Position numbers and translations under genes: made by a program | Notes under the pieces: generated by a model | Seen by the model: the letters and a program-made list of their open reading frames with translations, nothing else | Database searches by the model: none | What the model was told of the DNA's origin: nothing | Origin: Perkinsela sp. CCAP 1560/9 | Lineage: Eukaryota > Protista > Euglenozoa: Kinetoplastea | Length of the DNA stretch: 64,000 nucleotides | Reading direction: 5' to 3' | Assembly (NCBI GenBank): GCA_965644495.1 | Contig: CBFFSA010000020.1 | Coordinates: forward strand, 147,001 to 211,000 | In this document: positions 1 through 64,000 of the stretch, piece after piece | Numbering within the stretch: the first letter of the stretch is position 1 | How the letters are laid out: each line of letters starts with the position of its first letter

Positions 1-1374
1 GTCTGGGCGTACCTGGACGACGTCACCTTCGCTGGTGAACCTAGGGTATGCGCGGAAGCCCTAGAGGCCCTCCGCGAGGAGCTGAAACATCTTGGGCTGC
101 GGCTAGACACCGCCAAATGTAAAGTAGCCACAAGACACAAGGACCTCTTCTCCGAGTTCTCCGGATCTCGTATGGTTCACTCCCTCGGGGGGGTCAAGCT
201 ACTGGGGGCGTTCATCGGGGTGTCGGAGGCTAGGGAAGAAGAATGGGTGCTTTCCAAGGCCCCCAAGGTAATCTCCTTCTTGGGGAAACTTAAGGACATT
301 AGCAGGCAATGTGCCTTGCCCCTCTTAAGACTCTGTGGGAGTCCTCGATGGAATTACATCGTAAGGACCCACGAGCCCCCGGTCACTAAAGAGGCCAATA
401 CCCAGGTCGACAAAGCCGTCCTGGCATGTGCTGAGGCCTTGCTCGGGGGGATGGGCTCCTTGGGAAAAACGCCGTTTTCTAATAACCTCTTCACGGCAGA
501 TTTCCTGGGGACCATCCCCTTCGAGCACAAGGCCGAAGACATGCAGGCCAAGGCGAAGAACGCTCTACAGGGCCGACCCCAAGGCATGTCAGCCAAGGAG
601 CAGCGACGCAACCTCTGTGACGTCGCGTTGGGGAAAGCCCCGACGGCTACCCAACTGGTCTGCATGCGACAGACCCAGCGCTTTCACTCCACTAAGTGGA
701 GGAACGCATGGCCGAACAGGCCGGAGTATTACATGCGGGACCCACAGTGGGAGACTGCGGCCCGTCTCCGGTACTTGGTCGCCCCTACCTCGGAGCCTGA
801 GCTCCAGTGCGTGTGCGGTGCAACCCTCCGCAATGAGGATTTTTGCGTACACGCACTGGATTGCAAGAAGGTTAAGGGGAAGACCCAGGCCTCCCGCCAC
901 AAGGAGGTCAAGGAAACCTTCCGAAACCTTCTAGTCCAGTATGGGTTCAAACCGGACTTACACGAACCGAGGTTCGACAATGGACGGGGGCCGGACTTAT
1001 GCTTCCAGCTGGGACGGAAGACCGTCCTTGTGGATGTAACGGTCGTGAACCCACTGGCCCCGTCCTACGTGGAGAAGGAGGCCGCAGAGCCTTCTCACAC
1101 CCTGAGGATGGCCGAGGCCAACAAGCGGCGCTCCCACGATGAGATGGCGACCGCCCGAGGGATGGAATTTTACCCCTTGGCTTTCACCACGTACGGGATC
1201 CCGGGCCCAGAGACTTTGAACTTCCTAACCAAGGTGGCCCGGGCCCACACATCCGACAAGAACGGATGCATGTCTCACCTCCTGATGGCCATCGGGGTGG
1301 CCATCCAGAGAGGGAACGCCCAGATTGTACAGGCGGCGGTACAAGACTGGTACCGCCGCGGGGTACGAGGTTAG
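1..1374 (+). CDS. 3' part of CRE-clade non-LTR retrotransposon ORF (RT C-terminus, zinc knuckle, restriction-like endonuclease); 5' end lies outside the window
   Basis: Frame is open from base 1: VWAYLDDVTF (RT catalytic motif), KLLGAFIG, CVCG...HALDC, RH, GPD...VDVTV, FYPLAFTTYG, AIQRGNA. Followed by a 28-nt 3' UTR and A15 at 1403-1417. Confidence 0.9.
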   Translation, partial: VWAYLDDVTFAGEPRVCAEALEALREELKHLGLRLDTAKCKVATRHKDLFSEFSGSRMVHSLGGVKLLGAFIGVSEAREEEWVLSKAPKVISFLGKLKDISRQCALPLLRLCGSPRWNYIVRTHEPPVTKEANTQVDKAVLACAEALLGGMGSLGKTPFSNNLFTADFLGTIPFEHKAEDMQAKAKNALQGRPQGMSAKEQRRNLCDVALGKAPTATQLVCMRQTQRFHSTKWRNAWPNRPEYYMRDPQWETAARLRYLVAPTSEPELQCVCGATLRNEDFCVHALDCKKVKGKTQASRHKEVKETFRNLLVQYGFKPDLHEPRFDNGRGPDLCFQLGRKTVLVDVTVVNPLAPSYVEKEAAEPSHTLRMAEANKRRSHDEMATARGMEFYPLAFTTYGIPGPETLNFLTKVARAHTSDKNGCMSHLLMAIGVAIQRGNAQIVQAAVQDWYRRGVRG

Positions 1375-1666
1375 CTGGGCTAGGGGGTTTAGGGAGGGAA
1401 CCAAAAAAAAAAAAAAAGGGTTCACAAGCCAGGCCGAGGAGTGGTCGAAAGACCCGGTCCGGAACGCGCGAATGGTTAGGGAGTCACCCGCACGCCGGGT
1501 GAGGTGAAGCTGAGGGAGACCTTACCCTCCCTGAGAAGTTGAAAAGTGGGGTAGGGGAAAGTAGAGAAGTAGGGAGAAAAGTGGGAAAAGTAAGTCAAAG
1601 GGGGAGAAAGTGAGAGAGAAAGAGGGGAAAGTGGAAAATTTTCAAAAAAAAAAAAAAAAAAAAAAA

Positions 1667-1739
1667 GGGGGAGCATGGTCGGGACCTCCTCGTGGTCTTC
1701 CCCGGCACTGCCATCTTTCAGATGGTACTGACGCCGACC
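1667..1739 (+). ncRNA. HDV-like (nested double pseudoknot) self-cleaving ribozyme, copy 1
   Basis: P1 GGGGGAG/CTTCCCC; P2 GGTCGG/CCGACC; P3 ACC/GGT; L3 TCCTCGT; P1.1 CC/GG; P4 TGCCATC/GATGGTA; J4/2 CTGA (CNRA, catalytic C). G1 is the first base after the upstream A tract. Confidence 0.85.
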
Positions 1740-1872
1740 TTTAACCTAAAAGTGGGGTAGGGGAAAGTAGAGAAGTAGGGAGAAAAGTGGGAAAAGTAAG
1801 TCAAAGGGGGAGAAAGTGAGAGAGAAAGAGGGGAAAGTGGAAAATTTTCAAAAAAAAAAAAAAAAAAAAAAA
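1667..1872 (+). mobile_element. Ribozyme-headed non-autonomous retroposon (~180 nt plus polyA); second copy at 3267-3471
   Basis: Ribozyme followed by the ~100-nt purine-rich 3' tail shared with units 1418-1666, 1873-2082 and others, then an A tract. Confidence 0.8.
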
Positions 1873-2471
1873 CCCGGTCCGGAACGCGCGAATGGTTAGG
1901 GAGTCACCCGCACGCCGGGTGAGGTGAAGCTGAGGGAGACCTTACCCTCCCTGAGAAGTTGAAAAGTGGGGTAGGGGAAAGTAGAGAAGTAGGGAGAAAA
2001 GTGGGAAAAGTAAGTCAAAGGGGGAGAAAGTGAGAGAGAAAGAGGGGAAAGTGGAAAATTTTCAAAAAAAAAAAAAAAAAAACCTCCCCGTCGGCCAGCA
2101 TCCTGTTTCGCGACCGTGTCGCTGTTGACACAGGCCCGCGCCTGCGCCCTCCCATATAGCAAGGGAAGGGTTCACAAGTCAGGCCGTGGAGTGGTCGAAA
2201 GACCCGGTCCGGAACGCGCGAATGGATTGGGTCTGTATTGCTTGTTTTAGTTTTTACTGTTTCTTGTTTGTAGTATATACTTAGGGGAGATTAAATTGCT
2301 AGTTTTGGGCTGAGAAAAAACAAAAGGTACATCTGTGGAAACAAAAAGAATTGCTAATTTGATTGCTTGTTTTCAACTCGTATACCCCCCCCAATGGACC
2401 TACTTGGTTCGTCTACTGGGTCAAAATATAGAGGCAATGCCGCGATTCATACTTAAAAAAAAAAAAAAAAA

Positions 2472-3087
2472 GGGGGGGGGGGCACCCCCATCAAATACAC
2501 TCCTTTTTGTCGGCATCCCCCTTCCCCGTCTCGTCCCATCACCCCCCTGCGCCGCATCCCCCCACCTCACCCTCCCTCCGCAGAGCGCTTGCCCCCCTGT
2601 TGTGTTTCTCTCTCGCGTCCACCACCCCCGTGTCAGCAGCCAAAAGTATACAATACTTGCTCACGGGGTGGGGGCAGAGTTCCTGGCAGATGGTCCCGTG
2701 CTTCGCCTCCTCTCACCCCTGCGTCAGTCGCCCCGTGTCTCTCTCCGCGCTCTTCTCCCTCGGCGTGACGACGTCTTTGTGTTTCGTGGCCTCCACGTCT
2801 CCCACCCTCGTACGGCAACCAAAAGTATTTATTACTGCTAACGGGGTGGGAGCGGAGGTGCAGGACCATACGGGCCTCGGTGCATGCGGATCGGTGAGTG
2901 GGGTAGGGAGTGAGGGAAGGGAAGTACGAGAGGGCTAAGAGGAGTAGGTGTGGAAAGTATGGGGAGTAAGGGAAAGTGAAGGGCCGTAAGTGTGGAAATT
3001 GTGGAAAAGTTGGACTCCATACATAAAAAGTTAGACTCAATACTATTCCCCCCAATTATTTGCAAAAAAAAAAAAAAAAAAAAAAAA
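2472..3087 (+). mobile_element. Non-coding A-tailed retroposed unit of a distinct family
   Basis: Bounded by A tracts; C-rich 5' half with a duplicated hairpin motif; G-rich 3' tail; no credible ORF. Confidence 0.6.
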
Positions 3088-3266
3088 TATTCGCGGAACG
3101 CGCGAATGGATTGGGCATAAATTGCTTCTTTTTATTATTATTGTTATCAAAATCATAAATACTGTAACTTAAGGCAGGTTGAATTATTAGTTTTGGGCTA
3201 CAACATGTGAAATTGCTAATTTGATTGCTTGTTTACAAATCATATACAAAAAAAAAAAAAAAAAAA

Positions 3267-3339
3267 GGGGGAGCATGGTCGGGACCTCTTCGTGGTCTTC
3301 CCCGGCACTGCCATCTTTCAGATGGTACTGACGCCGACC
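3267..3339 (+). ncRNA. HDV-like ribozyme, copy 2
   Basis: Same as 1667-1739 except L3 is TCTTCGT, which turns one P1.1 C-G pair into U-G. Again starts directly after an A tract. Confidence 0.8.
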
Positions 3340-3664
3340 TTTAACCTAAAAGTGGGGTAGGGGAAAGTAGAGAAGTAGGGAGAAAAGTGGGAAAAGTAAG
3401 TCAAAGGGGGAGAAAGTGAGAGAGAAAGAGGGGAAAGTGGAAAATTTTCAAAAAAAAAAAAAAAAAAAAAACCCGGTCCGGAACGCGCGAATGGTTAGGG
3501 AGTCACCCGCACGCCGGGTGAGGTGAAGCTGAGGGAGACCTTACCCTCCCTGAGAAGTTGAAAAGTGGGGTAGGGGAAAGTAGAGAAGTAGGGAGAAAAG
3601 TGGGAAAAGTAAGTCAAAGGGGGAGAAAGTGAGAGAGAAAGAGGGGAAAGTGGAAAAAAAAAAA

Positions 3665-3694
3665 CGATAAAGATACAGTTTCTGTACCTTGTTG
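3665..3694 (+). other. Spliced-leader (mini-exon) remnant
   Basis: CGATAAAGATACAGTTTCTGTACCTTGTTG, resembling the kinetoplastid SL 3' end CAGTTTCTGTACTWTATTG. Recurs at five other element 5' ends. Confidence 0.85.
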
Positions 3695-3738
3695 AATTAT
3701 TTTTATTAACCCACTATTTTCCCTATCAGGGTCTCACC

Positions 3739-6700
3739 ATGCCACACGACGACCTCTTCGATGCGAATGCAGTACCCATGGACGACGACTCTTTCCGTCA
3801 GGAAGAAATTTCGCACAACACGGGTGCTTGGGACCAATTTGCAGGAAACGCACATTTAATTCCCGGTCAGAGCTCCTACGATGAACTCTTGTACACAACA
3901 CCGATTCCCAAACATATCCCCAAACACTGGGCAAAAAGAGCCGCCAAGATCGCCGGAGAGGCTCCCACGCCGGACACGGGAAGAATGACGGAAGATGAAG
4001 AGACGAATCACTCCCTCGTCGTGGAAGCAAGCCCGAGAAACACACCGGAGGTTCCTGACGCCCAAGTACCTTCTCCAAACAAGGCCTCGAAGCGCAAGAA
4101 CATAAATCCGGTACCGATCCCGCAGCACTGTACTCAGCGCGTATGCCCAGCTGAAGGATGCACTTGGAAGACTCCTCCTCACGGTGGGCAATGGCAAGCA
4201 TTTTACAATCATGTGGCCCACCGACACGGAGAAAGCGTACCAACCACTTGGTGGGAGGGGGAGGGAAGATTTCTTTGCAAGGACTGCGGCAGGCACTACG
4301 ATAAGAACAAGGAGAATTCTCACCCCAAACAGTGCAAAGGCCGTAACCACCCCGTGCGATCTCAAACCCCACCTAGGCCAACGACAAGTCTCGAAAATGC
4401 AACTGAAATTCCTCCAGAAAACATGCTATCAACGTTGAGCTCTATCTGCGCGCTGCCCATAAGCACATGCAAAGATGTCCCCCATTCCTGTAGGTTTCTA
4501 TGGGCGAGCATTTTGACACAGGTCATGACATCTGCTGTGCAAGAAAACACAATGGAGGCATGGACGTTACTGGCAATGCTCCCTAAATGCGTCTTACCTG
4601 CACCTTACCGAGGCGGTCGCAAAGGACACACGTCATACTCTACATACGTGGAAAAAAGCATGGAACTCTGGCTAGAAGGGGAGTACCTCTTGCTCTGGGA
4701 ACAGGCCCTAAAGGATCACGCCAAAAAACGCTCCAAGCCTAGAAGTTCCGAAAATGAAGAAGAAAGAGCGGCAATCAGGGCAGAAATACTGTCACGTCAA
4801 GGGGAATACTCTAGGGGAATAGCCGCTCTAACCGCAGCACCCATGGCGCCGGACAACGAGGAGACCCTTGCGAAGCTTCTATAAAAGCACCCAAATCCTC
4901 ACGAAAACCCACTTGAGAACGATCTTCCACCGATTGAGGGTAATCCCCTGCGTCTGGAGGAAGTTTTCGCAGAGGGTCTTCTGCCGGAACAATGGGTCTA
5001 CGTCCAGAACACATCCAGGCCGCCATTTTGGAACACGCCGACAAGAAGGTGGGTCCTCTTTCGTTCCTCACTCGCCTCGTGAACCACATGCTCCAAGGAA
5101 AGGCACCGCCAGAGGTACAACTGTTCTACGCTGGAGCCCGTCTCTGCGCTCTGGAGAAAGGTGAAGAAGATGTCCGACCCATAGCAGCAGGCGAAACCCT
5201 CAGACGTCTAGTAAGCAAAGCGGCATGCGTCGCCGTAAAGGAGAAGGCTGAAACTTTATTCCGGGGAAGACAGTATGGTGTGGCTGCATCCGCGGGGGCC
5301 GAACGAGTAATTCATCTGTGCCGGAAAACAATGCTAAACAACATGGGGAGCGACAGTCTTGTTCTCTGTAAGGTAGACCTCAGAAATGCGTTCAACAACG
5401 TCAGCAGGCCTGTCTTCACTTTGCTCACACGTCTCAATTTTCCAGAACTTTCACCCTGGGTGGAATGGTGCTACACAAACCCGAGTTGTCTTACCTACGG
5501 GAATCACTTCCTATCCTCAGCCGAAGGCGTCCAGCAAGGTGACCCATTGGGTCCGCTTCTCTTCTCTCTAGTCCTTTCTGGGGTAACCGAGGAAATATCA
5601 TCCCGATCAAACCTAGATTCGCAACTATGGTATTTGGACGACGGAGTTCTCATGGGGGAGGCGGCGGAGGTTCGAAAGGCGCTTGACGTTTTTTCCGAGG
5701 TTGGTTCACAATGCGGGCTATTTCTGAATCCGAACAAGTGTGAAATAATAACGCCACCTGCCTCAGCCCATCACACGACTTTATTTCCGGAAATACCTAC
5801 CGCCAAAATTCGTGTTGACGGGAATTTCGATATTCTCGGATCCCCGATTGGGTCTGCGGAGCACTGCGCGGAGTTCCTAATGTCTCACGCCATCGAACCC
5901 GCACGCGAGACTCTCGCAGCAATAGGGCTAATAGGCGATCCACAAGTTGCCATCGCCCTCATCCGCCAGTGCACTGGCTTCTGCCAAATGGTGTACACTC
6001 TCCGCACCACACCCCCCCAGGCTCTTTTTCAACTTTGTAGCCTACTAGACGAAACCGTTCTTAAAGCTGTCGAGTGGGCACTTTTCCCCCTGGAACCCCA
6101 CGCACGTGACCAAATCCAACGAAGGAAACGCCACGGAGGTTTCGGCCTTAGGTCTGCAACACTCCACGCGACAGCCGCTTACGTTTCTTCCGTCGCGCAC
6201 GCCGCCGACATAGACGACTGGGATCCTACAGAGGCTGATGGATTCGCCATTTCGGTACAAGACGTAAACCGTAAAGCAGGAGTAGCGCTAGTGGATCCCA
6301 ACACGGGGCGCACACCCAAGCAGGACAAGCCACTCCCATACTCAGGCCACCATCACAACTTCCTCCCGAAAAGGAAACGCCCACGGAGCACTCAAAACAA
6401 AATGGAAGCGGACAGGGCAACCGCGCCGGAGATGGTCATCCCTCGACAGCAGCAACTCAGCCAGGCTATCTCACAGCAGGAATTCACCACAGCACCGAGC
6501 AGGCTGACCCTCGCACTCGCGCACGGTGGGTTTCAGAGTCGGGTAAGGGAGCAGGTAGCTGGGCTTTCGTGACGCCCTCTAGGAGCAAAGGATACGCCTT
6601 CACACCAACAGAGTTCCGCACGCTGTCCCGCTGGTGGCTGGGATCCGACATCTATCAAGAAGATCGCCCTTGCCCAGCGAAGGGATGCACATTACCTCTG

Positions 6701-7291
6701 CAGAAAAATGGGGAACATGCATTGTTATGTAAGAACGGACATGGCCTCATCACCCGTCACAACGCGGTCTGTGAGCAATTCACAGCATTCTGCAGAAAAG
6801 CCGACATAGCTCCGCAAAGGGAGAAAAGCCTGGGAAATCGTGGTCCAAGAGGGGGTCTCACCAGACCTGCTGACGTGTTTCTCCCGAATTACACCCTGGG
6901 AAGTGGTATGGTGTTAGACTTCGCAGTCACCCACGCACAGCAACTAAAGTATTTGGACTCTGTCCGGAATGCTAGCTGGGTGGCTGCGGGATCTTTCGCT
7001 GAACACTACTCAGCAACGAAGGATAAACAACGCCAGGAAGCGGAGGAAGCGAAATTACTTTTTACGGCCATGGTAGTTGAATCCTTTGGCTCGTGGAGTA
7101 AAAGCGCGATGGCTGTTTTGTGGAAGGTGGGGGCGTTACGCGCAAACGCGTCAAACGGTCTACTCACAGACACTCAAGCCCGAAATGACCTTCTCAAAGA
7201 GCTGAACGTGGCTCTCATGCGCTCCCAGGCCCGGATGATGGTCTCTAGGATAGTCGTCAGTGACCCTGACGCTCCCCTGGAAGGGGCCTAA
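3739..7291 (+). pseudogene. CRE-type ORF (C2H2 zinc fingers, RT, CCHC, RLE) with disablements
   Basis: CPAEGC..HVAHRH; RPIAAGETLRRLVSK; DLRNAFN; GVQQGDPLGPLLF; WYLDDG; CPAKGC..HALLC, RHN, RPAD..LDFAV. In-frame TAA at 4882-4884 (LL*KHP) and frameshifts near 4960 and 6485. Confidence 0.9.
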
Positions 7292-8684
7292 GGGATCTCG
7301 GGAATACCCACTGGGACATAAACCGCTGGTCCGGATGCTGGTCGGTGCCGACAGGGTCTATGCTCACGCCTAGTCCGTCAGGGCTAGGTACCCCAAGTGA
7401 GGTAGGACAAGGGTAGGGAACTTTGTTCCTCCCCGTCGGCCAGCATCATGCTCCGCGACCGTGCCGCTGTCGGCACAGGCCCATTGCTTGCGCCCTCTCG
7501 TACAACAAGAGAAGGGTTAACAAGGCAAGCTGGGAGTGGTCGAAAGACCCGGTTCGGAACATGCATGAGGAAGATGGGAGCGCGAATGGATTGGAGAAGA
7601 CCTCGCCTCCCCCCTTTTTTATCATCAAAAACCCTCTTGTGGCGTAGGTGCGAGGCGAGGCAGAGGGAGACCTTACCCTCCCTGGAAAGGTGGAAGTTCG
7701 GTAAGGGGAAGTGGGAAAGTTGGGAAGTGGGAAAGTTGGGAAGTGGGAAGGTTGGGAAGTGGGAAAGTTGGTTCGCTAGTTTTTATATAGTTGTTAAAAA
7801 GAGGAAAAAGATTTAAATAAAGAAAAATATAATCTTTAAAAAAATTGCTAATTTGATTGCTTGTTTTCAAATCACTACCCCCCCCCCCCCCCAATGGACC
7901 TACTTGGTTCGTGTACTGGGTAAAAATATAGAGGCAATGCCGCGTTTCAAAAATTATAATACAAAAATAAAACAGGCCCGCGCCTGCGCCCTCCCGTATA
8001 ACAAGGGAAGGGTTCACAAGCCAGGCCGAGGAGTGGTCGAAAGACCCGGTCCGGAACGCGCGAATGGTTAGGGAGTCACCCGCACGCCGGGTGAGGTGAA
8101 GCTGAGGGAGACCTTACCCTCCCTGAGAAGTTGAAAAGTGGGGTAGGGGAAAGTAGAGAAGTAGGGAGAAAAGTGGGAAAAGTAAGTCAAAGGGGGAGAA
8201 AGTGAGAGAGAAAGAGGGGAAAGTGGAAAAAAAAAAAAAAAAAAAAAAAAACAGGCCCGCGCCTGCGCCCTCCCGTATAACAAGGGAAGGGTTCACAAGC
8301 CAGGCCGAGGAGTGGTCGAAAGACCCGGTCCGGAACGCGCGAATGGTTAGGGAGTCACCCGCACGCCGGGTGAGGTGAAGCTGAGGGAGACCTTACCCTC
8401 CCTGAGAAGTTGAAAAGTGGGGTAGGGGAAAGTAGAGAAGTAGGGAGAAAAGTGGGAAAAGTAAGTCAAAGGGGGAGAAAGTGAGAGAGAAAGAGGGGAA
8501 AGTGGAAAATTTTCAACTCAATAAAATACATCCCACCTTTATGCCTTACAGATCAATGTTAATGGAGCCCATGCAAGTGGGGCTTGCACTGGCTGGCACA
8601 GATTGGCACTGGCTGGCATATAATTTATTTTATTTTATCACCCCATGCTGAGTCACAGGCCGCAAAAAACACACGTTCCGCCAG

Positions 8685-9254
8685 TTAACCACTTCCGATC
8701 CCCTGGAAAAATGGCCGTTGTGGCTTGCACTGGCTTGCACAAGTTGGAACTGGCTTGCAGTGGCGGTATGCATGGGGTCCAATAGGGTATACTATGCTTT
8801 CTTCCCATCCCTCTGTCGTCTCATCTCCTATATCAGTGTCTTTGATGAGTTGGACGACTGTCTCCATATTTTCATCATCCTCACTGTTGTCCCCTTCCTT
8901 TATGTCGCTACTCTGTTGTGCAGGCAAAGGTGATGGGATCCCCAAAACACTTGGATACCAAGTCTTCGCAATGTTCTTCCTCGTGAGTCTGTTCTGTACG
9001 CCGTTAGGGAATAACAGCGAGTATAGGTTATTCACAACATGCAATCCGCATTCATTCGTTAGCGGTTCTTGCTGCTGAACTTTCGCATATTTTACTTTTA
9101 CGTTGCTTGCAGAGGTGCCGATAATAGGCCTTAAGTGCGAAGCCAAGCTTTCCAAGTAGTCCTGGCGGGCAGTGGGAGAAAATGCCTGGTAACTGTCAAA
9201 TACGGTCATTCCCAATCAGTGGTAATGCACAAGAATGAAATGGCCGTTGAAGAT
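8685..9254 (-). pseudogene. Ulp1/C48-like cysteine protease fragment (transposon cargo)
   Basis: GHFILV...VFDS...QQQEPLTNECGLHVVNNL...WYP; homologous to 57603-57905. Confidence 0.65.
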
Positions 9255-10407
9255 TTCATTTCAGTTTCATACCGGGCGAGCCGGCAGAGAATTTAATTCG
9301 GTTTGCACACATACAACGTGTCTAACGAAAGTCTAATCAATCTTGGCGTGGTTCATCGGACCATGCGGGGTCCTCGCGCCGTGTCCAGATCACATAACTC
9401 CCGAAGATTGCACTTCGGATCATGTGTTGTACGCAGGAAGATGCCTCTTCTTCCCCATCGAACAGGACACTGACTAGTGAGGAGGTCGTGTTAGGCATTC
9501 CACGCGCTCCTATTTCAAAAACTATCGAATAGCAGGGTACATTTTCTGCACGACGCTTGAACATTAGCTGGTTGTACTTGTTTCGTTTGCGCTGATGAGC
9601 CTCAGCGAGATTCTCTTCCCAAGGTACTGTGAGTTCGATAATGTATTCGCATCCATTCTTGAGTTGCACTCAGCCGTCTGGCCGCAACAACGATAGATCG
9701 TTTGCCATCCAGTTCGGGGGGTTGCGCAGTCCCGGAATGTCAAAATGGGCTTTCGAAGTGTACGGAGACTTTAGGACATGAGTCGCGAGCTCTTGAAGCA
9801 CCAGATTATGTCGATATGAGTATCGTCCTTGCTCCAAGGATAAGGTACAGGAGGAGAGGACGTGACGCGGTGTTTGTATTTCTCTAGAACATACATGTAT
9901 GGGGCATGTCGTATTTGAGTGTGATGATATTCCCCATCTGTGGAGAGCGGCGCGGGAGGGGAGAGGTGTCAGGGTCATAATCGATGCTGCAAATCGGGAA
10001 AGCTTATGGTTATTTATTCCATTTATCGCTGCCGCAAACTGTTTAGCTGTGTCAGGATCAGCCGGGAGGTCCCACCATTTTGAACTTAATGAGGCCCGTT
10101 TTTTCAGTTTCTCTAACGTGTTCGTTTCATACTGTTTGCGTAGGGTCTCCTTGGCTCGGTTGATATCTGCAAGATCATCAAGAATATAAGTTGCTGGTCT
10201 TATCAAGCCTCGGCGGCGTAGATTCTTCTCTTCGTCTACCGTTACCCCCCCCCCCCCCCCCCCCTTACTTCACCACATTTAGCCACTCCGCATGTGGTGA
10301 AGTAAGGGGGGTGTCAGAATTTTCGCCCGATTCCTACTCTGTGATAACAGTTAACCCAGGTCAGAGATTGTAAATTTTCATTGATTTCAATATTTATTCA
10401 ATACACG

Positions 10408-13400
10408 ATGGCCCCACCACTTCTATTCTTTAACGCGAGCCAAGTGACTCTATCCTCACCGTTGCCACACGAAACTGTTGCCGTACTGCCCTTCCCCGAT
10501 GATACTTCACCTACCCCATCCACCGCATTAATATTGAATGCATCTAACCATCTTGCTGAGCAGCCGCGGAAGGTTCGGATGGATCTTACCATACAACAAA
10601 AAAACAACCTATGTGCTAGTATAGATGCCGGCAAGTCTGTAAGCGTCGCCGCCCGAGATTACAAGGTCGAGGTAAGCACGGTACATAGAGTTTATCGGAA
10701 AAAAGAAGATTGGCATAAATTTACTCAACTTGGCTTTGGGAAATTGTTTCAGTACCACCCCCCTCGAGCAAATCCAGGCATAAAGGGGCGAGGGAGATAC
10801 GAAGCAACAGATGTAGCAGATTCCCATTGAAAAGAAATCGTATCTCCGTGCACGAGAAATGCCTACCTATGCGCTCGCCTGCTTGGAGTCAACTTCGTGC
10901 AGGGAGATACGAATTCCTTTCAGTGGGAATCTGCTACATCTGTTGCTTCGTATCTGCCTCGCCCCTTTATGCCTGGATTCTACAAAAACAGTTTCGTCGC
11001 ATCAATCAGTAAAATTCATGGGCGTCATGGAAGTAAGAATTGACAAAAAATGTCAATCTTCTTCTCAAAAGTGGCTACTGAAGGCTTCTGAAAAAGTGTC
11101 CAGCTGACCACCCCCAGAAAAAGTGTTCAGCTGGCCACCCCCTGAAAAAGTGTCCAGCTGACCACCCCGTGGAAAAATGGCCAGCTGGCTACCCCCTGGA
11201 AATCTGGCCAACTGGCCACCCCCTGAAAAGTTGACCAGCTGGCCACCCCCTGGAAAAGTGGCCAGCTGACCACCCCCTGGAAAAGTGGCCAGCTGGCCAC
11301 CCCTTTAAAAAGTGGCCAGCTGGCCACCTCCTGGAAAAGTGGCCAGCTGACTACCCCCTGGTAACGTGGCCAGCTGACCACCCCCTGGTAACGTGGCCAG
11401 CTGGCCACCCCCTGGAAAAGTGGCCAGCTGGCCACCCCTTTAAAAAGTGGCCAGCTGGCCACCCCCTGGAAAAGTGGCCAACTGGCCACCCCCGTGAAAA
11501 GGTGGCCACCCCCTGGAAAAGTGGCCAGCTGACCACCCCCTGGAAAAGTGGCCAGCTGACCACCCCCTGGTAACGTGGCCAGCTGGCCACCACCTGGAAA
11601 AGTGGCCAGCTGACCACCCCTTTAAAAAGTGGCCAGCTGGCCACCCCCTGGAAAAGTGGCCAAATGGCCACCCCCTGAAAAGTGACCAACTGGCCACCCC
11701 CTGAAAAGGTGGCCAGCTGGCCACCCCTTGAAAAAGTGGCCAGCTAACCACCCGCTTAAAAAATGGCCAGCTGACCATCCCCTGGAAAAGTGGCCAGCTG
11801 ACCACACCCTGGAAAAGTGGCCAACTGGCCACCCACTGGAAAAGTGGCCAGCTGGCCACCACCTGGAAAAGTGGCCAGCTGACCACACCCTGGAAAAGTG
11901 GCCAACTGGCCACCCACTGGAAAAGTGGCCAGCTGGCCACCACCTGGAAAAGTGGCCAGCTGACCACCCCTGGAAAAAGTGGCCAGCTGACCACCCCCTT
12001 AAAAAGTGGCCAGATGACCACCCCTTTAAAAAGTGGCCAGCTAGCCACCCCCTGGAAAAGTGGCCACCTGGCCACGCCCTGAAAAGGTGGTCAGCTGGCC
12101 GCCCCCTTAAAAAGTGGCTAGCTGGCCGCCCCCTGAAAAAGTGGCCAGCTGAGCACCCCCTGAAAAAGTGGCTAGCTGGCCGCTCACTGAAAAAGTGGCC
12201 AGCTGGCCACCTCCTGGAAAAGCGGCCAGCTGGCCATCCCCTGGAAAAGTGGCCAGCTGACCACCCCCTGGAAAAGTGGCCAGCTGACCACCCCCTGGAA
12301 AAGTGGCCAGCTGGCCACCCCCTGAAAAAGTGACCAGCTGCTCTTTCATGCAGGAGGTGGCCAGCTTGCGACTTTTTTTGGACGTCGCCATTCATCTTGA
12401 GTATATGAAATGCAAACTGTGTTTTTTGGTAGCCAGCTGGCCATTTTTCAAGGAGGTGGCCAGCTGACCATTGTCTCAGGGGGTGGCGAGCTGGCCACTT
12501 TTTGAAGGGCGAGAAAATCATACCTTTTTTTCGTTCATTTGTTATGCCGTCGGCGAGTGAAACGCGTTTCAAAAAGTGGTTCTGGAAGTTAGTTTAGGAG
12601 CTGAAAAATATTCCCCAAACGTTCAAACAGCTGTAGTCTGTTTGTGTGGGGAACATAATCAAGCATCTTCGCGTTTTTTCTGATTTGAAATATCCGTCTC
12701 TGAGCTGAATTCCGAGTCGCATTTTTGGTAAAAGGGCTCTAAAAACTGTTGAGTGTACTCGTTTTTTTTCATTTTTGGAGCATTACAGAGATTGATTGAA
12801 GAAAAATGTCTCTGTTTTTAAAAATTTGAAAAAATCGTTTTTATGCTCGTTTTATGCCCATTTTGGGCTCGCGGAATTAACCTTAGTAAGCGAGTTAGAT
12901 ACTCACCGTATCTCCCTCAATAAAAAATTATATGAAAAAGGGTTGCCGCAACTGCTTTTGCTACGCGAGTCTCTTTCGGCAGTCACGAAACCGACAATGT
13001 TGGGGTACTTTGCTGAAATTTCAGAGCACTTCTGTTCCCTTACCGACAAAGGAAAAGAAAAATTTTGGATTCGTATTTGCACCTTCGCCAATATTTCGCG
13101 ACGGAGTCAACGGAGCAACCCAAATGGTCCCAAAAGACATGGACGAGCGTATAGAAGCCTTTTTGAATATGATAGCTCTGCGAAATTGTGATCGCGTGGA
13201 TACGCTGTAATCGTAACAGGGGACGAGACCTGTGTTGTGTGGGAGCCCGTCAATGAAATCACATACGACACTAAAGGGACAAAGCGCGTAAAGGTTTTAA
13301 CTACAGGGAAGGAGAAGAAGACACTGGCTGCGTGGTTTTGGGGCCTCTCTGTTACGAACCAACGGCATGCAGAAAGCACGTGGGAGCATAAGGTGTTTCC

Positions 13401-14307
13401 TCCGCACTTAATTTGGGAAGCCCATTCAGATTCTGGAAAGGTTTCCAAAGAGGTGCTCCGGGCGGCAGAAAAGTACAATTGTACGGCAACAACGACAACA
13501 AGCGGGTGGAACACAGGAGAGTCATTTAAAAAATGGGCTGAAGCGGAATTCTTTGACAGAATGAAGTATCCTCCGCGGAAAACACTTATTATTTTGGATC
13601 TGTACGCTGCTCATCGGACAGCGGAATTATTATTGTTCTTTCGTGAGAGAGAAATCGATGTTCAATTCGTTCCAGGAGGTTGCACTTCCAAAGGACAGCT
13701 CATGGATATGGCCATCAACCAGCCTTTTAAAAAGTACTACAAGGAATGTTTTGCCTCCTGGCGTGCGTCGACGCATCATGAAATTGTCCGGCCGACGCGA
13801 AGTCTTATAACAAAATTTGCGACTCAGGCTCTGGCAAAAGTGAATTCAGAAGAATACGAAATCGAATTTAATAAGTTGCTTGTTCCAGCACTTTCCAAAA
13901 ATCTCGCACAGATTCCCATAGAATCCAGAGCCGAGCTCAGACTCTCCTCAAGCGTTATCACGGAGTCAATGGTGGATGCATCAGCCATCGCTTCACGCGT
14001 ATCACAACTGAGCATTGTCGAGGAATCTCTTGAACCAAATCAGGTCCCTCGCCTGCCACCGCGCGTTCCTGTAAAAAATCGAATTAGTCCCGCAATCGCA
14101 GCGAAAGCCATGAAGTCCGCCATAGAGTCAGCGCGTAACAGGAACTCAGCGCTTAACGCAACCCCAGTACAGGAGTGTTGTTATTGCACGCGAGCGAATT
14201 TAACTCTACGGGAGTGTAGTGAACCTGGGTGTTTAACGAAATTTCATCACATGTGTGCAATTGAAGAAAAGGGGGAAGAGAATGACAATTTCTGCGCAAA
14301 GCACTAA
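10408..14307 (+). pseudogene. pogo transposase (CENP-B-like HTH, DD35D, C-terminal PHD-like finger) split by a ~2.1-kb insertion
   Basis: LTIQQKNNLC..AARDYKVEVSTV HTH; GDET, ILDLYAAH, VPGGCTSKGQLMD; CCYC..CSEPGC..FHHMC..C. Confidence 0.8.
11066..12500. repeat. 27-bp minisatellite, roughly 45-50 copies, with degenerate edges
   Basis: Unit CCCCCTGGAAAAGTGGCCAGCTGGCCA containing the 14-bp palindrome TGGCCAGCTGGCCA. Confidence 0.95.
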
Positions 14308-17300
14308 CGATGGCCGCAGGTCAGGGCCACTGCATATATTTTCGGCAGTGTTGGGGCTTAGCGCACCTCACCTTCCCCAGCTTTTTACCTCCACAGCACC
14401 GTTTTTAATATTCGTCGTATCTAGGTTTTTCTGTGGTTTTACTTAGTGTCTTGCAAAGACGGGCGATAAGGGTTTTACTGGAGGAACTTGACAACTTAAT
14501 ATTCCCCCCCTTACTTCACCACCCCCCTTACTTCACCACAAAGTATGGGTTTTGGGCCAAAAAGTGGAGGCTAAGTAAGGGGGGGGGTAACGGTATTCGG
14601 GAGCGGAGGGCTTGTAGCACATTCGGGTCACGAGAGCTTTGCATATGGCAAAGAGCTTCCCCGGTGCAAAGGTGCCATAATTGCGATATGTTTGTAAGAT
14701 TCCATCCGCGTGAGGTATATAAGGTTTCACTACTGGTGGCAGAGGCAAAGTTCATCCACTTCTTGATATGGCGGGTAGCTCTTTTTTGTAGGCGGAGTAT
14801 CAATGAATGAGTAAGGCTGGCATGAACAACGAATTGAAAACGCAACTTTGATAGGACGGCGTGTTGGTAGATCCATAGTTTGGATGAGAGGCTGTGTGCA
14901 TTGGCGCTGATTTTTTCGAGCCACGTTATCAGATTTTCGTCCGTTTATTTGAAGAGGATTTTCGACTGCTGGGCCCCTGGAGCAAGAGTCATTCCTAGAA
15001 AGCTGCTACCTTTGTCACATATATGGGGGATGCTGCTCCCGTGAATCAAAATCTTCGGTCTTCGAGTCATATAACCGGGATGGTTTGTGCCCTTCTCCAT
15101 AGACATACACTGTATTGATGTTTGTTACGTCTGCGTCGAAGAAGGAGATCACTCAAGGCTTGGGTGTGCTCAAGAGTCCCGTTAAGCTCCGGAAGAAACC
15201 CTTTCTGTATTGTAGGGTCAATGACACCAGCTTCCAGAAGATGAGTTATAAGTCGGTGCCCGATGATGCTGTGGAACAGTTTTCCGACAGCACTTGTAAG
15301 GGATATTGGTCGCCAATTTTTCGGATTTCCAGTGTCACCTTTCTTGTACGTATGAGTTTCGTTACAGCTGTCTTCCAAGTTTGAGGACAGATTTCATGAC
15401 GTAAGAGATCATTGTACGTTTGCGCCAGTGTTGAGTAGAGGGAAGGGCACCTTTTTAGAATTGCATTTGTGACAGTGTCGCTCCCCGGAGCGCTGCTAGA
15501 TCTTTTCCCTTTCAGAGCTTGGGCGATGTCGTCGCTAGTAATGTCTGCCCATTTCATTTCCACAAGTGCTCGGGGTCCGAGGAAACTGTACTCTGGAAGT
15601 TTGAATTCAGTTTCGGGCGCTGTCAGTACTTTATCAAAATGATCTTGGACATCGGCCAGCTGACACGTCGGGAATTGAGGCGAGGCTTGTGCATCTCGTA
15701 GTTCAGGTCGGCTTAATGTTTCCGCTGCCGCTGTCTATGGATTCCGTGTGAAACTTTCAAGGGCCCACCTTTCTTCCATCTCTTTTCGTTGTAACCGTGA
15801 TTCCTCCTTGTAAATCCTGATCAGTCTACTGCTCTCTTTAATTTGGATCTTTACTTTTTCACGATTAGATTTTCCGTGCGTATAGCGGAGAGATATTTTT
15901 TGGTGTCGAACATCTTTTTCAAGTTCCAGGATATTTCTTTCAAGCGCAAGGGGTCGGCAACGATTTTGAGCATGACCATTGCGAGTGCGTAAGAGAAATC
16001 CTCGTGTTGGGTTGATCTCAGTGGCCAGGTCGTATGCTGATACAGCAAGAGCTGCACATAAGACTTGTGCGTTCTCGAGGGCTTCTGATGGACTCGTAGC
16101 AGGACGCAGTAACTCCGCGCATTTTGCGTATGCATTTTTCTGGACTGTTTCCCATTGGTCATCGCTTAGTTTAACCATTACTTTACCCCCTTCTATTGAA
16201 CGGTGTGTTCGAAACAGCTGCTCCACAGCAATCTGGCGGTTTGAACTTTGTGGAGTGGCATTCTTGTCACCATGAGGGGTTGAAATTGTAGTCGGAGGTA
16301 CGTCTTCGGTTTCTTGAGTCGGAAGGGAAGGAGGTCTAGTGATTTTGCAACATGGGTGTTTGTACTTCATTTTGTCTTTACACTTGTGGTGACATGGGCT
16401 AGATTTAGTTGTCGTAGCTATCTTCCCAGTTTCTGTTTGTCTAATGTTGTGTGGAGATTCTTTCTGGATTACCGTCTGTTGATAGTCCGGGGTATCGATA
16501 GCGTCTTCTTCTTTTTTCAGTGTAATGGAAAGGTGGCGGAGCGCTGGGATGTCTTGCCCACCAAGCCGCTTCCGGATAGCTTTTCCCAGCGAACCCGGTG
16601 ATTTGTATTTGGCGGAGAGCTGCAACACAGGGTCGTTTAGGAGAGTGAACCAGCTTGTATGCCGATGAACGATATCCGGAGTCCCTGTTCTATGTATTTC
16701 GATGTAGTCGCATGCGTTGTTCGATATCAGCTCTGTTATCGTAGCGGCTTCGGCCACAAGGTCGTGAGCTTGAGACTGTTTGGCTAATAGTTTCGTAATT
16801 GCGGCTTCGGCGCCCTGCAGGGATCCTATTCGTTTTCTAACAAGTGCAGATTTGCAGGCTGATTTTACATCGGGAAAGTAATGCCAACAGGATTCGGTAA
16901 TAGCCCGGATTTTAAGGGGGCGTGTCCTGCTTTGAATAAAATGCAGGAGGTCCTGCAGCGCATGCTTATGAGTTTTCTGTGGGTGGCTCGGAGTCATAAA
17001 GGAGAAAACATATAATATAAGAAATCAACAAGGTACAGAAACTGAGGGAGTTGGTCCATCCTTGTTCAGTATACTGGCCAAGGATAGCAACTCCCCATTA
17101 TCTCGGCGTAGCAAACACGCCTTGGCTTGCCTGGCACTGAGATCAGCCAATGGAAAAAAACGCTTTTTTTCGTTAGAGGCCTCCTTTCTCAGCCCAGGGG
17201 CTTCCCACTTAAGGGGCCCGTTCCCATAACCAAGTGATCTCCCCGGCAACACGATTTCATTCGTGCGTCAAGAAGGCTGGGCTATGGGACCAGGGAGCTC

Positions 17301-17966
17301 TAGAACAAGTGCAGCAACTTGTGAGCCTAATTCGTTGGACATGAAATGATAGTGTGATTAAATTAGTTCATAGTAAAATTATTTATAAAAAATAATTACA
17401 TATTCGCTTATTCTGAAAATTGGTAATGCAAACGTTTGAACGGCGGCCATTCTCATGTATTGGTCGCTTTGCTCTTGCATAACTTCCGCATGCCACCTTT
17501 TCTTCATCACCCTTTTCATAGGAATAAATTGTTGTTCGGAGAATGGTTTTTTGGAGAATGTTTTACTGTTACTATTTTGTCAGGGCGCGGAATAACATCT
17601 AAACTGATATTTATACTGATATTTTCTGGGATTTTGTCTCATGTTTTGTCTCATACTTCTCAAGACCATTAGAGCTACACTTTTTCCCCATACTTAAATT
17701 TAGCTTGTATTATTGCAACGCGCGATATTTTGTGCTTACCCATACAGTAATAGTCAACACAATAAGCTTAAAATATGATAATGACTAGTACGGTGATAAT
17801 TTTCTGTATCTCTATTTTAAGAAATTTTATTTATCCGTGCATTTAAAAACAATTCAATGCTGACACACGCGACCCCTTCCCTCACGGCCTTCATCTTAGC
17901 TTCAATCCACCCGAAAAGGGTAGATTGAACCGGTAACCATTCTGTCCAAAGTTCTGCAGGTGTTAA

Positions 17967-19050
17967 TGAGTATCGACGACTACGATAACTGTTTCATTTA
18001 TCAGCGCCTTGATGCGTTGAATGATGATGTCTACTGCATCTTGTGGGCTATACGCTTTTGCAACAGCACGTCCGACAGCGGTATTATCTGTTAAAATAAA
18101 AGCGACGGATGGATTGTGTGCCATCAACTGATTTTTCACAACCCTTTTTCGAAGGCTATAGCCTCGTCCATAGCAATCGGCAGTTCCTCCCCTTGCAAAC
18201 TTTGATATTCAACACCTCTTTCATTTCTAAATACTCCTCTTCGTATGGCAGTAATCTCATCACTCAGAGTGTAAGTAGCCCAACGGGTAGGTGTGGGATC
18301 GACTGTTATGCTCAAAATAGAATCTTTTTATGTGGTATAGATGCGATTTTGCATGGGACCACAAAGGCTTTAATGACAATATCAAATGTTTCATAGAATC
18401 GACAGGACTCTTGATTTCGTCCAATTCCGCGTCCCAGTTGACCATTTTGCCAAGAGAACTCTGAGCTTTCGATGCTCTCCCGAGTCCTATACGGTCCGCT
18501 GCCACTACTGATCCCGCGAAGCGGTAAAAACCTAGGAGGCTAAAGTACGTACGAGGAGTGTATTTCATTGTTGTCCGCACTATTTGATGCCATGGTGGTA
18601 AGGGAGTTCAGCACACGCATATCTAATATCGCCCGAGCCTTTGATTCAGTTTTCAGCACGGCCAAATACTTAGATAGAACAGGTATTGTGCCAGTGGGGT
18701 TGCTTTGAAGTCCTCAAGAGCGCCACACGACGTGAGGTACGCCAAGTGCCGAAACCAACGTTTTCCGAATGTATTAGTTGTGTTCCGATGTATTAGTTGT
18801 GATGGGCAGTGGTTCCTTATTCTGAAGAGGGTCCCTATTCAGAAGGCTAGTCGCGTGCACTGTATAAGGTGTATTGGCTATGGATGTGCCAAGCTCAAAT
18901 CTGCCACCTCCTACGGTTTTTAACTCCGCAAGAGGTATATCGTTGTCCGCTATTCTCCCGCGAACGCCGGCCGTTTCTTTGCTAGAGAACGAAACATGAT
19001 GCAAGACAATACCTGGACCCGAACTACGCGTACTATCTAATTGTGCAAAG
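17967..19050 (-). pseudogene. Decayed DIRS/VIPER-like RT-RNase H remnant (repeated in each unit)
   Basis: Minus-strand fragments VLKTESKARAILDMRVLN (RT), YPLGYLHS, and ILTDNTAVGRAVAKAYS (RNase H). Confidence 0.55.
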
Positions 19051-19092
19051 TCTCTCTTTTTGATTATTGAGCTCTCACGACACGAATTTTAT

Positions 19093-19257
19093 ACCCCCCC
19101 GGAAATTGGTGACCCCCCTGTATAGTTACTATAAACTTTTTTTAAAAACTTTAAAAAGGTTCGGCGAAAGATTTTCGCCAAGTTGATATTTTAGTTAATT
19201 GTTTTTCCGGAAAAAAATCCGATCTTGGTGGACCCTTCCTGTAGATACCGGGGGGTT
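19093..19257. mobile_element. Small MITE-like element (repeated in each unit)
   Basis: Short inverted ends ACCCCCCCGG / CCGGGGGGTT; internal palindromes TATAGTTACTATA and GGCGAAAGATTTTCGCC. Confidence 0.4.
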
Positions 19258-19381
19258 ATTTGTTCACCTTTTCAGTAAGCGGTCGTAGTAAGTAGGTGCC
19301 TCCACAGTCATCCCAGTGTGAAACACAACCTGTAATTGTACTTATTTACACTACTTCAAGGTTAGGTAAACATTGATTATT

Positions 19382-20107
19382 ATGATGTTTTGCTCACTGC
19401 TTTCGGCTGATGTAACGGAACCGTTAAGAAAGGAAGCCCGAAAAGAAACGAACTCTTCTGACACGACGCTTTCCACAAGTAGTTCTAATGTGACTGGAAA
19501 ATCTCGTCCATCCAAAGTCAGTGCCGTATCGTTACCCGTGGAGTACGATTTGATGAGACTCGTAGAAAACCCTCCACGCTCATGGTCCACCGATACTCCG
19601 GGATGTAGATGGGATGGGGTCAGATGTAACGACAAGGGCGACGTGATTTGGATGAACTGGAGTGGCAGGATGGGCGAGGACAGTAGCAAGAAACTGCAAG
19701 GTCAGTTCAATGTAAAATATTTGCCGTACGAACTGAAACATTTACGCCTAACGGGAAATTCTCTGTCGGGTGAGTTTCCGTTCGATCAGTTGCCTCCGAA
19801 ATTGGAAGACATTGACATATCGAGGAACCAGTTCACGGGTACTCCAGATTTTCGTCATTTGCCACCCTTTCTAGTCTATCTTAATATGTCCGACAATAGA
19901 TTTCATGGTCATATTGAATTTGATTTCGTGCACGAAAACTTGCGTCAAATGAGCTTAGCTTTTAATGCAGAACTTGAAGGCTTCCTAAAAATCAGAGACG
20001 AGATAAAGAATCTGTATTATACTGTAGCACGAACAAAGATTACAGTAAGCAATGGTGTGATGGTCCTAAATCGACCGATCGGGAGCGTTTGTGGAATATG
20101 TGGATGA
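19382..20107 (+). CDS. Leucine-rich repeat protein, array copy 1
   Basis: N-cap CRWDGVRC and LPxxLxxLxLxxNxLSG repeats; first ATG at 19382. Confidence 0.88.
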   Translation: MMFCSLLSADVTEPLRKEARKETNSSDTTLSTSSSNVTGKSRPSKVSAVSLPVEYDLMRLVENPPRSWSTDTPGCRWDGVRCNDKGDVIWMNWSGRMGEDSSKKLQGQFNVKYLPYELKHLRLTGNSLSGEFPFDQLPPKLEDIDISRNQFTGTPDFRHLPPFLVYLNMSDNRFHGHIEFDFVHENLRQMSLAFNAELEGFLKIRDEIKNLYYTVARTKITVSNGVMVLNRPIGSVCGICG

Positions 20108-22303
20108 AGGTACGTTGATATCTACAGTGGGGAATAGGCACGGAAAACGTCAGCATACAAAAAATACTTCAACGGTTGCAAAGATATAATACATTGTGTT
20201 AGATGGGCCTATTTGAACAATAAATAGCGTTATAATAGGCGCAATAATGCTTCACTTTGACCATAAAATAATAATATAGTGTTAGTTTGAATATTATCTT
20301 GTTATTTATAAAAAATAATTACATATTCGCTTATTCTGAAAATTGGTAATGTAAACGTTTGAACGGCGGCCATTCTCATGTATTGGTCGCTTTGCTCTTG
20401 CATAACTTCCGCATGCCACCTTTTCTTCATCACGCTTTTCAGAGGAATAAATTATTGTTCGGAGAATATTTTTTTCGGAGAATGGTTTACTGTTACTATT
20501 TTGTCAGGGCGCGGAATAACATCTAAACTGATATTTATACGGATATTTTCTTGGATTTTTCCATGTTTTGTCTCATACTTCTCAAGACCATTAGAGCTAC
20601 ACTTTTTCCCCATACTTAAATTTAGCTTGTATTATTGCAACGCGCGATATTTTGTGCTTACCCATACAGTAATAGTCAACACAATAAGCTTAAAATATGA
20701 TAATGACTAGTACAGTGATTATTTTCTGTATCTTTATTTTAAGAAATTTTATTTATCCGTGCATTTAAAAACAATTCAATGCTGACACACGCGACCCCTT
20801 CCCTCACGGCCTTCATCTTAGCTTCAATCCACCCGAAAAGGGTAGATTGAACCGGTAACCATTCTGTCCAAAGTTCTGCAGGTGTCAATGAGTATCGACG
20901 ACTACGATAACTGTTTCATTTATCAGCGCCTTGATGCGTTGAATGATGATGTCTACTGCATCTTGTGGGCTATACGCTTTTGCAACAGCACGTCCGACAG
21001 CGGTATTATCTGTTAAAATAAAAGCGACGGATGGATTGTGTGCCATCAACTGATTTTTCACAACCCTTTTTCGAAGGCTATAGCCTCGTCCATAGCAATC
21101 GGAAGTTCCTCCCCTTGCAAACTTTGATATTCAACACCTCTTTCATTTCTAAATACTCCTCTTCGTAAGGCAGTAATCTCATCACTCAGAGTGTAAGTAG
21201 CCCAACGGGTAGGTGTGGGATCGACTGTTATGCTCAAAATAGAATCTTTTTATGTGGTATAGATGCGATTTTGCATGGGACCACAAAGGCTTTAATGACA
21301 ATATCAAATGTTTCATAGAATCGACAGGACTCTTGATTTCGTCCAATTCCGCGTCCCAGTTGACCATTTTGCCAAGAGAACTCTGAGCTTTCGATGCTCT
21401 CCCGAGTCCTATACGGTCCGCTGCCACTACTGATCCCGCGAAGCGGTAAAAACCTAGGAGGCTAAAGTACGTACGAGGAGTGTATTTCATTGTTGTCCGC
21501 ACTATTTGATGCCATGGTGGTAAGGGAGTTCAGCACACGCATATCTAATATCGCCCGAGCCTTTGATTCAGTTTTCAGCACGGCCAAATACTTAGATAGA
21601 ACAGGTATTGTGCCAGTGGGGTTGCTTTGAAGTCCTCAAGAGCGCCACACGACGTGAGGTACGCCAAGTGCCGAAACCAACGTTTTCCGAATGTATTAGT
21701 TGTGTTCCGATGTATTAGTTGTGATGGGCAGTGGTTCCTTATTCTGAAGAGGGTCCCTATTCAGAAGGCTAGTCGCGTGCACTGTATAAGGTGTATTGGC
21801 TATGGATGTGCCAAGCTCAAATCTGCCACCTCCTACGGTTTTTAACTCCGCAAGAGGTATATCGTTGTCCGCTATTCTCCCGCGAACGCCGGCCGTTTCT
21901 TTGCTAGAGAACGAAACATGATGCAAGACAATACCTGGACCCGAACTACGCGTACTATCTAATTGTGCAAAGTCTCTCTTTTTGATTATTGAGCTCTCAC
22001 GACACGAATTTTATACCCCCCCGGAAATTGGTGACCCCCCTGTATAGTTACTATAAACTTTTTTTAAAAACTTTAAAAAGGTTCGGCGAAAGATTTTCGC
22101 CAAGTTGATATTTTAGTTAATTGTTTTTCCGGAAAAAAATCCGATCTTGGTGGACCCTTCCTGTAGATACCGGGGGGTTATTTGTTCACCTTTTCAGTAA
22201 GCGGTCGTAGTAAGTAGGTGCCTCCACAGTCATCCCAGTGTGAAACACAACCTGTAATTGTACTTATTTACACTACTTCAAGGTTAGGTAAACATTGATT
22301 ATT

Positions 22304-23029
22304 ATGATGTTTTGCTCACTGCTTTCGGCTGATGTAACGGAACCGTTAAGAAAGGAAGCCCGAAAAGAAACGAACTCTTCTGACACGACGCTTTCCACAA
22401 GTAGTTCTAATGTGACTGGAAAATCTCGTCCATCCAAAGTCAGTGCCGTATCGTTACCCGTGGAGTACGATTTGATGAGACTCGTAGAAAACCCTCCACG
22501 CTCATGGTCCACCGATACTCCGGGATGTAGATGGGATGGGGTCAGATGTAACGACAAGGGCGACGTGATTTGGATGAACTGGAGTGGCAGGATGGGCGAG
22601 GACAGTAGCAAGAAACTGCAAGGTCAGTTCAATGTAAAATATTTGCCGTACGAACTGAAACATTTACGCCTAACGGGAAATTCTCTGTCGGGTGAGTTTC
22701 CGTTCGATCAGTTGCCTCCGAAATTGGAAGACATTGACATATCGAGGAACCAGTTCACGGGTACTCCAGATTTTCGTCATTTGCCACCCTTTCTAGTCTA
22801 TCTTAATATGTCCGACAATAGATTTCATGGTCATATTGAATTTGATTTCGTGCACGAAAACTTGCGTCAAATGAGCTTAGCTTTTAATGCAGAACTTGAA
22901 GGCTTCCTAAAAATCAGAGACGAGATAAAGAATCTGTATTATACTGTAGCACGAACAAAGATTACAGTAAGCAATGGTGTGATGGTCCTAAATCGACCGA
23001 TCGGGAGCGTTTGTGGAATATGTGGATGA
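22304..23029 (+). CDS. Leucine-rich repeat protein, array copy 2
   Basis: Same translation as copy 1. Confidence 0.88.
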   Translation: MMFCSLLSADVTEPLRKEARKETNSSDTTLSTSSSNVTGKSRPSKVSAVSLPVEYDLMRLVENPPRSWSTDTPGCRWDGVRCNDKGDVIWMNWSGRMGEDSSKKLQGQFNVKYLPYELKHLRLTGNSLSGEFPFDQLPPKLEDIDISRNQFTGTPDFRHLPPFLVYLNMSDNRFHGHIEFDFVHENLRQMSLAFNAELEGFLKIRDEIKNLYYTVARTKITVSNGVMVLNRPIGSVCGICG

Positions 23030-25225
23030 AGGTACGTTGATATCTACAGTGGGGAATAGGCACGGAAAACGTCAGCATACAAAAAATACTTCAACGGTTG
23101 CAAAGATATAATACATTGTGTTAGATGGGCCTATTTGAACAATAAATAGCGTTATAATAGGCGCAATAATGCTTCACTTTGACCATAAAATAATAATATA
23201 GTGTTAGTTTGAATATTATCTTGTTATTTATAAAAAATAATTACATATTCGCTTATTCTGAAAATTGGTAATGTAAACGTTTGAACGGCGGCCATTCTCA
23301 TGTATTGGTCGCTTTGCTCTTGCATAACTTCCGCATGCCACCTTTTCTTCATCACGCTTTTCAGAGGAATAAATTATTGTTCGGAGAATATTTTTTTCGG
23401 AGAATGGTTTACTGTTACTATTTTGTCAGGGCGCGGAATAACATCTAAACTGATATTTATACGGATATTTTCTTGGATTTTTCCATGTTTTGTCTCATAC
23501 TTCTCAAGACCATTAGAGCTACACTTTTTCCCCATACTTAAATTTAGCTTGTATTATTGCAACGCGCGATATTTTGTGCTTACCCATACAGTAATAGTCA
23601 ACACAATAAGCTTAAAATATGATAATGACTAGTACAGTGATTATTTTCTGTATCTTTATTTTAAGAAATTTTATTTATCCGTGCATTTAAAAACAATTCA
23701 ATGCTGACACACGCGACCCCTTCCCTCACGGCCTTCATCTTAGCTTCAATCCACCCGAAAAGGGTAGATTGAACCGGTAACCATTCTGTCCAAAGTTCTG
23801 CAGGTGTCAATGAGTATCGACGACTACGATAACTGTTTCATTTATCAGCGCCTTGATGCGTTGAATGATGATGTCTACTGCATCTTGTGGGCTATACGCT
23901 TTTGCAACAGCACGTCCGACAGCGGTATTATCTGTTAAAATAAAAGCGACGGATGGATTGTGTGCCATCAACTGATTTTTCACAACCCTTTTTCGAAGGC
24001 TATAGCCTCGTCCATAGCAATCGGAAGTTCCTCCCCTTGCAAACTTTGATATTCAACACCTCTTTCATTTCTAAATACTCCTCTTCGTAAGGCAGTAATC
24101 TCATCACTCAGAGTGTAAGTAGCCCAACGGGTAGGTGTGGGATCGACTGTTATGCTCAAAATAGAATCTTTTTATGTGGTATAGATGCGATTTTGCATGG
24201 GACCACAAAGGCTTTAATGACAATATCAAATGTTTCATAGAATCGACAGGACTCTTGATTTCGTCCAATTCCGCGTCCCAGTTGACCATTTTGCCAAGAG
24301 AACTCTGAGCTTTCGATGCTCTCCCGAGTCCTATACGGTCCGCTGCCACTACTGATCCCGCGAAGCGGTAAAAACCTAGGAGGCTAAAGTACGTACGAGG
24401 AGTGTATTTCATTGTTGTCCGCACTATTTGATGCCATGGTGGTAAGGGAGTTCAGCACACGCATATCTAATATCGCCCGAGCCTTTGATTCAGTTTTCAG
24501 CACGGCCAAATACTTAGATAGAACAGGTATTGTGCCAGTGGGGTTGCTTTGAAGTCCTCAAGAGCGCCACACGACGTGAGGTACGCCAAGTGCCGAAACC
24601 AACGTTTTCCGAATGTATTAGTTGTGTTCCGATGTATTAGTTGTGATGGGCAGTGGTTCCTTATTCTGAAGAGGGTCCCTATTCAGAAGGCTAGTCGCGT
24701 GCACTGTATAAGGTGTATTGGCTATGGATGTGCCAAGCTCAAATCTGCCACCTCCTACGGTTTTTAACTCCGCAAGAGGTATATCGTTGTCCGCTATTCT
24801 CCCGCGAACGCCGGCCGTTTCTTTGCTAGAGAACGAAACATGATGCAAGACAATACCTGGACCCGAACTACGCGTACTATCTAATTGTGCAAAGTCTCTC
24901 TTTTTGATTATTGAGCTCTCACGACACGAATTTTATACCCCCCCGGAAATTGGTGACCCCCCTGTATAGTTACTATAAACTTTTTTTAAAAACTTTAAAA
25001 AGGTTCGGCGAAAGATTTTCGCCAAGTTGATATTTTAGTTAATTGTTTTTCCGGAAAAAAATCCGATCTTGGTGGACCCTTCCTGTAGATACCGGGGGGT
25101 TATTTGTTCACCTTTTCAGTAAGCGGTCGTAGTAAGTAGGTGCCTCCACAGTCATCCCAGTGTGAAACACAACCTGTAATTGTACTTATTTACACTACTT
25201 CAAGGTTAGGTAAACATTGATTATT

Positions 25226-25951
25226 ATGATGTTTTGCTCACTGCTTTCGGCTGATGTAACGGAACCGTTAAGAAAGGAAGCCCGAAAAGAAACGAACTCT
25301 TCTGACACGACGCTTTCCACAAGTAGTTCTAATGTGACTGGAAAATCTCGTCCATCCAAAGTCAGTGCCGTATCGTTACCCGTGGAGTACGATTTGATGA
25401 GACTCGTAGAAAACCCTCCACGCTCATGGTCCACCGATACTCCGGGATGTAGATGGGATGGGGTCAGATGTAACGACAAGGGCGACGTGATTTGGATGAA
25501 CTGGAGTGGCAGGATGGGCGAGGACAGTAGCAAGAAACTGCAAGGTCAGTTCAATGTAAAATATTTGCCGTACGAACTGAAACATTTACGCCTAACGGGA
25601 AATTCTCTGTCGGGTGAGTTTCCGTTCGATCAGTTGCCTCCGAAATTGGAAGACATTGACATATCGAGGAACCAGTTCACGGGTACTCCAGATTTTCGTC
25701 ATTTGCCACCCTTTCTAGTCTATCTTAATATGTCCGACAATAGATTTCATGGTCATATTGAATTTGATTTCGTGCACGAAAACTTGCGTCAAATGAGCTT
25801 AGCTTTTAATGCAGAACTTGAAGGCTTCCTAAAAATCAGAGACGAGATAAAGAATCTGTATTATACTGTAGCACGAACAAAGATTACAGTAAGCAATGGT
25901 GTGATGGTCCTAAATCGACCGATCGGGAGCGTTTGTGGAATATGTGGATGA
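25226..25951 (+). CDS. Leucine-rich repeat protein, array copy 3
   Basis: Same translation as copy 1. Confidence 0.88.
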   Translation: MMFCSLLSADVTEPLRKEARKETNSSDTTLSTSSSNVTGKSRPSKVSAVSLPVEYDLMRLVENPPRSWSTDTPGCRWDGVRCNDKGDVIWMNWSGRMGEDSSKKLQGQFNVKYLPYELKHLRLTGNSLSGEFPFDQLPPKLEDIDISRNQFTGTPDFRHLPPFLVYLNMSDNRFHGHIEFDFVHENLRQMSLAFNAELEGFLKIRDEIKNLYYTVARTKITVSNGVMVLNRPIGSVCGICG

Positions 25952-28147
25952 AGGTACGTTGATATCTACAGTGGGGAATAGGCACGGAAAACGTCAGCAT
26001 ACAAAAAATACTTCAACGGTTGCAAAGATATAATACATTGTGTTAGATGGGCCTATTTGAACAATAAATAGCGTTATAATAGGCGCAATAATGCTTCACT
26101 TTGACCATAAAATAATAATATAGTGTTAGTTTGAATATTATCTTGTTATTTATAAAAAATAATTACATATTCGCTTATTCTGAAAATTGGTAATGTAAAC
26201 GTTTGAACGGCGGCCATTCTCATGTATTGGTCGCTTTGCTCTTGCATAACTTCCGCATGCCACCTTTTCTTCATCACGCTTTTCAGAGGAATAAATTATT
26301 GTTCGGAGAATATTTTTTTCGGAGAATGGTTTACTGTTACTATTTTGTCAGGGCGCGGAATAACATCTAAACTGATATTTATACGGATATTTTCTTGGAT
26401 TTTTCCATGTTTTGTCTCATACTTCTCAAGACCATTAGAGCTACACTTTTTCCCCATACTTAAATTTAGCTTGTATTATTGCAACGCGCGATATTTTGTG
26501 CTTACCCATACAGTAATAGTCAACACAATAAGCTTAAAATATGATAATGACTAGTACAGTGATTATTTTCTGTATCTTTATTTTAAGAAATTTTATTTAT
26601 CCGTGCATTTAAAAACAATTCAATGCTGACACACGCGACCCCTTCCCTCACGGCCTTCATCTTAGCTTCAATCCACCCGAAAAGGGTAGATTGAACCGGT
26701 AACCATTCTGTCCAAAGTTCTGCAGGTGTCAATGAGTATCGACGACTACGATAACTGTTTCATTTATCAGCGCCTTGATGCGTTGAATGATGATGTCTAC
26801 TGCATCTTGTGGGCTATACGCTTTTGCAACAGCACGTCCGACAGCGGTATTATCTGTTAAAATAAAAGCGACGGATGGATTGTGTGCCATCAACTGATTT
26901 TTCACAACCCTTTTTCGAAGGCTATAGCCTCGTCCATAGCAATCGGAAGTTCCTCCCCTTGCAAACTTTGATATTCAACACCTCTTTCATTTCTAAATAC
27001 TCCTCTTCGTAAGGCAGTAATCTCATCACTCAGAGTGTAAGTAGCCCAACGGGTAGGTGTGGGATCGACTGTTATGCTCAAAATAGAATCTTTTTATGTG
27101 GTATAGATGCGATTTTGCATGGGACCACAAAGGCTTTAATGACAATATCAAATGTTTCATAGAATCGACAGGACTCTTGATTTCGTCCAATTCCGCGTCC
27201 CAGTTGACCATTTTGCCAAGAGAACTCTGAGCTTTCGATGCTCTCCCGAGTCCTATACGGTCCGCTGCCACTACTGATCCCGCGAAGCGGTAAAAACCTA
27301 GGAGGCTAAAGTACGTACGAGGAGTGTATTTCATTGTTGTCCGCACTATTTGATGCCATGGTGGTAAGGGAGTTCAGCACACGCATATCTAATATCGCCC
27401 GAGCCTTTGATTCAGTTTTCAGCACGGCCAAATACTTAGATAGAACAGGTATTGTGCCAGTGGGGTTGCTTTGAAGTCCTCAAGAGCGCCACACGACGTG
27501 AGGTACGCCAAGTGCCGAAACCAACGTTTTCCGAATGTATTAGTTGTGTTCCGATGTATTAGTTGTGATGGGCAGTGGTTCCTTATTCTGAAGAGGGTCC
27601 CTATTCAGAAGGCTAGTCGCGTGCACTGTATAAGGTGTATTGGCTATGGATGTGCCAAGCTCAAATCTGCCACCTCCTACGGTTTTTAACTCCGCAAGAG
27701 GTATATCGTTGTCCGCTATTCTCCCGCGAACGCCGGCCGTTTCTTTGCTAGAGAACGAAACATGGTGCAAGACAATACCTGGACCCGAACTACGCGTACT
27801 ATCTAATTGTGCAAAGTCTCTCTTTTTGATTATTGAGCTCTCACGACACGAATTTTATACCCCCCCGGAAATTGGTGACCCCCCTGTATAGTTACTATAA
27901 ACTTTTTTTAAAAACTTTAAAAAGGTTCGGCGAAAGATTTTCGCCAAGTTGATATTTTAGTTAATTGTTTTTCCGGAAAAAAATCCGATCTTGGTGGACC
28001 CTTCCTGTAGATACCGGGGGGTTATTTGTTCACCTTTTCAGTAAGCGGTCGTAGTAAGTAGGTGCCTCCACAGTCATCCCAGTGTGAAACACAACCTGTA
28101 ATTGTACTTATTTACACTACTTCAAGGTTAGGTAAACATTGATTATT

Positions 28148-28873
28148 ATGATGTTTTGCTCACTGCTTTCGGCTGATGTAACGGAACCGTTAAGAAAGGA
28201 AGCCCGAAAAGAAACGAACTCTTCTGACACGACGCTTTCCACAAGTAGTTCTAATGTGACTGGAAAATCTCGTCCATCCAAAGTCAGTGCCGTATCGTTA
28301 CCCGTGGAGTACGATTTGATGAGACTCGTAGAAAACCCTCCACGCTCATGGTCCACCGATACTCCGGGATGTAGATGGGATGGGGTCAGATGTAACGACA
28401 AGGGCGACGTGATTTGGATGAACTGGAGTGGCAGGATGGGCGAGGACAGTAGCAAGAAACTGCAAGGTCAGTTCAATGTAAAATATTTGCCGTACGAACT
28501 GAAACATTTACGCCTAACGGGAAATTCTCTGTCGGGTGAGTTTCCGTTCGATCAGTTGCCTCCGAAATTGGAAGACATTGACATATCGAGGAACCAGTTC
28601 ACGGGTACTCCAGATTTTCGTCATTTGCCACCCTTTCTAGTCTATCTTAATATGTCCGACAATAGATTTCATGGTCATATTGAATTTGATTTCGTGCACG
28701 AAAACTTGCGTCAAATGAGCTTAGCTTTTAATGCAGAACTTGAAGGCTTCCTAAAAATCAGAGACGAGATAAAGAATCTGTATTATACTGTAGCACGAAC
28801 AAAGATTACAGTAAGCAATGGTGTGATGGTCCTAAATCGACCGATCGGGAGCGTTTGTGGAATATGTGGATGA
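28148..28873 (+). CDS. Leucine-rich repeat protein, array copy 4
   Basis: Same translation as copy 1. Confidence 0.88.
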   Translation: MMFCSLLSADVTEPLRKEARKETNSSDTTLSTSSSNVTGKSRPSKVSAVSLPVEYDLMRLVENPPRSWSTDTPGCRWDGVRCNDKGDVIWMNWSGRMGEDSSKKLQGQFNVKYLPYELKHLRLTGNSLSGEFPFDQLPPKLEDIDISRNQFTGTPDFRHLPPFLVYLNMSDNRFHGHIEFDFVHENLRQMSLAFNAELEGFLKIRDEIKNLYYTVARTKITVSNGVMVLNRPIGSVCGICG

Positions 28874-31069
28874 AGGTACGTTGATATCTACAGTGGGGAA
28901 TAGGCACGGAAAACGTCAGCATACAAAAAATACTTCAACGGTTGCAAAGATATAATACATTGTGTTAGATGGGCCTATTTGAACAATAAATAGCGTTATA
29001 ATAGGCGCAATAATGCTTCACTTTGACCATAAAATAATAATATAGTGTTCGTTTGAATATTATCTTGTTATTTATAAAAAATAATTACATATTCGCTTAT
29101 TCTGAAAATTGGTAATGTAAACGTTTGAACGGCGGCCATTCTCATGTATTGGTCGCTTTGCTCTTGCATAACTTCCGCATGCCACCTTTTCTTCATCACG
29201 CTTTTCAGAGGAATAAATTATTGTTCGGAGAATATTTTTTTCGGAGAATGGTTTACTGTTACTATTTTGTCAGGGCGCGGAATAACATCTAAACTGATAT
29301 TTATACGGATATTTTCTTGGATTTTTCCATGTTTTGTCTCATACTTCTCAAGACCATTAGAGCTACACTTTTTCCCCATACTTAAATTTAGCTTGTATTA
29401 TTGCAACGCGCGATATTTTGTGCTTACCCATACAGTAATAGTCAACACAATAAGCTTAAAATATGATAATGACTAGTACAGTGATTATTTTCTGTATCTT
29501 TATTTTAAGAAATTTTATTTATCCGTGCATTTAAAAACAATTCAATGCTGACACACGCGACCCCTTCCCTCACGGCCTTCATCTTAGCTTCAATCCACCC
29601 GAAAAGGGTAGATTGAACCGGTAACCATTCTGTCCAAAGTTCTGCAGGTGTCAATGAGTATCGACGACTACGATAACTGTTTCATTTATCAGCGCCTTGA
29701 TGCGTTGAATGATGATGTCTACTGCATCTTGTGGGCTATACGCTTTTGCAACAGCACGTCCGACAGCGGTATTATCTGTTAAAATAAAAGCGACGGATGG
29801 ATTGTGTGCCATCAACTGATTTTTCACAACCCTTTTTCGAAGGCTATAGCCTCGTCCATAGCAATCGGAAGTTCCTCCCCTTGCAAACTTTGATATTCAA
29901 CACCTCTTTCATTTCTAAATACTCCTCTTCGTAAGGCAGTAATCTCATCACTCAGAGTGTAAGTAGCCCAACGGGTAGGTGTGGGATCGACTGTTATGCT
30001 CAAAATAGAATCTTTTTATGTGGTATAGATGCGATTTTGCATGGGACCACAAAGGCTTTAATGACAATATCAAATGTTTCATAGAATCGACAGGACTCTT
30101 GATTTCGTCCAATTCCGCGTCCCAGTTGACCATTTTGCCAAGAGAACTCTGAGCTTTCGATGCTCTCCCGAGTCCTATACGGTCCGCTGCCACTACTGAT
30201 CCCGCGAAGCGGTAAAAACCTAGGAGGCTAAAGTACGTACGAGGAGTGTATTTCATTGTTGTCCGCACTATTTGATGCCATGGTGGTAAGGGAGTTCAGC
30301 ACACGCATATCTAATATCGCCCGAGCCTTTGATTCAGTTTTCAGCACGGCCAAATACTTAGATAGAACAGGTATTGTGCCAGTGGGGTTGCTTTGAAGTC
30401 CTCAAGAGCGCCACACGACGTGAGGTACGCCAAGTGCCGAAACCAACGTTTTCCGAATGTATTAGTTGTGTTCCGATGTATTAGTTGTGATGGGCAGTGG
30501 TTCCTTATTCTGAAGAGGGTCCCTATTCAGAAGGCTAGTCGCGTGCACTGTATAAGGTGTATTGGCTATGGATGTGCCAAGCTCAAATCTGCCACCTCCT
30601 ACGGTTTTTAACTCCGCAAGAGGTATATCGTTGTCCGCTATTCTCCCGCGAACGCCGGCCGTTTCTTTGCTAGAGAACGAAACATGGTGCAAGACAATAC
30701 CTGGACCCGAACTACGCGTACTATCTAATTGTGCAAAGTCTCTCTTTTTGATTATTGAGCTCTCACGACACGAATTTTATACCCCCCCGGAAATTGGTGA
30801 CCCCCCTGTATAGTTACTATAAACTTTTTTTAAAAACTTTAAAAAGGTTCGGCGAAAGATTTTCGCCAAGTTGATATTTTAGTTAATTGTTTTTCCGGAA
30901 AAAAATCCGATCTTGGTGGACCCTTCCTGTAGATACCGGGGGGTTATTTGTTCACCTTTTCAGTAAGCGGTCGTAGTAAGTAGGTGCCTCCACAGTCATC
31001 CCAGTGTGAAACACAACCTGTAATTGTACTTATTTACACTACTTCAAGGTTAGGTAAACATTGATTATT

Positions 31070-31801
31070 ATGATGTTTTGCTCACTGCTTTCGGCTGATG
31101 TAACGGAACCGTTAAGAAAGGAAGCCCGAAAAGAAACGAACTCTTCTGACACGACGCTTTCCACAAGTAGTTCTAATGTGACTGGAACATCTCGTCCATC
31201 CAAAGTCAGTGCCGTATCGTTACCCGTGGAGTACGATTTGATGAGACTCGTAGAAAACCCTCCACGCTCATGGTCCACCGATACTCCGGGATGTAGATGG
31301 GATGGGGTCAGATGTAACGACAAGGGCGACGTGATTTTGATGAACTGGAGTGGCAGGATGGGCGAGGACAGTAGCAAGAAACTGCAAGGTCGGCTCAATG
31401 TAAAATATTTGCCGTACGAACTGAAACATTTACACCTAACGGGAAATTCTCTGTCGGGTGAGTTTCCGTTCGATCAGTTGCCTCCGAAATTGGAAGACAT
31501 TGACATATCGAGGAACCAGTTCACGGGTACTCCAGATTTTCGTCATTTGCCACCCTTTCTAGTCTATCTTAATATGTCCGACAATAGATTTCATGGTCAT
31601 ATTGAATTTGATTTCGTGCACGAAAACTTGCGTCAAATGAGCTTAGCTTTTAATGCAGAACTTGAAGGCTTCCTAAAAATCAGAGACGAGATAAAGAATC
31701 TGTATTATACTGTAGCACGAACAAAGATTACAGTAAGCAATGGTGTGATGGTCCGAAATCGACCGAGCGGGAGCGTTTGTGGAATACATGGACCAAGGTA
31801 A
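31070..31801 (+). CDS. Leucine-rich repeat protein, divergent array copy 5
   Basis: Several substitutions (K>T, W>L, QF>RL, R>H, L>R, I>S) and a different C-terminus. Confidence 0.88.
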   Translation: MMFCSLLSADVTEPLRKEARKETNSSDTTLSTSSSNVTGTSRPSKVSAVSLPVEYDLMRLVENPPRSWSTDTPGCRWDGVRCNDKGDVILMNWSGRMGEDSSKKLQGRLNVKYLPYELKHLHLTGNSLSGEFPFDQLPPKLEDIDISRNQFTGTPDFRHLPPFLVYLNMSDNRFHGHIEFDFVHENLRQMSLAFNAELEGFLKIRDEIKNLYYTVARTKITVSNGVMVRNRPSGSVCGIHGPR

Positions 31802-32910
31802 GTTAATATCTGTAATGGGGAATAGGCACGGAAAACGTCAGCATACAAAAAATATTTCAACGGTTTCAAAGATATAATACATTGTGTTAGATGTCCCTAT
31901 TTGAATAATATAGCGTTATTTGAATAATATAGTGTTAGTTTGAATATTATAGTGTTATTTATAAATAGTGTTTACAGATTCGCATATTCTGAGGATTGGT
32001 AATGCAAACGTTTGATCGGGGCCATTCTCATGTATTGGTCGCTTTGCTCTTGCATAACTTCCGCATGCCACCTTTTCTTCATCACCCTTTTCATAGGAAT
32101 AAATTATTGTTCGGAGAATGTTTTTTCGGAGAATGTTTTACTGTTACTATTTTGTCAGGGCGCGGTATAACATCTAAACTGATATTTATACTGATATTTT
32201 CTGGGGGTTTTTCCATGTTTTGTCTCATACTTCTCAAGACCATTAGAGCTACACTTTTTCCCCATACTTAAATTTAGCTTGTATTATTGCAACGCGCGAT
32301 ATTTTGTGCTTACCCATACAGTAATAGTCAACACAATAAGCTTAAAATATGATAATGACTAGTACAGTGATTATTTTCTGTATCTTTATTTTAAGAAATT
32401 TTATTTATCCGTGCATTTAAAAACAATTCAATGCTGAAACACGCGACCCCTTCCCTCACGGCCTTCATCTTAGCTTCAATCCACCCGAAAAGGGTAGATT
32501 GAACCGGTAACCATTCTGTCCAAAGTTCTGCAGGTGTCAGTGCTTATCGAACATCCAAAGAAGTACGTGAAAGCCAAAACGTATGGTGGTGAAAGTGGAG
32601 TGAGTGTAGTGACCCAAAAAGTAGTGAGTGTAGTGAGGTCACTACAGACCACCTCCAGGGTATGAATAATCCCCCTCGTCACCTGTTTCTTGATCAGATT
32701 CATCTGGAGAAGGTTTCCGAGTCTGACGCATTTATCAGATAATGATTTCTTCTCTCTCTTACTTACTTTATTCTTTTATTCAATTTTCCACAAAATAGGC
32801 AAAATACATGGAACCTGTTTAAACGTTTATAAAGAGTCAGGTTAGAGAACTTGAAAAACGCAGAGGAAACGTCGCAGAGGAAAGCAAATTAACCAATTTC
32901 TCTTTGTTCC

Positions 32911-33776
32911 ATGATTCAGTTTTTGCAGTGTAGTGAACACCAAGAACCACTAAAGAAACGAATAAAGAAGGAAAGCGACCTGTCCACGGCTGCACCTACG
33001 GGAATCGCGTCCTCCACTAGAGGTACCCAGCCTGGGAAAGTAAAAGGCGCAACGTTCCCGCAAGAATACGACTTAATGCGACTTGTTGCTAATATCGTAT
33101 CATATCATGATCGTAATAATATGTGTAGAGAATGTATTTGAGGCACTAAATCCCGATCTTTTCCCCACAGGTGGATTCGCTTCACATTCTTGGAGTACAA
33201 ATACATCGGCATGTGAATGGATGGGCGTAAAGTGTGATGAAAATGGATTTGTTCGTGAAATTCAATGGTCGAATCTCGGTCTTACTGGTGGGTGGAAGTT
33301 CAAATTTTTGCTCTCAACGTTAATACAATTTTCCGTTGGACAAAACTTTCTGTCTGGTGACTTTTGTGTTGAATATTTGCCTCCCGCTTTGGAAAAGCTT
33401 GCTATTAACAACAACAAATTTACAGGAACCCTTGATTTACAGAAATTACCGGCTTCTATTATATATTTTGACGTTCGTTGCAACTCGCTAAAGGGTCATG
33501 TTTCTTTTCATTCCCTGCCGCCTCATCTGAAAACATTTTTTAACATTGCTCAATAATATTTCAGGGAAAGTTGATTTTTCTGCGCTTTCTACTTCATTGA
33601 AGAATTTTGGTGTTTGTGGATGCGATCTTGAAGGAACGTTTGATGCCAATTTGAAAGATTTTTATTACAGTGTAAGTCTTACAAATATTACCGTGATCAA
33701 CGACGGGCTTTCCCGCTCGGAACCAAAAGAAGAAGAAGAGATTCAGATAGTGGAGGTTAATATGGTACATGTGTAG
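32911..33776 (+). pseudogene. LRR family gene in three reading-frame pieces (possible intron 33113-33170; 1-nt indel near 33540)
   Basis: GKVKGATFPQEYDLMRLV, then SWSTNTSACEWMGVKC plus LRRs, then NNISGKVDF. Confidence 0.75.
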
Positions 33777-33843
33777 CAATTTTCATCCTCCCGTGGATGG
33801 GGACCCCATGTCGGGGGTTATTTATATTGGTTCGATAGAAATA

Positions 33844-34286
33844 AAGGGGGGGCTCGTCTATTGTTGGCAACTTTTTTTTTGCCAACAATAGCCGATTGCC
33901 AACAATAGATGATACAATACCCCCCTTAACCAACAATAGATGGAACGGCAATAACATCATCTATTGTTGGCAATCAAGGTAACTTGCACTACTTTTATCA
34001 CCTACACTACCGACAGCCCCCCTCACATACATACATAGTATGAATAGGGTCGAGGATACATACATCCTATGTATGTATCCTCGAAAAAGTGGAAAAAAGC
34101 GGTCTTAAGCGGATATTCCACCTAGGATGACAAGTCACCTAGTACCGATTTCGAGTTCATACATGGCTATGGTTCAAAACAAAATCAAAATTAATTAAAT
34201 GTCAACAATAGCCGATTGCCAACAATAGATGATTTTATTAGTTTGCCAACAATAGATGATTGCCAACAATAGACGCACCCCCCCTT
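33844..34286. mobile_element. MITE with TIRs and subterminal repeats
   Basis: AAGGGGGGGCTCGTCTATTGTTGGCAA / TTGCCAACAATAGACGCACCCCCCCTT flanked by TA; multiple GCCAACAATAG copies; central 15-bp-stem hairpin at 34050-34084. Confidence 0.8.
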
Positions 34287-35123
34287 TAGTTGAAAATAAA
34301 TAGAAGAGATTCTAATTGCATAGTTGGTTTAATATTAATTTTACATTGTATCACAGCAAGTACGTAACTTAAATTGTAAACACCAGTAATTGGATCTTAC
34401 TGAATGTTCGTCTTGTACAAGCGATCTCACCTTAGCCGTAAAAATATAGCCTACACATACAATTTAAATATTTTTATAACGAACGTTTACCAATTACAGT
34501 TCACTAACTGAAAACGTGTACAATTCGACGATAGAAAATATCAATTTAAGTTTTATTTATCTCCTACTTTCCCTATTCAGAGCCATGTAATGAACTTGAA
34601 AAGCCCCATGACCAAAAAATCCCCAGGAAGCCAGTGCTACGAAAGGCACCAGTTACTTCTACAAACACATTAGATATACTCTTACATGTTACGGGTTATA
34701 ACACAGTTTTATTTTGAAAGGACTTTACCTAATAATTTTACATATACGTTTTATATCCTTGAATCTCACATTATGGACGATGGGTCAGACCTCAGACGTG
34801 GAAAAGTACGCCGTGAATTATTACCACAGGAAAACGTACTTGAAGAATTTTTAAGAGGGGAAACACTTCGACATCCTACATGGATTACAGAAAAGAAACG
34901 ATTCTTTGGAGGCATCAAAAAGGTGTCTCCATGTACATGGAGAGGCATCACGTGCGACCCGGAAAATAATATCATCAGCATCATTGGGAGTTACGGCTCT
35001 CCGATCCTTGAAGGGAATTTAAGTTGGCGTGATCTCCCACCCACACTGGTCAGGTTGCAGTTACATCAGTACCCCAAACTTCGCGGCGTTATCGACTTGA
35101 CCAATTTTCCTCCATGTCTTAAT

Positions 35124-38100
35124 CGATAAAGATACAGTTTCTGTACCTTGTTGCTTGTTGTTTTTTTTTTCTAAACTGTATCTCCAACATGTCCGACAAT
35201 CCCACTTCTCCGCGGAATGTTGACGATGCGCTGCCGGACCTCCCTCGAGCTTCCGGCGGCGTACAGACGCAAACCCTGCACTTCGTCCACAGCAGATCAC
35301 GGCCCGTTAAGATACGACGCCTCACTGATCTGCATTGGACGTATTTCCCGGACATTAAGACCGCGAGCCAATGGTCCATAGTCAGACAAAGAATTCCATC
35401 CCGACAAGGTGCGGAAGTAGCTATCACGAAACTGCTGAGTAAGTGTGCATCAGCACACGATCTCGTAGCTGAACACACCACCTTTGAGGAGCTCGTGGAG
35501 CATAACGCGTGCGACTATATAAAGGTTACGAGGAATGAACACCCCTACACCATCTCCCTGCACCCAAACTGGGTCTCGATGCACACCGACCCTGCCCTCA
35601 GCCTGCGAGACAAGTATTCCACCCCAAGCACGCTAAATAAGGCAGCCCTGAAGGCCATACAGGGAAGAGAAATATCGGGACTGAAGCACATAAAAATCGA
35701 GCTCATAAGAAACCAGGAATCACCAAGCACTGAAACCGCGGAATACGAGAAGCCGCGCAGGATAGAAGAATCCCCTCATAAAATCGCTCCCCCAAGAACG
35801 CCAAAGCCCCAGAAGGGTAAAACTGATCAACACAAGGGACCATGCAAGCACCGCTGCTTGAGCAAACTCTCCTGTGCTCACAAGTGCTGTAAAATCTATG
35901 GACCGCTGCCGAGTGAGGACGCTACATATTGCTCATCAGAAGGAGCACTGCCACCTGAGATCGTCCCAGAAGGAACCGCAAATAACACCAACCCAGGAGA
36001 TCCAAGTAAATATACGCCGGAAAGCACCTCTTCGGAACCTGCGACACATACAAAATGCAACACACATGCGTCGAACGGTCACCGCAAACCTACCGTACAT
36101 GATGAACCTTCCGCCCCGCATCCATGTCGTCATTCCTGCAAGAACAAAGCTACGTGCGGACATCTATGTTGTAAACGAGGCATTAAATCTTCGCATCTGG
36201 ACTTTCCAACTTCCGCGACTTCTACAAATGAAAATCTACAAACGAAGCTATGCAACGCAATATCACGGGAGGGCGCTCACACAACTTTAGAACGCGGGTT
36301 AAACCCGGCAACACAACCTCCACCTGATGTCCAAATGGTCCCACCTGCCGAGGGAACCCAAACAGAGGGGGCCGACGTCAACCAGAACTCCGTAACACCA
36401 AACCTCAACGACAACGATAGTGATTTCCTACGGAAAGCTGCTAAATTGGCTGGTTGGGCCATGCGTAACGTTATAAACTTCTACCGCCTTCCCAATACTA
36501 GCATCAACGGACCAACAAACGGGAACCAGCAAACTGTGCAAATCACGGATGCGACGTGCACTGACAACAAAGATAGCACTATGCACAACCCTGCGCCACT
36601 CCCTGACGCGACGCCTAGCAGTGCAGCGCATTACCCACAGAACACCGTACACGTGGAACCATGTCGTCACCGATGCTCGGCCAAGCTACGCTGTCTGCAT
36701 AAATGCTGTAAGATATATGGACCGCTTAGGTACAATGAGCCCCTCGTCCGACCTTCTCCTCTTCCTCCTCCTTCGCACACTACGGAACTTCGAGTTCCAT
36801 CATGGGATGAAACCAGCGAAAGGGAGCGCCTCCATCTGCTTGAACAACACAAAACCATAACAGGGGGAAAAATGTGCCTAAAGCTTAACGACGATCAATG
36901 GAAGGCGGTTGAAAACAAGGCATACGATACATGTCGAAGGCTGCAATACCCAACAGTAGACACCCCGGAAATCGCAGTGAAAAACGCAGAACTCCTGGGT
37001 GCCTCTCTGGCAGTGGCGGCATACGAAATTGCACAAGAGATTAACCCCACTAAAGGTTTCCTCACGCGATCGAAACGCGGACACGCCCGATTCAAGCACC
37101 GGCCACTTTCGTCTGAAAATGCAGCCCACGAAATGACGAAACACATACGCAACCAAAAGAAATCACTACGCTACACACACGGAACGGAACGCCAAGAGCT
37201 CCGTCGCTGCATTAAGGAAAGTGAGAAGCTAGAGAAAACATACACAGAAGAGGCCAAAGCACATAGGAAACAGCTAGAAAGACAATGGGCCCATAGCAGA
37301 TTCACGCGGAACCCGTGGACAGCAGCATCCGAGGCCTTGGACCGCCCCTCGACCTCCGCCACCGCCGAATATCCTGAATGCGATTTACCTACGATAGAAA
37401 AATATTTCACAGAAAGCACAGCACCTCCCGCCGAAGAGCATCGCCTGCCGCCGAACAACGTACTTGGTCCTCTACCCATCAACGAAATGGAATGGTCTCC
37501 ACTGACCGCGCAAGATGTCGCAGACGCGCTCAGCAGCAAAAGAAGCGCAAGCGCGCCAGGGCGTGATACGATTACAAACGCACTTCTAAAACAATGCAAA
37601 TACCTGTACCCCCGTATAGCGAACACGTTTAATGATCTTCTGCGCTACGGCGTCTGCCCGCCATGCTGGTCCTCCGCCGTAGTTAAACTCATTCACAAAG
37701 GAGGCGAAAAACACATCCCGAAAAACTGGAGACCTATCTCCCTGACTAGCGCTCTAGGCAAACTTTTCAATAGCATGATCGGACACCAAATTTTGACGCA
37801 TACCGTGTCCTCCGGCCTCCTAGATACAAGCGTTCAAAAAGGCTTTCTTCCGAAGATGAGTGGTACACTGGAACACACGCAAGCTCTCTCCGAAATACTA
37901 CAATATTACCGCCGAAACAAAAGGCAATATTGTCTCACGCAGTTTGATCTCAGCAATGCATTCGGCTCGGTCCCCCATAACATCATCTTCGAGGCACTGC
38001 GATGGGCAAACGTCTCGCCACAAATCGTGTCCTACGTTGAAAGCATGTATTCACATGCGGAAATGCGTATTAAGTGTGTCGAAGGTTTGTCACGTGCTAT

Positions 38101-39868
38101 ACCGATACACAGAGGCGTACTACAAGGTGATACCCTGTCGCCCATAATTTTCAACTTAGTGATGGAAACTGTACTACGATACCTCAAGCAATCGTGCCCC
38201 CGGTATGGCCTTGACTACCCAGATACTCCAAGGCATTTCCTGAAAGCCTACGTTGACGACCTGACGATACTGACTAGCAGCGATACCGACATGCAGCACG
38301 CGACCAACACACTCGAAACTGCACTGAGACGAATAGGACTCTCAATCAACGTAGACAAGAGCCGTACACAGTGCATGTCCATGCGTGAAGGCAGTGAGCA
38401 CCCGGGTTACATGACCAGGAAGCCGAGACTCAGTATCGAAGGCAAAGCGATACCACATATATGTGACCGTGGAAGCACTTTTCTTGGAATGACCATAGCA
38501 CCAGGAGCACAGCAAGCGAAAGAACTTTTCAAAAAGCTGGATGTCAGACTAAGAACATGGCTTCGGAATGTCGACGAGAGTGCACACAGTCTCCCCGAAA
38601 AACTTTGGATCTACAACAGAGCGATCGTATCCCGTCTGCGCTACGCCCTCACCGTTCACCCGTGTGTCACTTTCAACTTTGTATTGCGATTGCAGAAAAG
38701 AATTACACGTCACCTTAAGAAATGGATCAATGCAGCATCCACGACTTGCACCGAAATTCTTTATACTGAACGAGGGTGGAACCTTAAAAGTTTATCCAAG
38801 CTGTGGTCCGAATGCTCTATCCTAGCCTTAACACAGATGCACAAGTCGCGGGACCCATCGATACAGGCGGCACTACGAGCCCGAATCAAGCAAGAAGAAG
38901 AAAAACGATCCTCTGGTTATATTCGTCCAAGCGCTGACGCCATTCAACACCTTCATGACGCGCGGAAGGCGCAACAGATAGCCCGTGATAACCATGAATC
39001 TTACGTCATAAATCAGCTTCAGAGACGGGCACCGACAGCAGCAAAGTGGTGGAGCCTCCCCTCCGAGGCTGATCTCGCGAAAGAGTTCTCAGCGGCCCTG
39101 AACAACCTCAACAGTGAAAAACTTTCTCGCTTCGCAGCTTCAGTACTAACGCTTTCACCCCTACCATCCAGAACCAATCTTCGGCTTTGGGGTCTCCGGC
39201 GTGAGAGTGTAACATGTCCCATATGTAAACTCGAACCTCAAACAACAAGGCACGTGCTCTCGGGGTGCAAAGAGTCCCTTCAGCAAGGGAGATACACCCT
39301 CCGTCATGACATGTTACTTGAAGAGCTCGGAAAACACTTGCTGCGTTCGCCGTATACCAAGAGCGTACACCTAGATATCCCCGGATTTAGGAATGCCCCG
39401 GCATGGCTCGGCACCCGTGAGGACCTTCTTCGCCCCGACGGTTTGATTACACTTAAGGATGGAAGTGAGTTCATCATTGAGCTCACTGTGCCCTGGGAAG
39501 AGAACCAGTCTCAGGCGCACGAGGGCAAATCCCGTAAATATAATGCTCTCTTCCATGAACGACGCATTAATCACCCTAGGACGGCCCTTGTTGTATTCGA
39601 AGTGGGAGCCCGCGGCTCGTTACTCACATCTTGTCGAAACCTCAACCTCCTCTTTGACGAGGACACAAAGCTTGCGGAAAAATGTCGAGAAAGTCTAATG
39701 CAGACCGCCCTTCGAGGCAGTTTCATTATCTGGCAGAACCGCGAGTCTGCCGTTTGGACAGAAGGACGGGTATAACGTCTGTAAAAGATAGGTCTGGGCA
39801 GCGTCATATGCGCCCCCCAGGCCTATCCGCATATTCTCTGCCTTATAAAGGTATGATAAATTAAATAA
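35124..39868 (+). mobile_element. Full-length, apparently intact SL-headed RLE-type (HERO/NeSL-like) LINE
   Basis: SL 30-mer at 35124-35153, single ORF, short 3' UTR with hairpin GGTCTGGG/CCCAGGCC, no polyA, no clear TSD. Confidence 0.92.
35189..39775 (+). CDS. Retrotransposon polyprotein, 1528 aa: three Cys/His fingers, RT, CCHC knuckle, PD-(D/E)xK restriction-like endonuclease
   Basis: NWRPISL, QKGF, DLSNAFGSVPH, GVLQGDTLSPIIF, AYVDD, CPICK..HVLSGC, RHD, RPDG..IIELTVPWEEN. Confidence 0.95.
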   Translation: MSDNPTSPRNVDDALPDLPRASGGVQTQTLHFVHSRSRPVKIRRLTDLHWTYFPDIKTASQWSIVRQRIPSRQGAEVAITKLLSKCASAHDLVAEHTTFEELVEHNACDYIKVTRNEHPYTISLHPNWVSMHTDPALSLRDKYSTPSTLNKAALKAIQGREISGLKHIKIELIRNQESPSTETAEYEKPRRIEESPHKIAPPRTPKPQKGKTDQHKGPCKHRCLSKLSCAHKCCKIYGPLPSEDATYCSSEGALPPEIVPEGTANNTNPGDPSKYTPESTSSEPATHTKCNTHASNGHRKPTVHDEPSAPHPCRHSCKNKATCGHLCCKRGIKSSHLDFPTSATSTNENLQTKLCNAISREGAHTTLERGLNPATQPPPDVQMVPPAEGTQTEGADVNQNSVTPNLNDNDSDFLRKAAKLAGWAMRNVINFYRLPNTSINGPTNGNQQTVQITDATCTDNKDSTMHNPAPLPDATPSSAAHYPQNTVHVEPCRHRCSAKLRCLHKCCKIYGPLRYNEPLVRPSPLPPPSHTTELRVPSWDETSERERLHLLEQHKTITGGKMCLKLNDDQWKAVENKAYDTCRRLQYPTVDTPEIAVKNAELLGASLAVAAYEIAQEINPTKGFLTRSKRGHARFKHRPLSSENAAHEMTKHIRNQKKSLRYTHGTERQELRRCIKESEKLEKTYTEEAKAHRKQLERQWAHSRFTRNPWTAASEALDRPSTSATAEYPECDLPTIEKYFTESTAPPAEEHRLPPNNVLGPLPINEMEWSPLTAQDVADALSSKRSASAPGRDTITNALLKQCKYLYPRIANTFNDLLRYGVCPPCWSSAVVKLIHKGGEKHIPKNWRPISLTSALGKLFNSMIGHQILTHTVSSGLLDTSVQKGFLPKMSGTLEHTQALSEILQYYRRNKRQYCLTQFDLSNAFGSVPHNIIFEALRWANVSPQIVSYVESMYSHAEMRIKCVEGLSRAIPIHRGVLQGDTLSPIIFNLVMETVLRYLKQSCPRYGLDYPDTPRHFLKAYVDDLTILTSSDTDMQHATNTLETALRRIGLSINVDKSRTQCMSMREGSEHPGYMTRKPRLSIEGKAIPHICDRGSTFLGMTIAPGAQQAKELFKKLDVRLRTWLRNVDESAHSLPEKLWIYNRAIVSRLRYALTVHPCVTFNFVLRLQKRITRHLKKWINAASTTCTEILYTERGWNLKSLSKLWSECSILALTQMHKSRDPSIQAALRARIKQEEEKRSSGYIRPSADAIQHLHDARKAQQIARDNHESYVINQLQRRAPTAAKWWSLPSEADLAKEFSAALNNLNSEKLSRFAASVLTLSPLPSRTNLRLWGLRRESVTCPICKLEPQTTRHVLSGCKESLQQGRYTLRHDMLLEELGKHLLRSPYTKSVHLDIPGFRNAPAWLGTREDLLRPDGLITLKDGSEFIIELTVPWEENQSQAHEGKSRKYNALFHERRINHPRTALVVFEVGARGSLLTSCRNLNLLFDEDTKLAEKCRESLMQTALRGSFIIWQNRESAVWTEGRV

Positions 39869-40635
39869 GTCATCAAGACGGGATTGTCCGGGACGGTAAC
39901 GTTCGTCCATCTCCCGCTCATGATAAAAAACATAAAACTCAATGAGAGCCTTTTTACAGGCGAGATCGATTTCGCCACCCTACCGGTAAATTTAGGATTG
40001 CTGGGATTACGCGGGAACCAGTTCACGGGCCTTGTCGCACTCACCGCATTGCCCGCGGGGCTACGGACGTTTGACGTGGCCTCAAACCATTTTACGGGAC
40101 AGCTCGATCTAAGTGCTTTGCCTCCGAATATGGTACATCTCAATCTCAGTAGCAATGCCTTCGAGGGGGCGCTCGTCTTCCACGCGAATCTTCCGTCCTC
40201 GTTGCTCTATCTCGGACTCTATGGCAATGCGCTCTCCGGGATTGTTGATTTTTCTCCCATCATGGAGCACAAAATCTTAACGCGGTGTCGTTACCTTTCA
40301 CGCACGTATGGGATTAATTTGTACAAAAACCATTTTACGGATTGGGGCCCAAAAAATAGTAAATTTGGAGGAAGATTGCCGATGGGTGTGCTGTTTACTT
40401 AGTGCCTTTGCATGCCTTGGTGTGAGGTGTGTGCGTGTCTTTTAAAACCATAATAAAGAATAAACTCGTATTATGAACAAACCTTTTTTTGTTAATCATC
40501 AAACCTTTTTTGTTCATCATCGGCGGTTGGTTAAGAGTAGATGAAAGACGAACTACTACCCCCTTTTTCAAGAATGATAGATGCAAGCCAGGGCATGCCT
40601 ACCCTCTGGGGCTAGGGGCTGATTCCACTTATCCA

Positions 40636-41340
40636 CTAAGCAAGGACGAAGGCCATTGTAAAGACGTCCGCGCCTAGCCTAACGAACGGGTTAGAGCGCG
40701 GAGCTCCGTGGGAGAGAAGGTGAACCCCATTTCGCTCCATGGGAGAGCGAACACCCCATTCTGCCCCTTCCCCAGTTTGAAAAGGCAAAGCTATAGCCTG
40801 AGATGCGGCCTCCCGGGATCCGTGGGCATCCAATGGATCCCACTCATCATGTTGGGCAGAGAAAGAAACCGAAGCGACGTATGCCGCGGCACAGTAGAGA
40901 GACGAAGAGTGCGGACCAAAGCCCCCATGCTTTTTTCCTCGTTGGGCCTGGGTACGTCCGGAGGGATTCCGTGAGCAGATGACATCTTCGAGGGCGCGTA
41001 CGACTGCGTTATCGAGGCTTGAACAGAGACCCAACATGGATTTGGGGAGTATGGTGCGGAGAGGAAAGACGAGCTAGCAGAAGCCTGAATCTTGGCGGAC
41101 GAAAGTTAAAGCGCTTTGACGACCGTCGATCTTCTTTATAGCCCTGAGTGTCGATATCGCAGTCGCCAAAGCGTGCTCGCGAAGATAATCGCAGCAGTGT
41201 TCTGCCGACCCAACAGGGCTGACATAGATGTTAAAGTTGCCATCAAGGTGTATTTTTTCCATGGGGATCTGTGGGAATATTGTGCTGCACTGTGCACATT
41301 CTTTCTTCGTGATGCAAGCGAGATAGAAGCTTTTCTGCTT
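40636..41340 (-). pseudogene. Decayed CRE-LINE fragment (post-RT region)
   Basis: DGNFNIYVSPVGSAEHC and KKHGGFG..AAYVASV, paralogous to ~5800-6250. Confidence 0.8.
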
Positions 41341-41583
41341 GTGCCAACACCTCTTTCTGCAGGCAGGCTTTGTACTTCTCATCAATTGGTTTTTTTAAAA
41401 CTCATAAAAATATATTTTCGCACAATTTCGTTTCTTTGCGGCAGCGAATAATAGCGGGAACGTCTAGAACGCGAAATTCTACACGAAAATGTGCTATGTT
41501 ACCCCCTCCACACAGATTTCTGACTATGATAACTTATCCGTGACGCGGGGTATAATTTTGTGCTTCATTTCACATTGTTCTTC

Positions 41584-42324
41584 ATGTTCTATACCTTTCT
41601 AGCAGCGGATGTTCCAGAGTCGCGTGTCATAACTCGCGCAGCCAAAGTGAGCGCGACGAATCTTCCGTCAGAATACGATCTTGTGCGACTGGTGCGTAAC
41701 ATTGAGAATCCACATACCTCGTGGAGTACATCAACCCCGGCTTGCGAGTGGGATGGCGTGTCTTGTAACAAAGAGGCTGAGATAACGGGGATTAATTGGC
41801 CCTCAAGAAAACTAACCGGTGAGCTAAGCTTTAGTTATCTACCGAAAACACTGCATACTTTGTACGCTTATGTAAACAAGCTTTCCGGTGAATTGCAATT
41901 TGATACGTTTCCTGTTACATGTATGATGCGTACGTTAAGTCTTCGGGACAATGAGTTAAGTGGACCATTGGACTTAACGGCTCTTCCTCCAAAACTGAAG
42001 ACGTTAATACTCTCTGGGAACCAATTTACGGGTGACGTTTGTTTGACGAAATTACCGTCAGAGCTCATAAATCTTTGTCTTGGTAGGAACAAGCTATCCG
42101 GAGAGCTTTGCTTTAGTGAACTACCGAAGGTCGTTATGCTCCGACTTGAAAACAATAACTTTTCCGGAAATATTGATCTAACAGGAGTTCCACCTTCATT
42201 GGGAGACCTTCATTTGTCCAACAATGTGAATCTATTTGGCGAAATAGAAGAGCGTCTTTTTTCCGAAAAACTGCGCAAAGGTCTGAAAATTGAAAACACC
42301 AACATTACGCGTTTAACATCTTAA
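41584..42324 (+). CDS. Leucine-rich repeat protein (intact)
   Basis: AADVP..AKVSATNLPSEYDL..SWSTSTPACEWDGVSC plus LRRs. Confidence 0.9.
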   Translation: MFYTFLAADVPESRVITRAAKVSATNLPSEYDLVRLVRNIENPHTSWSTSTPACEWDGVSCNKEAEITGINWPSRKLTGELSFSYLPKTLHTLYAYVNKLSGELQFDTFPVTCMMRTLSLRDNELSGPLDLTALPPKLKTLILSGNQFTGDVCLTKLPSELINLCLGRNKLSGELCFSELPKVVMLRLENNNFSGNIDLTGVPPSLGDLHLSNNVNLFGEIEERLFSEKLRKGLKIENTNITRLTS

Positions 42325-43333
42325 TGTTTTTCTTGCTTAAATCATAAGCTCAGCGTTATAAACCACAGTCAGGTTTAAGATTCCTGTAGCCTTATAACAT
42401 TCAGGGGGAATATGTTTCGATGTCCCACGCATTTTTTAAACTCACCGTCCTGAACATTTCTTATATCGTATAATTTAAATGATGTTGGAGAGTATAATCC
42501 ATTAAGCACCTATTTAAATTTTAGAACGAGGGGACGCTGTGGTGCAATTTTATGACCAAAGCGATGTTGAAACCGACACGGAAGAAAACCGCTCTGAATT
42601 AGAAATGGCTCATCCAATCCAAATCATTCCGGAATGTCCCAGAAGGTCACTGGCAAGCCAGGCCCTTCACACACAGAGTTGGAAGTTCCGAGGCCGAGAG
42701 AACGTTGGAAAGTTAATTTAGGCTCTACGTTAAACGTGGTGGTTGTTTTCAACTTAGAAGTCACTCATGCTGCGCGCTTCGCGTTGAAAACTACCACCGC
42801 GTTTAACGAAGAGCCTAAAAAAGAAAATTCGGCCCGGAAAGCTAAAGAAAACACAAAGATTATTGCCAAAAATAGCCGATTTTAGGGTAAAAATGGGATG
42901 ATTTTTGCGTATTTTTGCTCTCAGAGCACTAAATCCGATATTTGCGTGTGAGAAATCACTCGTACGCGACTCCAACCACACCATTCTTTTGACATAAAAA
43001 AGTTCCCTTTAGGTCCGAAAATTACTTTTTCGCATTTTTTGGTCAAAAATGGGGCATTTTGGGAGGCGTACCACGGCTTCAAGAAGCGACATCTCGCAAA
43101 AATACAATAGGCGAAACAATTTTGGAAAATTATTTTTTTTATCATTTTTTTCGTCAAGTTGAAACTTTTTTCAAAAACAAATTCCGAAAAAATCCGAACT
43201 TGACGGACCCGTCCTGCGCATACGAGGGGGGGTCACCCCTGGGTAGGGGGGTGGAAAATACGCGCCAAGACCCCGGCTACCCCTTCTGCTATTCGAGCGG
43301 GCACTTCTGGCCTACCGCCAACATGGGCCACTA

Positions 43334-43612
43334 ATGTCAACTACAATAATAAGGATAGACAATACTAGTGTGGAATATGCCCTACGGAAAAAATGGGCAG
43401 AATCTCCCAGTATTGCCCAGGTTCTTGCTCGACTACTCGAGCTCATGAATAAGAACGGTATCCGTCTAATTCCACAATATGTAAACACAAAGGAAAACTT
43501 GGCAGACCCCTGGAGTCGAGATAAATTTTCCACTTGGCGAAACGGGGGAATATTTGAACTGTCCTCGAAGGAGACTGGCGAATGGGGCGGGTGCGGATGT
43601 CCCCTTCGTTAG
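43334..43612 (+). pseudogene. DIRS/VIPER-type RNase H fragment
   Basis: IRIDNTSV...YVNTKENLADPWSR. Confidence 0.7.
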
Positions 43613-44156
43613 TCCTTTAGCAAGTTATGATGAAATAGATTTGAGTATATATATAGTTTAACCCGTTTCTTAGAAGTTGATAAGAGCATTACGTAGCAGC
43701 AAAAGATCGTTACAATTATGAGCACTCATTACTTACGTACTTATTAAGAAAATGAAATAGTGAGGGCCCGCGCGATGTCACCAAGGCCTAATTATGGGAT
43801 CTTGCGTGAGTAATTCGGCATAAGTGGGTAATAAAGAGGAGGCGAACATAAATTATAATTGTATGATATTCGAACTAGTTCACTTTCTTTGATATTATCA
43901 TTTACCTGTGTCATTTTGTTTTACCCGCCCACCTCCCCTCTACTGAGTGCGGACGTCCCCTTCGTTAGTCCTTTAGCAAGTTATGATGAAATACATTTGA
44001 ATATACAGTGTATATATAGTTTAACCCGTTTCTTAGAAGTTGATAAGAGCATTACGTAGCAGCAGAAGATCGTTACAATTATGAGCACTCATTACTTACG
44101 TACTTATTAAGAAAATGAAATAGTGAGGGCCCGCGCGATGTCACCAAGGCCTAATT
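43591..44156 (+). repeat. ~205-bp direct repeat (43591-43794 and 43947-44156)
   Basis: Near-identical copies starting GTGCGGAYGTCCCCTTCGTTAG. Confidence 0.85.
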
Positions 44157-44491
44157 AAGAGCAATATTATGTGATACATAAGTGCTGTAGTATTTTATAC
44201 TCAACTACAACGAGAAACTTTGACTTCAAGACGTTATTCGTGACACCAAGACAAACCACAGAAATCTCGGATGCGATAATACAAACGAAAAGATAAACAG
44301 AGCTGTGGACGCGAAAATAACACACATGCTTCAAAATTAAAGCCCATTTGGAGATACATGTAATTGAACGCTTTTTGGTGACAAAGCATAGCCCAAATTT
44401 AGAGAAAGTCACTGCAACTTTTGAGTTGAAAAGTAGTTTTTGTATGCGCATTATCCAATAAAACAAATCCGAGAATGAAAAGGAAATTCAC

Positions 44492-45514
44492 TCATTCCTG
44501 CGAGCTGTCTACCAACAGAGTTGGTCGAGACCCCTCCTTGAACTCACATACCTCATCTTGGGAGACCCCTGGGAGAAGGATATTCGAAAACAATTCTTTA
44601 GGGGTTGCGTCTTGGAGTACATCGAGGGGTCGTCTGTTGATGGAATCGCACACTGTTTGAAGAACAGCTTGGGTAATCCCGGTGAATTTAAGCGCTTTCG
44701 GATAAAAATCGCGGACTACCCCATTAAAACGCTTTACACCACCCTTCTCCCAACTTGCGTACGGTTTGCAGAAGAAAGAGACGCATCCGAACGACTCATT
44801 GACTTTCTCATGCTTCGCGAATTCTGTTCCGTTGTCATACGTAACAGTATGAACGAAGAAGCCCCGTAAAGCCTTGTTGACCTCCTGGGCAACAAGTTCG
44901 GAATTCTTTGAGGAAAGAATGCGTAGGATACCGAAACGGCTCTTCCGTTCTACTAAACTTAGGAAATAGCCTGAGTGTTTCGTACCTTCAATTAAATCGC
45001 ACTCCCAGTCTCCATATCTGGAGCGGATGATGATAATATCAGGACATTCGCTGATGTCAGTACAGTTCGGGATTTTTAATCGATTAAGACCACGACGCCG
45101 TCTTCCGCGACCACCTTTGCGTCGAAGGTATTGCGTCACGTCGCCGCCTTTATCTTCCCGTTTGATCTGGCCATATATTGCCACGCGCGAAATCTTAAAT
45201 CCGTCGTCTTTCCATAGCGTTTTCGCGATTTGCTGTGGACTAAAGCGTTCCTTTAGCAACGAGATGACTTTGTCCTTTATTCGACCACATACCTTGGGGC
45301 GTTTGTGCTTTCGCGTGGTCTTGGTAACCATGGCCGCTTTCTGAGCCCGTTTAGCGTCATAGTGGCCCTTTCGAGAGCCTCGAGTGAGCTCACGACTTAG
45401 AGTTGATTGCGAAACGCCGAGCTTTTCAGCAATCTCTTCTTGAGAAAAATTTTGCTGGTTGTATAACACTTCTATCGTTCCGCAGTCCTCTGCATCCAGT
45501 TGCTTTTTGGTCAT
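44492..45514 (-). CDS. IS30-family transposase (bacterial type), probably inactive
   Basis: HTH EIAEKLGVSQSTLSREL, SPQQI, GDWECDLIEG, LVERKSRF, TYDNGTEF, FCKPYASWEKG. The expected catalytic E appears as K (GGVKRFNG). Confidence 0.85.
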   Translation of the reverse strand: MTKKQLDAEDCGTIEVLYNQQNFSQEEIAEKLGVSQSTLSRELTRGSRKGHYDAKRAQKAAMVTKTTRKHKRPKVCGRIKDKVISLLKERFSPQQIAKTLWKDDGFKISRVAIYGQIKREDKGGDVTQYLRRKGGRGRRRRGLNRLKIPNCTDISECPDIIIIRSRYGDWECDLIEGTKHSGYFLSLVERKSRFGILRILSSKNSELVAQEVNKALRGFFVHTVTYDNGTEFAKHEKVNESFGCVSFFCKPYASWEKGGVKRFNGVVRDFYPKALKFTGITQAVLQTVCDSINRRPLDVLQDATPKELFSNILLPGVSQDEVCEFKEGSRPTLLVDSSQE

Positions 45515-45860
45515 AAGGAGCACAAAAAAAGAGCAGAAAGTAAAGGAAGACAAATTAATACTCCATAGGATGTAATGCAAACAGATAGTGGCAGACGGTG
45601 ACAGATGGTGGCAGACGGTGGCAGACAAAAAGACCACTTGGTACACTATTTTTTTCGTCTAGCATAGATAAGCCGCTTGCCAACATTACCTTTTCGAAAG
45701 TTCACATCCCCCCCCCCTGACCAGTCGTTCAAAAAACACGATCGACCCTGTAATATCGAGTTTCTAAAAAATCCAAAACGTAGCACTACGTCGTTAGATG
45801 AGTTCTTTGATAAACGAGAGGAATAAAGCAAAAAAATGTGTTACCAAGTTAAAAATCTAA

Positions 45861-46617
45861 TTATGAACTCAAATCAATCTCATCGACTGAGTTAAAGTAG
45901 TCCCGAGAGTCGCTTTGAGTATGAAATACGTAAGCGTCCATTGGCCCCGTTTTACTAAGCTGCTCGGGAGCTGGATATCGAGAACTCTGATTTTCATGTT
46001 TTTCAATGATGTCTTCGATTTCCCGGATTTTGTTACATGTTAATGCTTGATATCTACCCTTTGCTCCGTGACGATGAAAATTATCAATGTTGTGTACAAT
46101 GAGAGCGCAGCAGAAAGCGTGAAACAACATTTCCGAGTTTCAAGTCCACTGCTTAAACGCCAGAAAACGACCGACATTGACACGCCCGAATACGTGTTCT
46201 ATACGAGCGCGAAAAAAATAAAGGCTTTCGTTTATTTTTAACGTGCGCTTCTGTCATATACTCTCTATTGCTCAAACGACTTCGTGAAAATTGTGGCCAT
46301 ATCTGCGATTTGGAAAATGGAAGTATAGCCCTTGTTGTGGCTCCGTTGTAGAACCCTCCGTCTGCAAGAGCACACAAGCCTTTTCTATCCAGGAAATTCA
46401 TCACACCGCAAGCGCCTTGTATGACAGAATCCGACGACGCCCCACAATACAGCGAGTCGCCAACGAAACATACGTACCCACTCAATGTGCATGCAACAAA
46501 CGCTTTAGCTACGTGCGTTGAGTATTTGGGTTGATAGTTCCCAGTTGTCCACGTCTGTGCAAGCCCCAAACAGACAAACCCGGGACAGGGTTTATGTTTA
46601 ACAATATCTCTACACAC
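45861..46617 (-). pseudogene. Harbinger/ISL2EU-like (DDE_Tnp_4) transposase fragment
   Basis: YQPKYSTHVAK, GYVCFV..YCGASSD, LADGGF, ILPF; frameshifted. Confidence 0.65.
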
Positions 46618-46710
46618 ATCTCTAAATTTTTATGTACAAAAACATGTAGAAAATGTTAGAAAATTGTTCAATAAAAAAAAGAGTTTTTTGGCCGGAAGTA
46701 TAAAGGGAGG

Positions 46711-47206
46711 TACTGATTCTTCGTCTGTATAAAATTTTGTTTTGTCATGCACTTGTAGTGCAGAGGTAAGCCCCAGTGTCTTTACCCGCATACGACGGGT
46801 GGATCACGCGAGGGTTCGTCTTCGCCTGTGGTAAGTGGGTGCAGAGAGATCGGTTGTCATGTGCGGGTGCAGAGAGCTGCGACAGAGCCGAGGTGCAGAG
46901 AGCCGGGAGGCTCGTGGGCGGAAGACACGTCTAGTGGTCCTCAAGGGAGGCCACCGTGACGCATTACCTCCTCGGAAAGGCGGGCACGGGAGAAAGAGAA
47001 GCCGAGAGAGGGAAGCACACTCACTCCAGGGGAGTGAGTCGGGAAGGGGTGAAGGGGTGGAAGCGCGTCCCCTGCTTCAACAATAGAGAGGGACAGTTTC
47101 GGCCTTAGTGCCGGCCGGCAACGGGCATAAAAATACAGTAACAGTATGCCCGTTGCCGGGGAAAGAAAGGATGAACTAAGGAAAAAGGACGAACAAGGTA
47201 CAGAAA
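46711..47206 (-). mobile_element. SL-headed non-coding SINE-like retroposon with 18-bp TSD
   Basis: CGGAAGTATAAAGGGAGG at 46693-46710 and 47207-47224; SL remnant at 47192-47207; homologous to ~62000-62556. Confidence 0.85.
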
Positions 47207-47279
47207 CGGAAGTATAAAGGGAGGGGAGACAGTACGTTTGAAATTAGTATGCCTAGAACTTACGGTTTTGTTTTACACC

Positions 47280-50200
47280 ATGTTTTATACCTTTCTAGCA
47301 GCGGATGTTCCAGAGTCGCGTGTCATAGCTCGCGCAGCCAAAGTGAGCGCGACGAATCTTCCGTCAGAATACGATCTTGTGCGACTGGTGCGTAACATTG
47401 AGAATCCACATACCTCGTGGAGTACATCAACCCCGGCTTGCGAGTGGGATGGCGTGTCTTGTAACAAAGAGGCTGAGATAACGGGGATTAATTGGCCCTC
47501 AAGAAAACTAACCGGTGAGCTAAGCTTTAGTTATCTACCGAAAACACTGCATACTTTGTACGCTTATGTAAACAAGCTTTCCGGTGAATTGCAATTTGAT
47601 ACGTTTCCTGTTACATGTATGATGCGTACGTTAAGTCTTCGGGACAATGAGTTAAGTGGACCATTGGACTTAACGGCTCTTCCTCCAAAACTGAAGACGT
47701 TAATACTCTCTGGGAACCAATTTACGGGTGACGTTTGTTTGACGAAATTGCCGTCATGTTATGATTATCATGCAGTAAACTGCAGAGATTAAAACAGAAG
47801 AAGATCGGGTGTATCCCTTTAGTGCGCCCAAAACGCACTTCTTCTTCTGACATGCCCACCTCATTGGAAGCTTGGCATATACCAGTTGGGGTTCTCCCGT
47901 TGTTGGTATATGTGGAAACTTCCTAGTAGTGCTCGCTGCACTAGTTTTTCCCTACACTTGGAGGCTTCAGCCTTAGTTCCAAAGAGGGAGTTTATCGCAC
48001 GTGCGGAGGAGTTCAGCTTTCCTCTCGCACCAACTTCAAAAACCAGGAGAAAGGTCGACGGATTCGCTAGCCTGCGCTGCGTGTAAAGATGTGTGTACTT
48101 ACGAACCTTCCGTTCGTGGGCGTATTCCAAGTTCTCTTCCCATGGGGATGTAAGTTCAATTATGTACTCGGACCCGTTGTGCAGCCGCACCCATCCATCT
48201 GGTCTCAGTTCAGTTCCGTGCGAGAGCCAGGGAGGAGAGTTGCGGTACAGGTCCACATCAAAGTGGTACGAGGATGTGGTGGGAGAGTTGGCAACAGCGT
48301 CTGCAAGGGCAAGTAGTATAAGATCATGGCGGTATGTATACCGTCCTTGCTCAAGGGACACTTTGCAGCCTGTTAAGATGTGGCGCGGGGTCTGGGTCGC
48401 TTCGCCACAAATTGGACATGTGACGTTCGTGTGTGACGATATGCCCCACCGGCGGAGAGAGGAACGCGTAGGAAGTGGAGTTTGAGTGAGCACGGATGCC
48501 GCGAAGCGAGAGAGGGAGGAGCTTTTGATATTACATAGGACAGAAGCGAAGTCTTTCGCTAGGTCGCTTTCTGTAGCCATTTGAAACCATTCGCAGGCTA
48601 TGGTGCTGCGGCGTTGTACTGACTCGATCAAGTGCCTTTCATGCTCATCGTTAATTGTTCTTCGGAGGTTATCGGGGTCACCCCGCATATCATAGAACCT
48701 CGCTGCGGGCCTCACATGTCCTGATGAGCGTCTACGTTGCTCGTTGGCTATCCTGTGTCGTAATGCGTACTGTACCGCTGGGTCACGAGATTTGGACATT
48801 TGCGAGATGGCTGTGGCCGTACACTGCAGCCAAAGCTTAGAGATGCTCATCATCCGCCAGCCGCGCTCAGAGTAGAAGAGTTCACTTGTGGCCGTTTTCG
48901 CAACGTTAAGTCATTTCCTGATTTGGTTTGTGGCCAACTTTTGGAGACGTAGGATATAGTTGAAAGTGATCCCTGTGTTCACAGTCAGGACGTACCGGAG
49001 ACGGGAAATTATTGCGTTATTGTAGATCCACATTTTCGCTGCTTGATCAAATGCGCTTTCCGTAATGTTTCCGAGCCACTTCCGCAACTTACATTGCAGG
49101 GTTTTGAATAGAACTTTTCCTTGTTGTGCCCCAGGAGCTAGCGTCATTCCGAGAAAGAGACTTCCCTTGTCACAGATATGTGGAATTACCTGCCCATCCG
49201 TGACTATGCGAGGGCGATGTGTCTTGTAACCTCCGTTGAGGACTGCCATGTGTTGCACTCGGCACTTCCCGACGTTCAGCCGGAGCCCCATAGTGGTGAG
49301 AACCCGGTGCAGAACGTTGGTCGCCCGCTGTAATTCGTCAGGGGTGCCCGCGACAAGGGTTAGGTCATCAGCAAACGCTTTTATGAAGGTTTCTCGCGTG
49401 TCCCATACAATACCATATTTTGGCAGGCTAGATCGGAGGTACCGAAGGACCACTTCCATTGCGATGAGAAAGAGAACAGGAGATAAGGTATCGCCTTGGA
49501 GAAAGCCACGTGTTATAGAGATATCTCCGGTCAATCCCTCTGCACACTTCACTTGCATGGAAGCTCCCGTGTACAGGGCTCGAACTGGTACAGGGCACCA
49601 ACTCTAACGTTGGTGGGAAGGCGAGCCCATTCCAGGGCAGAGAAGAGCACCTAGTGTGGGAGTGAACCAAAGGCATTCTTGAGGTCGTACTGTCCAAGGC
49701 AGTATTGGCGTTTGTGTTGCCGTTGGTGGTCAAGAAGTTCACAAAGCGCTTGGGTATGTTCGATACAGCCATTCACACCAGGCAGGAATCCCTTCTGGAT
49801 TGTAGTATCTATTACTCCCGATCCTGTGACATGTTCCTGAATCCGGTGGCTGACAATGCTGTGGAAGAGTTTCCCGAGACAGCTCGTAAGGCTTATGGGC
49901 CGCCAGTTGGAAACGTTCTGCGTAGGGCCACTTTTATGCACAAGAAGGGTAACCGCTTTCTTCCAGTTGTCGGGACAGACCCCAAATTTGAAGAGGTCGT
50001 TAAACGATTGGGGTAAGAAAGGGTGTAGCGCGGGGCAGCGCTTTAGCAGCGCATTGCTAACGGTGTCAGAGCCTGGTGCCGCTGTATGGCGCTTCGATGA
50101 TACAGCGGCTGCGATCGTGGCGCTATCTATTGCTTCCCATGTCATGTCTCTATCCGCCTGGGGGCCCAGAAGCTCTGTTGGAGGAAGTCCACATTCTTGA

Positions 50201-52957
50201 GTTGTTTCCATAGAGCCCCTGAAATAGGACTCTACTTCGGCGGGGGCGATGTCTGGATGCTTCCCATTACGTTGCTGTGCTTCTTTTTCGTGGTTATCAA
50301 TACATTCACTACCTGCCGTCCAGGGATTCCTTTGAAATCTTGTGTGGGCCCAGCGCTGAGCCATCTCCAGTCGCTGCGCTTCTCCTTCTGCCATGTAGAC
50401 CTTCTGAAGTTTTACAGCCTCTTTCAGTTGACCCTTGACGTGGTTCCGCTCGGCCCGTCCGTGGGTATATCGCAATGTTGCTTTCAGTTGTCGAACGTGA
50501 GTTTCAAGCTGCTTGGCCGAGCGCTCCGCTGCCAGGGGGCGTGTTCTGCGACGGTTGTGACGCGCGTTTGTTCTAATACGGAATCCCCCGGTTGGATCTG
50601 CCTCGCTGGCCACCTCGTATGCCGACACCGCGAGACATGCCGTGAGTAGTTCTGCTTGTGCGGTAGCCTCGTCGGCACTCTCTGCGGGACTCAGAAATTT
50701 GGTACATCTTTCCAGTGCCTTTTCCTCCGTGCGCTGCCACTGTGCAGAGGAAAGATGTATCATGATGCGGCCTCCTTCTATGGTGCGTAGTGTGGATAGA
50801 AGAGTTCCGGGTGTATCCTGCACGTTCTCCAATCGGGACGTTGCGGCCCTCGATCGGTTCGCATTAGCCATCAGAGAGCGGGAAGATCGAAGCAGTGGCG
50901 GTTCAGGCTGGTTCTCAGGGTTCCTTATCAATTGGGGTGAGTTGGGAGTTGGTTGATCGTTCTCATCCCCCGACGAGATCGAGTTTCTCTGACCGGTGGA
51001 TCGCGTCTGGCTGCTTGAGGTCGTCGATGTGGTTGTCGGCGTGGTGGTTGGTGTCTCTTCCTTGGATTGGTTGAGGCGAGAGTTTTGACTTCTGGAAATA
51101 CTGATGTTTTGCACGGATCCGTCGGGGTTGATCTGTCTCTCTGCTGGGGGTCGTGACCCTAGGAATAGACTTCGAAGACTCCAGATGACGATTCAGCGGA
51201 TGAGGGCCGCGCGGAAACTAGTACTCCTTCTTTGCAGCACTTGTGTAGGCATCGGGCTTTGTCCTGGCATTTATGCAGACACGGTCGTCTATTGACTTGT
51301 ACCTCATTGCTAAGGGCAGGTGTGGAGTTGTTGGGAATCGGCAGCGGATCGGGAAGTGCTGTGACATGAGGGTTACTGTCTTCTAGTGGGGCATTTGCTG
51401 CATGGGTCTCGGTTGTCACGTTGTCAGAGAGCTGCGCTCGCTCATTTTATGAGGTCCACGGTATGAGACTCCTCAGGGACCAACGGGCTGCAGAGGGGCG
51501 CGTTTTCGAGGCTCTATCGCTGTCGTAGTCGTGCGCACGCCTGGTTTCACGGCTCTGGTACGCACGGGGTTCATGTAGTGCTGATTGGACGGTTCGGGTG
51601 CTCCGCTCGTCAAGGGAGGGTGTGAGAGGAGTTGCCGTTGCTGGGTGAGGATCCCGTTCTGGGTGAGGACGAGGGGAGATGGGGACTCCCACCTTGCAGC
51701 ATCGATGTTTGCAATTCGCTTTATCTCGGCATATGTGCTTGCAGGGCCGATGCGTCACCGAGGTGGGAGGGCTGCTTGGCGTGGAGGGAAGTGGTGCTGG
51801 AGTGAGATTTTCTGCATGCAGCTCGCTAGAGGAGTCAGTTGTGGTTGGTACCTGCATAGCTGCGCTTACGGGTTCAGGTAAATGAGGATTTCCGCTTTCC
51901 GGGTCGGTGATTTTGCAGCAGGGATGTTTGCATCTCATTTTATTGAAGCAACGGCGTGCGCAAGGTTCGGTGCGTGCTGATGTAGGGGCCGGTTCTGCGG
52001 GGGTGTTCCGTGTGGGGAGGATTCGGTAGGGTTCGTCAAATCGGATTTTCGGCTTGGTCCACCCGATATCTGCATCTTGTTGCGGCTCAGGGGAGACATG
52101 TGATATTGCGAAGCGGGCCAGTGAGGGTATTACACGTCCGTTGAGTCGTTTTTGTATGGCCCGTCCTAGGGATCCCGCTGAGGAATAATCCTGGTCGAGC
52201 TTCATGTCTTTGTCATTATACGCTGAGGCCCAGCTTGTGTGTCGGTAGGTCGAATATGGCGCCGAAGTTTCGCGGAAGAGGAAGAAATCGCATGCTTTGT
52301 GGTCCATAACGTCGTTCAAAGTGCATCTTTGGACCACGATTCCGTCGGAGCGCTTCGCTCCTGATGAGAGAGTTCGTGCGAGGGAAAGCTCCGCTGTGAT
52401 TTCCGCTTGGAAATGGTCCTTCTCAGTTAGGAATAAGGCTGCCGCGTGCGTGTCGGGGAAGTAAAGCCAGTGTGGAGACTCCGAGTTTCTGAGACGTAGG
52501 GATACTGCCCGATTCTGGGTGAGGCGGAAGCTTTTCTCTCGAGGTGGGGGCGCGCTGGCAGATCCTCGAGGGAGGTCGCCTGGCGCTAGGGGGGCGGGGT
52601 AGGAGGGTGAAGTGTCATGCCCCAATGGGGGAAAGTAACAGTTAGTACGAAATTGAAAATAATTCAACAAGGTACAGAAACTGTATCTTTATAGAGCTCA
52701 TAAATCTTTGTCTTGGTAGGAACAAGCTATCCGGAGAACTTTGCCTTAGTGAACTACCAAAAGTCCTTATGCTCCGACTTGAAAACAATAATTTTTACGG
52801 AAATATTGACCTAACAGGAGTTCCACCTTCATTGGGAGACCTTCATTTGTCCAACAATGTGAATCTATTTGGCGAAATAGAAGAGCGTCTTCTTTCCGAA
52901 AAACTTCGCAAAGGCCTGAAGATTGAAAACACGAACATTACGCTTTTGACCACCTAG
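47280..52957 (+). pseudogene. LRR gene (near-identical paralog of 41584-42324) split by a LINE between 47756 and 52693
   Basis: ..TKLPS | ELINLCLGRN.. rejoins in frame. Confidence 0.92.
47757..52692 (-). mobile_element. Full-length SL-headed RLE-type LINE with stops and frameshifts
   Basis: SL 28-mer at 52665-52692; three Cys/His fingers; NWRPISL, LQGDTLSP, AFADD, CPICG..HILTGC, RPDG..IIELT; insertion with 0-1 bp overlap. Confidence 0.92.
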
Positions 52958-53180
52958 TTTCTGTTTTAAAATCATGAAGTAGACAGCTCTACAGAGAAGG
53001 ACGTTATAGAGAGCGGTTGCTTCAGTAAAAAAAAGTTCCTAAACGTGTTATTTTTTTCGGGTTGAGCGTTATAATTTGGAACGCTGAACCTGTCGTTTAT
53101 AATAGAGGACATTCTGGCTTAATATTGCTACGCGTGTCACGAGTCAAATATTGTGTCATTTTTAGACCACCTACTACTGT

Positions 53181-54026
53181 ATGTTAACACTTAGTATTCA
53201 TCTGGCTGATACGCAGCCATTGCGGCTTAAACAACAGAGAAAGGAATCCAACACTGCATTGCCGTTAGGAGGAGATAACACATTAGAAGATAAAATACCT
53301 GTTGTCCGCACGGGTAAGGTACGAGGATCGGAATTACCACAAGAATATGAACTGGCACGACTTATTGCGAATATTGAGAATCCACGTTCCTCTTGGAATG
53401 TTTCAACCGCGGCGTGTGAGTGGAAAGGTGTGACTTGTGATGAACACTCACGCGTCACAAATATTGAATGGAAGACCCCTGCGCTAGATTCTGATCTGGG
53501 AACTATGGAAGCACTTTTAGAGGGAACGCTGCAATGGGAATATTTGCCCCCCACTTTGCTTTATTGCATTGTTATGAATAATCAACTGTCAGGAACGGTA
53601 CCGCTTGATTCACTGCAGCCGAAGCTGATATACTTTGTCGTAAGCTATAATGTGTTTAGCGGTGAATTGAATTTGAAACATTTGCCACAGACCTTAGAAA
53701 GGCTTTATCTCGACCATAACGAGTTTGTCGGACCTGTGGATTTGACTCATTGGCCACCGAATTTAGTTTTGGTTAGCGTCTCGAATAACCACCTTTCAGG
53801 GAGGATTGATCTGTCTTGTTTGCCTGACTCTTTGATACAGGTACTTTTGGCGGACAACATGTTTAAAGACTTCGTGACATTCGACAAAATTCCTTCAGGC
53901 CTAAAATACTTAGGCCTCAAGAACAACGGAAAGCTTTGTGGTGAGATTGATCTGTGTTTTTTTAAGAGACGAGGCCAAACGATAAGCTTTTCAGGGACTA
54001 AGATTAAAAGGAAGCAGTTTGATTGA
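53181..54026 (+). CDS. Leucine-rich repeat protein (intact, 281 aa)
   Basis: GKVRGSELPQEYEL..SWNVSTAACEWKGVTC plus LRRs. Confidence 0.9.
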   Translation: MLTLSIHLADTQPLRLKQQRKESNTALPLGGDNTLEDKIPVVRTGKVRGSELPQEYELARLIANIENPRSSWNVSTAACEWKGVTCDEHSRVTNIEWKTPALDSDLGTMEALLEGTLQWEYLPPTLLYCIVMNNQLSGTVPLDSLQPKLIYFVVSYNVFSGELNLKHLPQTLERLYLDHNEFVGPVDLTHWPPNLVLVSVSNNHLSGRIDLSCLPDSLIQVLLADNMFKDFVTFDKIPSGLKYLGLKNNGKLCGEIDLCFFKRRGQTISFSGTKIKRKQFD

Positions 54027-54066
54027 CAGGAAAAGAGATTGATTTATACTGTGCCCCCCCCACTTA

Positions 54067-55604
54067 CAGGGGTGCGAATCTAAAGGTGGGGGGGTCTAAA
54101 ATTCGTAAAAGTTGTCCAATTTTGGAAAATAATAGCGCATTGGATAGCTCTCACAGAGTTGTATGTTTTAGGATAGGTAGCATCCGGGGTTTGGGGGGTA
54201 CCCCCCTTTCATGTAAGGGTCAAAAACACATATTGCAATACTTTAGTGATGTCAATAATTTCTGTAATTTGGATTGCAAAAGACAATTAGTAACCACAGT
54301 GCCCCCCGTTCCCACTAATAACAATTTCACAACGCTTCCTGAAACTCTTCAACGTTTTCTGAACCGTTGCAGAGTGGGCCTGTTTCAATTTAAGGAAAGA
54401 CCCCTCAATGGCGGCTTCCAGTTGCTGTCGATTTCGGGGTCGAAGAAGATTTTTGTCTGTGTCCATCACAGACCACAAATTTTCGATCTGATTCAGGTCT
54501 GGAGATTTTGCAGGCCAGGGGAGAACGGAAATTCCTGTATCACGGAACGTGGCACGCGCCTTGTTGTGGGCCGGGCAGTTGTCCATGGCAATCGTGGCCG
54601 CTGGATGTCGCTTTAAATATTGAAGAAAGCCCCGTGGCTTTTTCATAGCCTGATCAAAAATTTCACCCGTAACGGTGAGTTTCTGGCCTTCTGAATTTTG
54701 AGGAGGGAAAATGTGGAGATGGAAGCCGTGTTTGAGGCTCACACCCATCCAAACCATAATCCCATTTCCGCCGTACCATGATTCTAGCTCGCCTCGTTGT
54801 TCCTTATGGGGGTCCGTCCTCCGACAAAGGTAAGTTCGCCCGGAACACCCACGACCGCAAGTAAACTTCTTTTCGTCACAATAAACAAAATGAAGGAGAT
54901 GAGCGTCGCTCTTCTCGAGCATCGCCTTACAAAATTGCAACCGTTTCTCCTTGTGTTCGAGTGTGAGTGATGGTCGTCGCCGAAGAGTGCGGAGCACAAC
55001 GCCTTGCTTCTTCAATGTGTCGACTAGGGTCCGTCGATTGCAGGTGAATCCTTGGCTACGGATCTCTCGCAGAAGATCGCTCCAGCTCTCTACGCCGTAA
55101 ACAAGGTCGCAATACCCCTCGTCGACAAGCTTGAGAGCCACATCCAGGAACGCAGGGGTAACCACCGTCGAGACACGCTCTCGGGATGCCTTCAACACGT
55201 CACCCGTAAGGGTAAAACGTTCAACCCAACGTTTTACAGTGTTCTCATGAACACCAAAGTGCTGCGCCGTAGCGGAGTACGATCCTGTGCGCTCGTATTC
55301 CGCCACCAAAAGCATGCGGTGACTCTCTTTGACGGGGGCGGGGGAAGAATACGATCTATCGCTCAGTACTCCACGGGAAGTCTTCGAGCGAGCGCGCTTT
55401 TGGGGCATTTTCTAGTAAAAAATGTAATTCCTGCGAGGGAAAAAAGCGAAATGTTGTATCAAAAAATATGTACGTTAAAATCACAGGATTTTAATGCGCC
55501 TAAAACATACAACTCTGTGAGAGCTATCCAATGCGCTATTATTTTCCAAAATTGGACAACTTTTACGAATTTTAGACCCCCCCACCTTTAGACCCGCACC
55601 CCTG
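54067..55604 (-). mobile_element. Tc1-like transposon with ~105-bp TIRs and TA duplication
   Basis: CAGGGGTGCG..TAAAGGTGGGGGGGTCTAAAATTCG at both ends; TA at 54065-54066 and 55605-55606. Confidence 0.93.
54287..55408 (-). CDS. Tc1/IS630-type transposase, intact 373 aa
   Basis: HTH TAQHFGVHENTVKRW; CDEKKF; MDNCPAH; WPAKSPDLNQIENLW. Confidence 0.92.
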   Translation of the reverse strand: MPQKRARSKTSRGVLSDRSYSSPAPVKESHRMLLVAEYERTGSYSATAQHFGVHENTVKRWVERFTLTGDVLKASRERVSTVVTPAFLDVALKLVDEGYCDLVYGVESWSDLLREIRSQGFTCNRRTLVDTLKKQGVVLRTLRRRPSLTLEHKEKRLQFCKAMLEKSDAHLLHFVYCDEKKFTCGRGCSGRTYLCRRTDPHKEQRGELESWYGGNGIMVWMGVSLKHGFHLHIFPPQNSEGQKLTVTGEIFDQAMKKPRGFLQYLKRHPAATIAMDNCPAHNKARATFRDTGISVLPWPAKSPDLNQIENLWSVMDTDKNLLRPRNRQQLEAAIEGSFLKLKQAHSATVQKTLKSFRKRCEIVISGNGGHCGY

Positions 55605-55741
55605 TATAGTGCCGCGGGGTACCCCCCCCCACTTATAGTGCCGTTTAGAAGAAAACAAATTGTCCGCAAAAAAATTGATCAATTCTTTTTTTTACAAAAA
55701 AGGTAGAGTAAATGTAGCGTAAATTTCTAATATTTTCTTTT

Positions 55742-57905
55742 ATGGAAATCATTGAAACTTTATTGATAGTTCCCTTTATCCTTTCAATGACTGTCGATTC
55801 GAACGAGAACGAGCCGCTAGACAAAGCGCACACTCGTGGATCGGCGATTTCAGGTCCTTTGGGACGCTGGTTTACGGTGATTCCGCCAGCGCCGAGAATT
55901 GGTCCCCAAGTGGCCAGCCGTCGTCCCCCCAACACACTTGATTCTCTTCCGATGAGCACACCTAGAACCTCTAGAGTGTGTTTGACTATGCAAGAGAAGT
56001 TGAATGTGTGTCTGAGCGAATTGGACACAAAAAAGCTGAGCGAAAAGTATCGGATCAGTTTAAGAACTGTCCGAAGTATTAAAAGCAACGGTGCCTCTTT
56101 TTATCAATCACGTATTAATCGTGGTCTCAAGGGAAGAAAGCGCCAGAGAGGCTTTAACAAAGAGCGGAAGGCAATTTTAAGGAAAGTGCACCTTAAATTG
56201 CTCCAAGAAATCAATGGTAAACATGCTGTAACGAAGGCATTTGTCTTTTCCGTTATGGAAACATACGGAATACAGCTTCAAGGCTTTGCCGATGAGACGA
56301 AGGAACGCATATACAAGCGCTTCAAGCGTCTTTTCGGGTGGACAAACCGAAGATTTGGACGTGTCCACTACGTGAGTCCTTCCGACGTGGGCTCGCGAAT
56401 ACGAGCTTGGGCACGGCACAAAATCAAGTCCGTTCATACGCGTATGTGATATTTGGGGATAAAACGTCTCTTCCGGTTGATGGTGAAAATACGGGAGTAA
56501 CATTGGCTCCCATAGGGCTTCGTAACGTGCAAGTCGTAACCACCAACGACAAGGAAAGTATAACTGTTTTTCTTTCCGGTGTTTACGATGTTCACAACAG
56601 AAAAGCTCTTCCCCTTCCTCCTACGGTACTGTTCAAGTCCAATGCAGAAGATGAAAAGTCCCGCATACTGTGAGACGCTCAACGTCATGTTGCTCGGACG
56701 CTCGACAACGCTTTGAAGGTGTACGTAACTTCGATTGGTTGGATGAACCGTCAAGTATTTGAAGAGATCATGCACGATCAAGCTTCCTTACTTGGAGGTT
56801 CGCAACCTGCGACAGCTCTTGTAGTGGATGAGTACACAGCCCATCGGGTTCATAGAATCCCCACTAATTGTGACTTCCACAGGATTCCTGGGGGCTGTAC
56901 TTATCTCATTCAAGTACACGATCTTCGGATTATTGTATTCTTCAAAAGCGAATACGAATTAGCCTTACGGCTCTGGCGCCTAAAAGCTGGTGATCACATA
57001 AAAGTGAATCGCCATGTAGTATTAGGGCTGATTAAGGTTGCCCATGAACTTACTTGGGCAAAATATGGCACCCAGATACAAAAAATATGCCAAACCCATC
57101 TCCTTGAGCCCATGACCAAATATCCGTTGAATTTGAACTCTAAGGATGAAACATCTGACTCAAGGCGAAAGCTGAAAAAGAGAGCCAAGGCATCTGTTCG
57201 AAACGAAAGCGGGGCGAAACCTAATAAGATACCAGTATCACCAGAAACCGGAAGACGATTAATGGCCTCTGCGTTGGCTTCACGTAAGAAACTTTTCGAA
57301 AAAAATGATCAATCAACAAAATTAAATAAGATCGATGTAGATGCTCTGCCATCAACTGAATAAAGGGGATCCTTGGACAACTCCTACAAAGGGGATCGAT
57401 GGAATGCTATCCGCCGCCGGGGCTCTCTTATCCCATGTGGACTTCTCGATATTTTATGCAACCGAGTAGTCGAAAAATACAATTCGACACAAACGGGTGT
57501 AAAGGTCGCACTGTGGAATGTGTGGCAAACACAGGCACTTCTTGGGTTTGGGACTGTCCCTGAACTCGATCCTGTGACGGAGTTGTACTATCTTCCTCAC
57601 GCTTGTATTACGAAGTTCACTTCGTACTTGTTCGGGTCTCTTCCAACACCCTTCTAGTCTTTGACAGTTTAAAACAACACGCTCCTCGTGCAGCAATGGA
57701 CAACTTAAATCGCTTTGTGGAAACCTTAAAATTATCGCACGAACGATATCATGGACTACAGGTCACATATGTTGATTGCGTGCAACAAGCTCCTGGAGAC
57801 AATGACTGTGCATTGCACGTCGTAAATAATTTATATATGAACCTCTTCTCCAGTGATACTCCAGTCATTAGTCAGAAAACTGCAAAGGAATCTTGGTATC
57901 CATAG
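55742..57905 (+). pseudogene. pogo transposase-Ulp1-like protease fusion, disabled
   Basis: LTMQEKLNV HTH; FGDKT, GWMN, VVDEYTAH, IPGGCT..QVHD; then HFVLV..VFDSL..QQAPGDNDCALHV. Confidence 0.75.
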
Positions 57906-58289
57906 GATTGATATGTTATATTAAAGCCCCAACTGTTCGGCTCGAGGGCATGACCGTTCAGCAGAAAAAAAGACCCAAGAAGCGACTCTAAAGTGGGCGG
58001 TCGTTAATAAAAAAAGAAAAACAACAAAAAAAGAATAAAAAAGAAAAACAACAAAAAAAGAATAAAAAAGAAAAACAAAAAAATAAAAAAAATAAAAAAA
58101 CAAGTTTGATACAGGATAAATGGGGAGGGCACCTCACCTATATCACAAGACGGACACGTATACATAAAGTGTTGTATGTATGTAATCTTTGAAATTATTC
58201 GTTTGACAGTCGTAAAAAGATTCTCTTTTTATGTTTGGCGATGGATTCCCCGATCGCATAGTTTACATTGATAATGTGGTTATGATAAG

Positions 58290-59241
58290 GCCTTAATATA
58301 AACCCCCGCTCACGAATAAGTGACCCCCCCCTTATTTTTAGCACAGGGGGGCGTCGGTGGGTTATCATATCACTTTTTCGTTCAAAATTTCGAGATCTGT
58401 ACGTTCCCGCTGTTTTTAGCTCATTTTAAAATTTTAAAATTTAGTCAAAAAACATAATTGGTTTTTCAACTTTTTTCCAAAAATGACCAAATCACCATAT
58501 CGGCTCCCAGAAGGGGGGCTTACGGATAGTGGTAAGGTTCTTTTGAAGATGAGACAGGCAGAAGGTGTTCCGATAAAACAATTATCCCGTGATTTTAACG
58601 TCTCTAGAAGGATAATCAAAAAATATCTGAACGAAAAAAAATCTAGCGGGGAATACACTTTGAGTACTGTGACCATCTATTACAAGTGAGACATCTACAA
58701 TGACACATCTATTACAAGTGAGACGTACATAGAAACATCAAAACATGTAGATTTCCCCCCTAATAGTGCATTTCAACAGGATGGGGCAACGGCACATACT
58801 GCCCGTGCCTCCAAAGAGTATATTGAGAATTGAATGAGTGATGTTCTAAGAAACTGGCCCCCCAACTCGTCCGACCTTTCCCCCATAGAAAACGTCTGGT
58901 CTATGGTCCAAGAGGCGGTAGACGAACAAACCCCATCGGACAAACCTTCACTTATCCGATGTGTACGTAAAGCATGGTCTTCTTTAACTCAAAAAGTGAT
59001 CGACAAAACAGTATTAAGTTTTGATTCTCGACTTAAGGGGTGTATAAGATTGAAGGGCGAAAAAGTGACAAAATGGTAAATCTTCTCTAAATTGTGCGTA
59101 TTCGTTTCTTTTTGTCTCATTTCTGCACGCGCAAAGTCCTTGTGTTGAGATCTGCAAAATGCAACAAAAAACAGCTCAAACTGACATTTGTACGAAAAAA
59201 AAGAGGGGGGTCACTTTTCGTGAGCGGGGGTTTAATAAGGC
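58290..59241 (+). mobile_element. Internally deleted Tc1-like element
   Basis: Inverted ends AAACCCCCGCTCACGAA..GTGACCCCCC; FQQDGATAH..WPPNSSDLSPIENVW with one stop; TSD not clear. Confidence 0.75.
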
Positions 59242-61139
59242 ATTTCAAATATATTTCGTTGATTAATTTATGTAGAAAAGCAATGGATGTTATTTTGAAT
59301 GCAAGCATCGGTTTGGGCTCACAGTTTGTAATTTTTTCTTTCGAATCTCTAGAATTGAGTCGAGTACTTCATGGAATTCTTTCACCGTGCTCTGCCACAC
59401 ATTAACCAACCAGACCTCTTGTCTTGCGCATTATTGTCCTCTCTTTTCCCACTAACACCCCATCACCCGATTACCCATACACAGCAGTGGAGTAGAAACT
59501 CCATTTACAGCGCTTAGGCACTCAAAAACACATGATAGAAAGAATTGCGCCGCGAAGCGGCGCGCTTTTTTTTTGAGGGGGAAAAATTTTGATCCTCGAC
59601 CTGAAACATACTACCCTCCCCCCACTTATAGTGCCGTTTGGTCGAAAACCGCGGCACTATAAGTGGGGGGGGCACAGTAACTTAAGAAAGCACGTGCAGT
59701 GATGACCAAAGTAATACCCCCTCACGATCGGCTCTTTTATATCTGTTTCTGCTATTTTTTGTTGCATTCGAGATATCTCGTTCTCGTAGCGCGTTGGTGA
59801 TATTTTGATTTTTTTAGCCTTTCCAGTTAAAAGAGGACCCAAGAGGGACCGTAATTGCGCTTGTATTTCTTGGCGCAGTGCCGCACACCATCCGCCAATT
59901 CTATTTCGTTTAGCGATGAGGGCGTGTTGTTTTCACAGATCAGTAACAGTAGAAGGTTGTTGCGAGGAGGGTTGTCTGTGGAAAAAGGGATAATGTTGTG
60001 AGGCCCTCCTTGCAACAATCCCGTGGCCTCGAAGTCACACTTCACGCACAGTGCTTCCCTTCAGCGAGATGGGATCCTATGAGGCTAAGGATGATTTTTC
60101 TTCAACAAGCGAACCCTCGACACCCCTGGCCTTAGGTCACTTACCATACATGTAGATGAATGTGTATTGTTTTCTACGGCATTATTGACGAATTCATTGA
60201 AGAATTCGTACGGCGTGAAATTTTTTTGGAGAACACGGAGAATCTTGGCTTGATGAATCGACAGATTTGCACCCTGTCGATCTAAGACGTTAACCCACAT
60301 TTTCGGTCCCGTCCATTATTGACCAAATGATCGTGCTGGCCATCGGAGCCAATGCATAACCCTTTTCTTGGGCAGCGGCACGCGCCTCATTATAATACTT
60401 TTCATTCCTCATTTCGTTCGAAGAGTACGAGCTGTTACGGGTGGGGGTCCCTAGTAGGACCTCTTACTGTCTTGTATGGCAGAGACGTCCACCCGTTTTT
60501 CGAAATCCCCCGTCTTTGCGCTGGGACAATCTTTCTGCAAGTGTCCAATTTGATGACAAATAAAACACACGCTTTTTTCTTCCGAAGCTACCTGATCCCG
60601 TTTTCGCTTTGATTTCCTGTACGTTCTTCAGCCTCTATTTTCGAATGGATCGGTTCTGCATCAATCAAAGTTACATAAATCAAAGTTCGCGAATTAATTC
60701 TCGTAATTTCAGCGGATCTCCATCATGTGCCATCCACAATTTACATGTTAGGGGATCCATTGCAAGTTGTACGCATCTCCCCGACGTTCCACCTCGTTAT
60801 CAACTTCGATATCCTGAGCCCCTGGCTTTTCGTAGTACACACTTGAGCTGGAGAAGGCCTCCGCCTCAGCTGATGCCGAGCCCGCACCGAACCCGCAGCC
60901 CCTCAACTGCTTTCACAAAGTCCGCAGCAGGAAACAGCTTGTGAAATTTCTTAATCTTTCCTGGTGAGGTATAGAAACGTACGCTCAAAACACCACGGGA
61001 ATCCCTTGAGCGAACTCGCTTATGACGCTTAAATGGGGGGAAAACTTGGCATATTTTCGCATAAACGTATAAAAATCAATCAATAACAGTTCATTTTAAT
61101 ATAACTTCTTAATGTGCTTTTTCACCTCGAACCCAACGC

Positions 61140-61620
61140 AACTTTACGCGCTCTCACTGAACGATTCACCAACTTCGACGGCGTCAGTAGATGTGCTGTA
61201 GTTTGAGTTACTGACTTCTTCGCTCCCGTCCAGTTCCCCGTACCCGTAGTATTGAGCAACGCAATCCATCATGTTCACAAATCTCGTCTGCAAAGAGTGC
61301 TCTCGGTTGCTGTGCACCTCTCCAAACTAAACATACTGGGGTGCAACGTTCCTCCGCACTTGTGAAGTGTGGGGGAATGAAACGACGCTTGACTAGTTTC
61401 CAACGTGTGCGCCCCATGTCGTGACCTTTTACTTCCATCACAGTAGCGAACCACCATCCAACTTTACCGGTCTGTTTCCCCAGATGATATTTCCTTTTGC
61501 CAATAAAGGTCTAGTCTGCTTGCACTTTTGAAAAATTGTACGTACTCGTTTCTTCTTGGCAAAGAACCGCATTACCCGAATGGCTTAATATCGTTTCAGC
61601 TGTCTTGCGCCGTATTCCAT
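61140..61620 (-). pseudogene. Merlin/IS1595-like transposase remnant
   Basis: VQAD*TFIGKRKYHLG..GWWFATVME matches the DE-x-x-x-GKRKY and WVFG motifs. Confidence 0.6.
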
Positions 61621-61658
61621 GATTCCTTTGCGATTTGACCCATACACAAATTGTTACC

Positions 61659-61782
61659 TTGAATTTGAAACATTTGCCACAGACCTTAGAAAGTCTTTAT
61701 CTCGACCATAACGAGTTTGTCGGACCTGTGGATTTGACTCATTGGCCACTGAATTTAGTTTTGGTTAGCGTCTCGAATAACC
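61659..61782 (+). repeat. Isolated 124-bp copy of the LRR gene segment at 53667-53790
   Basis: Near-identical sequence (two substitutions seen). Confidence 0.85.
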
Positions 61783-61849
61783 TACATCCCCTCGCAATGG
61801 TATCGAACATTTAATGATTAAATTTTAATCGATTCGAATGTCCTTTACC

Positions 61850-62556
61850 TCGAAAGTACAAACCGACATGTGGCTTTTTCCGGGCACATCCTTCATGTAC
61901 AAAATTCTATGGCCAGAGCAAGCGGGAAGACGCAAAAGGCCGTGGCTCCCCACAGTGTACTGCGTTCTCCCCTTGTGTGATCTCCCCGAGACTTCGCCAG
62001 TTTGTTTTGTCATGCACTTGTAGTGCAGAGATAAGCCCCACAGTGTCTTTACCCGCATACGACGGGTGGATCACGCGAGGATTTGCCCTCGCTGGAGGAG
62101 AATGGGTGCAGAAAGCTGGCGTCCCAGGTGCAGAGAGCTCGGTTGCCATGTGCGGGTGCAGAGAGCTGTAATCCCCATATTACAGTTTCGGAGGCAATCC
62201 GGGTGCAGAAAGCTGCGACAGAGCCGAGGTGCGGAGAGCTGGGTGACCGCCAAGTGCGGAGAGCCTAAACGCGGGCAGCGAGGGACAGGTCTAGTGGTCC
62301 TCAAGGGAGGCCACCGTGACGCCTAGCTCTCTCGGGGAGGCAAGGATTGAGAAGAGAGCCGAGAGAGGGAAGCACACTCACTCCAGGGGAGTGAGTCGGG
62401 AAGGGGTGAAGGGATGAAGGAGCGTCCCCTGCTTCAGCGAGAAAGAGAGACAGTTCTGGCCTTAGCGCCGGCCGGCAACGGGTATGTAAATACAGTAAGA
62501 GTATGTCCGTTGCTGGGGAAAGAAAGGATGAACAACAAGGTACAGAAACTGTATCT
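61850..62556 (-). mobile_element. Longer member of the SL-headed non-coding SINE family
   Basis: SL 24-mer at 62533-62556; colinear with 46735-47206 plus extra GTGCAGAGAGC-type repeats; the 3' boundary is uncertain. Confidence 0.75.
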
Positions 62557-63034
62557 GTGGGACGCAAGAGAACCCAGGGCAACCTGTGCATACTGGCCTG
62601 ACCTCAGCATTGTGCCACGTTGCAGGCAGAGTTTCCGGTGCAGTGTTTAATTCACGTGATGCTTCAGCCTCAAATGCTACCTTAAAACGTAAGGAAATGT
62701 GCTCGCTTTCACGGTTTGACGGAGTATTGCTGTCAATTTTTACGGAAAACTAAAAGAGTGCTTAATAACATATAATCTAACTTCTCATCGAAGTAAACCA
62801 CTGTCCAGCTTACCATGCCCCCCGTTGAGAAGCTCGTTCAACTTCTACGGAAGTTAAAACCCCCACCGCGTTTAGCGGAGCGACTAAAAATGAAGAATTG
62901 GCTAAGAAAGCGGAAGAAAGCAGAAGGATTAGTATCAAAAATAGCCAATGTTTTTAACGAAAAATAGGGTAAAATAATTAATGTGACTAACAAATTGAAG
63001 ATTCCATAAAAAAATACATATAATTTTTGGTTTC

Positions 63035-63821
63035 ATGTTTCGGCCCATTCATGCCGCGGATATTCCAGCGCCGCAAATAGCAAGACGTGCAGCAAAGGAT
63101 TCATGCCGCGGATATTCCAGCGCCGCAAATAGCAAGACGTGCAGCAAAGGTGAGTATAACAAATCTTCCACAAGAATTTCAACTTGAGCAAGTTGTACGC
63201 GATGTTGAAAATCCGAATTCATCATGGACTACATCTACTCCGGCCTGTAAGTGGAGTGGTGTCGATTGCAACAACACCGATAGTGTAATGTCCATATCGT
63301 GGTGGTCGAGGGAATTGAAGGGTTCGTTAAACTACAGCCATCTGCCCGAAACGATTCACATCTTTTACGCCAACGTTAACCAACTCTTCGGCGAAGTGTC
63401 ACTTGAAACGTTTCCTCCGAAGCTGCGTACGTTAAGCCTTCGCAACAATCAGCTCAGCGGAACATTGGACTTGACAGCTCTCCCTCCTGATTTAAAGACT
63501 TTGGTTCTCTCTGGTAACCAATTTACAGGAGAAGTTTGCCTGACCAAATTGCCGTCGCAGCTTCGATACCTCTATCTTGGCAGGAACATGCTATCCGGAG
63601 ACCTTTGCTTCAGAAAACTGCCTAATATGGTTATACTCCGGCTTGAAGAAAATGATTTTTCTGGAGAAATTGATCTTCGTAGCATTCCACGTTCATTGGA
63701 AGAGTTAAATTTAGCAAACAACATTAATCTTTGCGGTAAGTTGAAAGAATATCACATTCCCCTACTGCTGCGCGCAGGTCTGAAGATTAAGAACACAAGG
63801 ATTGCACGTTTATTAAAATAG
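63035..63821 (+). pseudogene. LRR gene frameshifted by a 52-bp tandem duplication
   Basis: 63047-63098 is repeated at 63099-63150; the rest of the LRR frame is open. Confidence 0.75.
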
Positions 63822-64000
63822 CGTTTCTTTTATTTTGTGGACAAAATCTCAATTTCTTTTAAAGATTAGAGTTGTAGTACTGAGAAGAGTGACTCTGGGT
63901 GGGATCTCCTGGTAGCGCCTAGAAGAGCCAAGGACCTTTGTCTTAAATTTTCGTTCTACGCTTCGTTAATATAGCACATTTCGCTTATTAACACACCGAA

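Follow-up and report, generated by a model that had tools for sequence, protein, structure and literature searches.

Results

A polarised array of A-tailed units opens the window

The window, the whole stretch of DNA analysed here, comprises 64,000 nt of Perkinsela sp. CCAP 1560/9 (C20:147001-211000; GCA_965644495.1 CBFFSA010000020.1). Direct reading of the sequence, combined with a scan for A runs, revealed at its left end an array of 12 units, all on the plus strand, in which each poly(A) abuts the 5' end of the next unit. All ten A runs of at least 11 nt in the window fall within positions 1-8514, and T runs of at least 11 nt are found nowhere in it. The units and the right flank are as follows (window positions):

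1-1417, plus strand: U0, 3' part of a LINE-A (C-terminal part of the RT, CCHC motif, restriction-like endonuclease, short 3' UTR), A15; assigned by Pfam RVT_1 on the upstream part, a family profile and comparison with the full-length C5 copy
1418-1666, plus strand: U1, 5'-truncated LINE 3' UTR with X module from 'gggttcac' and private T1 tail, A23
1667-1872, plus strand: U2, chimera of a whole small RNA of about 79 nt, filler 'aacct' and the last 101 nt of private T1, A23
1873-2082, plus strand: U3, X-T1 unit cut at 'cccggtcc', long tail isoform, A19
2083-2471, plus strand: U4, complete X module and T2 tail, A17; 99-100% identical to C43 copies, X module aligned
2472-3087, plus strand: U5, non-autonomous element (about 670 nt and spliced-leader-capped when complete) lacking its 5' part and beginning with about 6-7 extra G, A24; at least 25 copies at 98-99% identity
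3088-3266, plus strand: U6, 'tattcg' followed by an X-T2-type unit cut at 'cggaacgcg', A19
3267-3471, plus strand: U7, second copy of the U2 chimera (1 mismatch), A22
3472-3664, plus strand: U8, X-T1 unit with the 5' end of U3, short tail isoform ('gtgg' then A11)
3665-7972, plus strand: U9, LINE-B, nearly full length, degenerate A-rich tail
7973-8251, plus strand: U10, X-T1 unit cut at 'caggcccg', short tail isoform, A25
8252-8514, plus strand: U11, X-T1 unit with the 5' end of U10, long tail isoform, lacking poly(A), joined to the flank through 'tca'
8511-9254: right flank, copy of repeat R entered at an internal point and carrying a 217-bp insert at 8564-8780

The first-pass annotation had described a polarised array of A-tailed units in one orientation, each A tract joined to a truncated 5' end, and a mixture of unit families; these descriptions hold. 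Two RT-coding families are accompanied by X-T1 units (U1, U3, U8, U10, U11), X-T2 units (U4, U6), a truncated spliced-leader-capped non-autonomous element (U5), whose full spliced-leader-capped version is present in L010, and a small-RNA/T1 chimera (U2, U7). The short units are 5'-truncated LINE 3' UTRs that share a conserved structured module, X. Compared with the full-length C5 copy, the LINE-A of U0 is 5'-truncated by about 575 nt and therefore lacks the spliced leader. U9 has its 5' end inside the spliced leader (3665-3694) and, as assembled, contains three consecutive open frames: the first is N-terminal and weakly resembles LsmAD, the second encodes the RT, and the third, C-terminal, has endonuclease-like motifs. 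In its 3' UTR, the X module is followed by a T1-like segment, A7 and a 3' portion of T2. The array revealed neither spacers nor telomere repeats nor TSDs, as the first-pass annotation had stated, except that two of its joints are not seamless: about 6-7 G precede U5, and 'tattcg' precedes U6.

The array lies between ordinary DNA inside a contig

The array had been delimited to positions 1-8514. Its right edge is correct, with a 3-nt 'tca' overlap with repeat R at 8511-8514, but its left edge is not: the array begins at C20:143,776, 3.2 kb upstream of the window, with a 5'-truncated LINE-A as its first unit. It spans C20:143,776-155,514 in a contig of at least 211 kb, 143.7 kb away from the left end of C20 and with at least 55 kb of contig sequence to its right. 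On the left, it is bordered by an LRR gene and its 3' region, with 63 nt of filler between the LINE-A 5' end and the DNA beside the gene. On the right, it gives way to an internal point of the dispersed repeat R, followed by other transposons. Neither side of the array contains the R segment that lies upstream in the C6 and C10 copies, and its flanks are unrelated to each other. A paralogous LRR 3' region (L008:3119-3617) was considered as an empty site and rejected, diverging after 'gacgtaacg'. LINE-E, a different family, occupies a fixed LRR-gene site; 'aactcaat' at the right edge of the array was rejected as its LRR target, these bases being part of repeat R.

A 15.5-kb contig from a second assembly (ENA ERZ24900291 ctg2985l) crosses the array and both flanks. 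Colinearity extends from a point 0.9 kb before the LRR gene as far as window position 10222, with 0 mismatches and 21 single-base indels; the contig is independently named but possibly built from the same reads. Public reads over window positions 3600-9599 yielded only short Logan contigs, which end at the A runs of the array; one contig of 210 nt crosses position 8514 by 18 nt, under the bridging threshold. The array is thus inside a contig, between ordinary DNA, and is not a chromosome end. Its internal position, its flanks (LRR gene and repeat R) and the second assembly speak against the end-maintenance role that the first-pass annotation had proposed for the locus, and remove a false candidate for a telomerase-free chromosome end.

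Arrays of this kind are also found deep within contigs of 0.65-4.1 Mb, and some contain units of just 1-28 nt between A runs. The proposal that such arrays cap most contig ends with the same polarity fails in the 23 ends sampled, a limited set in which a contig end need not be a chromosome end: an inward-pointing array was present at one of them (C44 left), and outward-pointing arrays at two. At the C44 left end, a 10-mer repeat, (CCTCTTTCTT)n, sits directly on the 5'-truncated LINE that heads the inward-pointing array. The suggested search for simple telomere repeats gave a mixed answer, (TTAGGG)3-4 being absent from the assembly and other tandem repeats being present at several contig ends, e.g. 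(GAGGAAGAAA)n in telomere-like polarity.

TSDs of 9-12 nt were sought behind each A run of at least 10; no multi-unit array, this one included, had one around it. The scan recovered two real TSDs, flanking a solitary LINE-A copy in L055 and an insert in L018. The solitary LINE-A, placed at an A/T-rich site with a TSD of 9-10 bp, has the features of ordinary TPRT. The L018 insert is one long unit with a doubled tail (unit-A15-'gtcgt'-A18), and the primer of the second TSD-flanked insertion is not T-rich (TCCGAGGCAT). Elements interrupted by a unit at an A-rich site of their own were also sought, and the only matches were trivial ones due to the shared X module.

Predicted R2-like proteins and spliced-leader-capped RNAs

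The LINE-A family profile matched R2 proteins over a stretch that includes both the RT and the C-terminal endonuclease (E=4e-58), aligning profile positions 79-773 of 810 with chain residues 409-1129 of 1169, whereas its match to L1 ORF2p was confined to the RT. The C-terminus of a single LINE-A sequence gave no match in the PDB. In the protein atlas, only unnamed RT clusters were matched, and the hits of a word-based homology search carried neither names nor taxa. Residues C775, H789, C793, R804, H805 and D837 are invariant in the LINE-A family, whose domain order (RT, CCHC knuckle, C-terminal restriction-like endonuclease) is that of R2-like non-LTR retrotransposons. The same CCHC and endonuclease motifs were recognised by eye in LINE-B. 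By sequence comparison, the coding units are therefore R2-like elements with an RT and a C-terminal restriction-like endonuclease. Site-specific insertion was not seen, the flanks differing among arrays and solitary copies.

RNAs of the coding units carry a kinetoplastid-type spliced leader and a poly(A). The leader exon forms the 5' end of the element, placed directly after a foreign poly(A) or arbitrary DNA and followed by the element's own 5' UTR. Neither an SL intron nor an SL gene surrounds it, and the elements are not inserted in an SL-RNA gene. The presence of the whole leader exon without intron or gene indicates that the leader was acquired by trans-splicing of the RNA. These 5' ends are stuttered, with a few odd bases between them and the preceding A tail, and 40 of the 131 spliced-leader copies on the reverse strand (about 30%) follow an A10 run within 14 nt.

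U2 and U7 join a small RNA to a LINE tail

At least 40 loci, dispersed and 73-76 nt in length, match the head of U2. At the two loci that were read (L051, L052), the corresponding RNA is preceded by a TATA-like box about 27 nt upstream and directly followed by a T-run. In both U2 and U7, the head starts at the presumed +1, ends with the initial Ts of the terminator and is followed by 'aacct', the last 101 nt of T1 and a poly(A). The T1 part of U2 shows 0 mismatches with the other T1 units, and both units are embedded in the array between A runs. At gathering thresholds, Rfam gave no match to the window, and positions 1400-3700 had no meaningful match even at E values up to 1; ARAGORN found no tRNA, so the U2 head belongs to no recognised RNA family. 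Template-switch chimeras with the same layout are known (PMC2104539, PMC4476161). From their architecture, U2 and U7 are template-switch chimeras in which a small RNA is fused to a 5'-truncated LINE tail.

A T1 tail lineage is confined to the array

Seven units share T1 tails with 0 mismatches among them, yet have at least four different 5' ends. This private tail is restricted to the array, its next best match in the 21-Mb assembly being 89% identical. Such identity, confinement and diversity of 5' ends are hard to obtain from independent insertions spread over hundreds of A tails. In addition, the U2-U3 dimer block is present twice, the second time as U7-U8, with 1 mismatch, an internal A23 versus A22, and different tail isoforms. 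An array-only T1 variant and a duplicated two-unit block point to local growth of the array in more than one step. To produce the U2 junction and the U2-U3 dimer twice, a single unbroken chain would need pre-existing composite RNAs, whose source locus is absent from the assembly.

Discussion

Template jumping as a working model

The array combines the anatomy described above with an internal position, R2-like proteins, spliced-leader-capped 5' ends, one template-switch chimera and an array-confined tail lineage. We tentatively favour, at somewhat less than even confidence, a reading in which it is an internal, recent pile-up of cDNAs produced by R2-like LINEs through template jumping onto poly(A) ends. 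The bottom strand, nicked or broken within R, would prime reverse transcription through the 'tca' microhomology, with no poly(A) involved. The RT would leave its template on reaching the RNA 5' end or on stalling within X, the structured 3' UTR module, and resume on the poly(A) end of another RNA in the same particle. Each jump would write the next RNA with its A tail in front of the truncated previous RNA, so that the array would grow leftwards. The last cDNA, the 5'-truncated LINE-A, would then be joined through the 63 nt of filler to the DNA beside the LRR gene. Since the U2-U3 dimer occurs twice, at least one further round would have re-used composite RNAs. Three elements of this model are inferred: the origin of most junctions in jumps to poly(A) ends instead of nicks in resident A tails, the direction in which the array grew, and the break in R. 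Against the model, a single later deletion could account for both the absent R segment and the absent tail of U11.

Jumping of the RT at one site had been among the options of the first-pass annotation; it is compatible with our data and gains direct support from the U2/U7 chimeras and the stuttered spliced-leader 5' ends. The R2 RT is a proficient end-to-end template jumper with non-templated addition (PMC8857657). The in-vivo chimeras described so far result from one or two switches (PMC2104539), versus about ten needed here, which counts against jumping. That an R2-like RT routinely strings many polyadenylated RNAs in vivo, with about ten joints here, at DNA breaks or free ends, is a broader claim that we consider rather unlikely. 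If true, serial jumping could patch double-strand breaks and occasionally heal chromosome ends (compare the C44 left end).

Alternative origins of the array

Serial insertion into resident A tails ranks close behind template jumping, as a possible though not probable origin. It posits separate target-primed events in which the T-tract opposite a poly(A) is nicked and pairs with the incoming poly(A), always in the same orientation and with the TSD hidden in the A run, while read-through transcripts of the array would supply templates of the U2-U3 type. All the features seen at the junctions, namely an A run, a few extra bases and a truncated 5' end, are equally expected from this process, which weighs against jumping, and it accounts for the strict polarity, the lack of visible TSDs and the A-run-bounded blocks U2-U3 and U7-U8. 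It also explains how LINE 3' UTRs absorb their neighbours, as in LINE-B (X, T1-like, A7, part of T2), and fits the ordinary TPRT of the solitary LINE-A at its A/T-rich site with a 9-10-bp TSD. The window being otherwise devoid of long T-tracts, tails would be the sole such targets, in line with about 30% of the spliced-leader-capped copies following an A tail. However, at least four independent private-T1 events would have hit the array and none the rest of the 21 Mb, and no element was seen split at an internal A-rich site. A-tail targeting is known for APE-type L1 and is not known for restriction-like-endonuclease elements. U11, the rightmost unit, has no A run at the flank, which A-tail insertion could accommodate only with an added deletion. 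Nor were T-tracts the primers of the two insertions flanked by TSDs (the solitary copy and the one whose tail is doubled), the second having a primer that is not T-rich (TCCGAGGCAT). The tail-less U11 and these primers count for jumping, as do the internal position of the array, the stuttered spliced-leader 5' ends, the 40 of 131 copies that follow A10, and the 1-28-nt units. The public runs, which provide short contigs only, yielded no strain lacking single units or the whole array, a point that weighs against jumping.

The other origins are improbable. A relic chromosome end, broken or natural, built over generations by HeT-A-like terminal additions and later internalised by fusion with the LRR-gene segment, would fit the polarity and the junctions between A tails and eroded 5' ends (PMC10088271), the lack of TSDs, the unrelated flanks, the absence of TTAGGG arrays from the assembly and the (CCTCTTTCTT)n repeat placed directly on the truncated LINE at the C44 left end. 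It conflicts with the internal position of the array in two assemblies, with 22 of the 23 sampled contig ends lacking such inward arrays and two bearing outward ones, and with the frequency of arrays deep inside Mb-sized contigs. Moreover, none of the array's junctions retains a relic of terminal repeats, and leftward growth would make U7-U8, with the short tail, older than U2-U3, whose long tail is not derivable from the short one. Slightly less credible still is amplification at the DNA level, in which unequal exchange or slippage during replication, acting between A runs and T1 repeats, multiplied a few original insertions: the identical T1 units, the duplicated U2-U3/U7-U8 block and the common 5' end of U10 and U11 agree with it, but exchange cannot produce four different points of 5' truncation or the two tail isoforms, the copies of the block are separated by U4-U6, itself unduplicated, instead of lying in tandem, and the U10/U11 junction would require growth from A4 to A25. 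Least probable by far is an assembly artefact, a repeat-induced read chimera. The region is repeat-rich and public short-read contigs break at its A runs, yet ctg2985l is colinear across the array and its flanks, though possibly built from the same reads.

Significance and comparison with known systems

About one third of the full-length spliced-leader-capped LINE copies sit on the poly(A) of another copy, and small RNAs are caught in the chains. If serial jumping is the mechanism, the arrays would be an in-vivo counterpart of the concatemers made by purified R2 RT, beyond the one or two switches of mammals and fungi, and a natural system for the growth of LINE 3' UTRs by absorption of neighbours. 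If A-tail targeting is the mechanism, it would represent an unusual target choice for a restriction-like-endonuclease element.

A similar layout is known from the Drosophila HeT-A/TART/TAHRE telomere arrays (PMC5537684, PMC10088271), which likewise consist of head-to-tail non-LTR units of mixed families, with one-way poly(A) and truncated 5' ends set on the next tail. However, those arrays are terminal and replace telomerase repeats, whereas the array described here is internal, in ordinary DNA, with like arrays at many internal sites; in addition, HeT-A/TART/TAHRE proteins belong to the Jockey clade, unlike the R2-like proteins with restriction-like endonuclease described here. The Zepp clusters of Chlorella and Coccomyxa are also piles of 5'-truncated poly(A) LINE copies (PMC3446292); initially observed at termini, most of them proved to be internal. 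They differ by their clade and by forming one cluster per chromosome, as opposed to many clusters per contig here, together with non-autonomous elements and a small-RNA chimera. The arrays of Giardia GilM and GilT, also piles of 5'-truncated poly(A) LINE copies, are subtelomeric. GilM and GilT are placed in the CRE clade (PMC10088271).

CRE1, CRE2, SLACS and CZAR of trypanosomatids are, as here, euglenozoan non-LTR elements with a restriction-like endonuclease and a tie to the spliced-leader sequence. They interrupt SL-RNA genes at a fixed site. By contrast, the elements described here carry the whole leader exon at their own 5' end, after the poly(A) of another unit. Work by Morrish and colleagues in 2002 and 2007 reportedly described L1 insertions that need no endonuclease and occur at DNA breaks and dysfunctional telomeres. 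The array resembles them in lacking a TSD, in its first unit without poly(A) and in the short microhomology at the joint, and perhaps in missing target DNA, as the absent part of R may have been lost at integration or at another time. Those insertions, however, are single and come from repair-deficient cells.

LINE-mediated template-switch retrogenes, such as U6/L1 and the tripartite Magnaporthe WEIRD/Mg-SINE/MGL element (PMC4476161, PMC2104539), have the same layout as U2 and U7; many rounds of such switching are one way to read the entire array. The known cases involve one or two switches and have TSDs, whereas here up to about ten joints, mostly with poly(A) acceptors, would be needed, and no TSD is seen. 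Finally, R2 (PDB 9nl3, 9dou, 8gh6; PMC8857657) combines, like the LINEs described here, an RT, a zinc knuckle and a restriction-like endonuclease, the profile match having E=4e-58. R2 lacks poly(A) and inserts at a single site in 28S rDNA, while the Perkinsela LINEs produce spliced-leader-capped, polyadenylated RNAs and occupy diverse insertion sites.

The array is internal to its contig

The array of head-to-tail, A-tailed retro-units at window positions 1-8514 had been read in the first-pass annotation as a candidate retrotransposon-built chromosome end. Its placement does not bear this out. The window corresponds to C20:147001-211000 (G000 assembly), 143.7 kb separate the array from the left end of contig C20, at least 55 kb of C20 sequence follow on its right, and it is flanked by a leucine-rich-repeat (LRR) gene and by a dispersed repeat, R. 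The leftmost unit, U0, extends beyond the window's left edge; because this LINE-A copy starts at C20:143,776, the array is ~11.7 kb long. This copy lacks ~575 nt of 5' end, spliced leader included, compared with a full-length copy on C5, and is preceded by 63 nt of A/T-rich filler holding a second copy of LINE-A's first 10 nt. Left of the filler lies:

L008:5525-6475, LRR gene (Pfam LRR), followed by its 3' region

At the right edge, a 3-nt overlap, 'tca' (8511-8514), joins the array to an internal point of R. On C6 and C10, R extends further upstream, into sequence that is missing from both sides of the array. A 15,542-bp contig of another assembly (ENA ERZ24900291 ctg2985l) spans both flanks: with 0 mismatches and 21 single-base indels, it is colinear with C20 from a point 0.9 kb before the LRR gene as far as window position 10222. 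The structure is therefore independent of any one assembler; both assemblies possibly derive from the same reads.

Further right than R are transposase-like genes, other LINEs and tandem repeats, the remainder of the window being a transposon island:

11088-12340, 27-mer array, ~47 copies
13237-14307, pogo-like DDE_1 gene
17000-33000, tandem repeat of ~2.9 kb
44492-45646, IS30-like HTH+rve gene
54287-55408, Tc1/mariner-like gene

A different LINE (35124-39940), spliced-leader-capped, with a single 1528-aa ORF and a short A-rich tail, interrupts an LRR gene inside the repeat motif (...tgtctta/aactcaatgag...).

Nor do inward-polarity arrays cap most of the contig ends sampled: one of 23 (C44 left) carries one, and two carry outward-pointing tails. 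Arrays of the same families, again of one polarity, are found far within contigs of 0.65-4.1 Mb as well as on many small ones. (TTAGGG)3-4 is absent from the assembly, and several contig ends carry other tandem repeats. A purine-only 10-mer, (GAGGAAGAAA)n, with ~3,400 overlapping 40-mer matches, stands in telomere-like polarity at two ends, C44:1-190 (L043) and the right end of C16 (L038); on C44 it directly abuts the 5'-truncated LINE that heads that contig's own inward-pointing, A-tailed array. It is also internal, at 397 and 402 kb of C1 and 793.7-794.7 kb of C8. The right ends of C5 (L032), C22 (L040) and C1 (L030) and the left end of C9 (L033) finish in the 18-mer (GACCCTTCTTTTTGTTAA)n, 17-19-mers or (CCCCCCCTGGA)n; the 18-mer also occurs inside C1, directly after the poly(A) that closes an array there (L027, minus strand, past position 5840).

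Units are joined at A tracts

The same-orientation layout itself held up, with all 12 in-window units on the plus strand and each A tract joined to the next unit. Ten pure A runs (11-25 nt) and, in one case, a degenerate A-rich tail mark the boundaries; the ten are the only A runs of at least 11 in the 64-kb window, which holds no T run of that length. As had been proposed, no spacer, telomere repeat or TSD was found between units, but joining is not strictly direct, a few extra bases occurring at two junctions (G's ahead of U5, 'tattcg' ahead of U6). U1, U3, U8, U10 and U11 are 5'-truncated LINE 3' UTRs, in which a conserved module, X, is followed by tail T1; U4 and U6 combine X with a different tail, T2. 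U5 derives, in truncated form, from a ~670-nt non-autonomous element with at least 25 near-identical genomic copies. In the chimeras U2 and U7, a complete ~79-nt RNA is joined through 'aacct' to the final 101 nt of T1, with poly(A) at the end. The rightmost unit, U11, meets the flank without an A run.

Coding units, spliced leader and X module

U0 (LINE-A) and U9 (LINE-B) encode reverse transcriptases (Pfam RVT_1). Against PDB, the LINE-A family profile matched R2 retrotransposon proteins (E=4e-58) from the RT to the C-terminal zinc knuckle and restriction-like endonuclease, and L1 ORF2p in the RT only; by eye, LINE-B has the same motifs at its C-terminus. The N-terminal ORF of LINE-B (3739-4881) weakly matches LsmAD (E=2.9e-4; 21.7 bits, under the Pfam cut-off of 25). 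Contigs from public runs, all short, have a sense codon (T>G) where this LINE-B copy has a stop codon (4882-4884) and one extra base at its frameshift (~6495). Single-base indels distinguish the two assemblies, so these breaks may be consensus errors.

LINE-B starts (3665-3694) with 'cgataaagatACAGTTTCTGTACCttgttg'; the core of this sequence, CAGTTTCTGTAC, is that of the kinetoplastid spliced leader (PMC3795323). The ~38-nt leader is common to diverged LINE families (97-100% identity), each with its own 5' UTR directly after it. In most of the cases read, it comes right after the poly(A) of another unit, separated from it by 0-10 odd bases or by stuttered pieces of leader. This arrangement shows that trans-splicing of the RNA supplied the leader, rather than insertion into an SL gene. 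Exact copies of a leader 33-mer number 287 genome-wide; of the 131 on the reverse strand, where no match was counted twice, 40 stand within 14 nt after an A10 run. In L010, L015-L017, L019, L022, L027, L028 and L043, LINE and non-autonomous copies of full length begin with the leader (about AACTTTAACGATAAAGATACAGTTTCTGTACCTTGTTG). The leader's first 2-4 bases vary among copies, and stuttered fragments occur in some, which looks like RT trouble at a modified cap.

X is ~95% identical among LINE families whose bodies share only ~65% identity:

2083-2227, plus strand, X module (3' UTR; alignment of LINE families)
7427-7590, plus strand, X module
7973-8070, plus strand, X module

Two stems show compensatory changes (GTGTCG/CGACAC vs GTGCCG/CGGCAC; CCCTCCC/GGGAAGGG vs CCCTCTC/GAGAAGGG). 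Given this near-invariance and covariation, X is probably the RNA element bound by the RT. In the truncated units, the 5' ends are concentrated within or close to the 3' hairpin of X.

How the array may have arisen

Seven T1 copies show 0 mismatches over 101-262 nt, with at least four different 5' ends, and within the 21-Mb assembly this variant is confined to the array (next best match, 89%), a pattern that insertions arriving independently at hundreds of A tails would not give. Both the chimera junction and the U2-U3 pair are present in two copies, with one mismatch and an internal A23 vs A22, and the two pairs end at different poly(A) sites ('ttttc' vs 'gtgg'), indicating that composite RNAs were copied and that the array is not one simple chain. 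Elsewhere, one LINE-A copy is solitary:

L055:9954-11854 (ENA ERZ24900291 ctg4015l), 5'-truncated LINE-A, 94% identical, between housekeeping genes

This copy ends in A13 and is flanked by a 9-10-bp TSD, (A)TTAATTATT; a second insert, flanked by TSD TCCGAGGCAT, holds 'unit-A15-gtcgt-A18'. These two inserts show that the machinery performs ordinary target-primed reverse transcription at non-T-tract sites.

End-to-end template jumping is a known property of R2-type RTs (PMC8857657). Together with this property, the T1 pattern, the copied composites, the tail-less U11 and the TSD-flanked inserts lead us to favour, tentatively, jumping chains: synthesis would start from a nick or a break within R, the RT would leave each RNA by jumping to the poly(A) end of another, and at least one further round would follow. 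Serial insertion into resident A tails ranks only slightly lower, explaining blocks bounded by A runs and the composite LINE-B 3' UTR (X, T1-like, A7, part of T2); against it stand the identical T1 variant, confined to the array despite its several 5' ends, and U11, whose missing A run would call for a later deletion. Given its internal position, we consider it improbable that the array is a relic chromosome end, internalised afterwards, and duplication at the DNA level alone, despite the repeated pair, is if anything a shade less credible. An assembly artefact is very improbable for a structure recovered twice.

The jumping chains that we favour have a parallel in the chimeric units. The chimera head (1667-1745) is matched by at least 40 dispersed loci at 85-95% identity, and this ~76-79-nt RNA has no match to any Rfam family or tRNA model. 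In the two of these loci that were read, L051:1500-1575 (minus) and L052:1500-1575 (plus), a TATA-like box lies ~27 nt upstream and a T-run terminator directly after. U2 and U7 share their layout with known template-switch chimeras, among them U6/L1 and the tripartite element of Magnaporthe (PMC4476161, PMC2104539).

Follow-up and report, generated by a model that had tools for sequence, protein, structure and literature searches.

A probable retro-chimera headed by an HDV-like ribozyme of DNA transposons in a LINE stack of Perkinsela

Introduction

In the literature considered here, the self-cleaving ribozymes described in mobile elements are those of retroelements (PMC6765202, PMC3414825, PMC5814959). 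In the R2/R1 SIDEs of Drosophila, an HDV-like ribozyme together with 5-8 downstream bases is fused to the 3' sequence of another LINE (Eickbush and Eickbush 2012, PMC3414825). Template jumps by an RLE-type reverse transcriptase (RT) have been described alongside these SIDEs, and the known template-jump chimeras join R2 to U12 snRNA or tRNA, and L1 to U6 (PMC3414825). The trypanosomatid elements NARTc, RIME, and SIDER, as well as the L1Tc/ingi elements with their Pr77 ribozyme, are freed from polycistronic RNA by ribozyme cleavage (PMC5814959). Six LINE clades have been listed with ribozymes, and the CRE clade is not among them (PMC5786205). CRE elements are defined by an RT, a C-terminal restriction-like endonuclease, and a poly(A) tail, and trypanosomatids are without DNA transposons (PMC12278014).

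We analyzed a stretch of 64,000 nucleotides of the kinetoplastid Perkinsela sp. CCAP 1560/9 (GCA_965644495.1, contig CBFFSA010000020.1; "the window"), in which an HDV-like ribozyme heads a short element in a stack of LINEs. Like the R2/R1 SIDEs, this element joins a ribozyme at its head to the tail of a foreign LINE, carries no promoter, and is interspersed in a tandem LINE array. However, the SIDE ribozyme comes from a LINE (R2), whereas that of the window appears to come from a DNA transposon. SIDEs keep conserved R1 3' segments, whereas the tail in the window is an internal UTR piece, and SIDEs have a 14-bp target duplication and demonstrated cleavage, whereas the window has one junction in two copies and cleavage is predicted. 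With NARTc, RIME, and SIDER, the element shares the design of a short non-coding kinetoplastid retroelement with an HDV-like ribozyme head. In contrast, these trypanosomatid elements arose by deletion from a single APE-type LINE, and Pr77 additionally acts as a promoter; the partner LINE in the window, unlike L1Tc/ingi, belongs to the RLE type, lacks a ribozyme, and carries a spliced leader at its start. As in template-jump chimeras, an RNA with a defined 5' end would have been fused upstream of LINE sequence and multiplied from a single jump, but the captured RNA would here be a ribozyme cleavage product able to regenerate its own 5' end. With the HDV/CPEB3-type ribozymes (RF00094; PMC6765202), the fold shares the nested double pseudoknot, the HDV-like L3, the C-N-R-A motif in J4/2, and, for the majority of genomic copies, G1-U37; unlike these, it stays below the RF00094 cut-off, and its family sits in cut-and-paste DNA transposons.

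Results

The two ribozyme copies lie on the plus strand at 1667..1739 and 3267..3339, and in both, the helices P1, P1.1, P2, P3, and P4 are all present in nested double-pseudoknot order within 73 nt. In copy 1, P1 is formed by 1667-1673/1697-1703 (7 bp, G1-C37), P2 by 1677-1682/1734-1739 (6 bp), P3 by 1684-1686/1694-1696 (3 bp), P1.1 by 1688-1689/1704-1705 (2 bp), and P4 by 1709-1716/1720-1727 (8 bp). L3 spans 1687-1693, J4/2 begins with the predicted catalytic C1728, and the predicted cut is 5' of G1667. An HDV descriptor matched only these two sites in the 64-kb window, and shuffled-window controls gave 0 matches with strict and 0.1 with relaxed settings. The HDV-like fold is confirmed at both sites. 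As the Rfam scores are below the gathering threshold (17 bits to RF00094 versus a cut-off of 50 bits), the ribozyme call is based on descriptor matches and covariation. Nested folding was unremarkable (z about -1), in line with a pseudoknot. In equilibrium folding, with pseudoknots left out, the probability of P1 was at most 0.01 once the whole G-rich tail was included; since the tail outcompetes P1 at equilibrium, any cleavage would have to be co-transcriptional.

A first-pass annotation, made from the sequence alone, had claimed that the HDV-fold elements are complete in 73 nt, that both units start exactly at the cleavage-site G1, and that L3 reads TCCTCGT. The first two claims are borne out, with G1 directly 3' of an A-tract in each case. 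The loop sequence applies to copy 1, whereas copy 2 has TCTTCGT; this difference (C1689 versus T3289) gives a G-U pair in P1.1 of copy 2. Both copies and the C/T difference are also found in another assembly (ENA ERZ24900291; 10.2 kb compared, 0 mismatches), which probably stems from the same sample and is thus not independent of GCA_965644495.1; an assembly artefact is nevertheless unlikely, as the locus is identical there. Searches of JGI metagenomes and IMG/VR with the ribozyme core gave no match.

We searched the genome (21 Mb in 110 contigs, with repeat counts being lower bounds) for further copies and found a family with at least 40 BLAST matches and 70 matches to the core pattern (0 in the control). 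The covariance-model search that had been proposed with the first-pass annotation gave 117 matches, a lower bound whose weak end is uncertain. We read 28 of the other copies, none of which had poly(A) flanks or the 102-nt tail that follows the window ribozymes. They fall into about seven element families, and each is either located within a DNA transposon bounded by TIRs or has ends in common with one. TIRs at both ends together with a target duplication were found at 12 loci; the remaining copies have ends in common with these loci or show a single terminus. The duplication is TA in the pogo/Tc1-type families, at L005, L007, L008, L011, L012, L024, L026, L027, and L028, whereas it is 8 bp at L017 and L018 (hAT-type) and 9 bp at L004 (Mutator-type), with the hAT and Mutator labels being taken from duplication length and ends. 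The ribozyme 3' end is about 70-290 nt before one end of the host transposon, and between most of the transposon families, similarity extends from about G1 to the end of P2. Loss of pairing in copies extending 5' of G1 had been named as evidence against the proposed ribozyme-headed SINE; the DNA-transposon copies do extend 5' of G1 and keep the pairing.

Among the ribozyme hosts, a transposase was found in the pogo family only, the other hosts being non-coding. L020 contains a DDE_1 transposase upstream of the ribozyme on the same strand, and in L006, a broken transposase ORF stops about 350 nt 5' of G1, again on the same strand. A sense ribozyme lies within 1.2 kb downstream of 6 of the 59 DDE_1 matches, versus about 0.2 expected and 0 at the mirror position; this comparison was made by coordinates, and three of the six are in the training set, the others being C3:106161, C1:12470, and C1:2473696. 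In total, the genome has at least 59 DDE_1 and at least 150 DDE_3 matches. No Mutator transposase was found beside a ribozyme. The possibility that the ribozyme marks a Fanzor/TnpB guide RNA was rejected, as there was no PF07282 match over the cut-off and none beside a ribozyme, with a model that can miss Fanzor1.

The window itself contains a pogo element with a C-terminal PHD-like finger (13237-14595). This relative of the ribozyme-bearing family encodes a protein with 55-66% identity to it (ORF 13237-14307) and has no ribozyme. The ribozyme is thus not obligatory for the pogo lineage and behaves as a patchy passenger.

Several side aspects of the family copies may be mentioned. A stretch resembling the spliced-leader (SL) exon, with 19-22 of 26 matches, lies upstream of the ribozyme in one transposon family (the pogo elements L006 and L024, about 67 nt 5' of G1) and downstream in another (L014, L015, and L027-L029, about 94 nt 3' of G1). 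In the hAT-type family, the intact ribozyme of L016-L018 is followed, about 85-130 nt 3' of G1, by an incomplete repeat of itself and of the flank upstream of it. Pairs of model matches about 110-130 nt apart were found on contig C9 and are duplicated 55 kb away (221252-221441/276388-276577 and 218880-219065/274016-274201). On contig C2 (619581-638252), twelve weak model matches of 38-42 bits, known from their coordinates, are spaced by 1692 bp, probably as tandem repeats that each contain an HDV-like fold.

Across 21 distinct copies, 95% of the pair cells are kept, versus 27-48% in slid controls, and the changes concentrate in loops and in P4. Both-side changes were found at four pairs, including C-G to U-A in P1.1; 4 of 500 shuffles reach this score, the copies are related, and P1-P3 hardly vary. 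In the C-N-R-A motif of J4/2, C62 and A65 are invariant and position 64 is always a purine, and in the L3 core, U21, U24, C25, and G26 are invariant. Most genomic copies have G1-U37, whereas the window copies have G1-C37. The window ribozymes differ from L003/L004 at 3-5 nt, versus 8-11 nt for the other 26 copies, and have C37, the P4 loop, and three T after P2 in common with L003/L004. In addition, T3289 in L3 of window copy 2 is the L003/L004 allele. U(-1) and all donor sequence upstream of G1 are missing from the window copies. By these similarities, the Mutator-type L003/L004 appear to be the nearest donor among the 28 other copies read; a closer donor may be found among the remaining of the 117 model matches.

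The ribozyme copies are embedded in a head-to-tail stack of RLE-type LINEs and truncated 3' UTR pieces, with A-tracts between them, that occupies 1-8514 of the window; all stack features described here are on the plus strand. At the head of the stack is the 3' part of another RLE LINE ORF (172..1374). An SL exon in its spliced form (3665..3694) heads the next LINE and is followed by a degenerate CRE-like coding region with RT and restriction-like endonuclease (3739..7291), which is split into three broken ORFs and is a relative of the tail donor. A location of the stack at a chromosome end was rejected, as the window starts 147 kb into contig C20 and is internal.

The partner LINE has an RVT_1 domain match with R2 proteins as the best solved relatives, a zinc knuckle and a PD..D motif were read in its ORFs, and its copies have a poly(A) tail. 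This architecture corresponds to that of the CRE clade and suggests the label CRE-like; homologue searches yielded no named CRE proteins. The LINE copies are headed by the SL exon in its spliced form, without the donor GTA, usually right after an A-tract, and SL-RNA-gene-specific insertion as in trypanosomatid CREs was not seen. The position of the SL exon at the head of copies behind A-tracts indicates that the RT is able to read an RNA template through to the 5' end and that A-tracts are its insertion sites. The 5' end of the partner LINE thus derives from trans-splicing and not from a ribozyme. An origin of the ribozyme in the LINE's own 5' end was rejected, since the copies are SL-headed and the covariance model finds no ribozyme there.

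SL-headed RLE LINEs belong to at least two distant families (window 3665-3694 and 35122-35153; L041, L047, L051, L052, and L059). The SL exon is nearly complete in several copies, and some have short 5' duplications. These LINEs are probably retro-copies of trans-spliced RNA that inserted at poly(A) and not in SL genes. Genome-wide, the SL exon together with its donor site is scattered over 131 places and not confined to an array (for example in L004 near 2564 and L016 near 788). An HSP10 encoded at one of the loci read is most similar to proteins of PhF-6, PhM-4, and Perkinsela, indicating a prokinetoplastid.

Copy 1 directly follows the A23 tract of the preceding unit (1644..1666), its insertion site. 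The ribozyme is joined through an 8-nt linker (1740..1747), the first three T of which match L003/L004, to a purine-rich 102-nt piece of the CRE-like LINE 3' UTR (1748..1849) and an A23 tract (1850..1872). A 5'-truncated LINE 3' UTR unit with A19 (1873..2082) then forms the second half of a duplicated block. Copy 2 follows the A19 tract of a different preceding unit (3248..3266), which is its insertion site; its junction and tail are as in copy 1 and end in A22 (3340..3471), and the same truncated UTR unit comes next (3472..3664), which carries A11 and ends 9 nt earlier at another poly(A) site that is also used at 8227. The identity of the two copies therefore spans about 390 nt, through the next unit, and not 206 nt: the blocks 1667-2058 and 3267-3657 differ by one substitution and one A, and the UTR piece in both has its 5' end at the same base. 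The A-tracts on both sides of the chimera would hide any target duplication. The truncated unit at 1873..2082 contains UTR hairpins, whereas the 184-nt ribozyme-tail unit is without them. A hammerhead in this neighboring UTR unit was considered by eye and rejected, as no such core was found.

In its exact form, the 102-nt tail is present in 7 copies, all in the window stack, and sequences elsewhere are 80-91% alike. At 23 other loci that we read, the tail was preceded by LINE UTR in 21 and by a short truncated UTR piece in 2, and never by a ribozyme. It is an internal UTR segment, beyond which the LINE copies end at about ten different poly(A) sites. When LINE families are compared, the UTR upstream of the tail is 80-94% identical per 50 nt, whereas from the tail onward identity falls from 84% to 50-66%.

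The 184-nt unit is short, non-coding, and poly(A)-ended and has a defined 5' head, and it had been annotated as a SINE-like parasite of about 180 nt that cuts itself out of read-through transcripts and uses a CRE RT, such CRE-dependent elements not being known. The composition given, a ribozyme followed by a tail of about 100 nt and polyA, was correct except for the intervening 8-nt linker. A dispersed SINE family, however, is not supported. Even with 3 mismatches allowed, the ribozyme-tail junction is found only twice in the genome, 1.6 kb apart, and among the family copies, only these two have poly(A) before G1. Across the whole genome, there were no independent insertions of the ribozyme-tail unit; the two copies lie in one stack and share the downstream unit, and the tail is not a fixed LINE terminus. 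As both copies have junction, block, and next unit in common, they descend from one joining event, and what we observe is one chimera that was copied once. The RT used is most likely that of the local RLE LINE, the CRE-like label of which derives from architecture. Regarding novelty, it holds that CRE is absent from the listed ribozyme clades, but the combination of a ribozyme head with a foreign LINE tail was already known from R2/R1 SIDEs (PMC3414825). A CRE-like partner for a ribozyme-headed element would be new, but independent insertions of this one were not found.

We give a probability of roughly 60% to the reading that the window element is a retro-chimera made once and copied once. 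Read-through RNA of a Mutator-type copy would have cleaved itself and yielded a 3' RNA starting at G1. The CRE-like RT would have joined this product to 102 nt of its own 3' UTR, either in a template jump or through a truncated insertion directly 3' of the ribozyme and subsequent release. It would then have run off at G1, the 5' end of the RNA, and the cDNA would have entered an A-tract of the LINE stack. Finally, read-through RNA of the stack would have been cut again at G1, polyadenylated at the end of the next unit, and retrotransposed as a unit of about 390-410 nt. Cleavage in vivo is best indicated by the lack of the donor U(-1), the exact start at G1 counting as one event and not as two. 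As an indirect cleavage footprint, the chimera suggests that DNA-transposon ribozymes cut in the cell. In its design, it would be a ribozyme-headed non-autonomous retroelement and not a family.

A second RNA passage of the whole block fits the finding that the two blocks end at distinct poly(A) sites, 2063 in one and 3653 in the other, each of which other units also use. Alternatively, there may have been one retro-capture at G1, with the second copy arising by duplication at the DNA level, through recombination or slippage between A-tracts and without a second RNA step. The short distance between the copies, the homology supplied by the flanking A-tracts, the confinement of the exact tail variant to the stack, and the presence of other identical pairs there (7972/8251) would all agree with such a duplication. 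We nevertheless consider it rather unlikely, as it does not readily account for block ends at two poly(A) sites that each carry a separate A-tract, and as the copies are separated by three unrelated units and not arranged in tandem.

Clearly less probable is a true minimal SINE, consisting of ribozyme, 102-nt tail, and poly(A), of recent origin or incompletely represented in the assembly. In principle, it has every part required, the LINE RT accepts many 3' ends, the genome repeat counts are lower bounds, and R2/R1 SIDEs can number <5 copies within tandem arrays (PMC3414825). However, the unit is always accompanied by the same downstream unit, no dispersed copy exists among the matches, and the better-conserved part of the UTR, upstream of the tail, is missing from the 184-nt unit. 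It is very improbable that the start at G1 is accidental, with 5' truncation or DNA repair having joined a fragment of a transposon to an A-tract and the ribozyme being inactive here, because an exact landing on the cleavage base is unlikely by chance and the family keeps its pair cells, compensatory changes, and invariant catalytic C, even though truncation points vary widely among the stack units, with several at runs of G or C, and the downstream G-rich sequence competes for P1.

Discussion

Together with the retro-chimera reading of the window element, the distribution of the ribozyme leads us to a tentative proposal, to which we give slightly less than even odds: several DNA-transposon superfamilies may have recruited one active HDV-like ribozyme for 3' processing behind the transposase gene, as a cut in read-through RNA of a host without terminators, and the chimera would be an in vivo record of the cut and the seed of a ribozyme-headed retro-parasite assembled from both class II and class I elements. 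Kinetoplastids couple polyadenylation of an RNA to the trans-splicing of the gene that follows, so that a randomly landed element has no reliable 3' end. A ribozyme cut would end the transposon RNA and leave the downstream host RNA free for splicing. We therefore favor 3' processing of the transposase transcript as the role that the ribozyme may have. A rival role would be self-attenuation, by analogy with the SIDER elements in Leishmania 3' UTRs, for which self-attenuation has been proposed (PMC5814959).

In a literature search, for which most subscription journals were outside coverage, we found no HDV-like ribozyme inside DNA transposons. The present family is of interest because one ribozyme lineage is common to unrelated DNA-transposon superfamilies, in consistent position and strand. 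From this follows a hypothesis, open to testing, on how DNA transposons could form the 3' ends of their mRNAs, or keep their own expression low, under polycistronic transcription. The chimera would in addition show how a SINE-like element is born by combining class II with class I sequences. Its importance as a SINE is minor, with two copies and a design that R2/R1 SIDEs and NARTc already have; its main value is that of a pointer to the DNA-transposon ribozymes.

Other repeats of the window were noted in passing. A Tc1-like element at 54065-55606 has 108-bp inverted repeats and an open transposase ORF on the minus strand (54287-55408). A 2922-bp LRR gene unit is present in six tandem copies with 99% identity at 17345-32540, and the region 10771-12510 contains an 85-bp fold-back and a 27-bp minisatellite with an inverted block.
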